A DNA stretch of 64,000 nucleotides from a virus. Location of the stretch: the IMG/VR virus record IMGVR_UViG_3300029267_002792. One strand, written 5' to 3'. Position numbers and translations under genes: made by a program. Below the pieces are notes generated by a model. The model did no database searches, was not told the origin of the DNA, and saw only the letters and a program-made list of their open reading frames with translations. Shown here piece after piece: positions 1 to 64,000 of the stretch. Positions within the stretch are counted from its first letter, which is position 1, and each line of letters opens with the position of its first letter.

Positions 1-1092
1 CCTATACCCTGCTTCCCGAGCCGCCTCGGTCAACGTTCCGATCAGCGACTCTTGCTGCTCGATCGTAGCCTCGGCTTCTTCGAGCTGGGAACGAAGCTGC
101 GTAATCTCCTCGTCGCGCTCGGCAACGAGGGCCGTAGCATCCTCGGTCAGAGCGAAGGGCAGCAAAGCACGCTGCACTTCCTCCAGGGCCGCCCTGGCCC
201 CGGCCACAGCAGGGTCGGTCGCCATCTCAGTGCGCACCTGCTGCTCAACATCAGCGCGCAATGCCGCAATGCGATCCACGAGCACGGATGCGAACTCTTC
301 ACGCAAACGCTCGACCGGGACCGGGTCGCCATTCATGTCCTGAAGGACGCGATCCGCAAACCGCTGGGCCATCTCGGCCTCACCAGGAGGAGCCGACGAC
401 ACGTTAGGAGCGTCAGATGTTTCCGACTCCTCCGATGCCTCGACCTCCTCTTCCTCCCTCGAAGCGGCCTCTACCTCTTCCTCGGAAGCCGGCTCAACCT
501 GAGCATCCAAATCCGCACCCTCAAACATCATGGCCGCACCGCTCTCGGAACTCTCGAACACCGCCTCAGGGTAGGCCGTCGGATCAGCAGGCTCGGCAAC
601 GAAATCGAAGGTGATGAGCTTGTAGTCGTCCTGAACTTCCTCAATACCCTTCCCGTCCGGCTTCGTACTCCCGAATCCTCGAGAGCTGATGCCGACAGGA
701 ACACCGGCAGCCAAGATGGCTTTGAGATCACGACCCTTGGCCGTATCCAAGATCTCCGCCTCACCAATCACCTGATCGCCCTTCAACTGAAGATCAGTGA
801 TTACGTGCGAAGCGCGCTGAAGAGCTGTCCGACCGTCTGTCGGATGGTCTAACTCTCCAATCACTTTTCTGGCTTGCAGGTTCTCCTGGAGGCGGGAGAT
901 ATTGCTCTCCCAAATGCGATGACGATAAAAACGGCCATTGGCAGTTGGCTTCGCCGCGTGGCCGAATTCGCCACGTGCGTACACACGGCCCTTCTTCTCG
1001 CCCTCCCCTTCAATCAGCTCGAGTTTGCAGTGTTGAACCTGCTCATCGATCAGCTGATTTTTCAGGGACTGGGAGTCGACAGGAGTACTCAC
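1..1092 (-). CDS. T4 gp21-like prohead protease fused to acidic coiled-coil scaffold (runs off window edge)
   Basis: Hand-translated, absent from ORF track: GTG at 1092 after GAGG RBS; motifs VIGELDHP, ASHVIT, ISSRGFGS, FDFVAEPAD; then E/A-rich coiled coil. Confidence 0.85.
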   Translation of the reverse strand, partial: MSTPVDSQSLKNQLIDEQVQHCKLELIEGEGEKKGRVYARGEFGHAAKPTANGRFYRHRIWESNISRLQENLQARKVIGELDHPTDGRTALQRASHVITDLQLKGDQVIGEAEILDTAKGRDLKAILAAGVPVGISSRGFGSTKPDGKGIEEVQDDYKLITFDFVAEPADPTAYPEAVFESSESGAAMMFEGADLDAQVEPASEEEVEAASREEEEVEASEESETSDAPNVSSAPPGEAEMAQRFADRVLQDMNGDPVPVERLREEFASVLVDRIAALRADVEQQVRTEMATDPAVAGARAALEEVQRALLPFALTEDATALVAERDEEITQLRSQLEEAEATIEQQESLIGTLTEAAREAGYR

Positions 1093-1329
1093 GTCCTCAT
1101 CCTCGCTTCCACCGGAAGTTGGATCGGAACGGGGTGCGGCCAGTTATGGTGTCCAACACACCCCCAAACCCAGGACGGTCGAGCACGGAACCATCCCTAC
1201 CGACAGTACGTGTCTTCCGCTTCACTGGGCTCTTCTCCACTCCGACCACTTCTTTTCTCCCCGAAGAATACGCCGTTCGGCGGCGCCTCCACGATCCGCC
1301 CTTCTTTGGCGGAAGGGGCCGACGCCGCT

Positions 1330-2235
1330 CTATTCGTTTCCCTCGTTCTCGCCTTCGCCGATCTCCTCGTCCGAATCACCTTCCTCAGAGTCGTCGGCAT
1401 CAGCATCGGAGTCGTCATCCATCGCCTCGCGGATGACGGCGTAGGTCTCCAGACCGCTCAGGACCGTACCTAGATACTCATTGAGCATCTCAGTCACAGC
1501 ATCGAGGTTGATCGCGTCCGGGTCCTCGGTCTGAAGTACAGTCACAATCTCCGCTGAGCACTTGGCGATATCCTCGTAGGTCTCGGCGATCTCCGCGTAC
1601 TCCACATCATCTTCGACCGTGGCCAGCTCCTCGAAGAACCCGTACAGCTTCTCGGCAACGAGGGCCAGGTTGGCGAACGCCGGTGCCGCCTCGTCCATCG
1701 ACTGCGGAGCCCCCACGTCCTCGTCAAGGAGAGACTCGATCGCTCTCATGGCCTCAGCCACGGACTCGTACGGGTGTGCCTGCCCCGACCCATCTTCCGC
1801 ATCGTCAGCGTCAGTCTCCTCGTCGTCATCGAGGCCCTCCCCGATAACGTCCCCGGAAAGCTCCATGACGGACTCTGCGAAGCCTTCCAGCTCCTCCATC
1901 TGGTCGTCACTGAGATCGACAGTCTCGACACCGGCCTCGCCCCACTCATCCCACTTCGACTTCAAGGCGGCGTGGAAAGCCAAGGCCTCCGTCACACCGG
2001 ACTCGTCCGTGTCCTCGTCCTCACCTTCGGCGTCGGCATCGACCTCGTCGTCTGCCGACTCGGCCGCCTCATCGGACTCATCCGACTCATCAGTGCTCAG
2101 CTCGGACTCAGCCTCAGCCTCCTCCTCTGTCTCCTGAGCATCTTCCTCGTCGCGGTGCTCCTCCGTGATGAGGCCGATCCGTCGAAAATCCTCCTCCACG
2201 GAAGTAATCACTACCGGATGTCTCAATAGACTCAT
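1330..2235 (-). CDS. highly acidic protein, probable prohead core/scaffold component
   Basis: D/E-rich ORF between portal and protease; AGGAGG RBS before MSLLR start. Confidence 0.55.
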   Translation of the reverse strand: MSLLRHPVVITSVEEDFRRIGLITEEHRDEEDAQETEEEAEAESELSTDESDESDEAAESADDEVDADAEGEDEDTDESGVTEALAFHAALKSKWDEWGEAGVETVDLSDDQMEELEGFAESVMELSGDVIGEGLDDDEETDADDAEDGSGQAHPYESVAEAMRAIESLLDEDVGAPQSMDEAAPAFANLALVAEKLYGFFEELATVEDDVEYAEIAETYEDIAKCSAEIVTVLQTEDPDAINLDAVTEMLNEYLGTVLSGLETYAVIREAMDDDSDADADDSEEGDSDEEIGEGENEGNE

Positions 2236-2245
2236 CTCATTCCTC

Positions 2246-3148
2246 CTAGTTGGCCTCAATCATCCGATTGGCCACCACGACGGCGAAGCGACTCGCAACC
2301 TCGCGGTCACGCAGTCCCTCGACGATTGTGTCGCAGAGTTTACCACGAGAACGGACATCGTCCATCATCTCTGCAGCCTTGGAAGCCGTCTCGTGTAGCG
2401 AACGCAGGTCGCTCAGCAAATCCCCAGCGAACTGCGCGAACATGGCCGTTACCTCGTCATCTGGGTTCGAGAGTAGCCCGGCCACTGATTCCAGCGACTC
2501 GCTAACCTCGTCCCGGAGACTCCCCAGCCTGTTGAGCACGATCCGCAAATCCTCGATCACTTGATCCTCGTCGCAGTCACACTCGTGCTGCGTAGGCAAT
2601 GCGATCGACTCATCATACAACTTCCCGAACTTCGGGTGCAACTGGCCGCCTTCGCCAGCCAGCGAGGACTCCGCCAAGAATCGAACCACGAATTCGCGGC
2701 GAGCCTCCAACACCCGTCGCCACAAGCGAGGAGAGAAAACGACTGCCGAGACCCGAGAAACGTCGTCATTCGGAAACGCAGCCAGCGGAACGAGCATTTC
2801 TAGCAGCCCTACAGCTCGCTTCACCGAACCACCCAAAAACAAGTCCACTACCCTCGTCGCCTCGCGCTCCACAAAACTCCGCACGTTCCCTGGAGTGAAC
2901 ACCTCGGCATCAAAATCCCGTAGGACGGGTCCCGACTCGCTCAAAACCATCCGGAGAAACCGACCATCGGAATAAACGATCGCCCCGTCCTCCCGAGTGG
3001 CCACCACCTGGAAGGGGGTCTCACCTAGCAACAGCCGAACGATCACTGCCGCTTCCTCGATCTTCTCCTCGTAGCTCCCGGACCGTAGCCTCCGGAGTTC
3101 GCTACCCGGCAGGAGTTTTTCAGAACGAGCGATCATATTGGCCGACAC
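2246..3148 (-). CDS. hypothetical protein in head-assembly module
   Basis: 300-aa ORF tightly packed between portal and core genes. Confidence 0.55.
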   Translation of the reverse strand: MSANMIARSEKLLPGSELRRLRSGSYEEKIEEAAVIVRLLLGETPFQVVATREDGAIVYSDGRFLRMVLSESGPVLRDFDAEVFTPGNVRSFVEREATRVVDLFLGGSVKRAVGLLEMLVPLAAFPNDDVSRVSAVVFSPRLWRRVLEARREFVVRFLAESSLAGEGGQLHPKFGKLYDESIALPTQHECDCDEDQVIEDLRIVLNRLGSLRDEVSESLESVAGLLSNPDDEVTAMFAQFAGDLLSDLRSLHETASKAAEMMDDVRSRGKLCDTIVEGLRDREVASRFAVVVANRMIEAN

Positions 3149-3178
3149 TATCCGCTTCCTGGACCATCTGTCAAACAG

Positions 3179-6100
3179 TTAGCGCCCCCGAGCAGCAGAG
3201 GCTACATCCCGAATCAGCGCCACGCTTTCCTTGAGCCGACGGCTCTGAGCATCGCTCGACCGTAGGATACGATCAAGCTTTGTCTCTGCTCGCTTCTCCG
3301 CCTCCCGACTCCCTCTAAGCAATTCTTGTTCAGAAATACCGCCACGAAGCCTACGTGGGAGCGAATCGATCTTGCGCTCCAACATACGCATCCCAGACCG
3401 GAACCCTGAAGGCAACCCCAACGACTCCACGCCCCCTCCCACAGCGGCCGACGCTCGCTCAACATCAGCCTGAGCTTGCGCGCTCATCTTCTCGACCTCG
3501 GCCTGCGCCTTACCCTCGCGAATGACATCCTCGGATCGCTCCTGAATGATGATCCGGATGTCCTCCTCCGACAGCTGGTAAACGTTCTCCAAAACCCACC
3601 GAAGGGAAACGTGCTCCTTCATACGAGCCGCCAAGTCCGCCCGAGCGTTCCGAACCTCCAACTGCGCCAGCTCGAAAATCGCTGACGGCACAGTCATGTG
3701 AATCGTGTACTCGTGGTCGTACGGGTTGACGTTGATTGCGGCCAAGTGCGTCCGGCTGATCTTCCTCAAGCCGTTCCGAATCTCACGCTGGACCCGGAGC
3801 ACAGAGCGAGCGAACCGGACATCCTCGCTGGAGAGCACGGCGCGAGCCGTATTCTCGTCCTGAGCAAGATATGCCTTCGGCACCTTGAGTGCGGAAAACA
3901 TCTTCGTCTGGAAGTACTCGACGTCGTCCATGTGCTGCCAAGAAGGACCACCGAGAACCTCAATCCGAGTACCCTCCACTCCTTGGCGGACCGGCACCCA
4001 GAAATCGTCATCCTGGCTAAGTGGTTCAAATTTCAGGTCTAATTTACCTGTGGAAGGGTTCACAAATCGCTTCTTCTTGTGCTGCTGCCGAATCCTGTTC
4101 ACAAACGCCAGCGCCTCCTGGGGAGGCAAATTACCTACATCTACGTAGAACGCAAAGCGCTCAGGCGCTCGCTGGAGCCGGTAGATCATGGCAGCGTCTT
4201 CCAGGAGCATCAATCGCTTCCATATCCAGCGCGCAGGCTCGAGAACGGAGTTGTGAACGACGAGCCCGTCAGCAACAAAGTTGTGCGCTTCGTGATCAAC
4301 CTCAATGTCGTAAACAGGCTCAGGCGGAGTATCCTGCTCGGTGACAGAAAGCACCCCCTCCAACTTGAAAGGCCCGTCGAACAACGGCGTAGTGTGGAAG
4401 TGAATAATATACCCAGGCCCTGAATCCACCACCTTACCCATCATGGCAGGATGCGTCGACACCACACCACGACGCGCCCCGCGGGTACAGACATTCCCAC
4501 ACGTCCAACCCAACCCATCGATAAGAGTTTTCAGATCGCGGACCAAGTCGTAGTTGCTCAGCTCCACTCGCTTCGCCCGACACCCAGCCTGCTCAACCTC
4601 CCAACCGTCAGCCGCTACAAACCCCGCAACAAACGCCTCCCTGATATCTCGCGACGACTCAAACACCCACTGTGGCACACGCTTATCATGAGAACCATTG
4701 ACAAACCCGAGCCCTCGCAAAATGTCCACGAAGTCGGCCGAGTGAACAACAAGCTGTCGAAGGACACGAACCTCTTCTCCAGTGTCCTCATTGACAACCC
4801 TCTGATAGCGCTCCTTCGGCTCCAACCCATACACCCGAAACCGCTCACGAATGTTCTCAGTCAGTGATTCGTCCAAACTGACAGCCACACCAACATCATG
4901 CCCCTGCGAGGTCCATCCATCGCCCAAGAGCAACCCAAACAACCACGCAAATTCCTCGTCCACATACTCAGGGCACCGGACGAAGTTCCCTCGGCATCGT
5001 CCATGAACCACAAACGCCCCAGGGCGTGCCAGCTCAGGAACTGCCCCACACATCCGATCAAACACATCCCGAACAACACTTCGATCACCGGCACAAAATA
5101 CGTCAGCCCCGGCGTCGATATCGCTTAGCCCGGTCCTTCGGTAGAAATACCGCTCCCCTTCTCGAAGTCTAGCCACCGCTTCGACCCCTTCAGAGGTCAA
5201 CCGCACTCGATCAAACACCTCCGGGCTCTTAGTCCGTGTAAGTACCCCGTCAACCTCAGGAGGACGAGGAAGAACAAGTCGATCACCTCGACACAACTCC
5301 GAAACAGGCTTGTAGGTCAACAAATCGGTCTCGCTGAACACCATCACAGGGTGCTCTGCCGTGGCAAAGTTTTCGCGATGCCGAGTCTTGATCGAATAAA
5401 CCTTCTTCTCTCCACTACGAACCACGTCAAGAACCTTCACCCCGATCATTCGGCTGTTGTCCATAACATGAACAACGTCTCCGGGACGTAGGTTCTGGAT
5501 CTCCTTCACCCCGAACGGGGTAGAGACCTTTGACGTCGCCCTTTCGCAATAACCGTATACACTTCGGCGATGCTTTCCCCGCAAGCGAAAATGGGCGACC
5601 TCCCAAGGTTCGAGCGCATTGACCCGCTGAAGCATGTTCCCGGGCACCCGAGCCTGGCCCGGCTGCATAGCCTGGCGAATGGCATCGGTACGCTGAGCGA
5701 GGATCTTCTGAAACCCCTGAGGACTATACCCGAATCGACCTTTGAAATCCTGGACGAACCCGTACAGCTCCCCGCGCGGGCCTTCCACGCGCCGGACCGT
5801 AGGAGCGGGGAGAAAATTCAGACCGACCACACCCTCATCCGTGACAAGCAGCTCCTCAAAGTCGTTCCCGTACTTGACGAGAGACCGCACTATCTCCCAA
5901 ATCTCCTCGTCAAGTCGGAGGCGCTTGTAGAACAGATCGTCCAGTACACCTTGAAGGGTCTTGTCCGGACTCGACACCCACACCGTTCGTTGAAGCTGAG
6001 TATCGGGCTGAGAAGCATCGTCCGCGTACACGTCGATCGCTGATGCTATCTCGGGATAGTCATCCATCTCCTCGTAGTCGACGTATCGGCTTAGGAGGTC

Positions 6101-6277
6101 GTGTTCGAGCCGGAGATAGTCCGACAGAGCGTCGTACCCGTAGGCTTGCAGAAGGTCGTACCCCGAATCCGGGTAGGTCGGAGACGTGCTGCCCTTCGCG
6201 AGCAGCTGTCCCCCACGCTCTTTATCTGCCACGAACGCGCCGCGTAGGCGATCAATGACGTTCTGTACAGCGCCCAC
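3179..6277 (-). CDS. T4 gp20-like portal protein containing an intein
   Basis: EMDDYPEIASAIDVYADDA, RAPERFAFYVDVGNLP, DDFWVPVR..GTRIEVLGG, ALKVPKAYL motifs. Confidence 0.9.
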   Translation of the reverse strand: MGAVQNVIDRLRGAFVADKERGGQLLAKGSTSPTYPDSGYDLLQAYGYDALSDYLRLEHDLLSRYVDYEEMDDYPEIASAIDVYADDASQPDTQLQRTVWVSSPDKTLQGVLDDLFYKRLRLDEEIWEIVRSLVKYGNDFEELLVTDEGVVGLNFLPAPTVRRVEGPRGELYGFVQDFKGRFGYSPQGFQKILAQRTDAIRQAMQPGQARVPGNMLQRVNALEPWEVAHFRLRGKHRRSVYGYCERATSKVSTPFGVKEIQNLRPGDVVHVMDNSRMIGVKVLDVVRSGEKKVYSIKTRHRENFATAEHPVMVFSETDLLTYKPVSELCRGDRLVLPRPPEVDGVLTRTKSPEVFDRVRLTSEGVEAVARLREGERYFYRRTGLSDIDAGADVFCAGDRSVVRDVFDRMCGAVPELARPGAFVVHGRCRGNFVRCPEYVDEEFAWLFGLLLGDGWTSQGHDVGVAVSLDESLTENIRERFRVYGLEPKERYQRVVNEDTGEEVRVLRQLVVHSADFVDILRGLGFVNGSHDKRVPQWVFESSRDIREAFVAGFVAADGWEVEQAGCRAKRVELSNYDLVRDLKTLIDGLGWTCGNVCTRGARRGVVSTHPAMMGKVVDSGPGYIIHFHTTPLFDGPFKLEGVLSVTEQDTPPEPVYDIEVDHEAHNFVADGLVVHNSVLEPARWIWKRLMLLEDAAMIYRLQRAPERFAFYVDVGNLPPQEALAFVNRIRQQHKKKRFVNPSTGKLDLKFEPLSQDDDFWVPVRQGVEGTRIEVLGGPSWQHMDDVEYFQTKMFSALKVPKAYLAQDENTARAVLSSEDVRFARSVLRVQREIRNGLRKISRTHLAAINVNPYDHEYTIHMTVPSAIFELAQLEVRNARADLAARMKEHVSLRWVLENVYQLSEEDIRIIIQERSEDVIREGKAQAEVEKMSAQAQADVERASAAVGGGVESLGLPSGFRSGMRMLERKIDSLPRRLRGGISEQELLRGSREAEKRAETKLDRILRSSDAQSRRLKESVALIRDVASAARGR
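4250..5548 (-). mobile_element. 433-aa intein with LAGLIDADG homing endonuclease
   Basis: Starts at Cys (YGY|CERAT), ends HNFVADGLVVHN|S; LFGLLLGDGW and FVAGFVAADGW motifs. Confidence 0.92.
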
Positions 6278-6618
6278 TATCCCCTCGCAGCCAGATACTC
6301 AGAGAAGGACCGAGCAAACTCTTCCGATCGAAGAAGATACCCTACGATTCGTTTCGCTACCACCTTCGGGAGATCGGGAAGGTCAGCGTAGTCAGCCGGC
6401 CGCAGCGATGCCTGTTCCAGCTCGTCGGCCAACACCCGAGCTGCGACAGCACCAACATCGCGATACAGACCGTCGAGAGGCATTCTCCGCACCACTTGGT
6501 CAGCCACATCCAACGACAGCTTCGAGGGGCGAGTGAGCACAGCTCCGGTGCCTCCGGGAGCCACGTTCATACTGGCACCGAAGATCTCGTCCAGCTGTTG
6601 TCTAAGTGCGCGGTTCAT
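6277..6618 (-). CDS. hypothetical protein
   Basis: 113-aa ORF coupled to portal start. Confidence 0.55.
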   Translation of the reverse strand: MNRALRQQLDEIFGASMNVAPGGTGAVLTRPSKLSLDVADQVVRRMPLDGLYRDVGAVAARVLADELEQASLRPADYADLPDLPKVVAKRIVGYLLRSEEFARSFSEYLAARG

Positions 6619-6657
6619 GTAGTCCTCATACCATGGTCAGCCAGAACTTGGAACCGA

Positions 6658-8676
6658 TCAGTCGCCCTGCCCGAATCCTGAGCCTATCAGAAATGGAGGC
6701 AAAACCGTAAGGTCTTCGCTTATATCCGCCACATCCTCGCTCCCGTAGCTCCGAGCTAGCGCGGCCTGCTGGTGCTCGCGCATCCACGCGTCCCCATGGT
6801 CTGGAACGCTCTTTAGCATCTCCAAAGGAATAGACGACGAGTTTTCCGTCAGTGTCCACACAACCCCGGCCACAGCGTCCGAGGTGTCCTTCCGCCCGCG
6901 CAGCGGGTGGTCAACCTTCCGTTTTACCCGGTCGTGTTCGAGTTCCCTCAGCTCCTGAAGCAGGGGCTCGTAGTCGTAGTAGTACAGCCGATCTTCATAG
7001 AGCGCCGACTTCAACAGGTCGTACGGCCCCATCGTTCGATCGATCGAGAGCTGGACAGCGTTGAACCCTCTCTGGTTCAATTTCTGAATAGCATCAGCAG
7101 AGTTCCACGAGTCGATCGACACGCACGTGATCATGTAACCGTGGCGACCGAGCTGGTACACAAGCTTCCGAATGTCCCCAAGAATGATCTCCCCGCCCAC
7201 CGGAGGGACAATCCGCAAAACCACGTCAATCGTGATCTCAGGGGCTCGCTCCGGATACTTGTTCCCCTCGTCGTCCCTGCGTACGACCTCTCTCCACCCC
7301 GAAACGTGCCCCATCGCAAAACCCGTCGCGTCTCCAGACAATGACGGGTCGATGTGGATGTGGCGTGGAGCGTACGGGCTCAGAATCGGGCGCATTCCCC
7401 CTTCCGCATCATTCGCGGGTCGGAGCATTTTGTGCCAGTAAAACGTACCTGGTTGGGAGGGATCGTAGACCTCCACACTGAACGGGTGCTTCATGTCCGA
7501 GCGAACCGCATCGATAATTTTCGTCCGGCGCTGGATGTACGGGCTCACAGACACCGTAGCCACGCCAGCCAAGTCGCGGATCGCCCCTTCCAGGTCGTTC
7601 TCGAAATCTCCCCGGAAGTCCTCAGGCACCTCAATGATGACGCAGTCCTCGGGAAGTGTGGCGCGAACCTCGTCGATGTCCTCATTGTCCTCAATGATCC
7701 GACTCGGTGCCTGCTCGTTACCCACAACGGTGTGGAACCACTCGCCGGAGTAGTAGATGTCCGGCTTGACGTCCCAGAGCGCGTAGTCCCGGACGAACAC
7801 CGTAGGGTCTAGCGTTGACTCCTTGATTCGCTTGGCCGTGAAATCGTCGTTGGTTTGTTTCGAGGAAACAACGAACAGGATGCCCGGCAGCCGGCCCTTG
7901 CGCTCGAACCTGGACTTCATCCGGCGCTGCATAGCGTTGTACAGCACCTCAGCCCGGTCTTGAAGGTTGAACCGTGGGTCCTGCCCCTTCGTCGCCTTCG
8001 GCATAAAGTTTGTCTCATCCAAAAGGCCACCGATCACGTTGAGACCGAGCACAGACCCGTCATTACTCGCTCGTGCCGCCACCCACACCTTCTTCGGGAA
8101 CCGGAGTTCCTTCTTGGTCTTCTCGAACGGAAAGTGTTCCTGAAAGTACGGGCTAGCCTCGATCTTCGTGGCAATGTTTTCGTAGGCGACCTTGGTGGCC
8201 AAAATTTCGTTGACCGAGAGGCACACAATCGAGATGTTCGAGTTCGCCGCGATACCGAACGACCGGTGAGGGTCGCGCATGCAAGAGAGGATGTAAAGAA
8301 GACGGCAAATACCAATGGACGCGGCGAAGGTTTTCCCCCACCCGATGGCTCCCGTGAGCACCGCCTCCCGGTACCCCTCGTCAAACAGCGTGGCCAAGTC
8401 ATCCAGCAAGATCGAATACAGGTTGTCGCACGTGTTCCCCAGGTAGTAGGGGTCCATGCAGAACGTTTTCATGTCCACGGGCGTGCGAACCCACTCGAGA
8501 TTTCCGATCGTTTGGAGAAGAGCGGCGTCGCTCTTCGGGTCCTTCAGCTCCGCCAGGATGAGTTCGATCGTCTTCCGCTCGTCCGGTGTAAGGGTCTCCA
8601 GGTCCTTTTCCAGGAGCCCAGTCTTCTCCAGAGGCGTACGGATAGATCGCCAGTGGCCTTCCTGATACTCGATCAT
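6658..8676 (-). CDS. terL: terminase large subunit
   Basis: Walker A GAIGWGKT, Walker B LLDETNF, nuclease HIDPSLSGDATG and KDTSDAVAG; next to portal. Confidence 0.9.
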   Translation of the reverse strand: MIEYQEGHWRSIRTPLEKTGLLEKDLETLTPDERKTIELILAELKDPKSDAALLQTIGNLEWVRTPVDMKTFCMDPYYLGNTCDNLYSILLDDLATLFDEGYREAVLTGAIGWGKTFAASIGICRLLYILSCMRDPHRSFGIAANSNISIVCLSVNEILATKVAYENIATKIEASPYFQEHFPFEKTKKELRFPKKVWVAARASNDGSVLGLNVIGGLLDETNFMPKATKGQDPRFNLQDRAEVLYNAMQRRMKSRFERKGRLPGILFVVSSKQTNDDFTAKRIKESTLDPTVFVRDYALWDVKPDIYYSGEWFHTVVGNEQAPSRIIEDNEDIDEVRATLPEDCVIIEVPEDFRGDFENDLEGAIRDLAGVATVSVSPYIQRRTKIIDAVRSDMKHPFSVEVYDPSQPGTFYWHKMLRPANDAEGGMRPILSPYAPRHIHIDPSLSGDATGFAMGHVSGWREVVRRDDEGNKYPERAPEITIDVVLRIVPPVGGEIILGDIRKLVYQLGRHGYMITCVSIDSWNSADAIQKLNQRGFNAVQLSIDRTMGPYDLLKSALYEDRLYYYDYEPLLQELRELEHDRVKRKVDHPLRGRKDTSDAVAGVVWTLTENSSSIPLEMLKSVPDHGDAWMREHQQAALARSYGSEDVADISEDLTVLPPFLIGSGFGQGD

Positions 8677-8684
8677 GATGCAGC

Positions 8685-9368
8685 CTAGTTGGAACCCTCA
8701 GAAGAGGACGAGGATGGCGCAGGCAGCTTCATGAAGCGCTCCACAATACCCATCACCTTCCGCCGTGACTCGGCGTCCTGAAGCACCTCCTGAACAGCAC
8801 CATCGCCGAATTTAGCCAGCACCTCGTTCGACAGGTTCGCCTCGACTTCCACGCCGACATTGACATCGACCCCCTTCGGAGCCCGACCCAGGATTCCCAA
8901 TTCCATCTTCAGCTCAGCCATGTCCTTGAGCAAGTTACGAGCCTCTCGGATCTCCGCTGTCATCGACGGCATGAGCTTCTTGATACCTTTCTCTGTGCTG
9001 AAATCGATCCCGATACGGTGCATTTGGATTCTGTACAGCTCCTCCAGCTCCTCCAACTCGTCGATGCTGGCTTCGACCTTCTCCTTCGCCTGGTCGAAGA
9101 CGTCCGGAAATCTCTTCTGGACCAGGTCCCCCGGAGGCATGTTCTTCCGGAACTCCGCCAGCTGCTGCTCCAGTCCATGATGAGAGATCGATGTGTACTC
9201 CTTGCGCTCCTCTTGGATGAACCGCGCCACCTGCGCCAGAGGCCACCCCGCACAGATGCGGTCATAGACCTCCTGGAAGCACGCCAGCGCTCGCAATTTT
9301 CTGAATCGTGTGTCGCGGCCAGGGGGCTTCGGCCGCTTTCGCCCAGTCCGTGCCATCTTGACCATCAT
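8685..9368 (-). CDS. putative terminase small subunit
   Basis: Directly upstream of terL; helical with basic N-terminus; start trimmed to MMVKM. Confidence 0.45.
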   Translation of the reverse strand: MMVKMARTGRKRPKPPGRDTRFRKLRALACFQEVYDRICAGWPLAQVARFIQEERKEYTSISHHGLEQQLAEFRKNMPPGDLVQKRFPDVFDQAKEKVEASIDELEELEELYRIQMHRIGIDFSTEKGIKKLMPSMTAEIREARNLLKDMAELKMELGILGRAPKGVDVNVGVEVEANLSNEVLAKFGDGAVQEVLQDAESRRKVMGIVERFMKLPAPSSSSSEGSN

Positions 9369-9498
9369 AAGCCAACCTGGCAGGCGTGACCAGTGAAGGA
9401 CTAGCAGGGACAGTCGGACAGAGGAGCCTGAGCGGTCTCGCACATAGCTTCGGCCCATTCGGCTAAGGTGCGCTCTTCTGGGCAGATGTAGGTAAGTG

Positions 9499-10008
9499 TC
9501 AGCCAGAACTGCGGTGATGACGCCCGTCGTCTCGGGCGGACGAGGAAGACTCGATCCCTAGGAGCGCAGCCCGCACCCGAGCCAGCAAACTATCGCGTTC
9601 TGCCTGGTAGTTCCGGATGATCGTAACCGCAGACAGATACAACTCGCGATATCGGGCTAGCTTCCGCTCCGCGCGCTCCGCCCTTTCCCTGCACAACTCA
9701 CCAAACCGGGCTGTGATCCGCTCCAAAGCCTGGTCATCAAGCGTGTCGAGCATGTCGCGCAGGGTTGCTACCTCAGTCATGTCCCCATCCCGACAAAACA
9801 AACGCAGCATGCGCTCCCCTCGCCGGATCACGACGCTCATGTTCACACGCCCGTTCTGACCTGACTCGAACACCGGGCGCTGCGCCTCCACCACCACACC
9901 AAGGTCCTCTTCTCCCACCGTCAGAACATTGCTATGGAGAACCTCAACCGTCTCCCAGTGGTCGATCGAGGCTCTCTTCTTGCCGTCGCTTCTCCTGTCG
10001 TCTGCCAT
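9499..10008 (-). CDS. hypothetical coiled-coil protein
   Basis: ORF track, start trimmed to MADDRR. Confidence 0.5.
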   Translation of the reverse strand: MADDRRSDGKKRASIDHWETVEVLHSNVLTVGEEDLGVVVEAQRPVFESGQNGRVNMSVVIRRGERMLRLFCRDGDMTEVATLRDMLDTLDDQALERITARFGELCRERAERAERKLARYRELYLSAVTIIRNYQAERDSLLARVRAALLGIESSSSARDDGRHHRSSG

Positions 10009-10016
10009 TCTTCTCT

Positions 10017-10709
10017 CTACCCTCCTACCCGAAGCTTTGCCAGGTCCCAAGCGTGGTCGTAAACGTGCAACCCTTTCGAGGAGCAAATGATCTCACCTGC
10101 CTCCACTCCGATGGCCTCCGCCATGTACTCCTGCATGAGGCGAATAGCTGCCATGTTCGCCGGGAACCCGTTCCACAGGTCCCAAGATCGGAAGTACGGG
10201 AAAAAGTGAAGCCGGTGGCTCTCCCCCTCCCGCAATCCGTCCGGAGCCACGATCCGCGTGTCGATCTGGCGAAGACAAGGAGGATCGTCCAAAAAGATAT
10301 CCGAAGGCTTGGCCACGGCGATGCATTCCTGATTGGAACCGAATCCGTTACTCCGGTACCTCCGGATGATCGCCTCCATCTGCGCCTTGATCCGCTCGCC
10401 ATAGGTATACTGCTCGTTCTCCGCAAGCGCCGAGTCCTCCATAAGATAAGGCAGGTACTCTTCGACATACTCCATGGTCGTAGGAGGAGGCACATGCGAC
10501 AGGTGTGCAGGCATCTCCGGCACAAGCGGCCGAACTCCTGGGTGTGTGATGTGAATCGTAACCCAGTCAAGCTCCCATCGTTGCTGGCCCTCGTACGACC
10601 CATGCTGGACTGTCCACTTGCGACCCACCTGTAGCACCGACTCCACCGCGAGGAACCAAGCGTCGGGAAGGTCTCGAGCCGAAATTTCTACTGGTATCAA
10701 GGTAACCAT
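10017..10709 (-). CDS. thyA: thymidylate synthase family protein (short form)
   Basis: YTYGER, catalytic PPCL, FRSWDLWNGFPAN, GLHVYD. Confidence 0.8.
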   Translation of the reverse strand: MVTLIPVEISARDLPDAWFLAVESVLQVGRKWTVQHGSYEGQQRWELDWVTIHITHPGVRPLVPEMPAHLSHVPPPTTMEYVEEYLPYLMEDSALAENEQYTYGERIKAQMEAIIRRYRSNGFGSNQECIAVAKPSDIFLDDPPCLRQIDTRIVAPDGLREGESHRLHFFPYFRSWDLWNGFPANMAAIRLMQEYMAEAIGVEAGEIICSSKGLHVYDHAWDLAKLRVGG

Positions 10710-10716
10710 GCGCCCG

Positions 10717-10745
10717 ACCGTACCAACTAGTCACAGGATAGTCAA
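10717..10745 (-). promoter_or_regulatory. sigma70-like promoter, possibly giving leaderless thyA mRNA
   Basis: TTGACT-N17-TACGGT; predicted start falls near the ATG at 10709. Confidence 0.45.
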
Positions 10746-10752
10746 CAACAAA

Positions 10753-12555
10753 CTAATGAATTTCAGCCCAGGACCGACCATTCGACGGATCGACCACAAC
10801 GGGAACGCGTTTGACGAACTTCTCCATCCCCTCAACCATGCTCGAACTGAGCAGGCTCTCCATCTCAGCTACGATTGCATGGTCGTCCGGCACCTCGGTG
10901 ATGATCTCGTCGTGCACGTGGTGAACGATAGCTGCCGGCCCATCAGGGGTCTCCGGAGGAGTGACACCAAAGCGCTTATCGATCCGATCCTGAACAATCG
11001 CCATAGAGGTCTTCAGGGCGTCCGCCCCTGTGCCCTGCACTGGCGTGTTGAAATACTCATTGTGCGACTCGCTCGGGTCCAAATAACGAATGCGCCCGGA
11101 AAGCGTTCTCGAGAACCCGTTTCGCTGCCCATCTCGGAGTACCCTGCGGTGCCAGCGCTCTACGCCGCTGTAGCGCTCGAAATACCTCGCCCGGTACTTC
11201 TTAGCCTGCGACGGAGTCAGAGTCACACCGTAGTTCGACATAGCATAGAGAACGAGTTTGTCCGGCATCATACCGTAGATGAAACCGAAGTTCACAGGCT
11301 TAGCGTTCTGGCGATCTTTTTTAGACACCTGGTCAAGCGGAACCTCGGCAATGACAGCCGCAGTCGCCCTGTGCGCGTCCATGCCCTCCACGAAAACGAG
11401 CGTCAGCGCCTTGTCGCCCGAGATCTCCGCGCACAACCGCATCTCTATCCCGCTGTAGTCTGCCCCGACTAACCGACACCCCTCAGGAGCCTCAAAACAC
11501 TCCCTGAATTCGTCCTCACGGGGTATCTGCTGCATGCTCTTGTTTGCCGAGAACCTACCGGTGGCGAGCATGCCGAAGTAATCTGGGTGGATGCGCCCAT
11601 CCGCCTCAACGTGGCGCAGAAAGGTCAACCCGAAGGTCTTCACCCGCTGCGCGATGTGGCGATAGTCGAGCACCTTCTTCACGAGGGGATACCGACTCGC
11701 GAACTGAGCTAGCACGATCTCTGGCGTAGCCTCGATCTCGAGTCCCAGCTTCTGCAGCGAAGCCAGCATCTGTTTTGGAGAGTCCGCATTCCATTGGCCA
11801 CCGAACCCTGGTAGGGCGAGCTGGTCCTTGGGATGCGGGAGCTTGTACAGCAGTTCTTCGCGAGCATTCGAGCGGAGCACGATGTTCTTCTCGGCGAGCG
11901 CCTTCCATTTGTCCATGTTGAGGGCGAAGCCACTCAATTCGACCCGCCCCTCAGCAAACACAACTCCGAACTCAACAAGAGCCGTCGTGAGTAGGCCGTA
12001 CTGCGTGAGCTTCTGCTTCAGCACGTCTCGCAACCCGGCCAACCGCAGAACGTCCTCGGCCGCATAGTCCTTCTGCTCCTGCGTCAAACGCGATCGTGAC
12101 CAGTTGGAGTCGCCCTGCCCCACATTCACCGGGTGCTCGCCCAGCTCTCGCGTAATCACGGAGTCGAGATCGTGCCTCAGTCCCTTCTTCCCGTTGTAGA
12201 TGATCGAGCTTGCACGGAAGGTGCAGAACACCGGCCATATGCGAAACCGGAATTTCCACCACATCCACTTCTGCTCGAACTTCGCATTGTGGATGACGAA
12301 GATCGCCTTCGTCTCCTGGAGAGCAGAGAACACAGGCCCCAGGGTCTTCGTCTGGTAGAGGTCGATCACATATATTCGACCTCGAGAATCGTTCTCCGGG
12401 CCAGGAACACTCAGCTGGACCAGGCGTATGTCCCCATGACGAGGGTCGAGAGACGTTGTCTCGATATCGAACCCGAGAACAGCCGCCCCTAAGACGTCCC
12501 TGGCAACTCGATCGAGATCGCCAGCCTCAGTGATGTAGTCGTAATCCAGACGCAT
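10753..12555 (-). CDS. polA: family A DNA polymerase with 3'-5' exonuclease, no 5'-3' exonuclease
   Basis: FDIETT, HNAKFE, YAAED; ADYSGIEMR, RQNAKPVNFGFIYG, NTPVQGTGAD, VHDEI. Confidence 0.93.
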   Translation of the reverse strand: MRLDYDYITEAGDLDRVARDVLGAAVLGFDIETTSLDPRHGDIRLVQLSVPGPENDSRGRIYVIDLYQTKTLGPVFSALQETKAIFVIHNAKFEQKWMWWKFRFRIWPVFCTFRASSIIYNGKKGLRHDLDSVITRELGEHPVNVGQGDSNWSRSRLTQEQKDYAAEDVLRLAGLRDVLKQKLTQYGLLTTALVEFGVVFAEGRVELSGFALNMDKWKALAEKNIVLRSNAREELLYKLPHPKDQLALPGFGGQWNADSPKQMLASLQKLGLEIEATPEIVLAQFASRYPLVKKVLDYRHIAQRVKTFGLTFLRHVEADGRIHPDYFGMLATGRFSANKSMQQIPREDEFRECFEAPEGCRLVGADYSGIEMRLCAEISGDKALTLVFVEGMDAHRATAAVIAEVPLDQVSKKDRQNAKPVNFGFIYGMMPDKLVLYAMSNYGVTLTPSQAKKYRARYFERYSGVERWHRRVLRDGQRNGFSRTLSGRIRYLDPSESHNEYFNTPVQGTGADALKTSMAIVQDRIDKRFGVTPPETPDGPAAIVHHVHDEIITEVPDDHAIVAEMESLLSSSMVEGMEKFVKRVPVVVDPSNGRSWAEIH

Positions 12556-12558
12556 AGA

Positions 12559-12966
12559 TCACGCCGCGCGAGCGAGCTTCCTCCGCCCGGACTCGGTGAC
12601 TCGGTACCTACCTCGCTCAACCTTCTCCACTAGGCCTCCCTGCACCAACCGCCGAAGCGAGTTCCGCGTCCAGGAGTTCCCCTTCGCCTTGCTCTGAGAC
12701 TTGAAACACGTCTCGGCCAGCTCCGCGATGGACATGATCGCCCGAACCCCAGAACCCGTCCCGTTGAGCGCCGCGAATACCTTACCCTCCTTCGCATTCA
12801 ACCGGTCCACGGAAAGCTCAATAGCCGCCCCGCCCTGACCGCCTCGAGTCGTGGGTTTCGCGGTGCGCTTTTTCGCAGCCCCGCGCTTCTTAGCCGGCTG
12901 GGCTTTCCGCTTCGCCTTCTGCACAGCTTCGGCCACAGACTTGATCTTGGACGTTCCAGTTGCCAT
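12559..12966 (-). CDS. basic winged-helix DNA-binding protein
   Basis: K/A-rich tail plus SIAELAE...SLRRLVQGGLVEKVERGRYRVT. Confidence 0.55.
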   Translation of the reverse strand: MATGTSKIKSVAEAVQKAKRKAQPAKKRGAAKKRTAKPTTRGGQGGAAIELSVDRLNAKEGKVFAALNGTGSGVRAIMSIAELAETCFKSQSKAKGNSWTRNSLRRLVQGGLVEKVERGRYRVTESGRRKLARAA

Positions 12967-13074
12967 CGTCCGTATTCCTTTCCCTGGGAGTGAATACCCC
13001 CGCCATCCGTGATCGGATTATCACACGTTTGCTCTTGAAATGCAACCGATTCTGTGGACAAAAAGAAGAGCAGA

Positions 13075-13485
13075 TCAAATAGGCCCGGGCTGGAACTTGG
13101 CATGCAACCACGTCAGGATGTCAGCCTGCTCGATCTCATCACCGTCACCGTCGGTACCGAACTCGTCCCAATACCACGCCTGCAGAGCCTCGTCCGTTGA
13201 AACCATGCCTCGGAGATAATCGAACTGACCGATATCGGCCCGCATCCCCTCAAAGCGCCCAAGCGTCAAAGGCTCCAACACCGTTCGGAACCGATCCCCG
13301 ATCACAACAAGCTTCCCCTCAGCCCCTTCAAAAACCCTCCCAAGCACGTCCGTCGAAGGCTTCGTGGTGCTCGCTCGAAGCATCCAGAGCCCACTATTGT
13401 CCGGATAGGGAGTCACCCCCATGACAACTTCCCATGAGTCGTCGCCGTCGACCTTCATCCTGTACACGCGCTTGAAGGGAATCAT
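13075..13485 (-). CDS. hypothetical protein
   Basis: 136-aa ORF coupled to upstream gene. Confidence 0.5.
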   Translation of the reverse strand: MIPFKRVYRMKVDGDDSWEVVMGVTPYPDNSGLWMLRASTTKPSTDVLGRVFEGAEGKLVVIGDRFRTVLEPLTLGRFEGMRADIGQFDYLRGMVSTDEALQAWYWDEFGTDGDGDEIEQADILTWLHAKFQPGPI

Positions 13486-16400
13486 CAGTACCCCAGAGGC
13501 TTCAAGTATTTATTATAAATGGACCCAGCGTTGTCTTCAACCACCACAAAGTCCTCAATAGGTACTTTGTTATGCTCCGTGATGCCCGCCTTCTCACACT
13601 CCTCCAAAACAACCTTCCGAACGGACTCGCTGCTCACACAGGCCCGCTTGATAAGGTGCGGGGGAACCCCCCGACGAATCTGAATTTCCGTGTTCCCCCG
13701 GTGGGTCGCCGAACCACCTCCGTCGAACGACTTGATCGCAGCGCTCATACCTTTGCGGTTCTTGAAATAGTGCCCTTTAGAATGGTGGACCGGGTTCTGA
13801 CACCCAAAAGCATCCCCGGAGGCGATAGAAACATCGAGGCGGTCAAGCAGTTCGGGCGCGATGATCAGTCGAACCGGACGACGGACATTCCCGACAGTAC
13901 TGATCGCGGTGTTCTTCGCCTGAGCAGTGGAAATCCGCATCGTGGTCGTGTCCGCCCCTCCAGTCTCGATATCCGTAGTCTCGGAAGCCCCGGTTCCGCT
14001 ACCTCCGCCAGGAAGCCCCATCCGCACGCGCTCGTGGATACCCGTAGCCGCAGACTTCAGGATTTTTGGAAGGCTCGTCTTGTTGACGTTCCAGAAAACA
14101 AATCGCACCGCTGGTTTCTCCGGAGTTCCTCCTCCAAGCTTCCTCCAGAGGCCTGGAACCATCGCTGCTCCCCGCCCCACCGTCCCTCGCACTTGGCGAA
14201 TCGAATCAATCTCATCTTTCGCGAGGTGCCCCTTGAGCTTCTTCGTGATCGCCTCCGCCGTCATATCCCCACCAGCTACTAACGTCTGATGTGACTTCGG
14301 AGAGAGATACCAGAGGGCTTGTGAGAGGTTGTAGAGTCGCATGTCCTCCTTCGTCGGGTTTTTCATGACCTGACCAGCGACCCCGACCGCCTTCAACATC
14401 TTGTCGAGAACCGACCTCACCTTGTCACCGCCGGATCGGACGATGGCATAGACAGACCCCATGAACGTGTAGGAAGCACTGTCCGTCATAACATAGAGTT
14501 CGTCCTTCCCGAACTTCCAGTGACGCGCAGGCTTCGACAGCGCTCCCGTTTGGTACCCCTCGCTGACCACCAGGGCATCCTGACCACCATCATACGCACC
14601 TAGGGACCACGTGAACGTAGAGGACTTGCCTAGGTTCTGAAGAGAACGCCAATACGGTTCCCGAAGCTTGAAATGGACCCGGTAGTACGTCTCGCCGTCC
14701 TCGACTACCCGCTGCACCGACGCCGTTTGCTGCTCCACCGCATCCGCATCGAGTGTGAAATCACGCCCGAGCGGACCAAGCTGCATTGTATGAACCTTGG
14801 ATAGCCCCTCAATGTCGCCCGGAGAAGCCTCCGGAGCTAACACCTGAGACAGGTATGTGGGGGAACCGAGGTGGTCTGCGTACTTCTGCCCCGGGTCCTG
14901 CTTGATCTCTTGCTCCTTCGTCACGACCTTGTTCAGATCGTCCGCTCGCACAATGACACTGTTGTAGTTCGAGCCAAAGATCGGATTGTTGGGAATAAGA
15001 CCCCCATCCGGATCGTGCGTGGCAGGCTCTACGCCCATCGTGCTCAAAAACTCCTGGACCTTCGTGACTGGCTCCAAGCGATCCACGCGAACCAAAACCA
15101 GCTCGGGGAACTCATTGTGAGGCTTCAAGGCCTTCGGGCCGAATTCGCTCAAAATCCACTCGCGAGCGCTCTGAGAGATAGTCTGGAACTTCGGTCCCAC
15201 CGTCTCCCCCTCAGGGACCCAACCGGTATTGAAAGTGAACTTGCCCTTCTTGCCAGTGCGCTTCTCGTACTGCTCCGTGATGAACTGCTCGAAGTCGTAC
15301 CGGAGAGTGTTCTTCCGGCTCAGCATCTTCTTCACAAAGGCATAGCGATCGTAGGCCTTGGTCGGACCTCGCATGTCATCTCGGGAGGCAGCATAGTCCT
15401 CGAGAGCCGCCTCCATCTTCCGCGGGTCCATCGCCTCCAGATTCTCCAGAGTGGCCTTCATCGCCTCTGGATCAAAACTCATCGAACCATCAGCAAACGC
15501 CTTCCAGAACTTGTTGTAGTAGGGCTCCTGCTCGCCGTACAGGACCGAGTTCGGCTTGTAGTCCGTGGCGAGTCGATCCGACTGAGTAGCGTGATCGACG
15601 TACTTCCAACCCTGCTCCTTGTCGATCCCAACGATCCGACCATCTTTTGTCAGCACTAAGTTCGCAGCAAATGAGTCGTGCTGGGACATGAGCCAATCCA
15701 ACAGGTGTTCAGACGCCACATCGACCTTCTGCTGCTCCGTCAAATCAGCAGGAGGCACTCCAGCGAGATCGGGCTGAGCCTCATCCAAGTCGAGCATCGG
15801 CTGGAGAGTACCGAGCTGGCCTTTGTACTTCACCGTCTCGACCGGAACGTGAGCGTCCGGACGCCCCACAGCAGCGATCGCGGCAAAGGCTTCTTGAGAC
15901 TTCGCCTTGAACGCCTGAGTCTTCTTCGGTCCTGTCTTCGGCAGCGCTGGCTTGAACAGATAGAGCTTGCCCGTCTCCGGATCTCGGAGCCGCGTCTTCT
16001 TGCCAACCCCCTTCAGGCTCGCTGCGCCAATATCCTCCAACGTGTTCGGATCAGGCAGATCCCCTTGGGGCGTCACAAAGACCGCTGTCGGAGGCGCTTT
16101 TGGAGCCGGAGTAGGCTCGGGCTCCGGTTCCTCAGGAACCGCTCCAGATGATTCCAAATCACTCAGACTGAACATCTTCTGCGGACTTGCCGCTGCCCAA
16201 GCACCCATGTCGGGGCGATACGCATACACGTGGTAAAGGCTTACCACCTTCCGCCACTTCGCGTAGACGCCGTTCGGGAGCATCGACAGAACCAGCCCCT
16301 TCGAGACTCCAGAGGTGACCTCGACATACGGGTAGCTGTTCGGGTCAACCGAACCCGTAAGCTTCAATGTGTCCGCAGGCTTTAGATGTGTGTCCTCGGG

Positions 16401-18839
16401 GTGCGCCTTCTCCGTCCCCGACTTCAAGTACATAGCGTTCACATCGTTCAATGTGAACCACTCGGCAGGGACCGACTGATACCACACTGATGGCACCTCA
16501 GGGTTATCCGAAGCCTCATGGTCGTATCGCCGATATGCCTGCTTTGCGAAGTTCCACCGAGCGAAGTCCCCGTTCGGGAGCAAGGTAAAAACTGCCCCGA
16601 TTTGGGAGCCCTCCGTCACCTTGTACGTGGAAAGGCCGTGCACGTCCACCTCCCCCGTAGGCTTCAGACTGAGATGCGCACCCGTCTCAAGGCCCAGGAT
16701 GTCCTGGTTCGTCAAGACCTCGCCGGTCTTCTCAAACACCTTTCCCTTCGTCGGATTCACCTTCAGGACAGCATACTTGCCCTTCGAATACTGAACGAAC
16801 TTCCCGTTCGGGAGGACAATTGCCTCAGTTCCAGCGCTGTCCATCACCTGGGCAAAGTCCTTGCCACCAATCAGAGCTGTTGAGAGCGCTCGATGGTGGC
16901 CAGGAGGAGTCCAAATGTGGGCGGTGTTGTAGAAGCTGTCGCTCGACGCGTCGTACTTGTATAGGATATAGGCACCGTTAGGCCCGGACCACTTGCCAAC
17001 CTTGTTGTCCGGCAACATGCTGTACGTATCTTTGTGGTAGGACCCCGTCGAGTAGCCTTTGGGGTCGCTCTTTCCCGTCGGCTTCAACATCCCAGCCAAA
17101 GCAGCGGATATCGCCGGCTTCTTCGGCGGCGAGGACTTTGCCCAGGTGATGGGCAGTGGCGGTGCAGGAGCTTTCTTCGGCTTCGGCGGAAGCCCTCCGC
17201 CAGCCTGAACCGCCATCTTCTGCACCTGCTTCAAGTTGATCCATTCGGGCGGGTGGGTCGGGTAGTAGTTGTAGTCCCCGAAAATATCCCGCCACTCCCA
17301 GTAGAGGTACTTGTTCGCTTTAGCGTCCCATCGTGAAAGCCGGCTATTCGGGAGGAGTGTCAGCTCGTGCACCTCCTCATCCTCGTCGTCCGGGGTTGAA
17401 ACAACCATCGGAAAGCCATGCAGGTCCTTCTTGGAGATCAGCTTGCAGCCCTCAGGCAACGGATACGCGTGCGTTGAAACCTGAGGCTTGCCCGCCCCGG
17501 CATGGGAGACCTTGTGATAGCGCCCCTTCTTGACCGCCAACGACAGAGCCTGGAGCAGCTGATCCGCCTCATCCACCGTGACCGTGTCCCCATGCTTCGA
17601 GTACATGAACCCGTAATGCGGGTTGTACTCGTACACCAGGTAGTGACCGGCGTTGGGCTTCCACCGGGCAACCCGATCATCCGGCAGGAGCGTGAGCCCT
17701 TTGACTACATCTTCGTCCTCGTAATCTCCCTCTGGCACCTCGTCCACGAGAGGGAGCCCATTCGGGTCCGTCATCCCCGTGTACACCGTCAAGTGCGGGG
17801 CCGGCTCAGGCTCGTCCGACAAAACCATCTTCGTTCCCGGCTCGGGCACAGAAGGGGCACCCTTAGGCGAGGAGGGCTCCTCAGGCTCCGGGGCAGCCTT
17901 GGCCTTAGACTTCTTTGCCTTGGGCTTATTCGGCGGTTCTGGAGCTACTCCGGCCGCCTGCAGCGGCTCGTGCTCCTTGTGAGGTTCATCCGCGTGGACC
18001 CAGTGGTCGGTCACGCTGATCCACTTCACCTTCGTACCATCCGGTGCCGTAGCCACTACGTGCGTCGGCGTCACCTTCTGGACAGCATAATTCGGAGGTA
18101 GCTCAAAATGCTCCGGAGGCTTTGCGTCCGGCTCGTCTTTCCCCGGCACCTGGGGCAGCTTCGGAGGAGCGGCCTGAACATCCCCCAACTTATACTTCGG
18201 AGCGTTCCACACCACCATCATGCCGTCCTCCTCTACGACGGCATAGTAGACCCCCTCCGAAGCGTCCCACTGGCCGAACTTACCGTTAGGAAGGACCGAA
18301 AACTCTTCTCCCGAATTCTCGTCCTCTCCCATCGGATACCCGTTGGGGTCCTTCTCCGCCGTCCAAACAACCCCAGACGGCACCTTCAAAGCTGCAACCT
18401 TTTTCCCAGATGCAGACAGGACGGGGGGCTTGAACTTAGCCTTGACGGAGGCCCCTAGTAGTTGATCCGGCTCCAGCGAATCCCCAGCCTTCCAGGTCGC
18501 TGGGTAGATATCAGCAGGACCCGAGTACGAGGTCGGGTCGATCATTCCGGCATACGTGATCACCTGATTCGGCCACCCCAGCTTCGCGCTGAACTTCTGC
18601 ACGTGCGAGTTCAGCAGCTTCGACGGCCCAACGATCTTCCCACCCGGAGACCGCAACCAAACCCACACGTGGCTTGAAGACCAATCAAAAACAGGAATGA
18701 ATTTCTCAGGGTTTGGCCCTTTCTTCGCTTCTAGCAGGGCCGGCAAGGGCTGTTCCGTGACTTCAGTCATTACACCCATGGTCAAGCCTCTCGAATCGAT
18801 CCACCGGACGACTCTATGAGTACCATAGGTTAGCGACAA
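13485..18839 (-). CDS. 1784-aa multidomain protein: 7 internal repeats, PI3K/HipA-like kinase fold, possible C-terminal ADP-ribosyltransferase-like domain
   Basis: Repeated LLPN..W...Y units; LYLFKP, GTLQP, DWLMSQHDSFAAN, VGIDKE. Confidence 0.65.
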   Translation of the reverse strand: MSLTYGTHRVVRWIDSRGLTMGVMTEVTEQPLPALLEAKKGPNPEKFIPVFDWSSSHVWVWLRSPGGKIVGPSKLLNSHVQKFSAKLGWPNQVITYAGMIDPTSYSGPADIYPATWKAGDSLEPDQLLGASVKAKFKPPVLSASGKKVAALKVPSGVVWTAEKDPNGYPMGEDENSGEEFSVLPNGKFGQWDASEGVYYAVVEEDGMMVVWNAPKYKLGDVQAAPPKLPQVPGKDEPDAKPPEHFELPPNYAVQKVTPTHVVATAPDGTKVKWISVTDHWVHADEPHKEHEPLQAAGVAPEPPNKPKAKKSKAKAAPEPEEPSSPKGAPSVPEPGTKMVLSDEPEPAPHLTVYTGMTDPNGLPLVDEVPEGDYEDEDVVKGLTLLPDDRVARWKPNAGHYLVYEYNPHYGFMYSKHGDTVTVDEADQLLQALSLAVKKGRYHKVSHAGAGKPQVSTHAYPLPEGCKLISKKDLHGFPMVVSTPDDEDEEVHELTLLPNSRLSRWDAKANKYLYWEWRDIFGDYNYYPTHPPEWINLKQVQKMAVQAGGGLPPKPKKAPAPPLPITWAKSSPPKKPAISAALAGMLKPTGKSDPKGYSTGSYHKDTYSMLPDNKVGKWSGPNGAYILYKYDASSDSFYNTAHIWTPPGHHRALSTALIGGKDFAQVMDSAGTEAIVLPNGKFVQYSKGKYAVLKVNPTKGKVFEKTGEVLTNQDILGLETGAHLSLKPTGEVDVHGLSTYKVTEGSQIGAVFTLLPNGDFARWNFAKQAYRRYDHEASDNPEVPSVWYQSVPAEWFTLNDVNAMYLKSGTEKAHPEDTHLKPADTLKLTGSVDPNSYPYVEVTSGVSKGLVLSMLPNGVYAKWRKVVSLYHVYAYRPDMGAWAAASPQKMFSLSDLESSGAVPEEPEPEPTPAPKAPPTAVFVTPQGDLPDPNTLEDIGAASLKGVGKKTRLRDPETGKLYLFKPALPKTGPKKTQAFKAKSQEAFAAIAAVGRPDAHVPVETVKYKGQLGTLQPMLDLDEAQPDLAGVPPADLTEQQKVDVASEHLLDWLMSQHDSFAANLVLTKDGRIVGIDKEQGWKYVDHATQSDRLATDYKPNSVLYGEQEPYYNKFWKAFADGSMSFDPEAMKATLENLEAMDPRKMEAALEDYAASRDDMRGPTKAYDRYAFVKKMLSRKNTLRYDFEQFITEQYEKRTGKKGKFTFNTGWVPEGETVGPKFQTISQSAREWILSEFGPKALKPHNEFPELVLVRVDRLEPVTKVQEFLSTMGVEPATHDPDGGLIPNNPIFGSNYNSVIVRADDLNKVVTKEQEIKQDPGQKYADHLGSPTYLSQVLAPEASPGDIEGLSKVHTMQLGPLGRDFTLDADAVEQQTASVQRVVEDGETYYRVHFKLREPYWRSLQNLGKSSTFTWSLGAYDGGQDALVVSEGYQTGALSKPARHWKFGKDELYVMTDSASYTFMGSVYAIVRSGGDKVRSVLDKMLKAVGVAGQVMKNPTKEDMRLYNLSQALWYLSPKSHQTLVAGGDMTAEAITKKLKGHLAKDEIDSIRQVRGTVGRGAAMVPGLWRKLGGGTPEKPAVRFVFWNVNKTSLPKILKSAATGIHERVRMGLPGGGSGTGASETTDIETGGADTTTMRISTAQAKNTAISTVGNVRRPVRLIIAPELLDRLDVSIASGDAFGCQNPVHHSKGHYFKNRKGMSAAIKSFDGGGSATHRGNTEIQIRRGVPPHLIKRACVSSESVRKVVLEECEKAGITEHNKVPIEDFVVVEDNAGSIYNKYLKPLGY

Positions 18840-18875
18840 ACTCGAAGCCCTTGTAGGAAACGAGACGACAACGCA

Positions 18876-19676
18876 TCAAAAGCAAACGTCGTCTTGGACT
18901 GGCTCAGCCTTCTTCGGGGAGGCGTCTTTCTCAAGGACGTCCGCGAGTGCCTGGAGTGCGGGTCCAACCACAGTGTTGATATCCTTCGCGTGCCCCTTGC
19001 AGTGCGCTCCGATCTTCTTCACCGCCTCGCGCGTCTTCTTATCCATGGAGATGTAGAAGTGCTCCCGGCGGCCGTAAGTGAAGATCATGAACGAGAGCTG
19101 AACCGTGTCCCCGTAGCTCGACCACAGCTCATTGAGAATCCGCTCCAGGTCCTTCAGGGTCTTCGCCTCTTTCGCCTTCTCGGTGAACTCTTTCTGCTTC
19201 TCCTTCGGAAGCGCCGCCTTGGAGAGACCCTGCTTGATACCACTGACAAGCTTGTCCCATGCATTCTGGTCCGTGTAGGCAAACAGATTCTGAAGAGCGT
19301 CCTCCCCGTACTTCTTCGCCATCTGGCGATATAGAATCGCCATCTTGTCTGGATTGACCTTCCCAGTCAGCGCGTTCAGACGAACTGTTACGAGCTTCTG
19401 AAGCTCCTCATCCTGCCACCGGGGTCCCTCCAGCACCATCACCGGAATCGTGCCGAGACGCAGCTCCCTCGCCGCCGCTACGCGATGTTCGCCTCCGACG
19501 ATCCGATACCGACCGCCCTCGATCGGGACGACCTGTACAGGGGCGATGAACCCAACGTCTTCAATCTCCCGAATGAGACGATTGAAGTCGTCCTGCTCCA
19601 TGAAATTCGGGTTCCATGGGTTGTTGTCGAGAAGCCCAGGGTCCAGGTTCTCCAGTCGTGTAGGAACGTCGGTCAT
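18876..19676 (-). CDS. ParB/Srx N-terminal domain protein
   Basis: NPWNPN, GFIAPVQV, YRIVGGEHRVAAA. Confidence 0.8.
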   Translation of the reverse strand: MTDVPTRLENLDPGLLDNNPWNPNFMEQDDFNRLIREIEDVGFIAPVQVVPIEGGRYRIVGGEHRVAAARELRLGTIPVMVLEGPRWQDEELQKLVTVRLNALTGKVNPDKMAILYRQMAKKYGEDALQNLFAYTDQNAWDKLVSGIKQGLSKAALPKEKQKEFTEKAKEAKTLKDLERILNELWSSYGDTVQLSFMIFTYGRREHFYISMDKKTREAVKKIGAHCKGHAKDINTVVGPALQALADVLEKDASPKKAEPVQDDVCF

Positions 19677-19912
19677 CGCTCGGATAGGACTACAGCCAGA
19701 TTCTGGCACTTGCCTGCGACAAGAATCAGCTCCCCGGTGAGCTGACGCATGAAGGCATCCAACTTCGCCTCAGCATCTTGAGTCGGAATGTCGATCCCTG
19801 GGAGTCCCTTCCCCACTGCCTCCCGCCACTTCTTCACGAGCTTCTCCACGCTCTCCAGCTCCTCGTGAATGTTGTCTGGAGACACAGGCAGCGTTATACC
19901 AACGTCCGTCAT
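19673..19912 (-). CDS. hypothetical protein
   Basis: 79-aa ORF with 4-nt overlaps on both sides. Confidence 0.55.
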   Translation of the reverse strand: MTDVGITLPVSPDNIHEELESVEKLVKKWREAVGKGLPGIDIPTQDAEAKLDAFMRQLTGELILVAGKCQNLAVVLSER

Positions 19913-20772
19913 TCGGAATCCTCCATAGCCTCGGCCGCCTTCTCCAAAGCGTCCATCCCGTACTCAATCAACCACGTCTTGGCATCTATGACTACAAGCC
20001 GCTTCCCCATCAAGCGCTCGAACTTCGCCAGGAAAACGAGATGCCGATGTGGGTCGTCCGGACGCTTGAAGTCGTTCGTGCTGAGGAAGTCAGTGCAAAT
20101 GAGGTCGAGACAGTGCCCCGACTTGGTGGAGTTTGCGAGCTGCTTTGCTCGATCCAAAGCCATCTCGATATTCGCCTTCTGTTCGGGCGTGAGGCGGAAC
20201 TTCAGATCCTTGAATCGCCCAATGTCGTCCGGAGGGTCTACGCCTTTGAACTCGTCGTCCTCGTCCTCGTCTACTGTACCGACAGCTGCCGCCTGGTCAT
20301 GCTTCTCTTGGTCCTTGAGAGCCCGCCGAACGGCTTCGCACAGCTCGTTGTAATTCAGATGCTCCGCCACCTCCACCCACTTCTCCGCATTGTGCTCGTC
20401 GAGCACCCGTATCAACTCACGAACCTTCGTCCACCCCAGGGCGATGATCTTCCGGCGAGCGCGGTCGTCGAGCTTCCCTCCGAGTGTAACATGGAGATGG
20501 TGCCAGATAGCCTTTAGGACCTCCGCCTTCCGGCGCCGAATTCCCAGCTCCTCCTCCGCCCACTGGACATAACTGTCGTACCCCCAAGCCACCGTCACAC
20601 AGGCGTTGTGGCGCTCCCCGTTGATCGGCGTGGACCACACCGTGTGCAGGATTTCAGCCAGCTCCATGTACCCCTGGTCGATCGACTTGACGAGCATCCT
20701 CGCTCTACGTCGGATCTTCGTACCCCAGTTTTCCGTACCGGGAGCATCGGCTATCGAAGCGACGGCACTCAT
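19909..20772 (-). CDS. hypothetical protein
   Basis: 287-aa ORF in coupled operon. Confidence 0.6.
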   Translation of the reverse strand: MSAVASIADAPGTENWGTKIRRRARMLVKSIDQGYMELAEILHTVWSTPINGERHNACVTVAWGYDSYVQWAEEELGIRRRKAEVLKAIWHHLHVTLGGKLDDRARRKIIALGWTKVRELIRVLDEHNAEKWVEVAEHLNYNELCEAVRRALKDQEKHDQAAAVGTVDEDEDDEFKGVDPPDDIGRFKDLKFRLTPEQKANIEMALDRAKQLANSTKSGHCLDLICTDFLSTNDFKRPDDPHRHLVFLAKFERLMGKRLVVIDAKTWLIEYGMDALEKAAEAMEDSE

Positions 20773-21080
20773 TCGCGACCTTCCTTCACAAATACGATTT
20801 CCCTCGCCCGGATTTCAGTGAGCCGCCCGTACTTACCGTCCCGGTTCATCAGCTCCCCATCCACGATCACGTAACCCCCGCACATCAGCTGACCCCGACA
20901 AACCTTGATCAGCGCATCGAGGTACACATTCACCTTCACCCACGCCGTGATGGTGGTACCGTTCGCCACTCGATCCGACGCCATGGTGAAGGACAACGCC
21001 GACCCCCCACCTGGCATCGTCCCGTAGTGGATATCCCGAGACACATTGCCAGATATGATCGTACGATTTATACCTCTCAC
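20769..21080 (-). CDS. ssb: bacterial-type single-stranded DNA-binding protein
   Basis: INRTIISGNV...FTMA...W..V...G..V.V.GEL OB-fold pattern. Confidence 0.8.
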   Translation of the reverse strand: MRGINRTIISGNVSRDIHYGTMPGGGSALSFTMASDRVANGTTITAWVKVNVYLDALIKVCRGQLMCGGYVIVDGELMNRDGKYGRLTEIRAREIVFVKEGRE

Positions 21081-21084
21081 CTTC

Positions 21085-21666
21085 TCACCCAGACATCCCC
21101 CGTGCCATCTTCAGCACATCCGTATCGAGGCATGTCACCACAGCTCCGGCCGCATCGAATCCGTGCTCCCACTGCCCATTAGGCTGGGGAGGCTTTCGCG
21201 CCGGAAACCGAGTCTTGAAAGCATCGAACTGCCCCGGGTACCTGCCCTCCATCACACGTCGTACATCCTCCTTGGAGGCCGATTTGTCGTCGCACAGCGC
21301 CTTCTTGATCTCTTGCGGGCTGGCCTGAACCAACGGAAGCTGGTGCACAAGGCACAAATCCGCAACCACACCCCACGCCAAAGCAAGCTTCACAGCCGCA
21401 CTGGCATTCCTCGGGTAGGAAGCCGACTCGGCAGCGAACACCATCGGGCAGTACTCTCGCACGATTTCATGTAGGACAGCCCCGATAGCTTGGGATCTCC
21501 GAAAATTGTCATCCGCTACCTTGACCCCGCGCTTCTTCGCCGAAGGCTGCGTCCGGATGACATCCGTCCGAACGATCTCCTCATACGAGTCCCTCAGCCG
21601 TACGACACTGAACCCGAACGAAGCAAAACCAGGGTCTGCCCCCAAAATAAAAACTTCACGTCCCAT
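21085..21666 (-). CDS. ruvC: RuvC-like Holliday junction resolvase
   Basis: ILGADPG, AAES, ASKEDV, HGFDAAGA. Confidence 0.85.
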   Translation of the reverse strand: MGREVFILGADPGFASFGFSVVRLRDSYEEIVRTDVIRTQPSAKKRGVKVADDNFRRSQAIGAVLHEIVREYCPMVFAAESASYPRNASAAVKLALAWGVVADLCLVHQLPLVQASPQEIKKALCDDKSASKEDVRRVMEGRYPGQFDAFKTRFPARKPPQPNGQWEHGFDAAGAVVTCLDTDVLKMARGMSG

Positions 21667-22060
21667 CCGTCCCTCCGAACTTCGCCATCAGCGCTCGCTG
21701 TGCAGCCACACGTGAAGTCACTGCGATAGAAGCCAAAATGCGATCAGCGTCCGAACAAGACCAGAGTCTGCCGGCGTCATCTCTTCTAAAGATCTCCCTG
21801 GATGTTAACTCCACCGCGCGGAGCATCTTATCCACATCCGTCCGCCTAGCCCTCCCCCAGTCCGACTGATATAGCCAACAGAGCGAGCAGACCGGCTGAC
21901 CCTTCTTCTGTGCACCATCCTCGAAGACCTCCCACACCGACTGCATCTTGTCGCACCATGAGCAGGCGTGCCCCCACAGCGCCGGGGGTAGGGGGCGCAC
22001 TACCTTCGGATCGATAATCAAGGGTTGGTGGGACCTGCGAACTTCAAGACCGTCGCTCAT
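21656..22060 (-). CDS. hypothetical Zn-finger protein
   Basis: CxxC...CxxC; start trimmed. Confidence 0.45.
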   Translation of the reverse strand: MSDGLEVRRSHQPLIIDPKVVRPLPPALWGHACSWCDKMQSVWEVFEDGAQKKGQPVCSLCWLYQSDWGRARRTDVDKMLRAVELTSREIFRRDDAGRLWSCSDADRILASIAVTSRVAAQRALMAKFGGTDGT

Positions 22061-22905
22061 CACGCGGCCTCCCGGAAGCACTGCCTCGCTACCGAGCACA
22101 CCTCGGCCCGCTTACAGTCCGGAGAGGCGCAAATGCGATCAGGGAGCTTCCCCCCTTCAACCCCGGTCCAGATAGCGCGTATCAAATTCTGAATGGCCTC
22201 GACGTGGTCATCATCGTACTCGATGGTGTGCTCGATCAGTCCCCGCATTCCAACGGTGCCCTTGTCCCAGTAGAGAACCTTCCCCCATCGGCAGTCGGTC
22301 ATCCACATGTAGCACTGAATCTGGGCCACGTGGTCCAGCTTCGCACAGTTACGGACCTCGTAGGCACCTCGGGGGCTGATCGACTTCACCTCGAGAAGAC
22401 CCAGACCCGGCATCCCGGAAAGGCGAATGAAGCCGTCAGGGTGACCGGCTATGCGGTATTCCGGTTCCTTCACCCACTGCTCCTGATAGAGACTGTTGTC
22501 GGATGTCAAGCCAGTCTTACACTCTGGGCAGACCTTTGGACGCAGAATCTGCGAGGACTCAAAGCCTTCCATGTCCGCGCCGTCCCACTCATCCTTCCCA
22601 CCCAAATACGCCCCGCAAGACCCACACAACCACCGACCATAGAGAGTTTTCGTCAGGGGTAAGATCCGATTCTGCAAGTCCCAATGCAGACCATTGCCGT
22701 GCTCGAAGATCATCATGAGGTCGGCGTCGACCGCGTCTTCCCTCACAATCCCGTACCGGACACATAGGATCTCCTCCCGCGCACACATCATCGCGAGCCC
22801 AGATACTCGAATCCACATGTCGTGAGTCAGAGGAGGTTTGTCTCGTCGCTCAGGTATTGCCTTCCGGATCAGCGCTCGGAGGTCCCCATGAGCTTCCTTA
22901 CCCAT
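22060..22905 (-). CDS. Cas4/AddB-like PD-(D/E)xK exonuclease
   Basis: GHPDG, LLEVKS, QIQCYM; N-terminal Cys plus C-terminal Cys cluster. Confidence 0.7.
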   Translation of the reverse strand: MGKEAHGDLRALIRKAIPERRDKPPLTHDMWIRVSGLAMMCAREEILCVRYGIVREDAVDADLMMIFEHGNGLHWDLQNRILPLTKTLYGRWLCGSCGAYLGGKDEWDGADMEGFESSQILRPKVCPECKTGLTSDNSLYQEQWVKEPEYRIAGHPDGFIRLSGMPGLGLLEVKSISPRGAYEVRNCAKLDHVAQIQCYMWMTDCRWGKVLYWDKGTVGMRGLIEHTIEYDDDHVEAIQNLIRAIWTGVEGGKLPDRICASPDCKRAEVCSVARQCFREAA

Positions 22906-23222
22906 CGTCCGACACCCTTCCCTTCGTCCGTCTCCTCACCGTCGTCAGTCTCTCCGAGCACTTCACCTAGGCCGCGATAGCACGCTCTCAACAACTCGGC
23001 GCCCTCACTATCCGTCGTCTCTTGCCCGCAACCAGAGCAAATCCACCACCCTTTGGAGGAGTCCCATTCTAGCAGCTCATCACAGACAATGCACTCCAGG
23101 TCCAGACGGAGATTTTGGTCGCTCCCGGAAAGAATCACACGCACGCGATCAAAAGCCGGCACAACAAGATGCTGGCGTATCTTCTCGAGGTGTCGGTACA
23201 GGACCGGCTTCCCGGACATCAC
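22869..23222 (-). CDS. Zn-ribbon protein
   Basis: CIVC...CSGC. Confidence 0.5.
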   Translation of the reverse strand: MMSGKPVLYRHLEKIRQHLVVPAFDRVRVILSGSDQNLRLDLECIVCDELLEWDSSKGWWICSGCGQETTDSEGAELLRACYRGLGEVLGETDDGEETDEGKGVGRWVRKLMGTSER

Positions 23223-23716
23223 TCCTCCCTCAACACAGCCAGCAACCGCTCAGCAACGTCCAGAGGAAGCATCATCCAGTCTTCCGCGTGGTTTTGCGCT
23301 TTCTCGAAGTGGAGTACCACGGTCGGGATCTTCAATCGGCGATTCGCCCCCTCGGTGACCTTCGCTAACCACACACGCTGCACCCCTATGGACTTTGTTC
23401 CAGGCTCTGCGCGCTTATGCTCGATGTGGAGATCCGGAGCCGTGATGTCCCCGCAGTCGGTAGTCGGGTCGTAGCGTGACCAAGCCATACCGCCAGAGCG
23501 TTTCAAAGCTCTACCCCCCAAGCGTTCGGCCACTTTCCGCTCCTCGCGTGTCGACCTCTTACCCCGTTCGTAATTCGGATCGAAAACCTTCGGGCGTGGC
23601 CCTACCCCGCCGTCAAAGTTGCCATCAGAACGTCGCCGTACTTTTTCTTCAGCGCCGGCTCCGCCACCATCCGCTTCAGCAGGGCAGACTTCGACTTGTA
23701 TTTCTCTCCGAGGCAT
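23219..23716 (-). CDS. PD-(D/E)xK nuclease, Hjc-like (start uncertain)
   Basis: ERKVAERLGG, GDIT..DLHIEHK, PTVVLH. Confidence 0.55.
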   Translation of the reverse strand: MPRREIQVEVCPAEADGGGAGAEEKVRRRSDGNFDGGVGPRPKVFDPNYERGKRSTREERKVAERLGGRALKRSGGMAWSRYDPTTDCGDITAPDLHIEHKRAEPGTKSIGVQRVWLAKVTEGANRRLKIPTVVLHFEKAQNHAEDWMMLPLDVAERLLAVLREE

Positions 23717-24705
23717 ACCCAGCCACTCCCTTCCTTCCGAACCAGGCTCACCCTGATCCCCATATCCACCATGGCCGGCTCGTCGTAGACCTCGCCCTTC
23801 CGCTTGATCGTGGTGTCAGCCAGCATTAGCCGCCACTCCCCCTCAATCTTCGCCCCTGCTGACTTGTTCTTCTCCACCCTGAACGACAAATCCACGTGTA
23901 TGGGCCTCCCTGTCGTCTCATCCATCTCGTACTTGCCACCGTACGTCTTAGTCTCGGTAGTAGCTGAGAACCCAGGAGCTAGGCCCCCAGGCTGAGTCTC
24001 GGGGTTACCGAACAGAAGCCCAACCTTCATCCGAATCTGATTCGTGAACAGCAGAGTGGGCCTGCGACCGGTCACACTTCCCATGTGGTTCAACGCAGCC
24101 CCGAACTTGCGGATACCTCGACCCAGCACCCGAGCCTGCTCGGCCTGTAAGGCCTTAGCCGTCGACTCTTCGATCTCCTTGGCAGGAGTAAGAAAGGCCA
24201 AAGAATCGATAACGAGGAAGTCCACATCCCCAGACCGGAGTAGCGCTTCGGCAATGTCAAGGGTCTGCTCCGCGTACTCAGGCACCGACAACAGCACCCG
24301 ATCGGGGTTCACACCGTGGAGGCGAGCCCACTCGTGGTCCCACGAGCCTTCTACGTCCAGAAAGGCGCAAAGGGTTTCACGGAAATCTCCGCACGAGCAC
24401 TCGCCAGTCTCTTCATCCGGAAAGGTGTAGCAGTTGGCACACATCTTCTGAGCGTTACCCATAGCCCGGAAGCACAGCACCGTCTTACCCGTGCTCTTGT
24501 GTCCCCAGATTATGTTGGCTCGCCCCGCCGGGAACCCGCCGCCTCCGAGCGCGTAGTCGTAGAAAAAGATCCCTGTAGGTATGCGGGGAACGCTCTTGAT
24601 CCGGAACTCGTCAGCCGGAGTCAGAATGTTGCTCCCGTGCTTCTTCTTGATCTTCTTGATCAACTCGCTCGACATGAGCGCCTTGAGACGATCTTCAGCC
24701 ATCAA
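23602..24705 (-). CDS. recA: RecA-family recombinase
   Basis: IPTGIFFYDYALGGGG, GHKSTGKT, FLDVEG, VIDSLA, LLFTNQIR. Confidence 0.92.
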   Translation of the reverse strand: MMAEDRLKALMSSELIKKIKKKHGSNILTPADEFRIKSVPRIPTGIFFYDYALGGGGFPAGRANIIWGHKSTGKTVLCFRAMGNAQKMCANCYTFPDEETGECSCGDFRETLCAFLDVEGSWDHEWARLHGVNPDRVLLSVPEYAEQTLDIAEALLRSGDVDFLVIDSLAFLTPAKEIEESTAKALQAEQARVLGRGIRKFGAALNHMGSVTGRRPTLLFTNQIRMKVGLLFGNPETQPGGLAPGFSATTETKTYGGKYEMDETTGRPIHVDLSFRVEKNKSAGAKIEGEWRLMLADTTIKRKGEVYDEPAMVDMGIRVSLVRKEGSGWVCLGEKYKSKSALLKRMVAEPALKKKYGDVLMATLTAG

Positions 24706-24710
24706 GCCTC

Positions 24711-25196
24711 CTAAAACAGGTCCGTTCCCGGCCCTCGTCGCTTTTGCAGCTCCTCAGCACGCGCCTTCCCCAGCTCAATCTGATCGAGGAGCCGCTCTGC
24801 TGCTGTCTTCACCGCGAACTTCCAGGCTGCCTCGTGTTCCTCGCGGTAGTGCGGAACGTCCACACCGACCTGGACAGATAGCGACCAAAAATTCCCCAGG
24901 TTGACTGTGTGATTCACACGGAGACTCGTTCGGGCCGGCTCGACATGGAAATCTTGAACTTGGATCTCCTCAACCTCCTCATCCGGAGACGTGACCAGGT
25001 CCCCGTCTTCTTTGTACATGCGACGGACTGTCAGGACCAGAGGTTCGGCGAGAACAGCGCCCCCCTCATCGGTCAACAGCCCCTCCATCGCCTCGCGATC
25101 CTGCTCGACCTGCCTCTCCACCGTAGGGTGGTTCTCCTCGACCGGCCTTGTTTTCATACCCCTAACCTCGCGTCCATAATTCCAAGCCTCGTCCAT
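24711..25196 (-). CDS. hypothetical protein
   Basis: 161-aa ORF in operon. Confidence 0.55.
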   Translation of the reverse strand: MDEAWNYGREVRGMKTRPVEENHPTVERQVEQDREAMEGLLTDEGGAVLAEPLVLTVRRMYKEDGDLVTSPDEEVEEIQVQDFHVEPARTSLRVNHTVNLGNFWSLSVQVGVDVPHYREEHEAAWKFAVKTAAERLLDQIELGKARAEELQKRRGPGTDLF

Positions 25197-25951
25197 CCGT
25201 CCACAATCTCATCATGGAAGTCATCCCACTCTGATCGCCCCCGAATCGTTCCCCCGCGTTTATCAAACGCGGCCTGAACGACCTCGATCATGTCCAACGT
25301 GTAGAGCCGGTACTCCAGCGCCGACAACACGAAAGGTGTTCTGGGCAGCACCCCTCGTTTCTCCATCTGTGTGATCGCAACCACCGTCCGTCCAACTGCC
25401 TTGGCAAGCGTACCTACCTTGTACAACCGCAACCGCACCGGCTCATCAACCCCCTGGAAACACACCTCCCGCTCCACATATGGAGGGCGTGCCTTCGCCC
25501 GCAGCACCCCCACATTGAGTTTTCCAGCCTTCCTCAGAGCACGCTGCACAGACTCGACCATCTCCAAGGTGTAAAGGCGATCCCCCTTTTTCGAGCGATA
25601 CGGAGTCTCGGGAAGCGTCCCGTTTTTTTCCCACACGCGAATCGTGGATATGCCCTTACCTGTAGCCTTGGCCAGAGCCCCAATGGTGAACATGCGCACC
25701 TTGACCCCGTCGACCTCGATTTCCACTGTCTTCCACGATCCAGACGCCTTCATCTTCACAGCCCCACGTGCCTCACGCTCTTCCTCATCAGCCTTCGCCC
25801 GCCGCCGCTCGCGAGCCAACTGATTCCACTTCTGAACCTTGGCCCGGTATTCCGGATCGTTCGCATAACGCTCTCGGCGGCGCTCATTCAAGTCGCCCCG
25901 GTTGCTCTCGTACCACTCCTGAAAATAACCTTGAGTTTTCCCAGCCTGCAT
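25154..25951 (-). CDS. tandem MerR-like HTH DNA-binding protein
   Basis: Two copies of (F/Y)xIG.LAKA.G....IR.WEK.G.LP...R.YT. Confidence 0.7.
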   Translation of the reverse strand: MQAGKTQGYFQEWYESNRGDLNERRRERYANDPEYRAKVQKWNQLARERRRAKADEEEREARGAVKMKASGSWKTVEIEVDGVKVRMFTIGALAKATGKGISTIRVWEKNGTLPETPYRSKKGDRLYTLEMVESVQRALRKAGKLNVGVLRAKARPPYVEREVCFQGVDEPVRLRLYKVGTLAKAVGRTVVAITQMEKRGVLPRTPFVLSALEYRLYTLDMIEVVQAAFDKRGGTIRGRSEWDDFHDEIVDGWTRLGIMDARLGV

Positions 25952-25981
25952 CCTTCACGTCTACCAAATAAGGCTCGATTG

Positions 25982-27319
25982 TCAAGTCACCTTCCGGTAG
26001 AACCGGTCTCGCTTCCTCCCCATCGCCTCGAACATGGGAACCGCGTCGTCCCGGAAATCCACAACAATTGGGTCCTTCTTCCCTCCACATGGACGCAGGA
26101 TGCGCCCCACGGCCTGCTCCACATCACTCATAGGTGTAGTCAGAAACAGCGTATCCAAAGCCGGTATGTCTAGCCCCTCGGCAGCATACTGCACCGTGGC
26201 GAAGATCACCTTTGCCTGCGCCGACCTCTCTAGCTGAGCCTTCGTGCGACCTCCCACGTACTGACCCACCGAGACCTCCCCAGCTACCGATGGCCACAGC
26301 TTCCGAATCTCCGACTCAAGACGCTGAAGATGGTTCAAGCGCTCGCTTAGCACCAGGACCTTCCTACCAGCCACCAGGGCGGAAATGAGCTGATCGACGA
26401 TCAGATCGTTTCGATACCGACTCGCGCACAGAAACCGCAGTAGCAACGAACGGGGAGCAAGATGCGGATTGAATCTGTCTGTCTTCACGAGTTTGAACTT
26501 GGACCAGACCCGCTTCACGATGGGCTTCAGACGCTCCTCTTTCCCAGCGAAAACGATCGGACCGATGTGCTGCCAGAAGACATCGTCCGCGCCGTCCTTG
26601 CGCCGGGGCGTGGCCGTAAACCCAAGGCGGTACTTCGCACGGAAACGAGGCGGTACGGGAGCCCACGTGCGTGCGCCTATTCGATGGCACTCGTCCACGA
26701 TAATGAGCCCAGGCCACCCCCAGAGTTCCTCAGGGTAGCGCTGCTCCCCACCGAGGGAGTGCACCATGCCCATAACAACCGTCTTGCCGGAAAAGTCGCA
26801 ATCGTCCTGCTGGACCCTACCGATCTTCGCAGCTGGAAGAAACTTCCCGATCCGATCGGTCCACTGATCCATCAAGAACTCTTTGTGGACCACCACGAGG
26901 GTGGGAACACCTAGCTTCGCCGCTATCGCCAGAGCGCAGACAGTTTTCCCCCAACCCGGCTTCGCCTGGACAATGCCCCCCAATCGCCCGGCCAAGAACA
27001 TGCTGACGACCTCGTCTCTGGCCACCTTCTGCTCAGGGCGGAGAGTCCCGACAAACTCCGCCGGCCACCAGTCTGACGAACCTTTAGTAACTTGCAGGTC
27101 AACTCGGTGAACCGGTCGCCTATTCGAGAAGAAGAACTCGCGTGGCACCCCAAAAACGCCGTCTCCGTGCTCGTAAAGCGGAATGGGCTTCGGGTCCTCG
27201 CCAGGGTAGTCGCCGACCTTCTGGGGGTAGACCGTGAGCATACTTTCCATGTTCACGATCTGGTGCGGAGTCAGCTCCGACTTCGGCAACCACGCCCACC
27301 CATCCACGCGCACATCCAC
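25982..27319 (-). CDS. superfamily 2 helicase (UvsW/XPB-like)
   Basis: PGWGKT, IVDECH, GFTATP, AEGLDIP, EQAVGRILR. Confidence 0.9.
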   Translation of the reverse strand: MDVRVDGWAWLPKSELTPHQIVNMESMLTVYPQKVGDYPGEDPKPIPLYEHGDGVFGVPREFFFSNRRPVHRVDLQVTKGSSDWWPAEFVGTLRPEQKVARDEVVSMFLAGRLGGIVQAKPGWGKTVCALAIAAKLGVPTLVVVHKEFLMDQWTDRIGKFLPAAKIGRVQQDDCDFSGKTVVMGMVHSLGGEQRYPEELWGWPGLIIVDECHRIGARTWAPVPPRFRAKYRLGFTATPRRKDGADDVFWQHIGPIVFAGKEERLKPIVKRVWSKFKLVKTDRFNPHLAPRSLLLRFLCASRYRNDLIVDQLISALVAGRKVLVLSERLNHLQRLESEIRKLWPSVAGEVSVGQYVGGRTKAQLERSAQAKVIFATVQYAAEGLDIPALDTLFLTTPMSDVEQAVGRILRPCGGKKDPIVVDFRDDAVPMFEAMGRKRDRFYRKVT

Positions 27320-27320
27320 A

Positions 27321-27560
27321 TCAGCCTCCTGAAATGAACCGTCCCCGTGCCTGTTTCAGCTCCTGAGTACGTTGGTATCGCACTTCACCGACAACTGACT
27401 CGTACCAGTTCTCCGGGGGTGCCCTCATCGTTCCTTGGGCTTGCCATGTGAGATCAATCAGGCGCCGCCGATTGGACACCAGGTCGTGCACAGCAACTTC
27501 CATCCGACACTTCCCGAAGTGGAACCTGACAAACAAGAGCTGTAGTGGCTTACGACCCAT
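27321..27560 (-). CDS. hypothetical protein
   Basis: 79-aa ORF in operon. Confidence 0.45.
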   Translation of the reverse strand: MGRKPLQLLFVRFHFGKCRMEVAVHDLVSNRRRLIDLTWQAQGTMRAPPENWYESVVGEVRYQRTQELKQARGRFISGG

Positions 27561-27693
27561 GACACCCCTGCGTACAATGGACGTACTACCACGGCTTCGC
27601 CCGGCCGCGGCTGAGGTCGCCCCTCAATTCTACGCTAGCCTGCTGCTCACGCGCGCTCCCAGCAAGCCCTCGACCTCTGCCCAAACTCTAAGA

Positions 27694-28485
27694 TCAGAAG
27701 GGGACGTCCTCCTCACGCGCAGCGCCCTTGCCCGACGACCTCGGGGCCTTCGAGCCCTTGTCGTCGTCATCCTCCTGCACGCCGCTGAGGAGCAACCGGA
27801 GTTCCTTCGGAGGCTTCGGCTTCAAAGTCTCGAAGTAGTTGAATGGGGGTATGACCCTCGGCAGCGTTCCGTCCTCATTCGGCTTGATCTGGAACGCGCG
27901 CTGCAAGCGAGCCATGGCCTCCGGGTCGTTCTCAGCCGCCTCCCAGAGTTCGCTCAGCTTGGACCCGCGATAGCACACGAAATCGAACATTTTGTCCATG
28001 TTCGCATCACGCACGAAGTCCCAATCGTCGCCAATGTTGGCCGCGTTGTCGTCCTCACGGGTGAGGCGCCACATGGTTCCAACCAGAGAACCACGATCGT
28101 CCTTCTTCCGACGGAACTTCTTCAAGGACCGCAGCTTCATCGGCACCAGCCGCATTTCGTACTGGTGCATGTTCCCGCGCTGATCCTTCCACTCCGAGCA
28201 GTCGACCGCAGTCACGTACCCAACGTAGTAGCGACTCTTAGGCCCGAGCCGTTGGCAGCACACGACCTCATCGTAAACTCCCTGAAGACACGTCATCCAG
28301 TTGCGGTAGGTGCCGTTCATCTTCGGGTTGTGCTCGTGGATACAAACAGGCTCGTCATCAACCCAGACCACGTCCTTGGAACCTCCCCCAGGCATCCACA
28401 ACCGGTGCGGACCCTGAGCCTCATCGAGGCGGCGTTCCTCCTCGTTGATCCCATCAAACCCTTGTTCGTACCATCCTCCACTCAT
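27694..28485 (-). CDS. putative gp32-like phage ssDNA-binding protein
   Basis: HEH...C...CC cluster, aromatic core, acidic EEDVPF tail. Confidence 0.55.
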   Translation of the reverse strand: MSGGWYEQGFDGINEEERRLDEAQGPHRLWMPGGGSKDVVWVDDEPVCIHEHNPKMNGTYRNWMTCLQGVYDEVVCCQRLGPKSRYYVGYVTAVDCSEWKDQRGNMHQYEMRLVPMKLRSLKKFRRKKDDRGSLVGTMWRLTREDDNAANIGDDWDFVRDANMDKMFDFVCYRGSKLSELWEAAENDPEAMARLQRAFQIKPNEDGTLPRVIPPFNYFETLKPKPPKELRLLLSGVQEDDDDKGSKAPRSSGKGAAREEDVPF

Positions 28486-28538
28486 CTTGCTCTCCTCTCG
28501 ATCACGCGATCGTTTACTTGGCCACCCGGCCTATACCA

Positions 28539-29156
28539 TCAAAAGGGATGACTCTCAGGCACTCCGTCACCCTTCGCCCCTTTGACTACGACTTCACCCG
28601 TATTGGGATCGTACTTATCCCCGGTCTTGGGGTCCTCGACGAGACCCGAAGTGTCAACCTGGGAGCTGGCTTCCGCTCCGTTCCCGCCCCCGGAGTTTTC
28701 ATCCGCCTCGGCGTCCGCCATGTTAGCGTCCGCCAGCCTTCCAGCCTCCTCGAAGTCTCGATCTGCGGTGTCCTTCGCCGTGGACGGCTCGCCACCAGGC
28801 GTGGACTTCTCCGCCGGAGCCGCCTCGGTGTACTCCTCGGTGGGAGCAGGGGCCTCTTCCTTCTTCTTCGAGGTACGCTTCTTGGCTACACGCCGGGACT
28901 TCTTCGCCCCCTTCCCCTCCCCGCGCAGCTTCATGAGCAGGTTAGCCACCACCTCTTGACACTTCGGGCAGATGTCCTCGAACGAGAACAGGACGGTGAA
29001 CTTCGGCCCCTCATCCTTGCTTGTTCCGGACGTCTCCGTCACGACAAGGCCCTTCTGCTTGAAGGCCGGCACCTCGTCGCCCGATTTCAGGTACTTCTCT
29101 TGGAACGGTTTCAGGCAGCGGTCGCACTGCTGGATAGAATTAGTCCGAATCGTCAT
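28539..29156 (-). CDS. hypothetical Zn-binding protein with acidic tail
   Basis: CDRC...CPKC. Confidence 0.5.
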   Translation of the reverse strand: MTIRTNSIQQCDRCLKPFQEKYLKSGDEVPAFKQKGLVVTETSGTSKDEGPKFTVLFSFEDICPKCQEVVANLLMKLRGEGKGAKKSRRVAKKRTSKKKEEAPAPTEEYTEAAPAEKSTPGGEPSTAKDTADRDFEEAGRLADANMADAEADENSGGGNGAEASSQVDTSGLVEDPKTGDKYDPNTGEVVVKGAKGDGVPESHPF

Positions 29157-29204
29157 CTCTCACCTCCCGGCCCACGGCCGTCAAATGCCCTCAAGGCACC
29201 CAGA

Positions 29205-29233
29205 AAACTACCCGGTACCTCAGGAATTGTCAA
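29205..29233 (-). promoter_or_regulatory. sigma70-like promoter
   Basis: TTGACA-N17-TAGTTT. Confidence 0.45.
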
Positions 29234-30372
29234 GCAGTATTTAGGGGTCCCAAACGCTTCCGGAGATCAGCCGGTGTTAGGGTGTCGGCATCCCTCTTGT
29301 TCGGCATGTCAACAACGTTGATTCGCTCGATACGACGCACCTTACCCTGACCATCATCGAAAGATAGGTCTTGAAGCGTTCTGCGGTCGCGTTCCGCGGC
29401 GTCTCGCCCAGCCTTGTCCCCATCCGGAACGATGACCAGGTGATCAAACCATTGCACCAGCTTCTTTGCCTGGTGATTACTAAGATGCGTACCCATCCGG
29501 GCCAAAGTGTTTGCGTACCCGCACTGCCACGAATAGATGGCTTGGAAGAATCCCTCGAACAGGTAGCCAGTTCGGTTGTGTGTATCCCGCAGGTGCTCAC
29601 CGTACAACACCCGATCGCGCTTGAACCGGCTGTGCAAGTACTTTGGAGGCTGCCGCTTCCCGCACTCTAGGCAGTCTTTCCCGTTCTGTGGAAGGGACAC
29701 CCGACAATAAGCGCATACGCTGTCATCGAAGACCCGACCGCTGATCGCCACGAGTTTTCCATCCTCGTCCCTGATCGGGATGCACACCCGTTGATCCCTC
29801 TGATGCCACCCAAGTTCCCACGTCACCACCGCCTGCTTTGTGAGCCCCCGACCAGGCGTCCCGTGAATAGGGTCATCCGGCCGAGTTAGATACCTGAGCA
29901 CGTGAACCGGCATGTCCGCGACCATCTTAGCCAGGACTGATTCCGGCACTTCTGCCTGAGGCTCGTCATCGGGATGAACAAATGTACTCACCCGGTGCGG
30001 ATTGGGAACGTACTTGACCCTGCAACGGGTCGCCCCCTTTGCAAGGGGAATCGGACGAGGGGTGTCATCGATCTTCTCATAGGCCAGCTGATTGTGCCGG
30101 CTCAAGAAAGCAAGAAGGTCTGGTCTCGACCCCCGACGGTCTGCCTCCAGACGCCACACGAGCGGAACGAGAGGCCCATAAATCCCACACGCCAGGCACC
30201 GACAGTTGCTTTCGTCTCCCGGATCAATCGAGATGGCGAATGACGGCTGCCCGTCCTTGCCGCCACTGTGGCGATGGTCCATCGGGCACGTCGATCGCAC
30301 CCACTTAGACCCGACCGAAATCTTATGGCACCCCATCGCCTTCAGAAATTTACGAATCGCACCAACATCCAT
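29230..30372 (-). CDS. DnaG-like primase
   Basis: Zn finger CP..H...C.AC, GRVF, PKYLHS, TOPRIM LFEGFF...VPDGDKAG. Confidence 0.85.
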   Translation of the reverse strand: MDVGAIRKFLKAMGCHKISVGSKWVRSTCPMDHRHSGGKDGQPSFAISIDPGDESNCRCLACGIYGPLVPLVWRLEADRRGSRPDLLAFLSRHNQLAYEKIDDTPRPIPLAKGATRCRVKYVPNPHRVSTFVHPDDEPQAEVPESVLAKMVADMPVHVLRYLTRPDDPIHGTPGRGLTKQAVVTWELGWHQRDQRVCIPIRDEDGKLVAISGRVFDDSVCAYCRVSLPQNGKDCLECGKRQPPKYLHSRFKRDRVLYGEHLRDTHNRTGYLFEGFFQAIYSWQCGYANTLARMGTHLSNHQAKKLVQWFDHLVIVPDGDKAGRDAAERDRRTLQDLSFDDGQGKVRRIERINVVDMPNKRDADTLTPADLRKRLGPLNTA

Positions 30373-30375
30373 GCC

Positions 30376-30837
30376 TCACCGTCGCTTTGCCCGCTTTGCC
30401 CTGCTCACACGCTTCGGGCGTCTAGTCGCGGAAGATCGCGCCACCTTCGCCTGACGACGCCGTGCCTGTTGCCGGCGCCCTTCACGCGCGTCCAGCATCA
30501 CAGCCTCCGCCTCTTGTGACGTGCTTCCCGCACCCTCGTCCTCTTCGGCTTCCTCCTGGATCAACTTATACAGGGCGTTCCACTCCTGAGTCTTGAGAAT
30601 CGCCCCCTTCTCACGGCGATGCCGCGACTCCGCTTTCTGCCCCTTCGCCTTGAGTTTGATCTTCTCGGGAGCCACCTTCCCAGAGTCCTTCCACAAAAAC
30701 CCGTACTCGATCAGCCGCCGAACCGCGATGTCCAGAGCCTGCTGAACTCGCTGCACCTGCGTTCCGGAGCAGTACCCGGACTTGTAGATCGCTAGAGCAC
30801 AGTGCTTCACCAAAACCGGCATTTGCTTCGCAGGCAT
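30376..30837 (-). CDS. basic hypothetical protein
   Basis: 153-aa ORF between helicase and primase. Confidence 0.5.
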   Translation of the reverse strand: MPAKQMPVLVKHCALAIYKSGYCSGTQVQRVQQALDIAVRRLIEYGFLWKDSGKVAPEKIKLKAKGQKAESRHRREKGAILKTQEWNALYKLIQEEAEEDEGAGSTSQEAEAVMLDAREGRRQQARRRQAKVARSSATRRPKRVSRAKRAKRR

Positions 30838-32213
30838 CAGAAAGGCACGTCTTTCGTGTCGTCACTGCCGCCAAACAGCAGGCCCGCACCATAGGGGTCC
30901 GGGTCAGGTCCCGAACCCGGAGCCGCTCCCGAGCCCGCACCCCCGCCCGACGATCCAACCGCACCTCCTGCACCAGAAGCCCCTAACGCCGCCATAGCCC
31001 CCTTCGGCAACTCATCGAAGTTCATGGTGTCGAAGTCCCAATGGGTCTCAACCTCTTCACCCAACCCTTCCCGGAACTTCAAAGGGAGCTGGACCATCCG
31101 CTTGTCGCGTACCATGTCATCAGTCCGCATCAAACCAAATATGAGGTCCGCATTCCAGCCAGCAGCATCCGACAGAGCGATCTTCTCAGGACCCGCCGAA
31201 GAAAGCTTGCTCCCCTTCACCTCGCGGTTGAACTGGGTGGAGGCGACCAGAGGTATATGGTTCCGCTTGGCCATCCGCTTCAGCTCATCGAACGAATTGG
31301 CCGCGCGCTCGGTCCTCCCATCACCAGGCACCTTGAGTAGGTACGCACCGTCGAGGAAAACGATGTCCGGCTCGGATTCCTCGATAGCCGCCTCCAGCGA
31401 CTCAACGCGAAAATCGAAGTCGCCTCCGATGATGTACAGACCCTCCGCCGATACCACCTCATCAATCCACTCCATCATCTTCTGCTTGACGAAGCTACCA
31501 AGCCGCGCACGCCGAAGCTCGTTGTAGGGGTACTTCTTGTGCACCGACACCCAGCGCTGGAGGATTTTCTGCCGGCCCATCTCAGTCGTGACGAACAGCA
31601 CCCGCCGCTTCTGAACCGCCCAGGCATGATCAGCGAGGATGATAAGAGTCCAGCTCTTCCCCACCCCGAGTCGCGCAACGTACAGCACAAAGTCTTCCGG
31701 CCAGAACCCGAGCGTAGCCTCATTCACCGTCGGCCACGGCGTAAGAATTCCCGTCTCACCTGCCTCCAGACGTTCGTAGTACGCCAAAAATTCCGGCAGT
31801 AGCGAAGGCAGGCTGACCGTCTTGGAAACTCCTATCCCGAGGCGCCTCAGCTCCCGAACGCTATCCTCGAACTGAGCGTAAGCAGCATGAGGCTGACTGG
31901 CGTTGTAGAGTGCATCGATTCGTCCGAGCTGAGTCCCGACAGCATTGTGCAACCGATCGTTCAGGACCTCGTCGATCCACACCTCAGCAGGAACATTAGC
32001 TGGAGGCGACGGAAGCATAACCCCCGTCTTGCTCTCAACCATCGCGGCATCGGGGGTGGTCTGGTACTTACTCACGTAGTCGAGAACGAACACCCACGCC
32101 CTCAACCCCTTACCCTTCAGGCAGTCGCCATCGACCCCCTTCTCAGCCGCCCGGCGAACAGCCGGGAGTCCCTCAGCCAGCACACTGGCAACAAAGATCG
32201 TATTCAGATCCAC
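30837..32213 (-). CDS. dnaB: DnaB-like replicative helicase
   Basis: ARLGVGKS, FVTTEM, VFLDGAYL, STQFNR, LKFREG. Confidence 0.88.
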   Translation of the reverse strand: MDLNTIFVASVLAEGLPAVRRAAEKGVDGDCLKGKGLRAWVFVLDYVSKYQTTPDAAMVESKTGVMLPSPPANVPAEVWIDEVLNDRLHNAVGTQLGRIDALYNASQPHAAYAQFEDSVRELRRLGIGVSKTVSLPSLLPEFLAYYERLEAGETGILTPWPTVNEATLGFWPEDFVLYVARLGVGKSWTLIILADHAWAVQKRRVLFVTTEMGRQKILQRWVSVHKKYPYNELRRARLGSFVKQKMMEWIDEVVSAEGLYIIGGDFDFRVESLEAAIEESEPDIVFLDGAYLLKVPGDGRTERAANSFDELKRMAKRNHIPLVASTQFNREVKGSKLSSAGPEKIALSDAAGWNADLIFGLMRTDDMVRDKRMVQLPLKFREGLGEEVETHWDFDTMNFDELPKGAMAALGASGAGGAVGSSGGGAGSGAAPGSGPDPDPYGAGLLFGGSDDTKDVPF

Positions 32214-32234
32214 GCCCCGCTCCCGTCTACGCCG

Positions 32235-32900
32235 TCAGGTTCCGAGAACCGCTTCTCTCAACGCTCGCTTCTTTCGGTCGTGTAAGTTCGGCCCCGACAC
32301 CTTGAACAAGAGCAGAACATCCAACAGCGACTCCATCGGGTTGTCCTCCAGCGCCCCTTTGTCGAGCCGCGTCGTTACGATCGTTACCCGCCTCCGTGAC
32401 GCTCGATACCGCACCAACTCGATAATCTCCGACAAGGTGAAGAACTTCTCACTCGCGTCCTCCGACCGTAGATCGTCTAAGACAAGCACATCAACCTCGC
32501 GTGCTCGCTCAGCCATGGAGGAGTCCATGTCGTACTCCATGCGACAGCGGATCATCTCCCGCAGCTCCCACAACCGCACGAATAGCACCGTGCTCCCGCG
32601 AGCCCTCGCTTCCTTAGCTATCAGAGCCGCGATGGCCGTTTTCCCCACCCCCTCCGACCCGTAAACAACAAGGCCGGCCCCCCTAGCCACCGCCGCATCG
32701 AGATTCAGAAGGTAGGTCTTGACCTGAGGAAGAGAATCCTTGCTGACGTACTGCAACTTCGACGTCCAGAGATCCTCCGGAATGTTCATCCGCTCCAAGT
32801 CCACACGGTTGAGAAACCGGCGCCCACAGCTGGGGCACGACGTCCCCCGATCCCACTTCGTATGGCAACACGGACACTCAAACCGAGTCGTTTCGGTCAT
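32235..32900 (-). CDS. DnaC/IstB-like helicase loader ATPase
   Basis: Zn ribbon, GSEGVGKT, VLVLDDL, TIVTT. Confidence 0.8.
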   Translation of the reverse strand: MTETTRFECPCCHTKWDRGTSCPSCGRRFLNRVDLERMNIPEDLWTSKLQYVSKDSLPQVKTYLLNLDAAVARGAGLVVYGSEGVGKTAIAALIAKEARARGSTVLFVRLWELREMIRCRMEYDMDSSMAERAREVDVLVLDDLRSEDASEKFFTLSEIIELVRYRASRRRVTIVTTRLDKGALEDNPMESLLDVLLLFKVSGPNLHDRKKRALREAVLGT

Positions 32901-32918
32901 ACCAACCTCCAGGCGCCG

Positions 32919-34442
32919 TCAGCTCCCGAGCCCGAAAGCTTCCAACGCCGCCTTCGCCTTCTTGTACCGCGCCCGCAGCTCCGACGGTGGACGTTCGTCA
33001 TCGTTTTCGTGATCACGCATCCAAGACTTCCACTCCTCCACGACTCCGCGGTGCTCCCCCCACAGAGCAGCTTCGCGGAACAGCGACTCGTGCATGTGAG
33101 AGATCAGCCCGAAGTTGGGCACGTTGCCCGTCCGCTTGAAGTATTTCTGGTTTATCGAATCCCAGTTCTCGAGTGTGTACTGGACTGCTCCGATTGTCGC
33201 GTCCGTGCCATACATGTCCACAAGGCGGTACACCTGACCCCGCGCCTTCGCGTTCCCCGAGGCATTCCAACGGACCACCGGTAGCCGCGAGTCCCGCTCT
33301 TTGAGCAGCTCGGCGTAGACCTTCCACACCTCTCGACCGCCCTGAATAACCTCGTACGAGTACTGGGTCCCACCCTTCAAGTTCTCGCGGCGCTGCGCGT
33401 TCGCATCGGAAGCTTCCATCTGCCCGGTACGGCCCGCTATCAGCCTCTCCTGGCATTCCTGAACCTGGGCGCGACGTTCTCGACGCTTGTTGTTCTTGTC
33501 ATTCTGCACGTCCGCCTTCTGAGCCCCCACCTTCCCGGCCTCCTGAGCACGAGCAAAGCGCTCGTCCCCATCTTGCCCGGAGTCAAGAGCATTGTCAAGA
33601 GCAGACGTGGTTATTCCCTCTTCTACTTCGTCCGTGTTTGTTTCACCAAGTTCGTTTTTGTTCTTGGTATCGTTTCCATATTGTCTTTTGTTCTTGGAAC
33701 TTGGACGTCCAGAAACGTTAGCGTCCGAAGGGTCGGCCATGAGCTTGGGCTGGGGGCCTGATATATGCTCCGGGGGCTCGCCCCCGGTATATTCCTCGGA
33801 CTTATCTATTCCACTCCCCGAAGGGTTATCTATTATCAAGTGCCCCTGTGGCACTACTCCCCCCTCCACTAGTGCCACTGTGGCACTAGGGTAGTGCCTC
33901 TGTGGCACTACCCCGGGCGCTGTCGTGTAGATGCTGGGAATCAGTACGGACCGGTCGCTGCGGTTCAACCACTCCCGGGCCAGCCTAGCTCGGTCGAGCA
34001 CGGGAAGCTTCGACACAGTGGTCTCCTGCTGCTCAGCCAGGTCGGTAAGGTGGTTGCAGAACTCTCTACAGTCCACATCGGCGTAGAAGACCTCCAGGCC
34101 GCCGGGAAGAACGTACCCGAGCTGGAACACAAGCGCCTCGCCAGAGCCGTGGCCATTCTCGGCTCGAATCCACCCAATGCTGCGGAGGTAGTTGATGCGG
34201 CGCTGGACCGTTCTCACGGAGAGTCCCAGGGAATGGGCAATCGTGGTCCGGCAGAGACTGGCGGAGAGGTCGCCACTCTTCGCGGCGTCTCTGAGCTTGC
34301 GAGAGCCCTGAACTCGCGACCGCCAGACGTGCGTTCGTATCTCCTCGTAGATACGCTCTGTGTCCACTCCGAGCGCGGCGGTCATCTTCGACCTGTAGAA
34401 CGCCAAATCCTTGAGCAAGAAACTTTCAGACCCTCCGCGCAT
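32919..34442 (-). CDS. putative replication initiator (N-terminal HTH)
   Basis: IAHSLGLSVRTVQRRINYLRSIGWI; upstream of loader and helicase as in O/P-type modules. Confidence 0.6.
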   Translation of the reverse strand: MRGGSESFLLKDLAFYRSKMTAALGVDTERIYEEIRTHVWRSRVQGSRKLRDAAKSGDLSASLCRTTIAHSLGLSVRTVQRRINYLRSIGWIRAENGHGSGEALVFQLGYVLPGGLEVFYADVDCREFCNHLTDLAEQQETTVSKLPVLDRARLAREWLNRSDRSVLIPSIYTTAPGVVPQRHYPSATVALVEGGVVPQGHLIIDNPSGSGIDKSEEYTGGEPPEHISGPQPKLMADPSDANVSGRPSSKNKRQYGNDTKNKNELGETNTDEVEEGITTSALDNALDSGQDGDERFARAQEAGKVGAQKADVQNDKNNKRRERRAQVQECQERLIAGRTGQMEASDANAQRRENLKGGTQYSYEVIQGGREVWKVYAELLKERDSRLPVVRWNASGNAKARGQVYRLVDMYGTDATIGAVQYTLENWDSINQKYFKRTGNVPNFGLISHMHESLFREAALWGEHRGVVEEWKSWMRDHENDDERPPSELRARYKKAKAALEAFGLGS

Positions 34443-34881
34443 TGCGCTCCTCCTCGATCTCGTTCAACCAATTCTTGGCCGCGGCGACGCGGTGCGTCGT
34501 CGATTCCACACCTACCAACTTCCGGTGGAGCCTCAAGTAGGACTCGTAACCGTAAAAGACGTCCCCTCCACCAGCGCTCTGAAACCCCAGCTCGAACCCC
34601 TCCCCACGCCCCCGCAGCCAGCCCCAACGCATGAGCTTCAGCAGCGCGTCTTCGACCTTTCGGACGCTTACGCCGATGGACATCGCAATCTCATCCAGGT
34701 CTACGGTGGAGACGAACCGAACGACGCCCTCTTCCGGAATCCGTTCTGCGTGGTGTAGCAGCTGCTCCAGCACGGCCTTCGGAACGATCCCGGTCGCACA
34801 CGTAGCGTCCATGGCCGCACAGTGCACGAATACGTTCCCCTCGAAGTCAGTGATCACGGACGACCACCTTCCTTTCGGCAC
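34426..34881 (-). CDS. winged-HTH protein resembling the initiator N-terminus
   Basis: IAMSIGVSVRKVEDALLKLMRWGWL...FELG...GG.VFY parallels the neighbour. Confidence 0.55.
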   Translation of the reverse strand: MPKGRWSSVITDFEGNVFVHCAAMDATCATGIVPKAVLEQLLHHAERIPEEGVVRFVSTVDLDEIAMSIGVSVRKVEDALLKLMRWGWLRGRGEGFELGFQSAGGGDVFYGYESYLRLHRKLVGVESTTHRVAAAKNWLNEIEEERNARRV

Positions 34882-34889
34882 ACTCTTTG

Positions 34890-35028
34890 TGAAAAAAGAG
34901 CGAGCCCGCTAGGAGGCCCAACGAGAACCAGGGGCGCTAACCGAGTGACGTCGGCGCTGAGGAGCGCCGTTGGGCGAGGCTTGCGCCTACGCCAACCCTG
35001 GAACCCGTACTCCTAGCGGGCTCGCTTC
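34890..35028 (-). ncRNA. structured leader RNA upstream of replication genes
   Basis: 17-bp perfect inverted repeat AGCGAGCCCGCTAGGAG/CTCCTAGCGGGCTCGCT enclosing hairpins, then T6. Confidence 0.6.
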
Positions 35029-35147
35029 AAGAGGTACAATATCACATAGCGGCAGATCGGTTAGCATTTTCTTCCCCGTGCCCCTGGTTCAGTAGTTGGG
35101 CGTCCACCAAACCAGCGGACTGATGATGCTCTACTCGGATCGCGGGG

Positions 35148-36212
35148 TCAAGAGTTTTCGCCCTCGTCACCTTCCGGGGCGATTGCCGTCACCGTCAGCT
35201 GGGTTTCAGCAGGCCCCTGGAGACTCGGGAACCCCATCTCAATGCAGACGGGATCGATATCGTCCGGGCACCCTCGGCGACCCGGACGGCACCAGAACGC
35301 GTTCAGAGTCCCCGCATTCTGGATTCTGGCTAGGCCGCGGGCGCAGGCGATGCGGTCGTCGCACGAGGCTTTCCCCGACTCGCAACGTCCTCCCCACGTG
35401 ATCGGCCTACCTGGCAACCATCGGACGCGAGCACCCGGCCTCGACTCTGGTAGCTCGCCTGCGATGAGCCTGCGGGCGTCTGCCACTGTCTGGGGGCACA
35501 CCTTAGTTCCGTAGTGGGAGTTCCACCGGTCCTCAGAGTGCGGGTATCCTTCAGGGCGCGTGCAGTCGGTAGTGAGATTTCGCACCCACGCTGCGCGCCT
35601 GTTGTGGGCCTTGATCATGCCCAAAGCATGTCGCTGAGATCGGCGCAGCGCGGACAGCATGGTTTCTCCGTCCTCGTCACACTCGGTGATGCGTTGCAGA
35701 TGGGGTGTGTCTCGATCGCAGGTCCTCCTCCGGATGTTGCTGACTGTCTGCCAGATACCAACACAGTCTTGGGGTCGACCATCTGCCTCGGCGATGCACA
35801 CACGCAGCAGGGCCGTCAAGAGAGCCTCATCCGATTCCTCGTCCGGTACGTTCCATATCCTCCCCCGGGCATCAGCTGGACTCTCCCACTGGAACCTACG
35901 CACCCGCCGTCTCTTCGGCGGGGGAGCTTTTGCAGCCTCCTCTTCCATCGTCTGGACGCGAGCTTCTGCTTCTGCCTCGAGTCTCTCCCAACGCTCAGCA
36001 CGCGCGCGGTCCCGCTCGTCCCAATAGCGATCAGGGTCGTCGTACTGAGGAGCCGGAGTCTCTATCGGGTCTCCGATCCTCTCCTCCGCCTCGGCGAAGT
36101 CGCAGGAAGACAGAGAGAACGCTACTGACGCTCCTACTGCCATGGCAGCGAGGGCTGCCCCCGCCACCACAACCTTCCTGAATCCGGTAAATGCACTACG
36201 CCAAGTAGCCAT
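35148..36212 (-). CDS. membrane-anchored protein, possible SleB-like cell-wall hydrolase
   Basis: Hydrophobic signal ending LSSC; LLRVCIAEADG...VGIWQTVSN resembles Hydrolase_2. Confidence 0.4.
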   Translation of the reverse strand: MATWRSAFTGFRKVVVAGAALAAMAVGASVAFSLSSCDFAEAEERIGDPIETPAPQYDDPDRYWDERDRARAERWERLEAEAEARVQTMEEEAAKAPPPKRRRVRRFQWESPADARGRIWNVPDEESDEALLTALLRVCIAEADGRPQDCVGIWQTVSNIRRRTCDRDTPHLQRITECDEDGETMLSALRRSQRHALGMIKAHNRRAAWVRNLTTDCTRPEGYPHSEDRWNSHYGTKVCPQTVADARRLIAGELPESRPGARVRWLPGRPITWGGRCESGKASCDDRIACARGLARIQNAGTLNAFWCRPGRRGCPDDIDPVCIEMGFPSLQGPAETQLTVTAIAPEGDEGENS

Positions 36213-36333
36213 GGGGCTACCTCCTTTCTGAGCCCGGCACACCGGGGTCAGAGCTACACGATGTACGGGGTGAGATCGGTGTGCAGAGCTTCAATCACGG
36301 CCTGGAAACATAGCACAGGCCACCCCGATCTTG

Positions 36334-36663
36334 CTACTCACCTGGAACCTTCTCCGCCGCCTCTATCGCCTTCCCCAGGGCTTCAAACGCTTGGTCTAGG
36401 TTGTCTTGGTCAGCGTGTCTACTCCACAGGCGGTAGACCTTGCGAGCCTCGCGAGCGACCGAGCTGCTCAGTTCCTCGTCGTCACTGATGGAGGCCCAAG
36501 CTTCTAGTGTCGGTCGCAACTCGCGGGCAAGGAACGCAATCGAATCGTCTACCCATTCGTCCGTGACGTGCATTCCGTCCGGGCGAGTGCCTGTTTTCAC
36601 GTAGTGTTCGATTTCGACCAGTCGGATCGTGTTTGCTTTGCTGAGCCCGCGAAGCGTTTTCAT
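36334..36663 (-). CDS. hypothetical protein
   Basis: 109-aa ORF. Confidence 0.5.
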   Translation of the reverse strand: MKTLRGLSKANTIRLVEIEHYVKTGTRPDGMHVTDEWVDDSIAFLARELRPTLEAWASISDDEELSSSVAREARKVYRLWSRHADQDNLDQAFEALGKAIEAAEKVPGE

Positions 36664-37095
36664 CCGCCCCTTCTACCACATACCACGGGGATGGTCAATA
36701 CCCGCATGTAGAGGTAGAAGTCGTGGGCGGAGTCACATAGAAGTACACAAGGTTCGTTCCAGCGCTCCAGGTACTCGAGACGTCGATCGATGCCCGAGGT
36801 CGGCTGCGGCGGTGCGGCTCCGCAAACCTTCCCACGGGTCGGCCCTCCTTCTTGAACTCCTCCAACCACCTCAACCAGCACAAGGCCTCGGGGTTCCACT
36901 CCCCGTAGCTCGGAGGAAGAGCAGGGCGAAACACTCTCGACTTGAGCTGAGTTCGGGCGCGAACGTTGTGAGTAAGCCGAACCGGAGGTCTAGGAGATCG
37001 GTATTGGGTTCGCCTGTCGGTGAAGTTTTTTAGTCCTCGTACGTGCGACATCTGCGTCTAATATACGCTACCCAGAAACGAGAACACCATCAAAC

Positions 37096-37365
37096 AGGTC
37101 CATCCTCGCGCGTGCGGGAGAACCGCCTGAAGCGGAGAAGATCGCCCTGGTCCATCCTCACGCCTCACGCGTGCGGGGAACCGGGCACTGTAGCAGACTC
37201 CGCTCTCACAGCACCGGTCCATCCTCACGCGTGCGGGAGAACCACACGCCCGTGCGGAACTTCGAGGAGCGCGACGGGTCCATCCCCACGCGTGTGGGGG
37301 AACCTCACCGCCGATGATGTACAGGCCCTCGGAGGACGGTCCATCCCCACGCGTGTGGGGGAACC
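37096..37365 (-). CRISPR. Cas-less type I-E-like array: 5 repeats, 4 spacers
   Basis: 29-nt palindromic repeat GGTTCCCCCACACGCGTGGGGATGGACCG; three 32-nt spacers and one 24-nt; decays toward the left. Confidence 0.92.
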
Positions 37366-37370
37366 CCTGT

Positions 37371-37481
37371 GCCACGCTGAGCCGAAAAAAAACGGTTCTC
37401 CTCCACACACATGAGTTCCTCGTTCGAGACGAGGCAAGAACACCGCGCTCTCACGCAGTGCCACCGACTGGAATATCGGCA
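37371..37481 (-). repeat. CRISPR leader copy 1, identical inverted copy at 53819-53929
   Basis: 111-bp identity checked base by base. Confidence 0.9.
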
Positions 37482-37498
37482 AGCGGTGGTATTGTCAA
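37470..37498 (-). promoter_or_regulatory. promoter for CRISPR array 1
   Basis: TTGACA-N17-TATTCC. Confidence 0.55.
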
Positions 37499-37512
37499 CT
37501 ATTTTTTAGGCT

Positions 37513-37983
37513 TCAGAACAGGTCTTCTGTCGTGCCGATCTGAGGGGACGTTTCCCGATCTCGGGCGAACGGAGACTTCCGAATGACTTCCAAGGCTGAC
37601 GAAGAAGTGCTCACGACGTAGACCCGCACGTTGGTGGTGTGCTCGGAGTGGCTGCCGAGGAAGACCTTCAACCCCAGCGGTCCAAAAGGGCCGGCAATTC
37701 CATCCTCGCCGTCCACGAAGAAGACCTTGACCCGTCGCGTGGCGTCGTACTCGCTCGGATCTGTGACGTAAGGCTTTCCCGTCTTTTTATCCGTCCGGAT
37801 ACGACTTGCGACAGATCTATAAAGCAGCTCCAGGACTTCCAGGGGCACAATCCAGTCGGACGGGTCCGGAATCCCTAATGTCCCTGCCAGCCGAACTTTG
37901 GTGGGTTTGTCACAGCAGGGGCAGCGACCCACTGAGCCTTCGTAGATCAACCTTTCCTTGAAACGAGCTTTGGACTTCGACAT
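37513..37983 (-). CDS. hypothetical protein with CPCC motif
   Basis: Start trimmed to MSKSK. Confidence 0.5.
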   Translation of the reverse strand: MSKSKARFKERLIYEGSVGRCPCCDKPTKVRLAGTLGIPDPSDWIVPLEVLELLYRSVASRIRTDKKTGKPYVTDPSEYDATRRVKVFFVDGEDGIAGPFGPLGLKVFLGSHSEHTTNVRVYVVSTSSSALEVIRKSPFARDRETSPQIGTTEDLF

Positions 37984-38045
37984 CTCCACTCTCTGACTCA
38001 AAGGAGCTTTAGATTCCAGTATCGCCCATCGAACCCGAGCTACCA

Positions 38046-39959
38046 TCAGCCTCCCCGCAGGTAGCTAACGAAGGCTCCCGTCACGAGCTGCACCAGATCG
38101 TGCCCGAATGTCTGATCCTTCATGATGCGCCAATTTCGAGGAGGCCCGAACATCTTGCCCATCTCTTTCGCGCCTACGTCGCTCCCGATCAGGACTCCCG
38201 TCACTCCGATGCCTTTGCGCCTTGCGTTCTGGATGTTCATCCGAACAAACGACATGAGCGCTCGGGTACCGTACTGCGCACCATCGTTCCGGACGAATAT
38301 CGGGAATCCGTCGGATATGACAAACAAGTGCTTTCGATCTGTGCCATCCTCCAGGTCTTTCAAGGCAACGCGAATGGCGGTGTGAAGAGGTGTCGTGCCC
38401 CCAACCCTGGAAGTGGCTGACTCGAAGACCTCCTGTCGGGGGCGAAATCGGGTGATGTCGACCTGCCCATCTTTCAAAGACTGAAATCCCCATACCCGGC
38501 TGGTGACGAACGGAAAGTCCAGCGCCCGGGAGATGATTCGACAAGCTCTCTCAGCCTGAGCGGTCCGGCGCCCTTGCATAGAGGACGATCGGTCTACTAG
38601 TACCAGCGTCCGGAAGCCTCGGCCAAAAGAGTCGACAGCGAAGACTGGAAGAGGTTCGCCCGTCATACGACGAGTGATGTAGGCGGGGACGTCTAGCCGT
38701 GTTCCAGCGTCCTCGAGAGTGTTGATTCGGCGCCCCAGAACACGGTGGAACATGGCTCGGAGCCTCTTCACGGTGTTCTCGTCCTCGTCGTTTAGGAGCG
38801 AGCTATCAGAACGTGGCCCGGATGGTTCCACGTCGGTGAAGACCACCTTGGCATAGCCCTCATGGCGAATGCGATCGTCGTGATTGAACGCGTTCTTAGT
38901 CGCATTTCGGGCCTTGTCCACGAGGCGAAGCATCTGGGCCGAGGAGGCATCGAGAATGTCTTCGAGCTTGCTCGCGTTTTTCACGTTGGCCGTAATGGCA
39001 GCCTGAGCCCGCCTGTCGGCAGCTGCTTCCTCTCCGCGTTTTTTGTACTTCGACTCTCCAACCTCGCTGGAGATGTCAGATGGAGCCTTTCCAAGACGAT
39101 TGATCGCGTCCTGAAGGGCCTGGGATCGCTCTTTTAGCCCGGCATCAACCTCGGGAGGCTCCCAGGTTTCGTCAGGATGGTCCTCAGACGGCTCTTGCGG
39201 GTTGCTGCCCTCTCCGGCCTGCTGCTCGTCCTCGTCCCCTGACGCCCCATCAGAGCCGCTCCCGAGCTGCGGGGCAGGTCCGGGCGGAGGGTCCTCCCCT
39301 CGCGATTCTCGGATAATTTCCGACACCAGCTGTACTACGAGCCACTTCGCCGCTACCAAGCACCCGAAGTAGTCCCGGAAGCGTACCTTCCTCAGGGCTT
39401 CCTCCATGTAGGGCACGAAGCGGTCAAGCTTCCCGGGGGGTATCGGGTTGCCGCTCGCAACGCAGATGAACAGGGACAGAAAGTCTTGGTGAGCCAGGTT
39501 CAGGTGTGCGGCCGACTCCTCCCGTTTCATACGGCGCATGATGGCCCCGGAGCCACGGTAGAGCAGGCCCCAGAGGGAGATGACGCGCTCGTCATCAAGG
39601 ACGCCAACGATACCTTCCAAACCCGCCCTCAGCATGCGCTCGTTGATGGTGAGGTGAGCCTTTTTGGCGACCTGCCCGATCTTCCTGGAGTACTCCTCGA
39701 TGAACTTCTGCTTCGCTAGGAAATCCGACTGGAACAGGATGTGGGAGATCTCGTGCTCACAGTACTGGTACGCCCGCGGGTGTTGGAAGGGCACTTCAAT
39801 CAGGTACCCGTTGGTTCTCGCCACCCCGTCCTGGGAGTTCTTGAGCCAGAGACGTCGCTTCAGGATGCCAGAGAACACGTCTACGGTTTTGTAGCACATG
39901 GCTTTGGGGGACGAGTCCACCTCAACATTGATGAGTGCATCCACGTCGATGGTCGACAT
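38046..39959 (-). CDS. CobT/NorD-like VWA protein with N-terminal HExxH-like domain
   Basis: Start MSTIDV after GGAGG; HEISH; MIDAS DRSSSM, GGTTPL, VISDG. Confidence 0.8.
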   Translation of the reverse strand: MSTIDVDALINVEVDSSPKAMCYKTVDVFSGILKRRLWLKNSQDGVARTNGYLIEVPFQHPRAYQYCEHEISHILFQSDFLAKQKFIEEYSRKIGQVAKKAHLTINERMLRAGLEGIVGVLDDERVISLWGLLYRGSGAIMRRMKREESAAHLNLAHQDFLSLFICVASGNPIPPGKLDRFVPYMEEALRKVRFRDYFGCLVAAKWLVVQLVSEIIRESRGEDPPPGPAPQLGSGSDGASGDEDEQQAGEGSNPQEPSEDHPDETWEPPEVDAGLKERSQALQDAINRLGKAPSDISSEVGESKYKKRGEEAAADRRAQAAITANVKNASKLEDILDASSAQMLRLVDKARNATKNAFNHDDRIRHEGYAKVVFTDVEPSGPRSDSSLLNDEDENTVKRLRAMFHRVLGRRINTLEDAGTRLDVPAYITRRMTGEPLPVFAVDSFGRGFRTLVLVDRSSSMQGRRTAQAERACRIISRALDFPFVTSRVWGFQSLKDGQVDITRFRPRQEVFESATSRVGGTTPLHTAIRVALKDLEDGTDRKHLFVISDGFPIFVRNDGAQYGTRALMSFVRMNIQNARRKGIGVTGVLIGSDVGAKEMGKMFGPPRNWRIMKDQTFGHDLVQLVTGAFVSYLRGG

Positions 39960-39967
39960 GGGACCTC

Positions 39968-40798
39968 CTATTTGATTGTGGCACCGAAGATGGACGCGAC
40001 ACGAGTCTTGAAGAAATCTCGGTCCTGACCCTCGAACTTGCCGGCGGCGAGTCGTAGCGCTGATTCCACACCGCAGGCTTCGGCATCCTCGATGATTTGA
40101 ACCGTGTCGCGCGGGGACAGGGAGTACTCCAGGTTCCGCTGCCGGGTCTCGTGCGCTAGCGTGAGAACGTCTTTGAGGAGGGCCTCCTTGGCCCACTTCC
40201 CAGCGACAGCCTTCAGGATGCGTGTCTCGTCGCCCTTGCTCGGATAACCGACGGCCAGCATCCGAAACCGCGATTTCAAGTCCTCGTTCAGGGTGTAGAC
40301 CCCGCCGTAGACAGACGTGTTCATGGTGCCACAGAGCCAGAGATTGGCCCCCTCTTTCAGCTCGAACACGCGCTGACACTCCGGGACTTCGATGCGCCGC
40401 CGATAATCCCCGATCGAATTGAGCATCTTCTGAACGGCCGGCGTTAGGGCATTGATCTCTTCCAGGCAGAGAATGCAGTGCCCGACCTCGTTGGCCACCT
40501 CGATAGCCGTTGGCAGCGGTCCCATCACATACGGGCTCTCGTGCCCTCGCAAGGTGAATAGCCCGAGCAAGTGGGACCTGCGCACGTCCTCGGAGCAGTC
40601 GAAAGTGATGATCGGGTGCTTGTGCTGCCCGGCCCACGAGGCGATGGACAGTGTTTTGGCTACCCCCTTCGGCCCGACCAGGATGAGGTTGGCTTTGAAC
40701 GCTACAGCTTCAAACAGCGGGTGCAGATCGAAGACGTCCTCGTATATCAAGTCCGTCTTCGGGGCGAAGGCGTCCGATGGTAGCCGCTCAACGATCAT
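39968..40798 (-). CDS. MoxR/CobS-like AAA+ ATPase
   Basis: GPKGVAKT, LCLEEIN, GTMN, DLKSRF. Confidence 0.85.
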   Translation of the reverse strand: MIVERLPSDAFAPKTDLIYEDVFDLHPLFEAVAFKANLILVGPKGVAKTLSIASWAGQHKHPIITFDCSEDVRRSHLLGLFTLRGHESPYVMGPLPTAIEVANEVGHCILCLEEINALTPAVQKMLNSIGDYRRRIEVPECQRVFELKEGANLWLCGTMNTSVYGGVYTLNEDLKSRFRMLAVGYPSKGDETRILKAVAGKWAKEALLKDVLTLAHETRQRNLEYSLSPRDTVQIIEDAEACGVESALRLAAGKFEGQDRDFFKTRVASIFGATIK

Positions 40799-40800
40799 GT

Positions 40801-41382
40801 TCAGCCTCCTTTCCTGGACCCCGCAGCCTTTGAACGCTTGGACACGTTTCGGGCCTTGCGCGGCGCGTTCTCCGTCACGGGACCTCCAACGATCTCCTCC
40901 AGGGCGTCAAGGAGGTCGGGGTCCTCTTTCACGCGGAGCGCCCATACGATCTTCTTCGCGCTTTCCACGTCCACCTTCGGGAGCTTGCCCAGGTCGACGA
41001 GGTTCTGGACCTTGCTGGCGTCCATCACGACCTTCGTCACCTGGGTGAAGGCCTGGTCTGGAGCTAGGTCGTGGTCCTCTAGGAGAGCACGCAGCTTCTC
41101 CTCGTCAGGCAGAGAAGCCTTCCGCTGTTCCCGGACGACTGTGGACCCCTCCACGCGCAGCTTCTGGCCCCCGTTGTCGGTCGTGCGACCGAACTCGTTG
41201 GCGCGGGCTAGGAGGACTGTCCGGAGTTCCTTCACGCGCTTGTCGATTTGGTCCTGGGTGTACTTCAGGATGATCCAGGCCTCGACCAGGGATGAGATGT
41301 TGGCCCGCGTCGCGTCTCCCACGAGGAGAGGTCCGCGCAGCAAGGCGCCCACGTACATTTCCACCGCTTCTCTGAATGTCAT
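40801..41382 (-). CDS. hypothetical phage protein
   Basis: 193-aa ORF downstream of a promoter. Confidence 0.55.
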   Translation of the reverse strand: MTFREAVEMYVGALLRGPLLVGDATRANISSLVEAWIILKYTQDQIDKRVKELRTVLLARANEFGRTTDNGGQKLRVEGSTVVREQRKASLPDEEKLRALLEDHDLAPDQAFTQVTKVVMDASKVQNLVDLGKLPKVDVESAKKIVWALRVKEDPDLLDALEEIVGGPVTENAPRKARNVSKRSKAAGSRKGG

Positions 41383-41430
41383 CGGTTCTTACTCCTTCTC
41401 GCAGCTAAGTGCCAGATCTTCTATCTACCA

Positions 41431-41459
41431 GACATACCATATAGGCAGGGGATTGTCAA
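41431..41459 (-). promoter_or_regulatory. sigma70-like promoter
   Basis: TTGACA-N17-TATGTC. Confidence 0.45.
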
Positions 41460-41722
41460 TCAGAATCGTCAATCTCTACGATGAGCTGCCGACCGTCGAC
41501 CATACCTATGGCCGAAAAGATCTGTCTGATGGCTGTGATGGTCCGGCCGCGCTTGCCAATCACCAGCCCTCTGTCGGCAGGGCGCACGTACAGGGAAAGA
41601 ATGGTTTTATCGCCGCGTTCGGTCTCATTCACGCGTACGTGTACTGGCGAAGTGACTAGCGCGCGAGCCACTTCAGCTAGAAGGGCACGATCCTCAAGTG
41701 GGTGTACCGGTCGAGCCTCCAC
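41456..41722 (-). CDS. khpA: KhpA-like single KH-domain RNA-binding protein
   Basis: LYVRPADRGLVIGKRGRTITAIRQI (GxxG loop). Confidence 0.8.
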   Translation of the reverse strand: MEARPVHPLEDRALLAEVARALVTSPVHVRVNETERGDKTILSLYVRPADRGLVIGKRGRTITAIRQIFSAIGMVDGRQLIVEIDDSD

Positions 41723-41948
41723 GGTTGCCTCCTTCCTTTTTCGGTTCCGCTTTGTACAGGTCGCGAAGGCGGGCCTTGATCAGCTCGCAGTAATCGAAGT
41801 AATCGCAGTCCCAGCACGAGGACACGCGTTTGGCTTCTTTGCAGAGCAGTACCTTGCGAGATCGAAGTTCTCGCTCAAAGGGGTATGTGTCGGGCTTCAA
41901 CCCGGCGGCTTCCAGCTCACGACGTAGAGCTTCGAGGGCTTTGCTCAC
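41694..41948 (-). CDS. small Cys-rich protein
   Basis: C...CWDC...C. Confidence 0.45.
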   Translation of the reverse strand: MSKALEALRRELEAAGLKPDTYPFERELRSRKVLLCKEAKRVSSCWDCDYFDYCELIKARLRDLYKAEPKKEGGNRGGSTGTPT

Positions 41949-42144
41949 GGGCAGCCCTCCGAAGCTCGTCCACCACCATCTTGGGGGACTCGATAGCCTG
42001 CGCGAAACACGACTCGTGGGCGTTCCCGAACAAGGAGCGCTCCTTCCACTCGCCAGAGCGGAGCGTCCCCTTCGTAATGCGGACGCCCTTGCCCTCTATC
42101 GGCTTGCCGCACACGACACAACGGTCTCGTTTTCGACCACTCAC
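41917..42144 (-). CDS. small Zn-finger protein
   Basis: CVVC...HESC. Confidence 0.5.
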   Translation of the reverse strand: MSGRKRDRCVVCGKPIEGKGVRITKGTLRSGEWKERSLFGNAHESCFAQAIESPKMVVDELRRAAREQSPRSSTS

Positions 42145-42180
42145 GCACCTGACTATACGCTAGTTTACTGGTAGTCACAA

Positions 42181-42465
42181 CTAGTGCCCCTTGTCCTTCA
42201 TCAGTTCGAGGCTGAGAGTGCCGTACGACGGTGAGTACCAGAACCGAACTCTCCCCTCGTACTCGTCCGCTCGTTTCAGGGCGTCGGCGGAAGCGGAGTC
42301 CGGTCCCAGAAGCTCCGCTGCGTGCTCGACCGTCTCGCGAGGCACCTCGACAGCGTCCGGATCGAGGGGGATTAGAGATTCGGCGTGGCTGAAGCGATTA
42401 TTGGCCTTAGGCATCGCGTACGGTGTCTCCGACATCAACCACTTCGCAGGTGCGAAAGACAACAC
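42181..42465 (-). CDS. hypothetical protein
   Basis: ORF track; start uncertain. Confidence 0.4.
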   Translation of the reverse strand: MLSFAPAKWLMSETPYAMPKANNRFSHAESLIPLDPDAVEVPRETVEHAAELLGPDSASADALKRADEYEGRVRFWYSPSYGTLSLELMKDKGH

Positions 42466-42832
42466 CCTCCAACGCGATCTCCGACTCTGTGGCGTCTAGC
42501 CGGCCAGCCCGTTGACCGCCCAGCTCGATACCGACGCCGAAGGGCAGATAGCTCGGGTCCGCAATGCTCAAAACGACGCAGCGTCCTGCATTGCCGTCGC
42601 GTTCGAGCAGGGTGGCTGTAACCTTGTCTGCCTCCCGAACTTCCTGGAACAGGTTCTTGCCAGGGGCGATAGCGCGCCACACCTCGAACCCATGTGGTGT
42701 GACCGCAGCCACGATCGCGCCGACGTCTTTGGTGTCGTAGTCTCGGTGGGAACCCCTCACGCCCGAAAAGTAGAACCGTAGGGTGAACCTATATACGTGA
42801 AGCCACGACTGCGCTATGTTTGCTTTGACCAT
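42407..42832 (-). CDS. hypothetical protein
   Basis: 141-aa ORF. Confidence 0.45.
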   Translation of the reverse strand: MVKANIAQSWLHVYRFTLRFYFSGVRGSHRDYDTKDVGAIVAAVTPHGFEVWRAIAPGKNLFQEVREADKVTATLLERDGNAGRCVVLSIADPSYLPFGVGIELGGQRAGRLDATESEIALEGVVFRTCEVVDVGDTVRDA

Positions 42833-42940
42833 ATCATCCTCTTGTACTTCCAGATCGGTAAAGGGTTCCTACGAGTAGAGCACCTGTGACCCCTCCGAAC
42901 AAGAACGCACCTATCACAAATCCGACCGTGATTGGGTCCA

Positions 42941-43564
42941 TCACGCCTCGCCTCCGAACAGTGGACCGGCGTTCTGCTCCCCTGCCTTGAGAGCCTTGAC
43001 GTGCGCCATGGCCTTCCGCAGGTCGTCCCACGCCGGCTGCTTGTACTCCTCGGACCGAAGCATGGCGGCGGGATGGTAGGTTACCTGGACCGGGAGCTTG
43101 TTCCAGGTATGCAGATTCTTGCGCATCTGAATGATCGACTGCCCTCGCGTGCCGAGGAGTGTATTCCCGGACACCTTTCCCAGAGCCACGATCATACGCG
43201 GTCGAACGGCTACGATCTGCGAGGTCCAGACCTGGGAGCAAGCCTCGATTTCGTCGTCTTTCGGGTCCCGGTTTCCAGGGGGTCTGCACGCCACGACATT
43301 GCAGATGTAGACAGCGTCTCGAGACAGGCCCATAGCGTCCAGGATCTTGTCCAGGAGCTTGCCAGCTCTTCCTACGAACGGCAGAGCCTGCTCGTCTTCC
43401 TGGGCTCCCGGGCCTTCGCCCAGGAACAGAAAATCAGGCCTCTCAGTGTTCCCGATTCCGAAGACGATGTTCTTCCGGCCCTCATGCAACCGGCATCGGG
43501 TGCAGTCCTTGACCTTCTGCTCCCACACTGTCTGGAGCGCTACCTTGCCTATCTGGTCTTCCAT
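42941..43564 (-). CDS. udg: family 4 uracil-DNA glycosylase
   Basis: CTRCRL, GEGPG, PFVGRAG, NVVACRPP, TYHPAA. Confidence 0.92.
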   Translation of the reverse strand: MEDQIGKVALQTVWEQKVKDCTRCRLHEGRKNIVFGIGNTERPDFLFLGEGPGAQEDEQALPFVGRAGKLLDKILDAMGLSRDAVYICNVVACRPPGNRDPKDDEIEACSQVWTSQIVAVRPRMIVALGKVSGNTLLGTRGQSIIQMRKNLHTWNKLPVQVTYHPAAMLRSEEYKQPAWDDLRKAMAHVKALKAGEQNAGPLFGGEA

Positions 43565-43617
43565 CCAAATCCTCCAGCCCTTGTCATCGTAAGGGCACGA
43601 CCAAATCCACTCCCACC

Positions 43618-43851
43618 TCATTTGTCCGCAGCCTTGGCTTCATCGAAGGGTCGAAGGGATTGCACTTCACTCCCCTCCTCCACGGCGGACAGGAGGAGAC
43701 GACGAAGGTTGTCCAAGACGTGTTGGGTGATAGGGTCGGGTGCCACCACATTGCTGAGGGCGTTTGCGTAGCAAAAACACGAATCGCCGCGGATGAACAC
43801 TCCAGGCCAGTCGCCTTCAAATACCATAGGTCCATTTTCGGGACGACTCAT
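43618..43851 (-). CDS. hypothetical protein
   Basis: Start trimmed to MSRPEN, just downstream of a promoter. Confidence 0.45.
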   Translation of the reverse strand: MSRPENGPMVFEGDWPGVFIRGDSCFCYANALSNVVAPDPITQHVLDNLRRLLLSAVEEGSEVQSLRPFDEAKAADK

Positions 43852-43893
43852 TGGTAGCGCTCTCCCTACGGGGAATCCCCGTATCCACAAAAT

Positions 43894-43922
43894 ACGGTAC
43901 CAAGTCCTTAGGAAAGTGTCAA
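43894..43922 (-). promoter_or_regulatory. sigma70-like promoter
   Basis: TTGACA-N17-TACCGT. Confidence 0.45.
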
Positions 43923-43940
43923 GAGCAAAGAAGGGACGGC

Positions 43941-44810
43941 TCAGTCGTTGCGGAGGGTCTTCAGGAAAGCTTCGGCGTAGCTGTTGAAGCGCGGGCTTTC
44001 GGGGTAGGTGAACTTCGCGCTCCACCAGTTGTGCGCCACCGGGGAGTACGCCAAGGCAGCCTCGAAGGAGACTTGCATAGCCTCTTGAGGAGGCACGATC
44101 CGCCATCCGCTACCGTCTCGCTGACGGAAGTGATCCTGGTTCCAAGCCGCGTGCCCTACACCTAGTTCTGGTTTCCCGTCCTTGACGCCGGGCACCTCCA
44201 AGGTTCGATCGATCGTGAGCTTCTGCATGTTCCCAGGGCCGAGACGATTATCCCAAGAGATGTCTCGACCATCACGCTCGTCTACTGCGTAAGCTTGCAC
44301 CACGAGCCGATCCATGTGGGGAGCGGTGCCGGCTCGGATGCTGTTCTCCGTGTGGTATGTGAAGGTCGTCAGCGTGTTTCGGACTTCGTGCTTTTGACAG
44401 ATCGCGTGCTTCTCCGCTACGAAACAGTCTCCAGCAAGATCCAGGTCGGCGAAGCCGCGTACATTGGACGCTCGCCAGTTGAACTCCTGGTCCGTCTCCC
44501 ACTCGTTGACGCCGCCCGCTTTCAGAAGCTCGTCCATCTTCTCCATCATCTTCTTGAGGAGCTGTTTGTTCGGATACGGCCATGTCGTCAACCCGATCTC
44601 GAGTGCGTAGCGGTCGGCAAGCTTCCATGCACGCTCGATATCTTTGGCAGTCCACAAGAACTCCACCTCAGGGTCGGCGTTGTCGATCATGATGGACACG
44701 AGGTCGAACCTCAGAACTTCGGCCACCCAGTGGAAGAAATACGGGGACAGTACCGTTCGCTTCGGCAGGTCGACCCACAGTCCTAGACTCACGTTGTCAA
44801 GATCGTACAC
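43941..44810 (-). CDS. hypothetical protein, possibly glycoside-hydrolase-like barrel
   Basis: 289 aa, Trp-rich; fold guess only. Confidence 0.35.
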   Translation of the reverse strand: MYDLDNVSLGLWVDLPKRTVLSPYFFHWVAEVLRFDLVSIMIDNADPEVEFLWTAKDIERAWKLADRYALEIGLTTWPYPNKQLLKKMMEKMDELLKAGGVNEWETDQEFNWRASNVRGFADLDLAGDCFVAEKHAICQKHEVRNTLTTFTYHTENSIRAGTAPHMDRLVVQAYAVDERDGRDISWDNRLGPGNMQKLTIDRTLEVPGVKDGKPELGVGHAAWNQDHFRQRDGSGWRIVPPQEAMQVSFEAALAYSPVAHNWWSAKFTYPESPRFNSYAEAFLKTLRND

Positions 44811-44834
44811 GCTGTCTCCTTTCGTCTCTCCGGC

Positions 44835-45050
44835 TCACCCGCAGATTTCGTGAAGGGTGTCAGGGGTGACCCAGAACCCTTCGGGAACGCCATCACAAGT
44901 CTTGCACTTCGCTACTTCGTTCGGACCTACGAAGGCACGCCCGCAGCAGATAGCGACGTACACGCGCTCGTGTCCTTCGGAAAAGAACTTCGGGGCGACC
45001 CGCCGGACGACGATTTTGACCGTTTCAAGGTCCGGGCTCGCAGCGGTCAT
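44835..45050 (-). CDS. small Cys-containing protein
   Basis: CC...CKTC. Confidence 0.45.
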   Translation of the reverse strand: MTAASPDLETVKIVVRRVAPKFFSEGHERVYVAICCGRAFVGPNEVAKCKTCDGVPEGFWVTPDTLHEICG

Positions 45051-45266
45051 CGTTCAACCTTTCCAGCTCGGCGGCTATTTGCTCCAGCGCTAGTGTCTGG
45101 CGTTCCTCGAGAGAGGATGGAATTACGGTTTGAGTGTGGTTGTACTTCATCAGCAGACCGGCACTGATAGGGACCACGAACATAGCAACGAGGACAATAA
45201 AGAAGACCACGGCAGGCCAGTCACTACCTTTCCAGTCTCGGAAGCCTTGAAGGCTTGGGGGAGCCA

Positions 45267-45902
45267 TCATCCGCCCTCCACTTGCCAGTCCTCGATCAAC
45301 CCCTCGATCAACCCCTCGATGTAGTTTTTGCACTTCTCAGCGTCGTTCGGGAACGGTCCTGCCACATCCACAGCGTTCGATAGAATCGCACCTACGCATC
45401 GGACAGTATCGAGGACCTCAGTGGCTACTAGCTCGGGAAGTAGTTCTTCGACTCTTCCGGTATCGTGCCACACAGCGGCTACGCGAAGACCGCGCTTTTT
45501 CGGCGAGATCATTCGAGGGTCTTGAGCGGTCTCGGAGGAGGGAGGCAGCGTTCCCGCCAACTCATGGATCAGCCGGGCAGACAACGAGCTGAGAATGTAC
45601 TCTTCAGCTTCGGTCAGAAAACGGTTGTCAGCGAGACCTTCGGTCTCGGGAGGCAGCCCCAGCATCTCCGGGGAGACGATTTCGGTGTCGTCGGAGGGAT
45701 CGAGGTACAGGTGCTGCCAACCCGGCTCGTGTTCCCGATAGTTGACCGATAGCCATCCCACGAGCTTGTCGTCGATGTACAGGGAGGCCTGAGAGTCGCT
45801 AGCCATGAGAGAGGACCCGGCTCGAAACGCTACCCGGAACTGGTGCCCGAACCTAGTTATCTGGACCGTTACAGGGCGCGACTTGTCTTTGCTTTTCGTC
45901 AT
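45267..45902 (-). CDS. hypothetical protein
   Basis: Start trimmed to MTKSK. Confidence 0.45.
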   Translation of the reverse strand: MTKSKDKSRPVTVQITRFGHQFRVAFRAGSSLMASDSQASLYIDDKLVGWLSVNYREHEPGWQHLYLDPSDDTEIVSPEMLGLPPETEGLADNRFLTEAEEYILSSLSARLIHELAGTLPPSSETAQDPRMISPKKRGLRVAAVWHDTGRVEELLPELVATEVLDTVRCVGAILSNAVDVAGPFPNDAEKCKNYIEGLIEGLIEDWQVEGG

Positions 45903-46288
45903 TTTCTCACCCAGGACTTGTAGTCGATGATCCACTCTTGGGTTGGGAACACACCCTCGAACCGGAAAGCTCTGTCGTCGATGAGCAGGAAAGCCGGGGG
46001 CTTCTGCGTCGGGAACTCCAACCGATCGAATGTGCTCCGGGAGAGACCGTGCTTCTCGAACCAGGCCTTCATGGCCTCGATGGCGCCCGGTTCTTTCGAC
46101 CGACTGGAGTAGATGCAGATAGTGAAAGTGTTGCCCTCCGCGTCATTGTACTCCACGGTCCTTGTTAGCCACTCGAAGGCTCCCGGAACGGGTGGGTCCG
46201 GGATCACGCACGCGCCCTGGTACTCGCTCGCGTAGGAGTGGATAACGCCATCGAAGTCCACGCACAGGGTTCTATTTCTACCCATCAC
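45899..46288 (-). CDS. HAD-family phosphatase
   Basis: LCVDFDGVI, IYSSR, QKP, LIDDRA. Confidence 0.8.
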   Translation of the reverse strand: MMGRNRTLCVDFDGVIHSYASEYQGACVIPDPPVPGAFEWLTRTVEYNDAEGNTFTICIYSSRSKEPGAIEAMKAWFEKHGLSRSTFDRLEFPTQKPPAFLLIDDRAFRFEGVFPTQEWIIDYKSWVRK

Positions 46289-46563
46289 GACACCAACTTT
46301 CCATCAGCTCCCAGAATGGGAGTGAGTTTTTCAACGGTGGCTTTTTCAGCCACACCGAGAACGGTGAGAAGCGCACCAAGCGGTCCCTCGCCCTGGATCA
46401 CGAGCGGGGCTCCCGCTGTCAGGGCCGCCTGAACGTCGGTTTTCATCATGTGGATCAGCTTTAGCGCCCGCTTCTGCTTCTCGAAGGCCGGGGCTGCCAG
46501 TTCGTCTTGGAGCGATTTTTCGGACATCTTGACCTCCGTACCAAGTAGGTTACGAATTGTCAA
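46285..46563 (-). CDS. hypothetical protein
   Basis: 92-aa coupled ORF. Confidence 0.45.
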   Translation of the reverse strand: MTIRNLLGTEVKMSEKSLQDELAAPAFEKQKRALKLIHMMKTDVQAALTAGAPLVIQGEGPLGALLTVLGVAEKATVEKLTPILGADGKLVS

Positions 46564-47258
46564 CTAACATTGGCGCGGACCACGTACGTGTCAGTCGCCC
46601 CTTCCCGGCAGCGCATCCAGCCCTGGGCCGATCGTTTGGCTTGCAAGTAGTTCAGGTCGGACTCGAATTTATCAGGAGGTATCCAGCGGAACCGGGTGAG
46701 GTGCATGGGCAACCCCTCACGAGACTGCACGTGATGGACAACATCGTCCACGAGGTAGGCAATCTCCGCGAATCGGAAGCCGTCCTCGTCGGAGTACTGA
46801 CGCACTTGAGGGGTGGTAGATGGTTTCTGGTTGAACGTGTTGAACACAAAGCAACCAGTCGTCTTCAGCAGCGCCATCAGCCGGCCAACAAGGTCCAGCC
46901 TCCACCAATAGTTCACTGCCTGCCGACAGGTGATGAGATCGAAGGGCTCGTACTCGGCTAGGGTGTTGTCGAGTAGGAGGTTCTCCAGGTTTTTCGTGTG
47001 GAATCGCACTTGGCCTGGCAGCGTCGTCACAGCCATTGCCAGCGACTCTTCCACGGCGATGATGTTTGTTGGGTCAAGACCCATCCGAATAGCCCCCGCG
47101 ACCACAGCGCCCGAGCCCGAGCAGATATCGAGAAGGCGAGTCCGGCCGTCCAGAGTTACGGGCGGGTCCGGAGCTACGAGAAGCCGAGTCGGACGCTCAA
47201 GATAGCGAGCGTAGAGCTTCTCGTACGTCTGACCGCTCAAATGCTGGTAGTCGCTCAT
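46560..47258 (-). CDS. class I SAM-dependent methyltransferase
   Basis: LLDICSGSG, AVEES, FDLITC. Confidence 0.82.
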   Translation of the reverse strand: MSDYQHLSGQTYEKLYARYLERPTRLLVAPDPPVTLDGRTRLLDICSGSGAVVAGAIRMGLDPTNIIAVEESLAMAVTTLPGQVRFHTKNLENLLLDNTLAEYEPFDLITCRQAVNYWWRLDLVGRLMALLKTTGCFVFNTFNQKPSTTPQVRQYSDEDGFRFAEIAYLVDDVVHHVQSREGLPMHLTRFRWIPPDKFESDLNYLQAKRSAQGWMRCREGATDTYVVRANVS

Positions 47259-48391
47259 GGTAGCTCCGTGATCACGTGGAAGACTCCGTGGTGCTCGATC
47301 TCGAAGTCACCTTCTGGAAGGTCCCGAAGAGAGTCGCGGACAGTTCCCGGTGGCGCGTAAGGCAGCTGGGGCAGGTTCGGTCGGCGTCGATGGATGTGGA
47401 TGACGGCCTTGGCCCGAGGGTTGGCTTTGAAGATCTTGTCGAGAAGGGGCGCGTTGAGGCTGGCCTTGCCCTGGATGCTGTGGACGCGCCGGAAAGGATG
47501 AACCACCTCGGCCACGTGAACGAACTCACTGAGGTCCTTCTTACCTCGTTTCGAGCAGATAAAGCCGTTGTTGACCGAGCGAACGGCTACGCACCCAAAC
47601 AAGTGATCACCTTGAGCGCGTCCGTACTGCTCCATCTCGGAGCGGAACCGATCGACCAAGGTACGGTACCGCCTAACCGCCCTTCGCATGATTCGCGCCA
47701 CGACCGTGACTGGCTGGTTGTCAGGAACCTCATAGCTGTACGTCTGCACCGTCTTATAGTGCTGGTCCCTGGCCATGGTGTTGAGAACTCCGGCCAACTC
47801 CTCCACGTTGATTTCGATGACGGACCGCTCCTTGGTCACGAGGAGCTTGCGGTCCAGGTTTGCCCGATCGTTCGCTACGACGAGGTCGGCTTTCGCTTCA
47901 AGGGCGACTGTATAGGCGGCCCGCACCAGTTCCTCGTCTCTCACGCCCTGGAGAAGCTTGAATCCGATGAGGGTACAATAAGGGTTGGCCTCCTTCACGA
48001 GGTTGATGACACGAGGAGCAACACGGAAAGGGATGTTGACGAGGTCGCCCTCCTTGTAGGCATGGCTGGGGAACTTCTCGTCCAGCGTCCAGGCTTTTGG
48101 TTCCGGAACCAAGTTCGCTACAGCTGCTCCGAGCACGAGCATGTCGTACTTGGGCGCCAGCATCTCGATCCGTTCCATGTAGTCCACAAAGCCGTCGTGT
48201 GTGGACACAGGGACCCGTAACTTGTGGGGAGGAATTGTATGCTTCGACGTGAGGTACGTGACCTCGTGGTTGTAGGTCTCGAGGGCCTTCGCCAGCGCGG
48301 CCATCCGCGTTCCCCGAAACTGGTTGGTCACGATCTTGACCGCATCCAGCTTCGCGTGGACGGGTCCCCCGCTCACTAAAATCTTCGCCAT
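47255..48391 (-). CDS. CoaB-like ligase fused to class II aldolase-like domain
   Basis: ILVSGGP...LDAVKIVTN...G, GAAVAN, LIGFKL, VVAND; C-terminal NP..KAVIHIH...HHG. Confidence 0.72.
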   Translation of the reverse strand: MAKILVSGGPVHAKLDAVKIVTNQFRGTRMAALAKALETYNHEVTYLTSKHTIPPHKLRVPVSTHDGFVDYMERIEMLAPKYDMLVLGAAVANLVPEPKAWTLDEKFPSHAYKEGDLVNIPFRVAPRVINLVKEANPYCTLIGFKLLQGVRDEELVRAAYTVALEAKADLVVANDRANLDRKLLVTKERSVIEINVEELAGVLNTMARDQHYKTVQTYSYEVPDNQPVTVVARIMRRAVRRYRTLVDRFRSEMEQYGRAQGDHLFGCVAVRSVNNGFICSKRGKKDLSEFVHVAEVVHPFRRVHSIQGKASLNAPLLDKIFKANPRAKAVIHIHRRRPNLPQLPYAPPGTVRDSLRDLPEGDFEIEHHGVFHVITELP

Positions 48392-48400
48392 GACTGCCCC

Positions 48401-49042
48401 CTACACCCAACGTCGGATGACTTTGTTGACTGCCAACCGGATTTCTTCCGTTTGGACTTGCGTGAGGGAGTTGGGGCGATCGTTCGAGTACACAGCCACG
48501 ACCGGGTCTCCCGACGGAAGAGTGATCAGCTTCCAGCGGAGATCGAGGCCGTAAATGTTCAGGGGGCCAGGATGCGCGGATGCCGCTGCGTGGTCGAGCC
48601 CGCATCCTCGGCAGTGGCCCATGAGTAGATCGATCTCCGCCCCACAGTGGATGCAGTGTGTCCTGCACCACTCGCACTCCCCCTCATTGCCACATGTGCA
48701 CGCGCCCGAAGGATGGAGAGTAGCGTCGGTAATCGCTTTCTTTTCCTCAGAGCGTTGCTCTAGGCGGTTGACGACGTCCAGGAGGTCGGTCTTCTTCACG
48801 TCGTCCTCCCGAGGCTTGACGGGCCGTCCTAGGACGTGGGTGGCCAACGCCAGAACGGCCCGGGCCATGGCCTGCACGATATCCTCCCCCTCCTCGTGAT
48901 GCGAAACAACCTTCAGCGACGCTAGCTGCCCCGTCAGTTCAGTTCGGATGTCAGCGCTCTCATCAGTGCTCAACGCGGCGTCCGCGATCTTGATCGTCGC
49001 TCGGACAATCCCGTCCAACAAGTTGAAGGTAGCTGGGTTCAT
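48401..49042 (-). CDS. hypothetical protein with Cys cluster
   Basis: 213-aa ORF downstream of a promoter. Confidence 0.5.
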   Translation of the reverse strand: MNPATFNLLDGIVRATIKIADAALSTDESADIRTELTGQLASLKVVSHHEEGEDIVQAMARAVLALATHVLGRPVKPREDDVKKTDLLDVVNRLEQRSEEKKAITDATLHPSGACTCGNEGECEWCRTHCIHCGAEIDLLMGHCRGCGLDHAAASAHPGPLNIYGLDLRWKLITLPSGDPVVAVYSNDRPNSLTQVQTEEIRLAVNKVIRRWV

Positions 49043-49081
49043 GGGCTCCTCTCCTAGCAGGGTCTACCCGCTCGCACACCT

Positions 49082-49110
49082 AAGGTATGCTATTGACAGA
49101 AAAATGTCAA
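49082..49110 (-). promoter_or_regulatory. sigma70-like promoter
   Basis: TTGACA-N17-TACCTT; -35 is part of the palindrome TTGACA-N6-TGTCAA. Confidence 0.5.
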
Positions 49111-49280
49111 GGACAAAGTGGGTTGCGTTTCCGCCACCCGTCGAAGTCGAGCCACTTCAGGTAGGCACTCCCACACCGCGGACAGATCGGGTGTACGACT
49201 TTGCTGGGCTCCCCTCGATCGGGCACTTTGAGCCACTCGTGTTGACACTTCAGGCACAAGTAGTGGGCCGGCTCAACCAC
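49107..49280 (-). CDS. 57-aa Zn-ribbon protein (below ORF-track cutoff)
   Basis: Hand-translated: YLCLKCQHEW...CPRCGS. Confidence 0.5.
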   Translation of the reverse strand: MVEPAHYLCLKCQHEWLKVPDRGEPSKVVHPICPRCGSAYLKWLDFDGWRKRNPLCP

Positions 49281-49283
49281 TCG

Positions 49284-49928
49284 CTAGCGTCTTCGTGTCC
49301 GGGAGTGGATACGGCGTTTCAGGTCTCGCGCTTTCTTCTTCGGTAGGTAGTCGATCAAAAGCTTCCCCTCAAGGTGATCGAACTCGTGCTGAATAGCCCT
49401 AGCCATGTCAGCACCGCACCCCATAGCGTACGGTTTGCCGCGGTGGTCGCAGGCCTTGAGGATTACGCTGGCGGGTCTAGTGATCAGCTCCACGACGTCG
49501 GGGAAAGATAGGCAGCGTTCAGCGTCACGTCGGGTCTTTCCTGGAACGACCCAGACCTTCGGGTTGACAGCGACCAAGAGCTGGTTCGCCGGTCTCCCCT
49601 TCTGAGGCGGTTGGCCGTTCAGGATGTCAAGGACGAAGACCCGTTCCGGGTCTCCGATCTGCGGGGCTGCCAGACCTACGCCTCCAATTGCGTACATCGT
49701 CGTGGCGAGGTCTGCCACGAGCTTTCGGATGCGGTCGTCGAAGTCGATGACCTCGGCCGCTGGCTCTCGCAGGCGCGCGTTGGGGTAGACTAAGATCGGA
49801 CACACGACACCGTCGCTGCAATCCTGGAGCAACTCCGGCGAAGGCGGTCCGAGTCCTTCAGTCTCGGCCGCCATGACGGCCAGATCGTCGCCCATCTGTT
49901 CTTTCAACGCTTGACTAGGGGTTTTCAT
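49284..49928 (-). CDS. def: peptide deformylase
   Basis: GVGLAAPQIG, ERCLSFP, QHEFDHL. Confidence 0.9.
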   Translation of the reverse strand: MKTPSQALKEQMGDDLAVMAAETEGLGPPSPELLQDCSDGVVCPILVYPNARLREPAAEVIDFDDRIRKLVADLATTMYAIGGVGLAAPQIGDPERVFVLDILNGQPPQKGRPANQLLVAVNPKVWVVPGKTRRDAERCLSFPDVVELITRPASVILKACDHRGKPYAMGCGADMARAIQHEFDHLEGKLLIDYLPKKKARDLKRRIHSRTRRR

Positions 49929-50044
49929 TCTCGTCTCCAGCCCACAGACCGCTATCGTTGCTCGTCTCGGTCCTTCAGCAGTCCCACTACGTCCGAGATC
50001 GCTAGTACAGCGATCACTCCAGCCACCACCAACGCTTCCATCAC

Positions 50045-50368
50045 CTAAGCACCCTCCACAGTCAGCTCCGCCACATCCGATATGACGGGAGCGGTAGGAA
50101 CCCGAGCCCGCCATTGTAGTACGACCTCATCACCATCAGTCAGGAGTGCCTCGCGCGTGCATGTGAACACATCCCTCAGACCATCAGCCAGCACTATCTC
50201 ATCCGGGCCTCGTCGGACGATGAGCCTTGCTTCACCGTCGGCGTAGTCGAACACAGCCCTCACCTTGCAAACTGCCTCACTCCCGGCCCACTCGATCACG
50301 ATGTCATCCGCCCAGGTAACGATCGGTCGTACTTGTCTTTCGCTCCGAACCACTGTGTATCGCTTCAT
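50045..50368 (-). CDS. hypothetical protein
   Basis: 107-aa ORF. Confidence 0.45.
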   Translation of the reverse strand: MKRYTVVRSERQVRPIVTWADDIVIEWAGSEAVCKVRAVFDYADGEARLIVRRGPDEIVLADGLRDVFTCTREALLTDGDEVVLQWRARVPTAPVISDVAELTVEGA

Positions 50369-50389
50369 GGGACGATCCTAGCCTGTATT

Positions 50390-50806
50390 TTAGCTAGGTT
50401 CCAACTGCCCTCGCACGGGAGGGCGAACGATCTGTAGACGGTCGGCAGCCTCACGGACGGGGGCCATATTTGCCCCGTACCCCCACAGGTCTCCCCTGCA
50501 GTACCACTCTGGCCACTCGAAAAGGGCTCGCGACAGCTGCTTGTTGAACATGACGAAGTCCCGAAAGCATTCGACAAGGCCTTTCAACGTGCCCCCGTGA
50601 TGGAAAGTCGACCACGGCCCGTTGCGGTGCGTGTATGTTCGATCGCCCCGCCAAGAGTCTACGAACCAGAGACGTTCCCGCTCGTCTAGTTCCAGCCAAC
50701 ACGTGATGCCTTCGTAACAGAAAAACTTCCGGCCGTGAGACGCAATGACGTGGATCAGCTCATTGACCCGTTCTAGTCGCTCTTCACGCTCTTCTCGCCG
50801 TCCCAT
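50390..50806 (-). CDS. hypothetical phage protein
   Basis: 138-aa aromatic-rich ORF. Confidence 0.55.
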   Translation of the reverse strand: MGRREEREERLERVNELIHVIASHGRKFFCYEGITCWLELDERERLWFVDSWRGDRTYTHRNGPWSTFHHGGTLKGLVECFRDFVMFNKQLSRALFEWPEWYCRGDLWGYGANMAPVREAADRLQIVRPPVRGQLEPS

Positions 50807-50807
50807 C

Positions 50808-51980
50808 CTACCGGTCCTCCTCCGAGTTCATTCCCGGCGTGAACTCTGCCTCTCCACACCTGGGGCAGAACTGTACCCCAGCTGGCACTCGCACGTGGCA
50901 GTGCTTGCAGACCTCGTAGTGCGTAGTCGCTGAAGGTGGTTTTGGCTCGGGCTCTCGGGCCTCCAACTCGGCCACACGCTTCTCTAGCTTCCGGACGGTG
51001 ATTGCGAGCTTGTAACCGGGTATGGTCTGAGCGACGTAGTTCATGACTGCATCCACCTGAGGGCTCTTGACATCCCCAACCACAGACCTCGGAACGCCGA
51101 CGGCCGAGGCGAGGTTGACGAAGTGTGCCTTCCAGTCGAAGGCTTGTCCTGCGTCTCCCTCGCGCAGCTTCTCCAAGGTGGACTCCAGGTAGTTGACTTT
51201 GGCTTCTAGAGAGGCCTTCTTGGCCTCCCACGCGCTGAGAGCTTGCTCGTGGTCGGTAGCGTTCTCCTCCATGCAGCCGATCAGTCGACGAACGTTGTCG
51301 GCGAACCCGTAAGGGCACTTCCCTTCACCGGGCTCATACCCAAGAGCGGCTCGAACGAGGTTGTCCGCCTCGACCACCTGATCCCGGAGCGTTGTCATGG
51401 CCAGCATGAGCGTGTCTCGCTCGGAGGCTGGGGCCTGTTCCTGCGTTTTCAGCTCTTTTACGAGGCTCGTGAGGTCCTGCCAGGAGGCACCAGCCGGCGC
51501 TCCCAGGGCTTCGGAGAGGTCGTTGCGTATCGTTTCAGTGGCCGTCTTCATGTCCTCGAGAGCGCGCTCTCGCAGATCGTTGTCCGAGCGCTCTTCGTCT
51601 TCTTGGGCCGGGCTTCCTACCAGTACCGCGACAGTACATTCAGCGCTGTGTTGGATTCTGTAGACGTAGCACCCGAAAAGATCGACACCTACTGCAGAGG
51701 GGTCAGCTCTCAAGCGAACAAACCCATCTTCGTGCTCCCCCCGTTCTAGAAGGTTGATCGAATTTCCTCGAATATCCACGTCCAAGACACCTCCACTCGG
51801 GTGCGGAATACCGAGCACGGAGATTTCGCAAGGAGCGACTAAGCCATGTCCGAGCGCATGGAAGGCGGTGAGCCCCTTTTCCACCCTCGCCAGCGTTTCT
51901 TTGTCACAGATCTCGAGGTCTTTGTTCGGGAAACGAATGTGGTAAATGTGGTAACAGCTCCCCTCAAGGTTGTCAGGCAT
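50808..51980 (-). CDS. coiled-coil protein with C-terminal Zn ribbon
   Basis: Heptad pattern; CKHC...CPRC. Confidence 0.55.
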   Translation of the reverse strand: MPDNLEGSCYHIYHIRFPNKDLEICDKETLARVEKGLTAFHALGHGLVAPCEISVLGIPHPSGGVLDVDIRGNSINLLERGEHEDGFVRLRADPSAVGVDLFGCYVYRIQHSAECTVAVLVGSPAQEDEERSDNDLRERALEDMKTATETIRNDLSEALGAPAGASWQDLTSLVKELKTQEQAPASERDTLMLAMTTLRDQVVEADNLVRAALGYEPGEGKCPYGFADNVRRLIGCMEENATDHEQALSAWEAKKASLEAKVNYLESTLEKLREGDAGQAFDWKAHFVNLASAVGVPRSVVGDVKSPQVDAVMNYVAQTIPGYKLAITVRKLEKRVAELEAREPEPKPPSATTHYEVCKHCHVRVPAGVQFCPRCGEAEFTPGMNSEEDR

Positions 51981-52509
51981 CGGGCTCCTCCGCGTTCTGA
52001 GCGACGAGTTCAAGTTCTTCGGTTTCTCCGGTAGAGTTCGCTGTCACGGCGCTCACCATGCAGCCAGAGAGCCGTAGCATCTGCGTAGGTCCCATCAACA
52101 GGACGTTGCCAGCGTCACCCTGGCAGGGCTTTATGGCCTCGACGAGAAGGTCAGCTTCTCCCGGCTCACCGTCCAGACACAGGATCTTCGAGTCGAGTAG
52201 CCCCAAGCCCAGGTTTTCCGACCCCTCCAGCCACTCAGCGACTTGATCTCGAAGGTCCCCGTTCTCGGGCAATTTCACTCGATACTTTGGAGATCCGGGG
52301 GCGACGTTCGGGTCGGCGTGGAACGATGGCGCGCTTCCAGGAACCATCGAAGGCAGAGGCTGGAATCGCGGGTCGACACCGGTCTTGGCTCGTGCAAGCT
52401 CTGCCGTCAGACGGTCGATGCGGTTCGCTGCTCGGGCCAGGCCCTCGGACAGGTCTTCATGCTCCTTTGCCATCGCGCGAAGCCACGCGGCAGTTCCAGG
52501 TGCGCTCAT
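51973..52509 (-). CDS. hypothetical protein
   Basis: 178-aa coupled ORF. Confidence 0.5.
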   Translation of the reverse strand: MSAPGTAAWLRAMAKEHEDLSEGLARAANRIDRLTAELARAKTGVDPRFQPLPSMVPGSAPSFHADPNVAPGSPKYRVKLPENGDLRDQVAEWLEGSENLGLGLLDSKILCLDGEPGEADLLVEAIKPCQGDAGNVLLMGPTQMLRLSGCMVSAVTANSTGETEELELVAQNAEEPDA

Positions 52510-53021
52510 CTCGTACCTCCAACGCCTGCCTTTGGAGGGATTTCATCTCCCTCCATGAGGGAGTGCAGGCGCAACCGTGTCCGGGGGTGCAGCTCGATCT
52601 TGCGATGGTTTTTCGCGTACCACGGTCCCAGCTTCTCGAACCCCTGAGCCTTTCCGGCTCCCCGCCAGTCGGCCAACATCTCGCGGACGAACTTCTCTGG
52701 CATCGGAAGCAGCTTCGTCCCGCCGTCGTCTTCGCGGAGGCGCCAATACTGCCAGTGGTGAGGATTGCGGTGCTGGTATCGAAGCCACGCCGCGTCGAAT
52801 GCGGCCTCGACCTCTGGCGGAGCTTTGTACCCGGGCGGTACGTCCCCCTTGCAGCGCCATTCTCCGTTGAAGTAGTTGACGTAGGGTACCCATTCGTCGG
52901 GGCGGAACTTCGACAGGTCGTGAAGGAGACCTCGCAGGGGAATGCCGAGCTTCACGCACTCGACGAAGACGAACCAACGGTGGCGGATCACGTACGATGC
53001 GTATTTGGTGTGCTTTCTCAT
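52506..53021 (-). CDS. HD-like protein (DUF5662-like)
   Basis: HRWFV, LLHDLSKF, HRNPHHWQYW, EMLADW. Confidence 0.65.
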   Translation of the reverse strand: MRKHTKYASYVIRHRWFVFVECVKLGIPLRGLLHDLSKFRPDEWVPYVNYFNGEWRCKGDVPPGYKAPPEVEAAFDAAWLRYQHRNPHHWQYWRLREDDGGTKLLPMPEKFVREMLADWRGAGKAQGFEKLGPWYAKNHRKIELHPRTRLRLHSLMEGDEIPPKAGVGGTR

Positions 53022-53023
53022 GT

Positions 53024-53257
53024 CTATTCCACTTCCTCGATATCCCGAACTCGTCCGAACTTGAAGACGACCCTCATGTCCCGATACCACTCGATACCGC
53101 AGTCTCCACACACGAACGAGGCATTCATCGCGTTGCCGCCTACCTCGTCCTCATCCAGCTCATACTGGCCCCAGTCCTCGAAGACCTCTTCACCGCACCG
53201 TGGACACTTGTCTTCCAGGAGGCAGTGTTGGACGTGCAGCTCACTTAGCTTGGCCAT
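53024..53257 (-). CDS. small Zn-finger protein
   Basis: CPRC...CGDC. Confidence 0.5.
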   Translation of the reverse strand: MAKLSELHVQHCLLEDKCPRCGEEVFEDWGQYELDEDEVGGNAMNASFVCGDCGIEWYRDMRVVFKFGRVRDIEEVE

Positions 53258-53672
53258 TGTGGCGCTCCTCGGCGTAGTGATTGAAAAGCTCCTGTATGTC
53301 GTCGATCGGTCCCTTCTCCGGACCGTTGTAGATCGTGTAACCGTTTCTCTCCAACCATGAGAGGAAGTGCAGGAGAACGTCCGCGCGCTCGGTTGCTATT
53401 GTCTTGGCCACGTCCTCAAGGTGTTCGCTTCCGATGGGCTTGAGATCGCCCTCGATTGTGGCGGTCGCCAAGGCGTCTGCGATGGCCGTGAGATGTATTG
53501 AGAGTGTATTGGACAGGATCGAAACGAGCTGACCTCCCCCCATCCCGTCATTGGGTACGATAGCGAGGGCTTCCAAGGACTCGGAGGTGCCGCCTCCCCA
53601 GTCGAGGAACAAGGTTCCGTGACCTTCAGGCTCTTCACGCAATACCAATGTGATCCGGTGATGGGTGTACAT
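53241..53672 (-). CDS. hypothetical protein
   Basis: First gene after the leftward promoter. Confidence 0.5.
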   Translation of the reverse strand: MYTHHRITLVLREEPEGHGTLFLDWGGGTSESLEALAIVPNDGMGGGQLVSILSNTLSIHLTAIADALATATIEGDLKPIGSEHLEDVAKTIATERADVLLHFLSWLERNGYTIYNGPEKGPIDDIQELFNHYAEERHNGQAK

Positions 53673-53713
53673 GCTACCTCCTCCTTCGGAGCCGTTGCCC
53701 CGACGACCCCTAC

Positions 53714-53801
53714 CACATAACCCGGAATTGTTAGCGGTGTCAATAGCAATCGTCCCCGGAGCTGAAAGGTGGTTGACAATGCCTCCGCTTGTTGGTAATC
53801 T
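53714..53801. promoter_or_regulatory. divergent promoter pair at the strand switch
   Basis: Leftward TTGACA-N17-TTATGT; rightward TTGACA(53773)-N17-TAATCT. Confidence 0.55.
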
Positions 53802-53818
53802 CCAGAGCGTGAATCAGA

Positions 53819-53929
53819 TGCCGATATTCCAGTCGGTGGCACTGCGTGAGAGCGCGGTGTTCTTGCCTCGTCTCGAACGAGGAACTCATGTGTGTGGAGG
53901 AGAACCGTTTTTTTTCGGCTCAGCGTGGC
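53819..53929 (+). repeat. CRISPR leader copy 2
   Basis: Exact reverse complement of 37371-37481. Confidence 0.9.
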
Positions 53930-54010
53930 GCACGCGCGGGGATGGACCGGAGTACACGATGGACCAGAGATTTGCAGAGCAGGTTCCCCCGCACGCGTGG
54001 GGATGGTCTT
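53930..54010 (+). CRISPR. single-spacer mini-array
   Basis: 5'-truncated repeat GCACGCGCGGGGATGGACCG, 32-nt spacer, repeat GGTTCCCCCGCACGCGTGGGGATGGTCTT. Confidence 0.82.
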
Positions 54011-54193
54011 CCACGGAAGAGCGATCTCCCTCCCCGGGCACGGTGAACGGAGTACTGATAAGTACGTTCCAAGGAGCGGCGAAAAAGTGTCTGGGAGGCG
54101 CATTTTTTACTTGACTCTAGGGTTTGCGCTTGACACTCTGAACTCAGCGCACGGGAGTTAGGTTTTAGCTCAGAGCACCCGATAGAGCAGACA

Positions 54194-54334
54194 ATGACAC
54201 GGCAAGAACAGCGCAGGTTGAAGCATGCTAACGGAGGGTATCGACCGTCATGGTTGTGTATACCCTCCTGCGGCGCGAATACCGTCGTGACTTTTGCCGC
54301 CGATATTACGCTCCAGGAGGGTAGCCCAGGGTAG
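54194..54334 (+). CDS. putative 46-aa attenuator leader peptide
   Basis: MTRQEQRRLKHANGGYRPSWLCIPSCGANTVVTFAADITLQEGSPG; 42 distinct codons; stop abuts antiterminator; SD weak. Confidence 0.65.
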   Translation: MTRQEQRRLKHANGGYRPSWLCIPSCGANTVVTFAADITLQEGSPG

Positions 54335-54401
54335 CGGCTTTCGCACAAACGCAACATCCGCGAAAGCCGCCCCGGGAAGCCGAGGCGGCTTTTGACGTTT
54401 T
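54334..54401 (+). terminator. antiterminator/terminator switch before tRNA array
   Basis: GCGGCTTTCGC pairs with GCGAAAGCCGC, which alternatively pairs with GGCGGCTTTT followed by GACGTTTTT. Confidence 0.75.
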
Positions 54402-54437
54402 TGGGATTGAAGGTTTGGAGTTTGAAGTAGGACAACT

Positions 54438-54509
54438 GGGTCGCTAGCTCAATTGGCAGAGCAGCAGGCTTTTACCCTGAAGGTTCCCGGATCGTTGCCG
54501 GGGCGGCCC
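54438..54509 (+). tRNA. tRNA-Lys(UUU), atypical T arm
   Basis: GCAGG-CTTTTAC-CCTGA; T loop ATCGTTG. Confidence 0.65.
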
Positions 54510-54620
54510 ACCGATCGAGAACGAGACTCGCTAGGAGTCTCTCGGCGACGGCCGCTCGCTCTGTGACAACTGAGCATCTTCGACCCTGGGACTCTACCCA
54601 GGTCCCAGGGTCACTATTAT

Positions 54621-54692
54621 GGGTCTCTGGCGTAACGGCAGCGTCGCGGCCTCTTAAGCCGTCAGGTCCGGGTTCAAATCCCGGGGGACCCA
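54621..54692 (+). tRNA. tRNA-Lys(CUU)
   Basis: Cloverleaf, loop CTCTTAA. Confidence 0.88.
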
Positions 54693-54698
54693 CTGCAG

Positions 54699-54771
54699 GG
54701 GTCGGAAGTTCAGGAGGTAGAACGGCGGCCTGTTAAGCCGAGAGTTGTGGGTTCAAATCCCACCCGACCCG
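54699..54771 (+). tRNA. tRNA-Asn(GUU)
   Basis: Cloverleaf, loop CTGTTAA. Confidence 0.9.
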
Positions 54772-54775
54772 CGAT

Positions 54776-54848
54776 TGGGGTGTAGTTCAGTTGGCAGAAC
54801 GGCTGACTCTGGCTCAGCATGTCGGGGGTTCGAGTCCTCCCACCCCAA
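54776..54848 (+). tRNA. tRNA-Gln(CUG)
   Basis: Cloverleaf, loop CTCTGGC. Confidence 0.9.
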
Positions 54849-54850
54849 CC

Positions 54851-54977
54851 GATCCGAATGCTCGATGGGGAATACATCGTCTGATAAACGATCGAAGTAG
54901 GTTCGATTCCTACCAGCCCGAACTGCCGGGCTGCCAGGTTCGGGAGAAAAAACTTCTCCGTCATCCCTTGTCGGATC
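54851..54977 (+). ncRNA. Y-RNA-like Y1 with anticodon (GAU) and T arms
   Basis: CCGAATGC..GGGAATACAT...CTTGTCGG end pairing. Confidence 0.8.
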
Positions 54978-54981
54978 GATT

Positions 54982-55054
54982 ACCGGAGTAGCTCAACGGA
55001 AGAGCGGCGGACTTTGACTCCGCGTCAGCGTAGGTTCGACCCCTACCTCCGGTG
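54982..55054 (+). tRNA. tRNA-Gln(UUG)
   Basis: Cloverleaf, loop CTTTGAC. Confidence 0.88.
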
Positions 55055-55175
55055 CTAACCCGAAACCGAGCTTCAGAGCAACGGGCGGGGGCAGCGACCT
55101 TCGGGATGCTGCCACGTCTTCGAGAGACGCACACAGCGCCTCGTGCTACGGATACGCCCTGGCCGGAGACGTACT

Positions 55176-55247
55176 GGGTGACGCGCAGGGTACGCGGGCT
55201 GGTCTCCAAAACCGGCTGTCTGCTGAGTTCGATTCTCAGGTCGCCCG
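55176..55247 (+). tRNA. tRNA-Trp(CCA)
   Basis: Loop CTCCAAA; short D arm. Confidence 0.8.
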
Positions 55248-55249
55248 CT

Positions 55250-55366
55250 AGGCCGAATGCTTTGGTGGGAGTACATAGTCTAATTGGTAAAGACATTTGC
55301 CTTCTAAGCAAAGATTCCAGGTTCGAGTCCTGGTGTACACAAACTCTCATCGTCACTTGTCGGCCT
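55250..55366 (+). ncRNA. Y-RNA-like Y2 enclosing a whole tRNA-Arg(UCU)-like cloverleaf
   Basis: Y stem plus D, anticodon (CTTCTAA) and T arms in normal order. Confidence 0.8.
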
Positions 55367-55371
55367 TACTT

Positions 55372-55445
55372 GGGGCTACGGGCCAGGTGGAGTGGCCGCC
55401 TCCCTGTCACGGAGGAGATCGCGAGTTCGACTCTCGTTAGCCCCG
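55372..55445 (+). tRNA. tRNA-Asp(GUC)
   Basis: Cloverleaf, loop CTGTCAC. Confidence 0.9.
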
Positions 55446-55614
55446 CAAGAGATCAACCCAGTACCGCCTTCCGGTCATTCGGAGGGTTAGCCCCGAACTA
55501 CGTGGGTCGGGGACGATACGTTCATTCTCCTTGCGAGGGGACGTAGAGGCGAAAGGTTCGAGATCTTAGATGCTCCCTCGCTCGTCGGACAATCCAGGCG
55601 AGCGTTGGAGCGCT

Positions 55615-55686
55615 GGGGAGGTAGTTCAATCGGTAGAACATGGGATTGAAGATCCCAGAACGTCGGTTCAATTCCGGCCCTTCCCG
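55615..55686 (+). tRNA. tRNA-Phe(GAA)
   Basis: Cloverleaf, loop TTGAAGA. Confidence 0.88.
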
Positions 55687-55688
55687 CT

Positions 55689-55766
55689 GGACCGAATGCT
55701 GAAGGGAGTACATTGTCGCCTAAACCCCGACTCAAAGCCCTGTCTCTCTTTGACCCTTGTCGGTCC
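55689..55766 (+). ncRNA. Y-RNA-like Y3 (minimal)
   Basis: GGACCGAATGC..GGGAGTACAT...CTTGTCGGTCC. Confidence 0.78.
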
Positions 55767-55769
55767 TGC

Positions 55770-55843
55770 CCGCGTGTGGCCCAACCTGGTCGGGCGCCAG
55801 CTTTGGGAGCTGGAAGATGCAGGTTCAAATCCTGTCGCGCGGA
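55770..55843 (+). tRNA. tRNA-Pro(UGG)
   Basis: Cloverleaf, loop TTTGGGA. Confidence 0.9.
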
Positions 55844-55851
55844 CTAAGTTT

Positions 55852-55933
55852 CCCCCGATAGACACCTATGGATGGTGGACCGGCTGTAACCCGGTTGCCG
55901 ACGGCCAGGGAGGTTCGATTCCTTCTCGGGGGA
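55852..55933 (+). tRNA. tRNA-Tyr(GUA)
   Basis: Loop CTGTAAC, long variable arm. Confidence 0.85.
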
Positions 55934-55940
55934 CCGGAAC

Positions 55941-56012
55941 GGTGGTCATGGTGTAGCGGAAGCACGCCAGGTTGTGGTCCTGGAAGCGCGGGTTCGATTC
56001 CCGTTGACTACC
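55941..56012 (+). tRNA. tRNA-His(GUG)
   Basis: G-1:C73, loop TTGTGGT. Confidence 0.9.
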
Positions 56013-56018
56013 CCGCAC

Positions 56019-56091
56019 GCCCCTGAGGTCCAACTGGAAGGACATCACCCTCCTAAGGTGAAGATTGCGGGTTCGAGCCCCGCCGGGGGCT
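56019..56091 (+). tRNA. tRNA-Arg(CCU)
   Basis: Cloverleaf, loop CTCCTAA. Confidence 0.9.
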
Positions 56092-56136
56092 CTGGATGTG
56101 CTTGTTCTGGAAGAGCGTCGTCTGTAGACTCTGAAC

Positions 56137-58284
56137 ATGGCAACAAAGAGCCCGACACAGCACCACTCCTACTGGGGAGTCGTCGCCAGCGCGAGTCAGC
56201 TCCCGAACGTGTCTGGAGCTACAATCCAGGACGCAGCCGTTGAGGCCGGGGATACCGCCTACGTTACTGGTTCCGGTACGTATCAGTGCGACGACGCGAC
56301 AGTTGGCGCAGCTGTCTGGTCATCCGTAGGCTCCGCCGTTGTAGGGATAGGGACCATAGCTGCACCAGCTGAGAAGGTCGTTTGGGCCTGGAACGGGGTA
56401 GACACCTCGCAGCTTGCAACTCCCCTGGATATCGGAGCCCCGACAGGGACGCTCACCGTCGCCCCCTTCCCCACGGGGTACGATACCCCGACTCGGAATC
56501 GGTTGCTGTATTCTCACACGGGCACGGGTGCGAACCGGATCTATCTCATCGACGACCTCCCGGACCCGATGCCGAATGTCTTCATCATCGAGATTGTCCT
56601 TGGGCCGCGAGGGGCCACACTGGGATCGAATACGACGGCATTCCTGTGGATCGCAGGGCAGGACACCACACACTTCCTGACTTTCAATCGCCACACGGAC
56701 AACGTCACACCGATTGTCCAGGCCTACAACAACATCTCCCCCACCGTCGGTGGGTGCTATCGGTTCCTGGGCGGGGCGATCTTGTCGAACGCGGACGAGG
56801 GACAGCTCATCCGCCTGCGCGTCGAAGTCCGCGACCCAGATACCTCGAACGACCCCGGGATCAGCATCGTTCCCCTCCATCCCAGCGAGCCGGACATTTC
56901 CCCTCACCGGTTCTCCGCGGACGCCATGACACCATCAGGCGGGGCAACGTGTCCCGCCGCTGGTTGGCACTCCTCCTGGAGATCGGGTGGCACGATCAAG
57001 AACATCGGAATCGCCTTCGAGGAGCGAGGTAATCCAGGCGTTGGCTACGTCTCCGATCTCAGAATCCTGGAGCCGATGCAGCAGATCACTACGACGGGCG
57101 GGGGCGGGACCTCGGTGGAGTACGACTGGGCCACAAACTACCTCTACACCCAGCAGAGCCCGGTCGTGGAGAAGACGATCGGGCACGGATACATGGACGG
57201 GGCGGACGTTGGCGGATCGATCTATTTCCGAGCCGTCCTCAACCCCCAGTTCTCGGTCGCTGGTTCTGCTCAGGTCAAGCTTTACGACGTTGGGCCGGCG
57301 CTGGGACCTCCGGCCGTGCCGACGCTGATCGCCACGCTCACAGTCAGTTCGAGCGGGTTGGCGTACGTACAGGAGGCGCTCTCAATCGCCGGCTCTCCAG
57401 GTCTCGGACAGATCGCGGATAGCGCCCGAATGTACGAAGTCACGGTCACGCAGACCTCGCAAGTCGGAGATACGGTCCTGGTAGGCTCGGCCGGGGTCTC
57501 TGACAGGGCGAACTTCAGAATCGAGCCTCCGGCAGTTGTCCCCGCCCAAACCGAACTGTGGGCGTGGGACAAGACCAGCGTGACTCAGCTCGGCGATGGT
57601 GTCGGAGGTCCTACGGCTTCGGACATCCCGACCACGGGCTCCCTCTCCGTAGGAGCTTTTCCGGCAGGCCTGGACTGCGCGCAAAAACCTCGACTTGAGT
57701 ATGCGCACACCAACGCTGGCGCGCTCGCGTTTTTCGAGATTCGGGACTTGCCGGACGACTTCCCCGATGACTTCGTGCTCGAATTCAAGTTGGGTCCCCG
57801 AGAGAGCAGTCCCGGAGGCCTCACAACCAATCCGCAGGTTGTATTGGCGTATCAGGACATCACACACTGGTTTTCGGTGTACCGTGGTGGCGGTCTGACC
57901 AACGCTCACCTCAAGTGTGCCAACAACAACAACGGGAAGACAGCCTACACCTACAAGACGACGATCACGTCCCTCCTGAACAATCAGGAGGGCAGCCACT
58001 ACCGCATCGCGTGCAGCTACAACGACCCGACGCCGACATCCGACCCGGGGTGTGAGTGGGTTCTCCAAATCCCAACGTACACCGGTCGTAGGCGAGCAAA
58101 CTCAACTGGGTGGAACGCAGTTGGAGGGGCAACTCCTCCCTCAACGTCTTGGGATGGCGGATGGAGGACGGGCGGTACGATCAAACGCATTGGAATTATG
58201 TTCGAGGAGATGGGAACTAGCCCGAACCCGGGGTTGGGCTGGATCTCTGACCTTCGCATCCTGTCTTGGGCGCCGCTGGGATAA
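56137..58284 (+). CDS. 715-aa protein with a duplicated ~240-aa beta-rich domain, possibly virion/adhesin
   Basis: Two copies of WAW..SQL...PFP.G.D...HT...DLPD..P...LGPR...WR.GGTIK.IGI.FEE...SDLRIL. Confidence 0.6.
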   Translation: MATKSPTQHHSYWGVVASASQLPNVSGATIQDAAVEAGDTAYVTGSGTYQCDDATVGAAVWSSVGSAVVGIGTIAAPAEKVVWAWNGVDTSQLATPLDIGAPTGTLTVAPFPTGYDTPTRNRLLYSHTGTGANRIYLIDDLPDPMPNVFIIEIVLGPRGATLGSNTTAFLWIAGQDTTHFLTFNRHTDNVTPIVQAYNNISPTVGGCYRFLGGAILSNADEGQLIRLRVEVRDPDTSNDPGISIVPLHPSEPDISPHRFSADAMTPSGGATCPAAGWHSSWRSGGTIKNIGIAFEERGNPGVGYVSDLRILEPMQQITTTGGGGTSVEYDWATNYLYTQQSPVVEKTIGHGYMDGADVGGSIYFRAVLNPQFSVAGSAQVKLYDVGPALGPPAVPTLIATLTVSSSGLAYVQEALSIAGSPGLGQIADSARMYEVTVTQTSQVGDTVLVGSAGVSDRANFRIEPPAVVPAQTELWAWDKTSVTQLGDGVGGPTASDIPTTGSLSVGAFPAGLDCAQKPRLEYAHTNAGALAFFEIRDLPDDFPDDFVLEFKLGPRESSPGGLTTNPQVVLAYQDITHWFSVYRGGGLTNAHLKCANNNNGKTAYTYKTTITSLLNNQEGSHYRIACSYNDPTPTSDPGCEWVLQIPTYTGRRRANSTGWNAVGGATPPSTSWDGGWRTGGTIKRIGIMFEEMGTSPNPGLGWISDLRILSWAPLG

Positions 58285-58408
58285 GGCGAAAGGAACGAGT
58301 CGCTCGGCGTCTATTTTTACCAACTCACTGCAAGTGCGGGGAAGGGTACGTCCCAGATCTCCGAATTTTGGAACCAGTGGATTGATCAGTCTGCCAATTC
58401 ATGAATAC

Positions 58409-58480
58409 CTCCTGGTCGTCTAATGGTAAAGACACCGGTCTGATAAATCGGAAATGGTGGTTCGATTCCACTCCAGGGGA
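58409..58480 (+). tRNA. tRNA-Ile(GAU)
   Basis: Cloverleaf, loop CTGATAA. Confidence 0.88.
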
Positions 58481-58484
58481 CCGC

Positions 58485-58556
58485 GGTCCTGTAGCTCGAA
58501 GGTACGAGCATCCGGCTCATAACCGGACGGTGTGGGTTCGATTCTCACCAGGACTA
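58485..58556 (+). tRNA. tRNA-CAU (Ile2 or elongator Met)
   Basis: Cloverleaf, loop CTCATAA. Confidence 0.85.
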
Positions 58557-58561
58557 CTAGC

Positions 58562-58633
58562 GGGCGAGTGGCCAAACGGGAAGGCGCCTCCTTGACGCGG
58601 AGGAGATCGTGGGTTCGACTCCCTCCTCGCCCA
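58562..58633 (+). tRNA. tRNA-Val(GAC)
   Basis: Cloverleaf, loop TTGACGC. Confidence 0.88.
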
Positions 58634-58803
58634 CCGAAGGTTTGGGTTGGGACCTGCTAAGGACAGGATACGTTGAAGATGAGAGCTGGGGTTCTCACCG
58701 TCGCCGCCCGATGCGCCCAACATCACCGATTCCCCAGGGTTGGTTTTTGGCGGGCGCAGGCCCGCGATGGCGTAGCAAAGCCTGTTAGCCCAAATCTTCG
58801 TTA

Positions 58804-58876
58804 GGGGTACTAGCTCATCCGGGAGAGCGCTACGCTGGCAGCGTAGAGGTGCGGGGTTCAAGTCCCCGGTACTCCA
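58804..58876 (+). tRNA. tRNA-Ala(GGC)
   Basis: G3:U70, loop CTGGCAG. Confidence 0.9.
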
Positions 58877-58878
58877 CC

Positions 58879-58952
58879 GGGCCAAATGCTGGACGGGATT
58901 ACATTGTCTTATTTGGGACTAAAACGTCATCTCGTCAATCCCTTGTTGGCCC
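58879..58952 (+). ncRNA. Y-RNA-like Y4 (minimal)
   Basis: GGGCCAAATGC..GGGATTACAT...CTTGTTGGCCC; compensatory CCAA/TTGG. Confidence 0.78.
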
Positions 58953-58961
58953 TCCATTTTT

Positions 58962-59034
58962 GGGCCTGTAGCTCAGCTGGGAGAGCGCCTGCTTCGCATG
59001 CAGGAGGTCAGCAGTTCGATTCTGCTCAGGTCCA
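58962..59034 (+). tRNA. tRNA-Ala(CGC)
   Basis: G3:U70, loop TTCGCAT. Confidence 0.92.
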
Positions 59035-59063
59035 CTGCGACGAATGATTGTGTCGTCGCTCCC

Positions 59064-59136
59064 GGGTCCGTGGTGAAATTGGGATCACACCTGGCTTGCA
59101 CCCAGGAGTTGAGGGTTCGATTCCCTCCGGTATCCA
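59064..59136 (+). tRNA. tRNA-Ala(UGC), bulged acceptor stem
   Basis: Loop CTTGCAC. Confidence 0.8.
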
Positions 59137-59140
59137 CTCT

Positions 59141-59216
59141 GCCCCGAAAGAATCAATGGCGATTCACCTCCTTGGTATGGAGGAGACGGCGGGTTCGATC
59201 CCCGCTCGGGGCTCCA
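59141..59216 (+). tRNA. tRNA-Thr(GGU)
   Basis: Loop TTGGTAT, encoded CCA. Confidence 0.85.
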
Positions 59217-59217
59217 A

Positions 59218-59290
59218 GCCGGTCTAGCTCACCAGGAAGAGCGTCAGCTTCCCAAGCTGAAGGCAACGGGTTCGAGTCCCGTGACCGGCT
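59218..59290 (+). tRNA. tRNA-Gly(CCC)
   Basis: Loop TTCCCAA, U73. Confidence 0.9.
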
Positions 59291-59291
59291 C

Positions 59292-59412
59292 CGGCCGAAT
59301 GCTCGATGGGACTACATAGGTTCAACTCCTTTATCCGCCGCCAAGGCCCCGCACGGGGCCGCTCTATGGCGGATGCCCTTCGGGGGCATGTCTCATCATC
59401 CCTTGTCGGCCG
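59292..59412 (+). ncRNA. Y-RNA-like Y5 with multi-hairpin insert
   Basis: CGGCCGAATGC..GGGACTACAT...CTTGTCGGCCG. Confidence 0.78.
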
Positions 59413-59415
59413 TTT

Positions 59416-59487
59416 GCCGGAGAGATCCTACGGTTGGGTGTCAGCCTTCCAAGCTGATTGCAGCGGGTTCGATTCCCGTCTCCGGCT
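59416..59487 (+). tRNA. tRNA-Gly(UCC)
   Basis: Loop CTTCCAA, U73. Confidence 0.88.
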
Positions 59488-59489
59488 CC

Positions 59490-59640
59490 GGACCTCGAAT
59501 GCTTAGGTGGGATTACATAGCAATTCGAGTCTAATCGATAGATAGGAGGTTCGATTCCTCCCCGGCCTGCCGGTCCTCCAGGACCACAATTCTAGGCCGG
59601 AAGCTAAATGGGAATAGTCTCACCCCCACTTGTCGAGGTC
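59490..59640 (+). ncRNA. Y-RNA-like Y6, directly upstream of Ro60
   Basis: GGACCTCGAATGC..GGGATTACAT...CTTGTCGAGGTCC; T arm, closed acceptor-like stem, D-like arm. Confidence 0.8.
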
Positions 59641-59735
59641 CTCTCTTGACTATCTCAGATGAGGTCGCTTCTCGGTATTCGGAGGAGATTGGCCTGGCCA
59701 TGGAGCGCCACACTATTGGTGGCAGGGAGGTCATC

Positions 59736-61445
59736 ATGGCAAACAAGAGCCTGTTCGGATCGTCCCGCGGGCGGACGGTCAAGGCAACGGATGCAGTGAA
59801 CGCGGCCGGAGGGAAGGCCTACGCCCTCGGCCCCGAGCAAGCTCTGGCACGGTACGCTGCCACGGGGTGCTTCTCCAACACGTACTACGTGAAGGCCGAA
59901 GATCACCTGAACCAGGTGCTCGACCTTGCCGGGGAGTGTGATTCCGAGTTCATCGCGAAGCTGGCGATCTTCGCTCGGAAGGAAGGTCACATGAAGGACA
60001 TGCCGGCCTTCCTGGTAGCGACGCTGGCAGAGCGTTCTGGGCGTTGGTCCCAGGAGGCCCAAGGGCTTCGTCGGAAGGCCAAAGCGTCCGAGGGCTCGAA
60101 CGTTGAGCAGCTCACAAAGGACGCCATTCAGCTGGAAGACAAGGCCTACAAGGCTAGCGCAGCTCTCAAGGCCTCCTTCCCGATCGTCATCGACAACGGG
60201 AAGATGCTGTTCAACTTCGTCCAGATCATGCGGAGCGGGAAGCTTGGCCGGAAGTCCCTAGGGGCAGGTCCCCGCGACCTGATCCGCGGCTTCTTCGCCC
60301 GGAACCAGCCGAACTGGCTCTTCCGCCAGCTCTCAGTTGGTACGGACCCATCGGTTGCTGACATCATCAAGATGGTCCACCCGAAAGCAACCACGCCCGA
60401 GCACGACGCGCTGTTCCGCTACTTGATCGGGAAGGCCGAGACTGACAAGAGAAAGAAGGGTTGGAAGGACCTGCCACCCCTCGTGAAGGAATTCGAGGAG
60501 TGGAAGCGAGACCGGTCCCTGCCGGCTCCTGCAGTCGACTTCCAACTGCTCACGGCAGCACCTCTCACGGGTGCGCAGTGGGCTCAAATCTTCCGCAAGG
60601 GTCAGTGGCACTTCATCCGGCAGAACCTCAACACGGCCATTCGACGGGGAGCGCTGAAGGCCGATCCAGGGTTGGAGGAGTTCATCGCGGAGAGGCTTCA
60701 GGATGAGAACATCATTCGCAAGGCGCGGGTCATGCCTCATCAGCTGCTCTCTACTTACAAGCACATCAAGAGCGACGTTCCCCGGAGCATCGTGGATGCG
60801 CTTCACGACGCCATGGAACTCGCTGTAGTGAACGCGCCCGTGGCCGAAGGTCGAACACTCGTTGTTGTTGACGTCTCCGGATCGATGGGAGGCTCAATCA
60901 CGGGTTGGAGAAGTGGCGTACCAGCGTCCAAGATCAAGTGCATCGACGTGGCCGCGCTGCTCTCGGCCGCTATCGTTCGGAAAAACCGAGACTCGGCCGT
61001 GCTTCCGGTCGATACGCACGTGCATTCGAGCTTCCGGCCCGAACCGCGGAACCCGATCCTCACCGAAGCTAGCCGGCTTGCCCGGTTCGGCGGAGGTGGG
61101 ACTGCGCTGTCAGCGGCGTTCGCGTACGCAAACCAGCGGAGAATCAAGGTCGATCACGTGGTAGTAATCTCCGATCAGGAGTCGTGGGCTGACCGTGGGT
61201 ACTACGGAAGCGGAACCGCCCTCATGCAGGAGTGGGAGAAGCTACGGAGCCGGAACCGGAACGCGAAGCTGGTGTGCCTCGACATCGTGCCCGGGAACAC
61301 TCATCAGATCGACGGTTCCCACAAGGAGATTCTGCAAGTCAGTGGGTGGAACGACTCGGTGTTCAAGGTCATCTCCGCCTTTTTGAAGGGTGATGCTGAC
61401 TCGTGGGTCGACATGATCGAGAGCATCGATCTTGCAGTGAACTGA
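59736..61445 (+). CDS. rsr: Ro60/Rsr (TROVE plus VWA) RNA-binding protein
   Basis: Start MANKSLF after AGGGAGG; VNAAGGKAY, QIMRSG..GRKSLG, RQNLNT, VDVSGSM, ISDQESW. Confidence 0.93.
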   Translation: MANKSLFGSSRGRTVKATDAVNAAGGKAYALGPEQALARYAATGCFSNTYYVKAEDHLNQVLDLAGECDSEFIAKLAIFARKEGHMKDMPAFLVATLAERSGRWSQEAQGLRRKAKASEGSNVEQLTKDAIQLEDKAYKASAALKASFPIVIDNGKMLFNFVQIMRSGKLGRKSLGAGPRDLIRGFFARNQPNWLFRQLSVGTDPSVADIIKMVHPKATTPEHDALFRYLIGKAETDKRKKGWKDLPPLVKEFEEWKRDRSLPAPAVDFQLLTAAPLTGAQWAQIFRKGQWHFIRQNLNTAIRRGALKADPGLEEFIAERLQDENIIRKARVMPHQLLSTYKHIKSDVPRSIVDALHDAMELAVVNAPVAEGRTLVVVDVSGSMGGSITGWRSGVPASKIKCIDVAALLSAAIVRKNRDSAVLPVDTHVHSSFRPEPRNPILTEASRLARFGGGGTALSAAFAYANQRRIKVDHVVVISDQESWADRGYYGSGTALMQEWEKLRSRNRNAKLVCLDIVPGNTHQIDGSHKEILQVSGWNDSVFKVISAFLKGDADSWVDMIESIDLAVN

Positions 61446-61450
61446 ACATC

Positions 61451-61470
61451 GGGAGGCCTTCGGGCCTCCC
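61451..61470 (+). other. GC-rich UUCG hairpin after rsr (terminator or processing site)
   Basis: GGGAGGCC-TTCG-GGCCTCCC, no U tract. Confidence 0.45.
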
Positions 61471-61474
61471 ATCT

Positions 61475-61546
61475 GCGGCGGTAGTCCAGTGGCTAAGATG
61501 CCTGGTTGCCAGCCAGGAGACGGGGGTTCGATTCCCCCTCGCCGCA
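61475..61546 (+). tRNA. tRNA-Gly(GCC)
   Basis: Loop TTGCCAG. Confidence 0.87.
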
Positions 61547-61547
61547 C

Positions 61548-61689
61548 TGAGCCGAATGCTTAGTGGGAGTACATTGGCATTCATAGCCCGTGCAGTGAAG
61601 GTTCAAGTCCTTCCCACCCGATCTCTGACGGGTGGTAGCCCAACTGGTAGAGGCGCGAGAAACGTCTCTCACGCTCACTTGTCGGCTCA
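61548..61689 (+). ncRNA. Y-RNA-like Y7 (YrlA-type permuted tRNA module)
   Basis: Y stem; T arm GAAGG-TTCAAGT-CCTTC, closed acceptor CCACCCG/CGGGTGG, D arm TAGCCCAACTGGTAGAGGC. Confidence 0.85.
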
Positions 61690-61695
61690 ATTTTT

Positions 61696-61831
61696 GGACC
61701 GAATGCTTCGTGGGATTACATCGCCTGTCAAGCGAGAGGTTGCAGGTTCGAGCCCTGCCCGCTGCCCTGGTGGACGCGGTAGCTCAATTGGAAGAGCGCT
61801 AAAACGTCGTCTCACACCTACTTGTCGGTCC
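61696..61831 (+). ncRNA. Y-RNA-like Y8 (permuted tRNA retaining GUC anticodon arm)
   Basis: Y stem; TCGC-CTGTCAA-GCGA, T arm, closed acceptor, D arm. Confidence 0.85.
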
Positions 61832-61835
61832 ATCT

Positions 61836-61907
61836 GGCCCGGTAGCCAAACGGAAAGGCGCGCGGCTGCAACCCGTGTCATCGTCGGTTCGACTCCGACC
61901 CGGGCCT
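61836..61907 (+). tRNA. tRNA-Cys(GCA)
   Basis: Loop CTGCAAC, U73. Confidence 0.9.
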
Positions 61908-61960
61908 CCGGAGTGTCGCGTCGTTTGCGCGCGTAGAATCTGATAACGAGGGCACTCCAT

Positions 61961-62033
61961 GCTCCTGTGGTCCAATTGGAAGGGCATCCGGCTTCTAACC
62001 GGAACGATCGAGGTTCAAGTCCTCGCAGGAGCG
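61961..62033 (+). tRNA. tRNA-Arg(UCU)
   Basis: Loop CTTCTAA. Confidence 0.9.
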
Positions 62034-62037
62034 CCCT

Positions 62038-62113
62038 CTCCCCGCAGCACGATTGGACGTGCGCCAGACTACGGATCTGGAGGCTGCCGGTTCGAGCCCG
62101 GCCGGGGAGTCCA
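62038..62113 (+). tRNA. tRNA-Arg(ACG)
   Basis: Loop CTACGGA, encoded CCA. Confidence 0.9.
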
Positions 62114-62244
62114 GCCGAAAGGACTCGGTATTCTAGATACGCCGAGTACATCCGGAACCGGGAATCCGTAGAGGAGGCGCCGGAGAGAGGCCTAGCCTGG
62201 AGGAGTCGCGACCTCCTGGACTTGCTGACGGACTGAGGCTGATT

Positions 62245-62316
62245 GCGCTCGTCGTCCAAAGGATAGGACACTGGTCTCCGGAACCAGAAACGAGGGTTCG
62301 AGTCCCTCCGAGCGCT
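62245..62316 (+). tRNA. tRNA-Arg(CCG)
   Basis: Loop CTCCGGA. Confidence 0.9.
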
Positions 62317-62320
62317 TTGT

Positions 62321-62392
62321 TGCGGGGTAGAGCAGTGGCAGCTCATCTGGCTCATAACCAGAAGGTCGGAGGTTCAAGTCCTCCCCCCGCTA
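62321..62392 (+). tRNA. tRNA-Met(CAU), initiator-like
   Basis: 1:72 mismatch, fMet-like body; anticodon stem TCTGG/CCAGA. Confidence 0.85.
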
Positions 62393-62394
62393 CC

Positions 62395-62465
62395 CGCACG
62401 GACCTACGGGTTAGGGGACGTGGCTCATATCCACGCTCACGAGGGTTCGATTCCCTCCCGTGCGA
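62395..62465 (+). tRNA. tRNA-CAU with weak D arm
   Basis: CGTGG-CTCATAT-CCACG, good acceptor and T arm. Confidence 0.72.
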
Positions 62466-62477
62466 CCGATGAAGAGA

Positions 62478-62554
62478 CGGGCACAGGGCTTGATGGTAAG
62501 CCGCCGCGTTCGGGACGCGGAGTTGTCGGGGTTCGACTCCCCGGTGCCCGACCA
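62478..62554 (+). tRNA. tRNA-Pro(CGG)
   Basis: Loop TTCGGGA, encoded CCA. Confidence 0.9.
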
Positions 62555-62559
62555 TTGCA

Positions 62560-62712
62560 GCCCGTGCAGTCTGCTAGTGCCTCTCCCGGTCAGTTGTGCT
62601 GTCCGAAGCGTGGAAGTACCGCGCGTGCGGCGCTGCAGAGTCGTACGTGATGGGAAACACTTGGAGGGTAGCATGGACGCGGTGACCGGGTGCAAGTCCC
62701 GGACGGGTACCA
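62560..62712 (+). ncRNA. 153-nt tRNA-like RNA: acceptor, T arm and CCA with a long helical insert
   Basis: GCCCGT/ACGGGT-A-CCA; CCGGG-TGCAAGT-CCCGG. Confidence 0.55.
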
Positions 62713-62738
62713 CTTTCCACTAGAACCAGGGGTGACGG

Positions 62739-63017
62739 ATGATCAATGACGAGTGCTTGCAGCTGCTAGAGGACATCGCCCGATGGCGAGGGGCTTATGG
62801 AGACAGCGGTCCGGGAGGCATCCTGTACGCTGAGGAGCTTTTCTACAGCGAGACCGGCTTGGTGGCGCCGGGGAGATCGGTTCCGCCTGAGATGTGGACA
62901 TCCGAACAGGACCACAGCAACCGGATGGCTCGTTGGAAAGAGTGGTGCCAGTCCAAAAACGACGATCTGAACAGGCGCCTACGCGAGATACTGGCACGGG
63001 GCCGGAATGAGAGCTAA
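62739..63017 (+). CDS. hypothetical protein within tRNA array
   Basis: 92-aa ORF filling the gap between RNA genes. Confidence 0.55.
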   Translation: MINDECLQLLEDIARWRGAYGDSGPGGILYAEELFYSETGLVAPGRSVPPEMWTSEQDHSNRMARWKEWCQSKNDDLNRRLREILARGRNES

Positions 63018-63023
63018 ACCCGG

Positions 63024-63094
63024 GGGCGATTGGTGAAAGAGAATCATGGCTGCCTTACAAGCAGCAGTTGGGGGTGCGATTCCCTCATCGCCCA
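63024..63094 (+). tRNA. tRNA-Val(UAC)
   Basis: Loop CTTACAA. Confidence 0.85.
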
Positions 63095-63100
63095 CTACGC

Positions 63101-63188
63101 GCGAGGATGGCGAAATTGGCAAACGCACCAGATTTAGGTTCTGGCGAGCCCTAGAGGGCAAGTGCGGGTTCGACTCCCGCTCCTCGCA
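63101..63188 (+). tRNA. tRNA-Leu(UAG)
   Basis: Loop TTTAGGT, long variable arm. Confidence 0.9.
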
Positions 63189-63192
63189 CCCT

Positions 63193-63275
63193 GCCGAGGT
63201 GGTGAAACGGTAGACACGCCTGGCTCAGGACCAGGTGAGCGAAAGCTCGTGCAGGTTCGACTCCTGTCCTCGGCA
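63193..63275 (+). tRNA. tRNA-Leu(CAG)
   Basis: Loop CTCAGGA. Confidence 0.9.
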
Positions 63276-63279
63276 CTAC

Positions 63280-63362
63280 GCTGCGGTGGTGAAATGGTAG
63301 ACACGCTTGGTTGAGGGCCAAGTGGGCGAGAGCCCGTGGAGGTTCGACTCCTCTCCGCAGCA
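63280..63362 (+). tRNA. tRNA-Leu(GAG)
   Basis: Loop TTGAGGG. Confidence 0.9.
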
Positions 63363-63366
63363 CCGA

Positions 63367-63449
63367 GCCCGTCTGGTGAAATGGTATACACACCGGGCCT
63401 AAACCCCGGCGCCTCGCACGGCATGTGGGTTCAAATCCCACGGCGGGCA
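63367..63449 (+). tRNA. tRNA-Leu(UAA) with C33
   Basis: CCGGG-CCTAAAC-CCCGG. Confidence 0.8.
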
Positions 63450-63451
63450 AC

Positions 63452-63534
63452 GCGAGCGTGGTGAAACGGCAAACACACCTGTCTCAAAAGCAGGCGGTCG
63501 GAAGACCTTGGAGGTTCGACTCCTCTCGCTCGCA
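63452..63534 (+). tRNA. tRNA-Leu(CAA)
   Basis: Loop CTCAAAA. Confidence 0.9.
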
Positions 63535-63550
63535 CTGGATGGAGGTGATC

Positions 63551-64000
63551 ATGAAGATCGTGTTCCTCGACATCGACGGCGTTCTGAACTCGAGGCGGTT
63601 CCTGGAGGCTCAAAACTCCTCGGGCGAGGACTACGTTCCCATGTCCTTGGAATGGTGGGCTGCCGGGGTCGACCCGCAGGCGGTCGAGCTGCTCAACGAC
63701 CTCCTAGATCGTACCGGCGCGAAGGTCGTGGTATCCTCGTCCTGGAGGCTTGGGTCGACACTGGAATGGCTGGAGAAGGTTCTGAAGTACCGGGGGTTTA
63801 CAGGGGCTCTGATCAGTGTGACACCTCGAGTCATCGGGGGCTCGCGGGGCGAGGAGATCGATCTCTGGCTCCGCAATCACGGACGCGGAGTTCGAGCTTT
63901 CGTGGCTCTGGACGACGACATCGAAATGGCCCCCGTAGCTCATCGCCACGTGAAGACCGAGTTCACCACTGGCCTGCTCCCGAAGCACGTGGAGCTGGCC
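63551..64000 (+). CDS. HAD phosphatase of the RNA-repair-associated HAD_SAK_2 type (runs off window)
   Basis: Hand-translated: MKIVFLDIDGVLN, VVSSSWR, RGEEIDLWL, FVALDDD; GGAGG RBS. Confidence 0.8.
   Translation, partial: MKIVFLDIDGVLNSRRFLEAQNSSGEDYVPMSLEWWAAGVDPQAVELLNDLLDRTGAKVVVSSSWRLGSTLEWLEKVLKYRGFTGALISVTPRVIGGSRGEEIDLWLRNHGRGVRAFVALDDDIEMAPVAHRHVKTEFTTGLLPKHVELA

Follow-up and report, generated by a model that had tools for sequence, protein, structure and literature searches.

Cas-less CRISPR arrays carried by viruses and used in interviral conflict have been described as mini-CRISPR arrays in the Saccharolobus portogloboviruses SPV1 and SPV2 (Medvedeva et al., 2019, PMC6858448), and virus-borne mini-arrays have been both surveyed and modeled (Iranzo et al., 2020, PMC7099407). 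Huge phages also contain CRISPR arrays without interference or adaptation genes, whose repeats are shared with those of their hosts (Al-Shayeb et al., 2020, PMC7162821). RNA anti-CRISPRs (Racrs) constitute a further, related class (Camara-Wilpert et al., 2023, PMC10651486). In Escherichia coli type I-E CRISPR, the seed was defined as crRNA positions 1-5 and 7-8, every sixth base is flipped out and more than 18 bp of PAM-proximal pairing are needed (Cooper et al., 2018, PMC5904413). The best-supported mechanism for the locus described here would be one that is already known, in which virus-borne, cas-less arrays arm the CRISPR system of the host against competitors.

The DNA analyzed, hereafter the window, is a stretch of 64,000 nt with a G+C content of 59%. 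It is phage DNA, as indicated by genes for a portal protein, DNA polymerase, DnaB, primase, RecA, RuvC and SSB and by 36 tRNAs. The replication module comprises an HTH initiator, a DnaC-like ATPase, DnaB and primase, with RecA, RuvC and SSB encoded close by. Within DnaB, residues 155-400 contain the RecA-type ATPase domain (66.5 bits; cut-off, 27). Collinearity with the IMG/VR phage contig G002 (184,744 bp) extends over positions 1-54000, with 50-86% identity at the protein level. Proteins identical to those of the window were found on a 193,864-bp JGI contig, and also on ENA and Logan contigs, and the phage genome is therefore estimated at approximately 194 kb. Samples that contain the phage are JGI 3300029258, ENA ERZ27256770 and ERZ27256778, and SRR6963311. 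The part outside the window was reached partially via these public contigs, which added 51 kb, so that about 115 kb could be read in all. The coordinates of the features discussed below are collected in Table 1.

Table 1. Features of the window that bear on array A and on the dnaB match of its first spacer.
Feature	Position	Strand	Basis or remark
dnaB-like replicative helicase gene, 458 aa	30837..32213	-	Pfam DnaB_C (PF03796), E 3e-18; homologs
dnaB EKIAL-motif site against S4 plus preceding A	31174..31197	+ (opposite strand)	17/24, ambiguous
Self site in dnaB matching S1	31420..31451	-	26/32; GTA upstream at 31452-31454
Array A, four spacers between five type I-E-like repeats	37097..37365	-	Repeats 25-26/29 identical to arrays adjoining Cas7e genes
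Repeats of array A	R1 37365-37338, R2 37304-37277, R3 37243-37216, R4 37182-37149, R5 37124-37097	-	
Spacer S1, leader-proximal, 32 nt	37305..37336	-	Encodes SSEGLYIIGG in frame 0
Array A leader	37366..37481	-	37371-37481 100% identical, inverted, to array B leader
Array B: leader copy 53819-53929, half repeat 53930-49, one spacer 53950-81, terminal degenerate repeat 53982-54009	53819..54009	+	

Several further observations were made on the phage genome. The tRNA genes are located at positions 54438-63535 and cover nearly every amino acid, while G002 carries 42 tRNAs. A Ro60-like gene (59646-61445; phrog_850, with PF25045 vWA_Ro60 on a public contig) is interleaved among them. The portal match is limited to residues 659-937 of a 1032-aa ORF (3179-6277, minus strand) whose N-terminal part is weakly helicase-like; this ORF may represent a fusion or a large portal variant.

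In array A, R1 and R2 are exactly identical and both can form a perfect 6-bp hairpin, which is followed by ATGGACC. R3-R5, in contrast, are degenerate and have substitutions in common, and R4 carries a 7-nt duplication. The identity of the first two repeats next to this decay indicates recent spacer acquisition in situ, as far as can be judged from the array itself. The repeat-to-repeat distance, measured from start to start, is 61 for R1-R2-R3, and the same 61-bp period is found in the other seven arrays of the phage. Base 37337 (G), situated just before S1, is the variable last base of the repeat, and the fourth spacer (S4) is shortened to 23 nt. An earlier note on this DNA had placed S1 next to the leader, which is correct, and had counted five spacers; four of these belong to array A and one to a second, shortened array (53930-54009). 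Among the repeat copies, the hairpin pair 10-17 varies between G-C, G-T and A-T, so that pairing is kept. A promoter scan at array A yielded no sigma-70 promoter that passed, and an Rfam search returned nothing.

The phage repeats can be assigned to the type I-E family, with 25-28 of 28 bases identical to arrays located 3-7 kb from Cas7e in four bacterial genomes. R1 of array A is identical to I-E arrays at 25-26 of 29 bases and the repeats of arrays D, F and G at 28 of 28. A scan of 185,579 species genomes identified arrays with 24-26 of 29 bases identical to the phage repeat, while the exact R1 repeat was absent from this collection. Five genomes were checked, and four of them have a Cas7e gene (PF09344, E of approximately 1e-92 to 1e-99) 3-7 kb away from such an array. 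Cas7e was used for this purpose, as a search for Cse1 (PF09481) gave no matches and a control showed the model to be insensitive. One Acidobacteriota MAG (G006) has an I-E repeat with 28/28 identity to arrays D, F and G, and its spacers do not match window positions 20001-40000. The same holds for the spacers of all five nearest-repeat genomes, and in the reverse comparison 23 of the 34 phage spacers (array A and arrays F-H) matched none of these five genomes. As a separate observation, a lone I-E-like repeat was found just after a gene on an unrelated viral contig (IMG/VR 3300008113_001556; L008:9979-10001). It consists of the hairpin CCCCGCG..CGCGGGG plus ATGGACCG and may be a solitary repeat unit.

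A tblastn comparison of all ORFs from two I-E cas loci with the window gave array-translation artefacts and no cas homolog, and the called genes in the 51 kb beyond the window contain no Cas Pfam family other than TnpB. Consequently, Cas6e, Cascade, Cas3 and Cas1-Cas2 would have to be supplied by a host system.

In total, the phage carries eight arrays (A-H) with 34 spacers, 33 of which are unique. Six of these arrays (C-H) lie to the right of the window and contain one to eight spacers each (L082:6961-9902; L084:4879-8617). All eight are preceded by structured, GC-rich leaders of one family, in which a conserved hairpin carrying an AUUCCA loop occurs together with two other hairpins and with a segment partly complementary to the start of the repeat. 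Repeat 1 is preceded by a T run that varies and by a GGCTCAG..GGCACAGG box that is conserved. The ends of the complementary segment (GAACC/AAACC) co-vary with the repeat starts (GGTTC/GGTTT), and overall the segment aligns to the repeat almost equally well in direct orientation. The candidate host arrays have short, AT-rich leaders that do not resemble those of the phage, and recognition of the phage leaders by host Cas1-Cas2 is therefore not assured.

The leader copies of arrays A (37371-37481, minus strand) and B (53819-53929, plus strand) form a perfect 111-bp inverted repeat around 16.3 kb of DNA, and the orientation in the window matches that of the collinear relative G002. A 109-kb ENA megahit contig begins exactly inside this inverted repeat, and the JGI contig stops inside R1 of array A. 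Array B differs between strains. In the sister (JGI) strain it comprises three spacers after an intact first repeat, together with a TTGACA promoter element (L076:7663-7873), whereas in the strain of the window a deletion of approximately 136 bp joins the leader to the third repeat, the -35 element is missing and one spacer is left. Arrays thus turn over between strains. G002 itself has no array and carries an unrelated ORF at the place of array A; arrays or leaders were looked for in the relatives of the phage and none were found.

Between arrays G and H, and on the same strand, lies a gene for a 473-aa TnpB (L084:6629-8050) with OrfB_IS605 and Cas12f1-like_TNB domains, and the array H leader overlaps the 3' end of this gene. 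The region upstream of tnpB matches G002 over 35 nt; this match was considered as a spacer hit and rejected, as it represents a shared promoter-like motif (TTGCCATTGACAT, about 13 nt, GCTCTGCTAT) common to L084:6469-6503 and G002:55051-55085.

The composition of the arrays provides information on how they were built. The base preceding the 34 spacers is G in 15 cases, C in 15, T in three and A in one. The spacers have a G+C content of 62% and a three-base phase periodicity of 0.369, compared with 0.258 in shuffles and above all 200 shuffles, from which it follows that they derive from coding DNA. Together, the upstream-base bias, the coding periodicity, the turnover between strains and the array-less G002 indicate that real I-E-type acquisition has taken place into arrays resident in the phage.

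S1 is the spacer for which a relationship to phage DNA is clearest. The earlier note had reported that it matches the dnaB gene of the phage itself at 26 of 32 positions, and this was reproduced (S1, 37336-37305; dnaB, 31451-31420), with the site located within the gene that carries the Pfam DnaB_C match. The mismatches fall at crRNA positions 3, 4, 6, 12, 27 and 30, the trinucleotide upstream of the self site is GTA, and the in-frame translations are SSEGLYIIGG for S1 and SAEGLYIIGG for dnaB, all as had been stated. Most of the differences were said to lie at third codon positions, and indeed five of the six do (hypergeometric P = 0.006). A chance origin of the match was rejected, as none of 300 composition-preserving shuffles of S1 exceeded 23 of 32; the second-best match of S1 in the window reaches 20 of 32. 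An in-frame match with wobble mismatches implies homologous coding DNA. An antisense effect of S1 on the dnaB message is excluded, as spacer and mRNA are of the same sense.

How close the source of S1 stands to this phage is a different matter. The stretch EGLYIIGGDFDFR is the most conserved of the DnaB family, while the two codons preceding it vary freely. The homologous 32-mer was taken from 13 family members, namely the window, five IMG/VR contigs and seven JGI metagenome contigs, whose DnaB proteins are 60-69% identical. Pairwise sharing at this 32-mer ranges from 22 to 32 of 32 with a mean of 25.9; the gene of the window shares 23-27 positions with the other members and S1 shares 20-26. 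With a family mean of 25.9, a value of 26 of 32 corresponds to the family background expected from plain divergence. The S1 match can therefore be taken to reflect homology, and the closeness of the source is not demonstrated by it. Of the earlier proposal that the spacer targets the helicase of a competing related phage, the part that stands is an origin of S1 in a homologous dnaB outside this genome; a close relative as source is not shown, given the family mean. More generally, an imperfect spacer match to a gene of the carrier, if it falls on an ultra-conserved motif, says little about the closeness of the source.

A near-perfect match in a dnaB homolog had been expected from a search with the spacers, and this expectation was disappointed in INPHARED, IMG/VR and the JGI contigs. 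Blastn of S1 against INPHARED gave no match, and neither exact S1 nor the codon pattern for SSEGLYIIGG was present in IMG/VR, where the six DnaB relatives share 20-24 of 32 positions with S1. A codon-degenerate motif scan of JGI metagenome contigs identified ten loci, the best of which matches at 25 of 32, below the phage's own gene. The sole homolog with Ser-Ser before the motif (SSDGLYIIGG) was set aside, as it reaches merely 23 of 32 at the DNA level, and the second member of the DnaB 90% cluster proved to be the same protein with V written at its GTG start. Among 5.8 billion protein clusters, the nearest DnaB besides that of the phage is 68% identical. The earlier note had named the lack of a closer match in any related phage as an outcome that would speak against its proposal, and formally this is what was found; the argument is weak, as the collections lack any DnaB closer than 68%. 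The search for a protospacer thus weakens the claim that S1 targets a rival without overturning it, the databases being thin around this phage.

The remaining spacers offer few clues. Of the 33 unique spacers, S1 is the only one with a clear self-match (at least 24 of 32) in the approximately 115 kb of phage genome read. When the others were compared with the 185-kb relative and further relatives, none reached 24 of 32 apart from one match of S2 in G002, which was attributed to chance, as such a match is seen in 1% of shuffles before correction for multiple tests and the mismatches show no codon structure. With S2, S3 and the array B spacer, wobble-degenerate or exact scans of IMG/VR were empty, and no peptide-level matches were obtained. 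S4 matches the EKIAL motif of dnaB at 17-19 of 24 positions across the family. Its status as a second dnaB-derived spacer was downgraded to ambiguous, as an intergenic phage site (L082:19105-19127) matches it equally well at 19 of 23, with 14 contiguous bases. Among the 33 unique spacers, a link to the phage family can be drawn for S1 and, ambiguously, for S4 only. With relatives at approximately 50-86% protein identity, only spacers from ultra-conserved motifs would be recognizable, and the silence of the other spacers is uninformative on their targets. At the level of the sequences compared, the lack of matches to relatives means that the spacers were not copied from very close kin.

With respect to the phage's own dnaB, S1 has mismatches at positions 3, 4 and 27 and at the sixth positions 6, 12 and 30. 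Under the rules established for E. coli type I-E, only the mismatches at 3, 4 and 27 count; the PAM and the tolerance of seed mismatches may differ in the system that would load this crRNA. By the same rules, the mismatches at 3 and 4 would be expected to prevent an R-loop from forming on the dnaB of the phage itself. In addition, the base upstream of the own site is A, the rare one (one of 34 spacers), as opposed to the G or C found in 30 of 34. It had been suggested that this genome escapes through seed and PAM changes. The mismatches at positions 3 and 4 and the atypical upstream base would spare the own gene; an adaptive escape is unsupported, as plain divergence suffices. On the substitution pattern seen, the sparing of the own dnaB is ordinary divergence between homologs and carries no escape signature.

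Taken together, we consider it somewhat probable that the phage carries cas-less arrays that use the I-E machinery of the host against competing phages. S1 would then be the newest spacer of the phage's own type I-E-type array. In this model, host Cas1-Cas2 in a cell with a type I-E system would insert a 33-nt dnaB fragment of another phage of the family, thereby duplicating the first repeat of array A. The array would be transcribed from its own leader, and host Cas6e would release a crRNA composed of the AUGGACCG handle, S1 and the repeat hairpin. Host Cascade-Cas3 could subsequently destroy incoming phages with a matching dnaB, resulting in CRISPR-mediated exclusion of competitors, while the dnaB of the carrier would be spared by the seed mismatches 3 and 4 and an upstream A instead of the usual G or C. 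Counting against this reading are the lack of a near-perfect protospacer in all collections searched, with the best relative at 25 of 32, and the state of array A, where three of five repeats are degenerate and no sigma-70 promoter passed.

Part of this evidence would equally suit arrays that function as decoys or sponges, in which phage repeat RNAs occupy host Cas6e or Cascade, the spacers are a by-product and S1 merely records a past co-infection by a related phage. Eight arrays with a leader each would yield many repeat transcripts, 31 of 33 spacers have no identifiable target, array B is cut down to half a repeat plus one unit in the window, and the degenerate repeats of array A point in the same direction; moreover, Racrs are documented (PMC10651486), and competitive exclusion is discussed by Iranzo et al. 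(PMC7099407). A pure decoy, however, needs neither an exactly kept 61-bp unit nor diverse spacers from coding DNA nor differences between strains, and the known Racrs are solitary repeats without spacers, which leaves this explanation rather unlikely. The distal decay of array A would also fit neutral cargo, as expected if the array were a captured piece of a host array, acquired for example by spacer-protospacer recombination, and S1 a host memory that is useless to the phage. Phage repeats identical or nearly identical to bacterial I-E repeats agree with such a capture, and a host spacer directed against this family would naturally resemble the dnaB of the phage. Nevertheless, the eight arrays share a GC-rich leader family unlike the candidate host leaders, the leader was duplicated inside the phage (111 bp identical between arrays A and B), the collinear relative has another gene at the site of array A, and identical first-repeat pairs in several arrays point to acquisition after residence in the phage. 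Host-array capture is thus disfavored by a phage-specific leader family that multiplied within the phage, and we regard it as distinctly unlikely.

The position of tnpB raises the question of whether the guides are used by the TnpB of the phage and not by host Cascade, with a leader that pairs with the repeat and provides an omega-RNA or tracrRNA-like scaffold. The placement of the gene between arrays G and H on the same strand, the overlap of leader H with its 3' end and the co-varying complementarity between segment ends and repeat starts are compatible with this arrangement. It is nonetheless very improbable, as the repeat forms the hairpin that is standard for Cas6e and has the I-E periodicity, tens of kilobases separate array A from tnpB, and the antisense alignment of the putative anti-repeat barely exceeds the direct one, the repeat being palindromic, and is weak in four of the eight leaders. 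Almost as improbable is a phage-autonomous hybrid, in which host I-E adaptation would write all 33 spacers and the structured leader, with its three hairpins and repeat-complementary segment, would deliver crRNAs to the phage TnpB. The least probable of all the explanations is that S1 was taken from the phage's own dnaB and that this gene subsequently changed so as to avoid self-targeting. No better match than the own gene was found, and the differences at -1, 3 and 4 do fall in PAM and seed. A single mutation would have been enough for escape, yet S1 and the own dnaB disagree at six of the 11 wobble sites (position -1 to 32), which equals the divergence of family members with 60-69% identity. 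The flanking repeats gained no difference in the meantime, and the DnaB protein of the sister strain is identical. That six wobble sites differ although R1 and R2 are still the same excludes this phage, or a recent ancestor of it, as the origin of S1.

If host-assisted exclusion of competitors is the correct reading, the locus would add a bacterial type I-E case, in a soil- or sediment-type phage of approximately 194 kb, to the few documented viruses that turn host CRISPR on other viruses, and it would show that a single phage of this kind is able to maintain eight arrays with 33 unique spacers. The wider locus, with its phage-specific leader family, turnover at the strain level and a TnpB within the array cluster, is more unusual than S1 alone.

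Like the E. coli type I-E system (Cooper et al., 2018), the locus has units of 29+32 nt, an 8-nt 5' handle ending in CCG and a last repeat base that depends on the spacer; unlike there, 30 of the 34 spacers are preceded by G or C and not by G alone. A likeness to Racrs exists in that phage-encoded CRISPR repeat mimics could be bound by Cas6 or Cas7 of the host, and in that array B is here nearly a solitary unit. Array A differs from the solitary, guide-less Racr repeats by its five repeats, four spacers, leader and signs of acquisition. With the huge phages (Al-Shayeb et al., 2020) the phage shares its size of approximately 194 kb, many tRNAs, compact arrays, the lack of cas1, cas2 or an effector gene in the parts examined, and one spacer from a core replication gene of another phage. 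Their spacers could be linked to targets at 0-3 mismatches, for which there is no counterpart here, and the link to a host relies in the present case solely on repeat identity to one Acidobacteriota MAG. Shared with SPV1 and SPV2 (Medvedeva et al., 2019) is an array in a viral genome with no cas gene in the parts examined and with repeats of a cellular CRISPR type. In both cases, moreover, the functional-looking part is one leader-proximal unit, with a spacer derived from a related virus's gene and mismatched to the copy of the carrier. Their arrays are archaeal and type I-A/I-B-like, whereas the present one is bacterial and of type I-E; no near-identical target virus is known for it, and its spacer source is kin at the family level only. 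Finally, in place of the one or two spacers of the portogloboviruses, the phage described here keeps eight arrays with 33 unique spacers, and its leaders form a structured family of its own and are not copies of host leaders.

Follow-up and report, generated by a model that had tools for sequence, protein, structure and literature searches.

Type V-N CRISPR systems, whose effector is Cas12n, were formerly designated V-U4 or C2c9. Their tracrRNA overlaps an open reading frame and has five stems, with a repeat:anti-repeat stem, and a pseudoknot connects the loop of stem 1 to repeat nucleotides -4 to -2; the PAM is AAN or AAG, and PDB entry 9J09 represents RdCas12n, a type V-N effector (PMC12216341). 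Cas12r of the Thermus Lalka phages is accompanied by 29-bp I-E-like repeats with spacers of 31-33 nt (10.64898/2026.04.20.719267). It is an open question whether type V arrays came from duplication of omega-RNA segments or from insertion of tnpB beside existing arrays (PMC10691335). In the phage described here, the leader of each CRISPR array is, on balance of the comparisons made below, probably a Cas12n-type tracrRNA that is fused in cis to the array and serves as the scaffold for a TnpB/Cas12n-like nuclease of the same phage.

The window (the whole stretch of 64,000 nucleotides that was analysed) is phage DNA, in which almost all genes lie on the same strand and a DnaB-like helicase and a primase are encoded. 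Exact-protein look-ups matched it to a JGI metagenome contig of 193,864 bp (3300029258, Ga0309772_1000058), and the remainder of the ~194-kb phage was read by stepwise look-ups of the same kind along that contig. The contig ends within repeat 1 of array 1 (window ~37343) and an ENA contig begins at array 2; assembly breaks fall at the arrays, and the phage genome is probably circularly permuted. The assemblies differ at array 2 (window 53770-54010 versus L022:7531-7873), where the JGI contig carries three spacers between four repeats, and a 30-nt stretch with a good -10 box (TAATCT) that is found in the window copy of array 2 is missing from the JGI copy and from array 1. No DNA match to the region was found in the phage collection searched, and exact-pattern scans of IMG/VR and JGI metagenomes with the leader junction, the repeat and the motif of the first leader hairpin (H1) returned nothing or chance 18-19-mers with unrelated flanks.

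The phage has eight arrays with seven distinct leaders, six of the arrays having been found by walking the JGI contig beyond the pair in the window. The array repeat, GGTTCCCCCACACGCGTGGGGATGGACCG, has the characters of a type I-E repeat, namely a length of 29 nt, a Cas6e-type hairpin, an 8-nt 5' handle and spacers of ~32 nt. As for the cas operon (cas3, Cascade, cas1-cas2) and the host-type leader that are expected for type I-E, no cas family is among the Pfam matches listed for the called genes of loci L022-L031, and the leader of the phage arrays bears no relation to those of the host lineage. The repeat is identical at 26 of 28 positions to that of long cas2-adjacent arrays in metagenome-assembled genomes of Vicinamibacteria/Vicinamibacterales, which makes this lineage the likely host. 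Spacer 1 of array 1 (37305-37336, minus strand) matches the phage's own DnaB-like helicase gene (31420-31451, minus strand) at 26 of 32 positions and in frame, with SSEGLYIIGG in translation versus SAEGLYIIGG in the helicase; its target is probably the helicase of a related phage, the phage's own copy escaping by the mismatches. No protospacer was found in the DNA of the loci examined, and the exact scan of IMG/VR for spacer 1 was empty. In array D, the same spacer occupies two successive positions (L031:6273-6303 and 6334-6364). A degenerate solitary repeat-like sequence, CCCACTACGCGCGAGGATGGCG, lies just upstream of a tRNA cluster (window 63092-63113, plus strand); outside the arrays, the antisense of this sequence ranks with the best partners for the repeat.

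Upstream of all eight arrays is a structured leader of ~110 nt that consists of three hairpins (H1-H3), a two-part anti-repeat and the leader-repeat junction (Table 1). The hairpins, anti-repeat and run of eight T residues that a first-pass annotation had reported for array 1 are all in place on the minus strand. A covariance model (R1) built from the seven distinct leaders of the phage recovers every leader copy of the phage at 80-116 bits. In an R1-fitted alignment of 12 distinct sequences, which is biased towards the structure of the model, 96% of the cells of H1-H3 are paired versus 80% in shuffles, and 13 of 23 pairs are changed on both sides; sliding the partners by one to three columns leaves 35-47% of cells paired. 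The H1 helix is 100% paired with three of its five pairs changed on both sides, and its loop, UUCCA, is invariant across all copies; H2 varies in sequence among copies with its pairing maintained (five of seven pairs changed on both sides). The paralogous leaders within the phage are not independent of one another, and independent support comes from the four other contigs described below. RNAalifold, run on a plain MAFFT alignment, recovered all three hairpins and additionally predicted pairing between repeat nt 10-20 and the 5' half of the anti-repeat. The leader by itself is not an unusually stable fold (z = -0.77), and that idea was rejected. Rfam assigned no family to the leader and recognized only a tmRNA close by, the full-length gene for which (RF00023, 134.6 bits) is located immediately 3' of array E (L031:8722-9136).

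Table 1. Positions of the leader elements and of the arrays in the window.
Feature	Position	Strand	Description
-35 box	37493..37498	-	TTGACA; conserved in the leader cassette
Hairpin H1	37464..37479	-	CCGAU-AUUCCA-GUCGG; absent from the first-pass annotation, overlapping the -10 box presumed there
Hairpin H2	37440..37461	-	GCACUGCGU/GCGCGGUGU; 9 bp, GAGA loop
Hairpin H3	37418..37434	-	CCUCGU-CUCGA-ACGAGG, then conserved AACUC
Anti-repeat, two-part	37394..37415	-	pairs with repeat nt 1-20
T8 tract	37385..37392	-	loop between anti-repeat and repeat 1; variable
Leader-repeat junction	37366..37384	-	conserved; CGGCUCAGCGUGGCACAGG
Array 1	37097..37365	-	five type I-E-like repeats, 61-bp period, degenerating with distance from the leader
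Array 1, repeat 1	37365-37337	-	
Array 2 leader	53821..53934	+	identical to the array 1 leader from H1 through CAGCGUGGC
Array 2 in the window	53935..54010	+	truncated repeat, one spacer, one repeat

The usual -10 box (TAGTTT, TAATCT or TAGGTT, 17 nt downstream of the -35 box in the paralogues) is deleted in the array 1 copy of the leader, where the sole box at the correct spacing is TATTCC (37475-37470, within H1), and a consensus scan found no promoter at the array 1 leader. Because of the deletion, transcription of H1 in array 1 may depend solely on transcripts that run on from the gene upstream.

Repeat nt 8-20 are the partner of the 5' half of the anti-repeat, CUCAUGUGUGUGG, and repeat nt 1-7 that of the 3' half, GG-A-GAACC. 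The duplex predicted by RNAduplex between the anti-repeat and nt 1-20 of repeat 1 has 20 bp, three of them G.U, with two 1-nt bulges and an energy of -34.6 kcal/mol; thus repeat 1 itself is a better partner than the repeat variant with which the pairing was originally proposed. None of 300 dinucleotide shuffles was as good (z = -6.7), and the mean energy of background duplexes, over 25,588 windows of 30 nt on both strands of the 64 kb, was -15.8 (sd 4.2), with better scores than that of the anti-repeat found only in the arrays themselves, in one repeat relic at ~63.1 kb and in one GC-rich window. The earlier caution that palindromy of the repeat could inflate the match is not borne out, because the partner of the 3' half (GGAGAACC) is the start of the repeat (GGUUC), a stretch that is not palindromic.

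Directly after H3-AAC, the two-part anti-repeat is found in the same register in all 12 units compared, where it makes 14-21 bp with repeat nt 1-20. Position 3 of the repeat forms a U-A pair in most units and a C-G pair in two of the other contigs (L096 and L073); position 5 forms C-G, except for U-A in array A, L097 and L073; position 17 forms U-A in array 1, array A and L073 and C-G elsewhere, and is broken in arrays B and E; and positions 10, 14, 16 and 19 alternate between G.U and Watson-Crick pairs. When the scaffold was co-folded with the repeat and 20 nt, the minimum free energy structure had the repeat paired with the anti-repeat in eight of the 12 units and the repeat folded into its own hairpin in the other four; two competing folds are therefore plausible. 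Racr, the RNA anti-CRISPR, is a mimic of the repeat in the sense strand that sequesters Cas6/Cas7. A solitary repeat unit of this kind was considered and rejected for the present segment, which is antisense to the repeat and is contained in a conserved scaffold upstream of real arrays.

The TnpB/Cas12-like gene that was to be sought elsewhere in the genome is present in the same phage ~70 kb from array 1 (L031:6629-8050, 473 aa), with a leader copy that extends over its 3' end. This copy, that of array E (L031:7995-8102), starts 56 nt before the nuclease stop codon (8048-8050), an overlap like that of tracrRNA and open reading frame in type V-N, and array E, with nine repeats, begins 53 nt past the stop codon. 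The RuvC triad residues D226, E317 and D413 and the zinc-finger residues C384, C387, C403 and C406 are invariant in eight members of the nuclease clade, which range in size from 445 to 497 aa. The best solved relative is RdCas12n (PDB 9J09), with an E-value of 2e-23 over residues 128-424 and a common insert, SAKGT..PG.NV.QK.GLNR. Among NCBIfam models, only the generic guided_TnpB model was passed, the score for c2c8 being 151 bits versus a cut-off of 350; the homology to type V-N is a distant similarity that reaches no curated Cas12n or c2c8 threshold. The stretch of copy E that contains H1 (L031:7992-8015) encodes the C-terminal tail motif of the nuclease, TAIPRGKG, and since the IP.GK motif of the tail is also kept in four relatives, P0023, P0024 and P0026 among them, the same stretch is both an RNA stem-loop and a protein tail. 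A partial ninth copy of the scaffold, with its own promoter, lies in the 5' untranslated region of tnpB (L031:6517-6583; R1 E = 0.004) and consists of H1, an H3-like hairpin, an anti-repeat-like stretch and a T-rich stretch; in place of an array, the tnpB ribosome-binding site and start codon come next, and the copy may be regulatory or a relic.

In a search of 5.8 billion proteins, the nearest relatives of the nuclease were 45-56% identical to it. Loci of such relatives were examined on four independent metagenome contigs (L094, L096, L097 and L073), and the scaffold, the anti-repeat and I-E-like repeats are present on all four. In L094 (56% identity) and L096 (53%), an R1-positive scaffold overlaps the end of the open reading frame and leads into an I-E-like array, and in L096 and L097 (45%) a cassette of promoter, scaffold and array flanks the gene on both sides, as arrays D and E do in the phage; the array is downstream of the effector in L094, L096 and L097, as array E is, and R1 recognizes these three scaffolds with E-values of 1e-8 to 1e-12. 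R1 was negative for L073 (56% identity across the C-terminal part), in which inspection by eye showed the same hairpins, then a two-part anti-repeat and a single I-E-like repeat with unique sequence beyond it. A single repeat cannot yield a Cascade crRNA, and matches the needs of a nuclease that uses a scaffold plus a guide. An 865-aa protein near the L096 cassette and an 863-aa protein beside array 1 were compared, and homology between them was rejected.

No scaffold was found at 23 viral loci with TnpBs of 34% identity or less, nor by an R1 search of the host-lineage array loci L001, L005, L016 and L018; no clean anti-repeat duplex was found in the leaders of the I-E-like arrays of L002-L019; and R1 found nothing credible in five candidate host-lineage genomes and 151 genomes of the same class, the single match among them (E 2.7e-4) being judged to be due to chance, as it falls in a coding region with no array. 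The prospect raised in the first-pass annotation that ordinary host I-E leaders might carry the same segment thus did not materialize in the Vicinamibacteria I-E leaders examined. Because the 3' end of the nuclease gene overlaps a leader copy and because relatives at 45-56% identity carry the scaffold and I-E-like repeats, the favoured one of the four alternatives offered for the anti-repeat at the outset is a guide scaffold for an effector encoded elsewhere in the genome; a small RNA ending at the U8 and a DNA motif are not favoured.

As a guide scaffold, the leader would be transcribed together with its array, from eight paralogous copies of ~110 nt. H1, H2 and H3 would form the body of the scaffold and correspond to stems 1-3 of Cas12n, and the anti-repeat:repeat duplex to stems 4-5. 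The anti-repeat would pair in cis with nt 1-20 of repeat 1, the T8 tract and the junction forming the loop between them, and may pair in trans with later repeats. The repeat:anti-repeat stem would replace the Cas6e-type hairpin of the repeat, so that the guide end would consist of the 3' handle, AUGGACCG, and the spacer, and the RNA would be loaded onto the TnpB/Cas12n-like nuclease encoded ~70 kb away. UCCA in the invariant H1 loop (window 37469-37474) and UGGA in the repeat 3' handle (37338-37344), also invariant, are complementary, and a pseudoknot between loop and handle is possible; for covariation of these positions L073 is the only informative case and a weak one, in which CC:GG is kept and both flanks are changed.

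Under the same scaffold model, the repeats would remain I-E-like so that the host's type I-E Cas1-Cas2 could insert spacers. The I-E form of the repeats, a spacer length of 32 nt and the absence of adaptation genes together suggest that the spacers were written by host I-E Cas1-Cas2. Since the complete Cas6e hairpin and the 8-nt handle are kept, host Cascade may also use the arrays, perhaps alongside the nuclease mechanism. A further proposal, tentative and on present evidence rather doubtful, is that the arrays have a dual use: host Cas1-Cas2 would write them, Cascade could read them, and the anti-repeat would shift the fold of each transcript from the Cas6e hairpin to a natural single-guide RNA for the phage nuclease that comprises the scaffold, repeat 1 and spacer 1. 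If dual use were true, the phage would divert the immune memory of its host to its own effector, and the cassette would be a living intermediate in which TnpB captured an existing class 1 array, not an array grown from omega-RNA.

An alternative that appears unlikely is that the leader is a cis-regulatory element for the host's type I-E system: Cascade would use the arrays, the anti-repeat would act as an RNA switch, masking the Cas6e hairpin in repeat 1 and so timing or limiting crRNA maturation or stabilizing the 5' end, and the linkage to TnpB would be hitch-hiking. The repeats at 26/28 identity to those of Vicinamibacterales I-E arrays, the intact hairpin and handle, the 61-bp period and the two competing folds that are predicted all fit with this alternative, and Cas-less phage mini-arrays that borrow host effectors have been documented (PMC11656645). 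It leaves unexplained, however, the overlap of the scaffold with the open reading frame, their co-travel through 45-56% protein divergence and the single-repeat unit of L073, and no such element is present in the host I-E leaders examined. A switch of this kind could coexist with the function of the leader as a scaffold.

Release of the scaffold as a stand-alone small RNA is decidedly improbable. The T8 tract would act as a partial terminator that frees a tracrRNA of ~90 nt (~75 nt from the start assumed in the first-pass annotation), and read-through transcripts would be the pre-crRNA. Consistent with this, the tract is directly 3' of the anti-repeat in four of the seven distinct leaders of the phage, and trans pairing with later repeats would require free copies of the scaffold. 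On the other hand, no stable hairpin abuts the tract and a terminator scan of the leader strand found no terminator-like site; arrays B, C and E, as well as L094 and L096, lack both the tract and the anti-repeat's AACC, and a run of T5-T6 is situated between the anti-repeat halves in L097, with the tract absent or displaced in eight of the 12 units. An intrinsic terminator at T8 was rejected because there is no abutting GC-rich hairpin and the tract is not conserved among copies, and the U8 loses on the same grounds its proposed role as the defined 3' end of a ~75-nt RNA. T8 is a variable loop element and not a conserved terminator.

It is highly improbable that the segment is a DNA-level adaptation motif, in which an inverted partial repeat and an A/T tract would help Cas1-Cas2 to find or bend the leader-repeat junction, even though T residues are abundant immediately before repeat 1 in host leaders (ATTTTCG in L016 and L018) and the ...AGG of the junction before the repeat is conserved. 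On the opposite strand, each of the two to seven G.U pairs of a unit would become an A.C mismatch; pairing of this kind is possible only on the transcribed strand, which favours RNA over a DNA cruciform or an inverted repeat bound by protein; the covariation of H1-H3 likewise indicates RNA, and the three arrays of the phage from which the T-tract and AACC are deleted, B, C and E, hold 3, 5 and 8 spacers, respectively. An inert relic, which would be an old inverted copy of part of the repeat inherited without function by all leader duplicates, is barely credible: the copies are paralogues of common ancestry and three of them are without the 3' part, but the register and the two-part layout are maintained on four independent contigs, compensating changes occur on both sides, and substitutions are biased to those that preserve pairing.

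With the leader read as a guide scaffold, an odd sequence upstream of CRISPR arrays becomes a testable guide-RNA gene, and eight seemingly orphan arrays are linked to a compact nuclease. If this is true, the phage carries a mesophilic branch of the TnpB-to-Cas12 transition (V-N, Cas12r-like) in which the tracrRNA is fused in cis and the repeats come from class 1, and the cassette bears on the question of type V array origin raised in PMC10691335. It would also provide a miniature nuclease, whose PAM may be A-rich, with a short natural scaffold (~110 nt plus the 29-nt repeat).

Of the known systems, type V-N is like the present one in having a monomeric nuclease of TnpB size, a scaffold that overlaps the 3' end of the open reading frame with the array downstream, and multiple stems that include a repeat:anti-repeat stem; the pseudoknot of the stem 1 loop in the RdCas12n sgRNA has a candidate counterpart here, and the A-rich PAM of AcCas12n, AAG, is compatible with spacers chosen by type I-E. 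It differs in that the scaffold is 170 nt in Cas12n versus ~110 nt here, and in that here each of eight arrays dispersed through a jumbo phage has the scaffold fused to it as its 'leader', with a separate -35 box at seven of them. Cas12r likewise is a phage-encoded TnpB-like effector followed by an array that shares elements with host I-E repeats, with no adaptation genes, and is aimed at rival mobile elements, acquisition through host I-E Cas1-Cas2 having been proposed (10.64898/2026.04.20.719267). Unlike the present nuclease, Cas12r (564 aa) belongs to a thermophile branch of TnpB with a single array beside its gene, and it is tracrRNA-free, its crRNA consisting of 26 nt of repeat and 18 nt of spacer; that the nearest phage analogue needs no tracrRNA counts against the scaffold reading. 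Cas12r was not in the best 30 of 453 phage records in a tblastn search.

The omega-RNA of TnpB (IS200/IS605 OMEGA systems such as ISDra2) also begins within the 3' end of tnpB and stops beside the guide, and the L073 unit of scaffold, one repeat and unique sequence is arranged like an omega-RNA; here, by contrast, neither tnpA nor transposon ends were observed, the guides are in expandable CRISPR arrays, and the last stem is a type I-E repeat. The Cas-less mini-arrays of viruses (PMC11656645) are similar in that the repeats are nearly those of the presumed host, no cas Pfam matches are listed (L022-L031 here) and one spacer resembles a gene of a related phage, but they are without a structured anti-repeat leader and without a linked nuclease. 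Type V-N and Cas12r are thus already published, and what is unusual in this jumbo phage of Acidobacteria is a scaffold fused in cis to eight scattered arrays, together with clear covariation between anti-repeat and repeat.

Follow-up and report, generated by a model that had tools for sequence, protein, structure and literature searches.

A predicted leader-peptide attenuator encoding every amino acid ahead of a phage tRNA array

The question raised by the locus described here is what a short open reading frame (ORF) encoding all 20 amino acids is doing directly ahead of a tRNA array in a phage genome. The role and timing of large phage tRNA arrays have been under debate for decades; such arrays have been proposed to compensate for codon usage, to replace host tRNAs that are degraded, or to evade defences that target tRNAs (PMC10264068, PMC11555353, PMC11464382). 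The stretch of DNA analyzed (64,000 nt of IMG/VR virus record IMGVR_UViG_3300029267_002792, hereafter the window) had been described in a sequence-only reading as carrying a candidate attenuator, the leader peptide of which would sample almost the whole genetic code. In the reading that we favour, to which we assign a probability of about 0.65 and which is largely supported in silico, the leader would be a ribosome-mediated (leader-peptide) transcription attenuator gating the phage tRNA array, with a peptide stocked with every amino acid.

The features of the locus are collected in Table 1. Genes upstream of the leader unit lie on the minus strand, the nearest at 53241-53672. The window also contains a phage-borne CRISPR array on the minus strand (37094-37481; five type I-E-like repeats at 37094-37365 with a spacing of about 61 nt, plus a leader with a TTGACA box), and 114 nt of this leader recur as an inverted copy (99% identical; 37368-37481 vs. 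53819-53932) at the head of a mini-array of two repeats (53775-54006, plus strand), which lies just upstream of the leader unit of the tRNAs. An A-run, hairpin and T-run equivalent to those of the window precede the TTGAC box in all relatives (see below), and a suggested role for this element is to insulate the leader unit from the transcript of the CRISPR mini-array. The boxes that follow are promoter-like, with a non-canonical -10 element: CTTGAC was invariant among the relatives compared, and 17-19 nt later it was followed by CAC(N)3T, or by TAGCTT in L059. A scan with the sigma-70 consensus called no promoter at the leader. The Shine-Dalgarno sequence of the ORF is weak and not conserved (-2.2 kcal/mol in the window and -4 to -6.6 kcal/mol at poor spacing in relatives, against about -7 kcal/mol for those candidate starts of long ORFs that score best); the site of L059 is better, and L017 and L022 could be nearly leaderless.

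Table 1. Coordinates of the features of the leader unit and its surroundings in the window.
Feature	Coordinates	Strand	Description
CRISPR mini-array with duplicated leader	53819-54006	+	
Terminator-like hairpin and T-run	54087-54108	+	Stem 54087-54101 found by scan, then T-run
Promoter-like boxes	54111-54139	+	TTGACT 54111-54116, 17 nt, CACTCT 54134-54139; second TTGACA 54130-54135
Leader ORF	54194-54334	+	ATG to TAG, 46 sense codons, 42 distinct, all 20 amino acids
ACCCTCC inside ORF	54262-54268	+	Complementary to GGAGGGT 54316-54322; paired in full-leader MFE fold
GCCGCC (Ala-Ala codons)	54296-54301	+	Repeats the bottom of the terminator 5' arm; can pair with 3' arm GGCGGC
CAGGAGGGTA	54314-54323	+	Invariant in 15/15 family members, including three found by profile
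Antiterminator 5' strand	54325-54344	+	CCCAGGG, stop TAG and segment A (GCGGCTTTCGC); MFE and ensemble folds
Antiterminator 3' strand	54360-54376	+	Segment B plus CCCCGGG; overlaps terminator 5' arm
Intrinsic terminator (predicted)	54366-54402	+	Stem 54366-54375 with 54380-54389, loop GAAG, TTTT GACG TTTTT
tRNA-Lys(UUU), first gene of the array	54438-54512	+	ARAGORN and Rfam

The array of the window comprises 36 tRNA genes from 54438 to at least 63535, with a Ro60-like gene and weak YrlA-like matches interleaved among them. Four such sub-threshold matches to YrlA (Y RNA-like; 26-43 bits, gathering score 69), at 59292-59642 and 61549-61834 on the plus strand, lie to either side of a 599-residue protein containing a Ro60 vWA domain (59646-61445, plus strand). 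Also inside the array, a 715-residue ORF (56137-58284, plus strand) gave neither a Pfam match nor relatives in viral contigs; its two halves are alike and W-A-W and I-G-I-x-F-E-E motifs recur in it, hinting at an internal duplication.

Recounting the leader ORF confirmed the composition that had drawn attention to it, i.e. all 20 amino acids in 46 codons, 42 of them distinct and only CAG, TTG, GGG and GCC used twice. All four Thr and all four Gly codons are used, Gln, Glu, Asn and Cys are each represented by both codons, and ATA is also present. When the count was compared with all 48,814 stop-free 46-codon segments of the 64 kb (mean 28.9, SD 2.8), as the sequence-only reading had proposed, the leader ORF ranked first, and the next independent loci reached 39 distinct codons. 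The exact occupancy null for 46 uniform draws from 61 codons gave P(>=42) = 1.1e-5. The effect is frame-specific, since the remaining two frames of the same interval score only 33 distinct triplets, an ordinary value. All 20 amino acids were found in ten of the 602 small ORFs of the window, the leader ORF being the shortest of the ten. Taken alone, the oddity in codon diversity is post hoc, amounts to roughly 0.01 across the window and is unconvincing; the case rests on comparative evidence.

Relatives were sought in viral and metagenome contigs with patterns derived from CAGGAGGGTA and from the loop region of the terminator, both of them invariant, and further members with a profile search based on the peptide alignment; neither type of search was conditioned on amino-acid composition. 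A search of viral contigs with the neighbouring proteins of 143 and 715 residues found nothing. For the protein of 143 residues, a homologue of 58% identity lies on a contig of 169 kb, and the upstream region of this contig (L001) aligns with the leader unit of the window, ORF and hairpins included. Altogether 14 further distinct homologues were recovered, all on metagenomic phage contigs, giving 15 members in about 9 lineages with peptide identities of 21-98% (21-55% between lineages). Among GenBank phages, blastn gave a tRNA match only, and tblastn with the peptide only chance matches. Six pattern matches in genome contigs all fell in unrelated coding sequence, others were judged non-homologous (L008/L010/L013 and L014, these with the terminator module only, L016/L023/L026, L019/L028, L025 and L029-L031), and the distant DUF5662 loci L045-L056, with no adjacent tRNA arrays, were unusable for extending the test. 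The terminator module (GCCGCCCGGGAAACCGAGGCGGC plus T's) occurs in the unrelated phage contigs L008/L010/L013 and L014 without leader ORF or tRNAs, and looks like a reusable cassette in some host group.

The order of elements was the same in every locus: terminator-like insulator, CTTGAC box, ORF, hairpin, GC-rich terminator and, at the head of a syntenic array with as many as 41 tRNAs, the first tRNA; the array of L001 covers all 20 amino acids. Both the ORF and its position directly ahead of the array are thus conserved across about 9 divergent lineages. The first tRNA is Lys-UUU in most of them (the window, L017, L018, L020, L022, L027, L057 and others) and Tyr in the L009 group. In the relatives it starts 5-40 nt after the T-run, with exceptions that carry inserts, such as L059, where about 290 nt separate the terminator from the first tRNA called. 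GC-rich inserts with hairpins, 70-290 nt long, lie between terminator and first tRNA in L001 (9420-9500, minus strand), L007 (2042-2105, minus strand) and L059 (2700-2995, plus strand). Because the tRNA begins only 5-12 nt after the T-run in several relatives, these have no space for a separate tRNA promoter, so that the first tRNAs at least have to be transcribed through the terminator.

Leader ORFs were 45-51 codons long across the 15 sequences, their length differences corresponding to whole codons; the positions of ATG and stop were conserved, and frame 0 was the sole frame open in 12/12 sequences checked. The pN/pS ratio was 0.5-0.8, and residue identity is therefore weakly constrained. 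Judged from these alignments, whole-codon indels, a single open frame and weak constraint on residues are what one expects of a regulatory leader rather than of a folded protein.

The amino-acid composition behaved differently from the residue sequence. All 20 amino acids were encoded by 14 of the 15 members, the remaining one (L057) being without Asp only, and among the three members found by profile alone two had 20 and one 19. Such completeness is rare in the background: it was observed in 0.47% of 46-residue segments of long ORFs in these phages, in 0/117 other ATG ORFs of 43-50 codons at these loci, and at a rate of 0.9-2.4% under iid null models. The positions of His, Tyr, Phe, Asp, Ile and Asn differ between lineages, and in L022 and L027 the sole Ile arose independently at the Ser/Thr position of the C-terminal motif, the usual Ile having been lost. 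Seven to nine amino acids occur exactly once per leader, and there are no codon runs.

In order to allow for shared descent, identical columns were held fixed and changed columns alone were redrawn. The chance of keeping all 20 amino acids was then 0.002-0.10 per inter-lineage edge, with a product of about 3e-10 over the most favourable spanning tree. When residues were instead shuffled within alignment columns, which preserves the residue pool of each site, a permuted sequence contained all 20 in 9-12% of cases; 7/7 complete sequences were obtained in 0/100,000 trials and at least 8/9 in 0/60,000 (P < 1e-5). These comparisons support selection on the all-20 composition, which would be kept by compensating changes.

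The same did not hold for codons. Given its peptide, the ORF of the window has an exceptional diversity of synonymous codons (P = 0.0008 with uniform synonyms, 5e-5 with phage usage), and that of L018 is mildly unusual (P = 0.026), but in the ten other members among the 12 tested the diversity was ordinary (P = 0.16-0.99). Pan-codon sensing was therefore rejected as a trait of the family. The expectation that related phages would carry short, divergent ORFs with hairpins ahead of their tRNA arrays was borne out, while the expected codon diversity was not shared. The conserved property is one of every amino acid (pan-amino-acid) and not pan-codon, and the pan-codon claim is best read as ascertainment over a real pan-amino-acid trait, because the window had been picked for its codon diversity.

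The RNA downstream of these codons can form two competing structures. Segment A (54334-54344) is perfectly complementary to segment B (54360-54370), as had been proposed, and B overlaps the 5' arm of the terminator stem. This stem consists of 10 positions (GCCGCC(C)CGG with CCG(A)GGCGGC; nine pairs and one C.A mismatch) with a GAAG or GAAA loop followed by U's, 3-6 of them in most lineages. The terminator of the sequence-only reading had captured the bottom of the stem, GCCGCC with GGCGGC, and missed its upper part. A local hairpin at 54375-54393 from a consensus scan was rejected as the terminator, as relatives have an A.C mismatch there. The terminator was found in all members and its stem in 12/12 sequences of the RNAalifold consensus; the basal pair covaries (AU in eight, GC in two and CG in one).

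In the alternative structure, the last codons of the ORF (CCC-N-GGG), the stop and segment A pair with B and with the CCCCGGG of the terminator 5' arm. Antiterminator helices were predicted at -25 to -37 kcal/mol, against -18 to -23 kcal/mol for the terminator formed with a ribosome at the stop. The sequence of the inner hairpin varies and the stems are lineage-specific; the ORFs of L027 and L012 are extended by two codons, and this extension provides the strand complementary to the terminator arm. On fixed columns, 81.8% of cells could pair in the antiterminator, vs. 32-52% when the columns were slid. A:B showed one compensatory change (T-A to C-G, window vs. L001 group). Covariation of the antiterminator was weak on fixed columns because the register differs by lineage and the outer strands are invariant, and base-pair covariation was sparse overall because the key strands are nearly invariant. 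The alternative pairings themselves are conserved across the aligned lineages. A hairpin of 6 bp (54377-54391) is left over in the antiterminated fold of the window.

The influence of a translating ribosome was modelled with equilibrium folds and an assumed footprint that hides as much as 12 nt beyond the first base of the A-site codon. When the A site was placed 10 codons ahead of the stop, P(terminator) was about 0 in 14/15 members (0.11 in L009), and it stayed low until 6-7 codons before the stop in most of them, the L009 group being less clean. In ribosome-free RNA it was about 0 in 13/15 members (0.27 in L012 and 0.97 in L009, which retains the terminator in its ribosome-free equilibrium fold). 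It was about 1 with the ribosome in the last 2-3 codons or at the stop; the 5' strand of the antiterminator is masked when the A site holds the stop or one of the last two sense codons. Shuffling the end of the ORF and the spacer gave a P(terminator) of about 0.95, and only 0-3% of shuffles were as low as the natural sequences. The three members found by peptide homology have variant terminator sequences and the same predicted switch. The direction anticipated from the window, i.e. termination with a ribosome at the stop and readthrough with a stall upstream, was thus reproduced by the constrained folds of nearly all members.

Two further elements may contribute. A Shine-Dalgarno-like GGAGG within CAGGAGGGTA ends 7 nt before the last sense codon, and its CCTCC (CCUCC) partner is kept in all lineages, mostly about 50 nt upstream and immediately 3' in L009/L012. 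The invariant GGAGG may be a hold or pause site that keeps the terminating ribosome over the antiterminator strand and is masked in free RNA. When the 3' part of the leader is folded free of ribosomes, the GCCGCC at 54296-54301 pairs with 54384-54389 (window and most relatives), and in the full-length leader fold of the window its partner is instead the 5' end of the ORF; from these folds, a role in the switch would be conceivable.

A translated sensor could act through an output other than the predicted antitermination, such as Rho-dependent polarity, a stringent-like shut-off of tRNAs on stalling, or control of RNA stability or processing. The branch formed by L009, L012 and L061 has no U-tract after the stem, and classical intrinsic termination is therefore doubtful in it. 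Moreover, some members have amino acids confined to the last few codons, where the hairpin model gives weak or no sensing: L022 and L027 carry their sole Ile within the last 3-5 sense codons, where the equilibrium model predicts termination on a stall, and in L024 and L020 the sole Gly apart from that of the final codon is placed 4 codons before the end, with a modelled P(terminator) of about 0.33. Most lineages, however, have a canonical GC stem followed by 4-6 U, and in nearly all members the exclusive pairings depend on ribosome position such that a stall means readthrough, which makes a different output improbable.

It is also quite improbable that the ORF encodes a small protein of 45-51 residues with a function of its own (e.g. 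in regulation or as a partner to the tRNA/Ro60 module), while hairpin and terminator end a short transcript or are ordinary punctuation. Such a protein would account for the conservation of the ORF, of its C-terminus in particular (QEG-S/T-P/S-G, strongly conserved), and for a W..C motif, and gene callers did predict the ORF in some contigs (P0005-P0007 and P0011). But the range of pN/pS values and identities of 21-55% between lineages fit a folded functional protein poorly, the product had no Pfam match, and the conserved C-terminal codons coincide with RNA pairing strands. Nor would it explain why all 20 residues are retained through compensating changes, why the last codons and stop form a strand competing with the terminator in every lineage, or how the tRNAs would be transcribed in the relatives that have no room for a promoter after the terminator. 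An untranslated structured leader or processing signal (e.g. RNase P/E entry or promoter-proximal pausing), with frame and composition as by-products of RNA constraint, would suit the unusually stable fold of the full leader (z = -3.06), the concentration of conservation in the pairing strands and the weak ribosome-binding site, but is very improbable, as it predicts neither whole-codon indels and a single open frame in all members checked, nor a conserved ATG and stop, nor the retention of all 20 amino acids with relocating rare residues in the column permutations.

Under the attenuator reading, we infer from the models that the ORF is translated, that termination takes place and that the outcome responds to tRNA charging. 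Transcription would start at the conserved TTGAC promoter and proceed through the 46-codon ORF. With smooth translation to the end, the ribosome would cover the last codons, the stop and segment A. Segment B and CCCCGGG would then be available to the downstream arm for the GC-rich terminator, and transcription would stop 35-45 nt before tRNA-Lys(UUU). With the ribosome absent, or held 6-10 or more codons upstream by any scarce aminoacyl-tRNA (starvation, tRNA cleavage and a mismatch in codon supply being possible causes of the stall), the end of the ORF and A would pair with B and the terminator 5' arm, the terminator would be blocked and RNA polymerase would read into the tRNA genes. Because the output consists of tRNAs, of all 20 specificities in L001, the outcome would be a negative feedback on decoding capacity.

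A tentative and rather doubtful extension is that the switch serves as an alarm for defence or damage and not as a nutrient sensor. An attack on the host tRNA pool, for example by anticodon nucleases of PrrC, PARIS or retron-effector type, would arrest the ribosome on the leader and switch on the whole replacement set of tRNAs, headed in most lineages by Lys(UUU), together with the embedded Ro60/Y-RNA module, and the 42 codons of the window lineage would extend the sensing to isoacceptors. tRNA-Lys(UUU) is the classic target of PrrC-type and PARIS tRNA nucleases.

If the attenuator reading is true, the phage would probably raise its own tRNA output when ribosomes slow at almost any codon, and a leader that monitors how every amino acid is decoded would give concrete form to the hypothesis that tRNA production is demand-driven and self-limiting. 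It would also be a rare case of selection on the composition of a peptide, one of each amino acid, and not on its sequence, and this composition provides a simple criterion to search for similar switches in other phages.

The leaders trpL, hisL, pheL, leuL and thrL and the multivalent leader of ilvGMEDA sense one to three amino acids through tandem cognate codons and regulate the matching biosynthetic genes. The phage leader resembles them in having a short ORF, a 2:3 antiterminator competing with a 3:4 terminator, and a ribosome that at the leader stop masks segment 2, giving termination, and that on an upstream stall allows readthrough; the distance from stop to U-tract is about 60 nt, close to that of trp. 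It shares with attenuators the conserved short leader ORF, the terminator before the first gene with no intervening promoter and, in silico and at equilibrium, a mutually exclusive antiterminator that depends on ribosome position. Enrichment or tandem runs of regulatory codons are absent and the leader is a variant in that respect: it has all 20 amino acids in place of runs, and tRNAs as targets. In contrast to classical leaders, the ribosome-free phage leader is predicted to read through and not to super-attenuate. T-box riboswitches also couple tRNA charging to the choice between terminator and antiterminator ahead of translation-related genes, but they bind one specific uncharged tRNA directly and do not need translation. 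A search of 54100-54437 against Rfam (E <= 1) matched no family, T-box included.

The closest parallel is the mycobacterial whiB7 uORF. The sequence-only reading had considered a general translation-stress attenuator to be undescribed; the broad-sensor principle is not new, because the diverse whiB7 uORF has already been shown experimentally to act as one, and that claim is therefore not supported (PMC10274678). The whiB7 uORF's amino-acid composition was experimentally shown to set the starvations sensed; the uORF of M. smegmatis holds 19 of the 20 amino acids, and that of M. tuberculosis is without several (PMC10274678). Both systems place a diverse uORF before a Rho-independent terminator, with efficient translation leading to termination and a stall to the antiterminator, and both would be broad sensors of translation stress. 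They differ in that the whiB7 uORF regulates a transcription factor on a bacterial chromosome, whereas the phage leader precedes tRNA genes, the output of which would feed straight back on the quantity sensed. In addition, the whiB7 uORF is enriched in Ala and has no conserved amino-acid coverage, while the full coverage of the phage family appears to be selected. We know of no sequence relationship between the two. With tRNAs as its downstream genes and Ala at 5/46 residues of its ORF, the phage leader works like a whiB7-type attenuator and is not a member of that group, which is defined by an Ala-enriched uORF ahead of whiB7 in Actinobacteria. Full-text literature searches turned up no published account of tRNA genes being controlled by a leader peptide. 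The feature that looks new is that, in a conserved family of phages, full amino-acid coverage is selected in its own right and the genes predicted to be regulated form a tRNA array.
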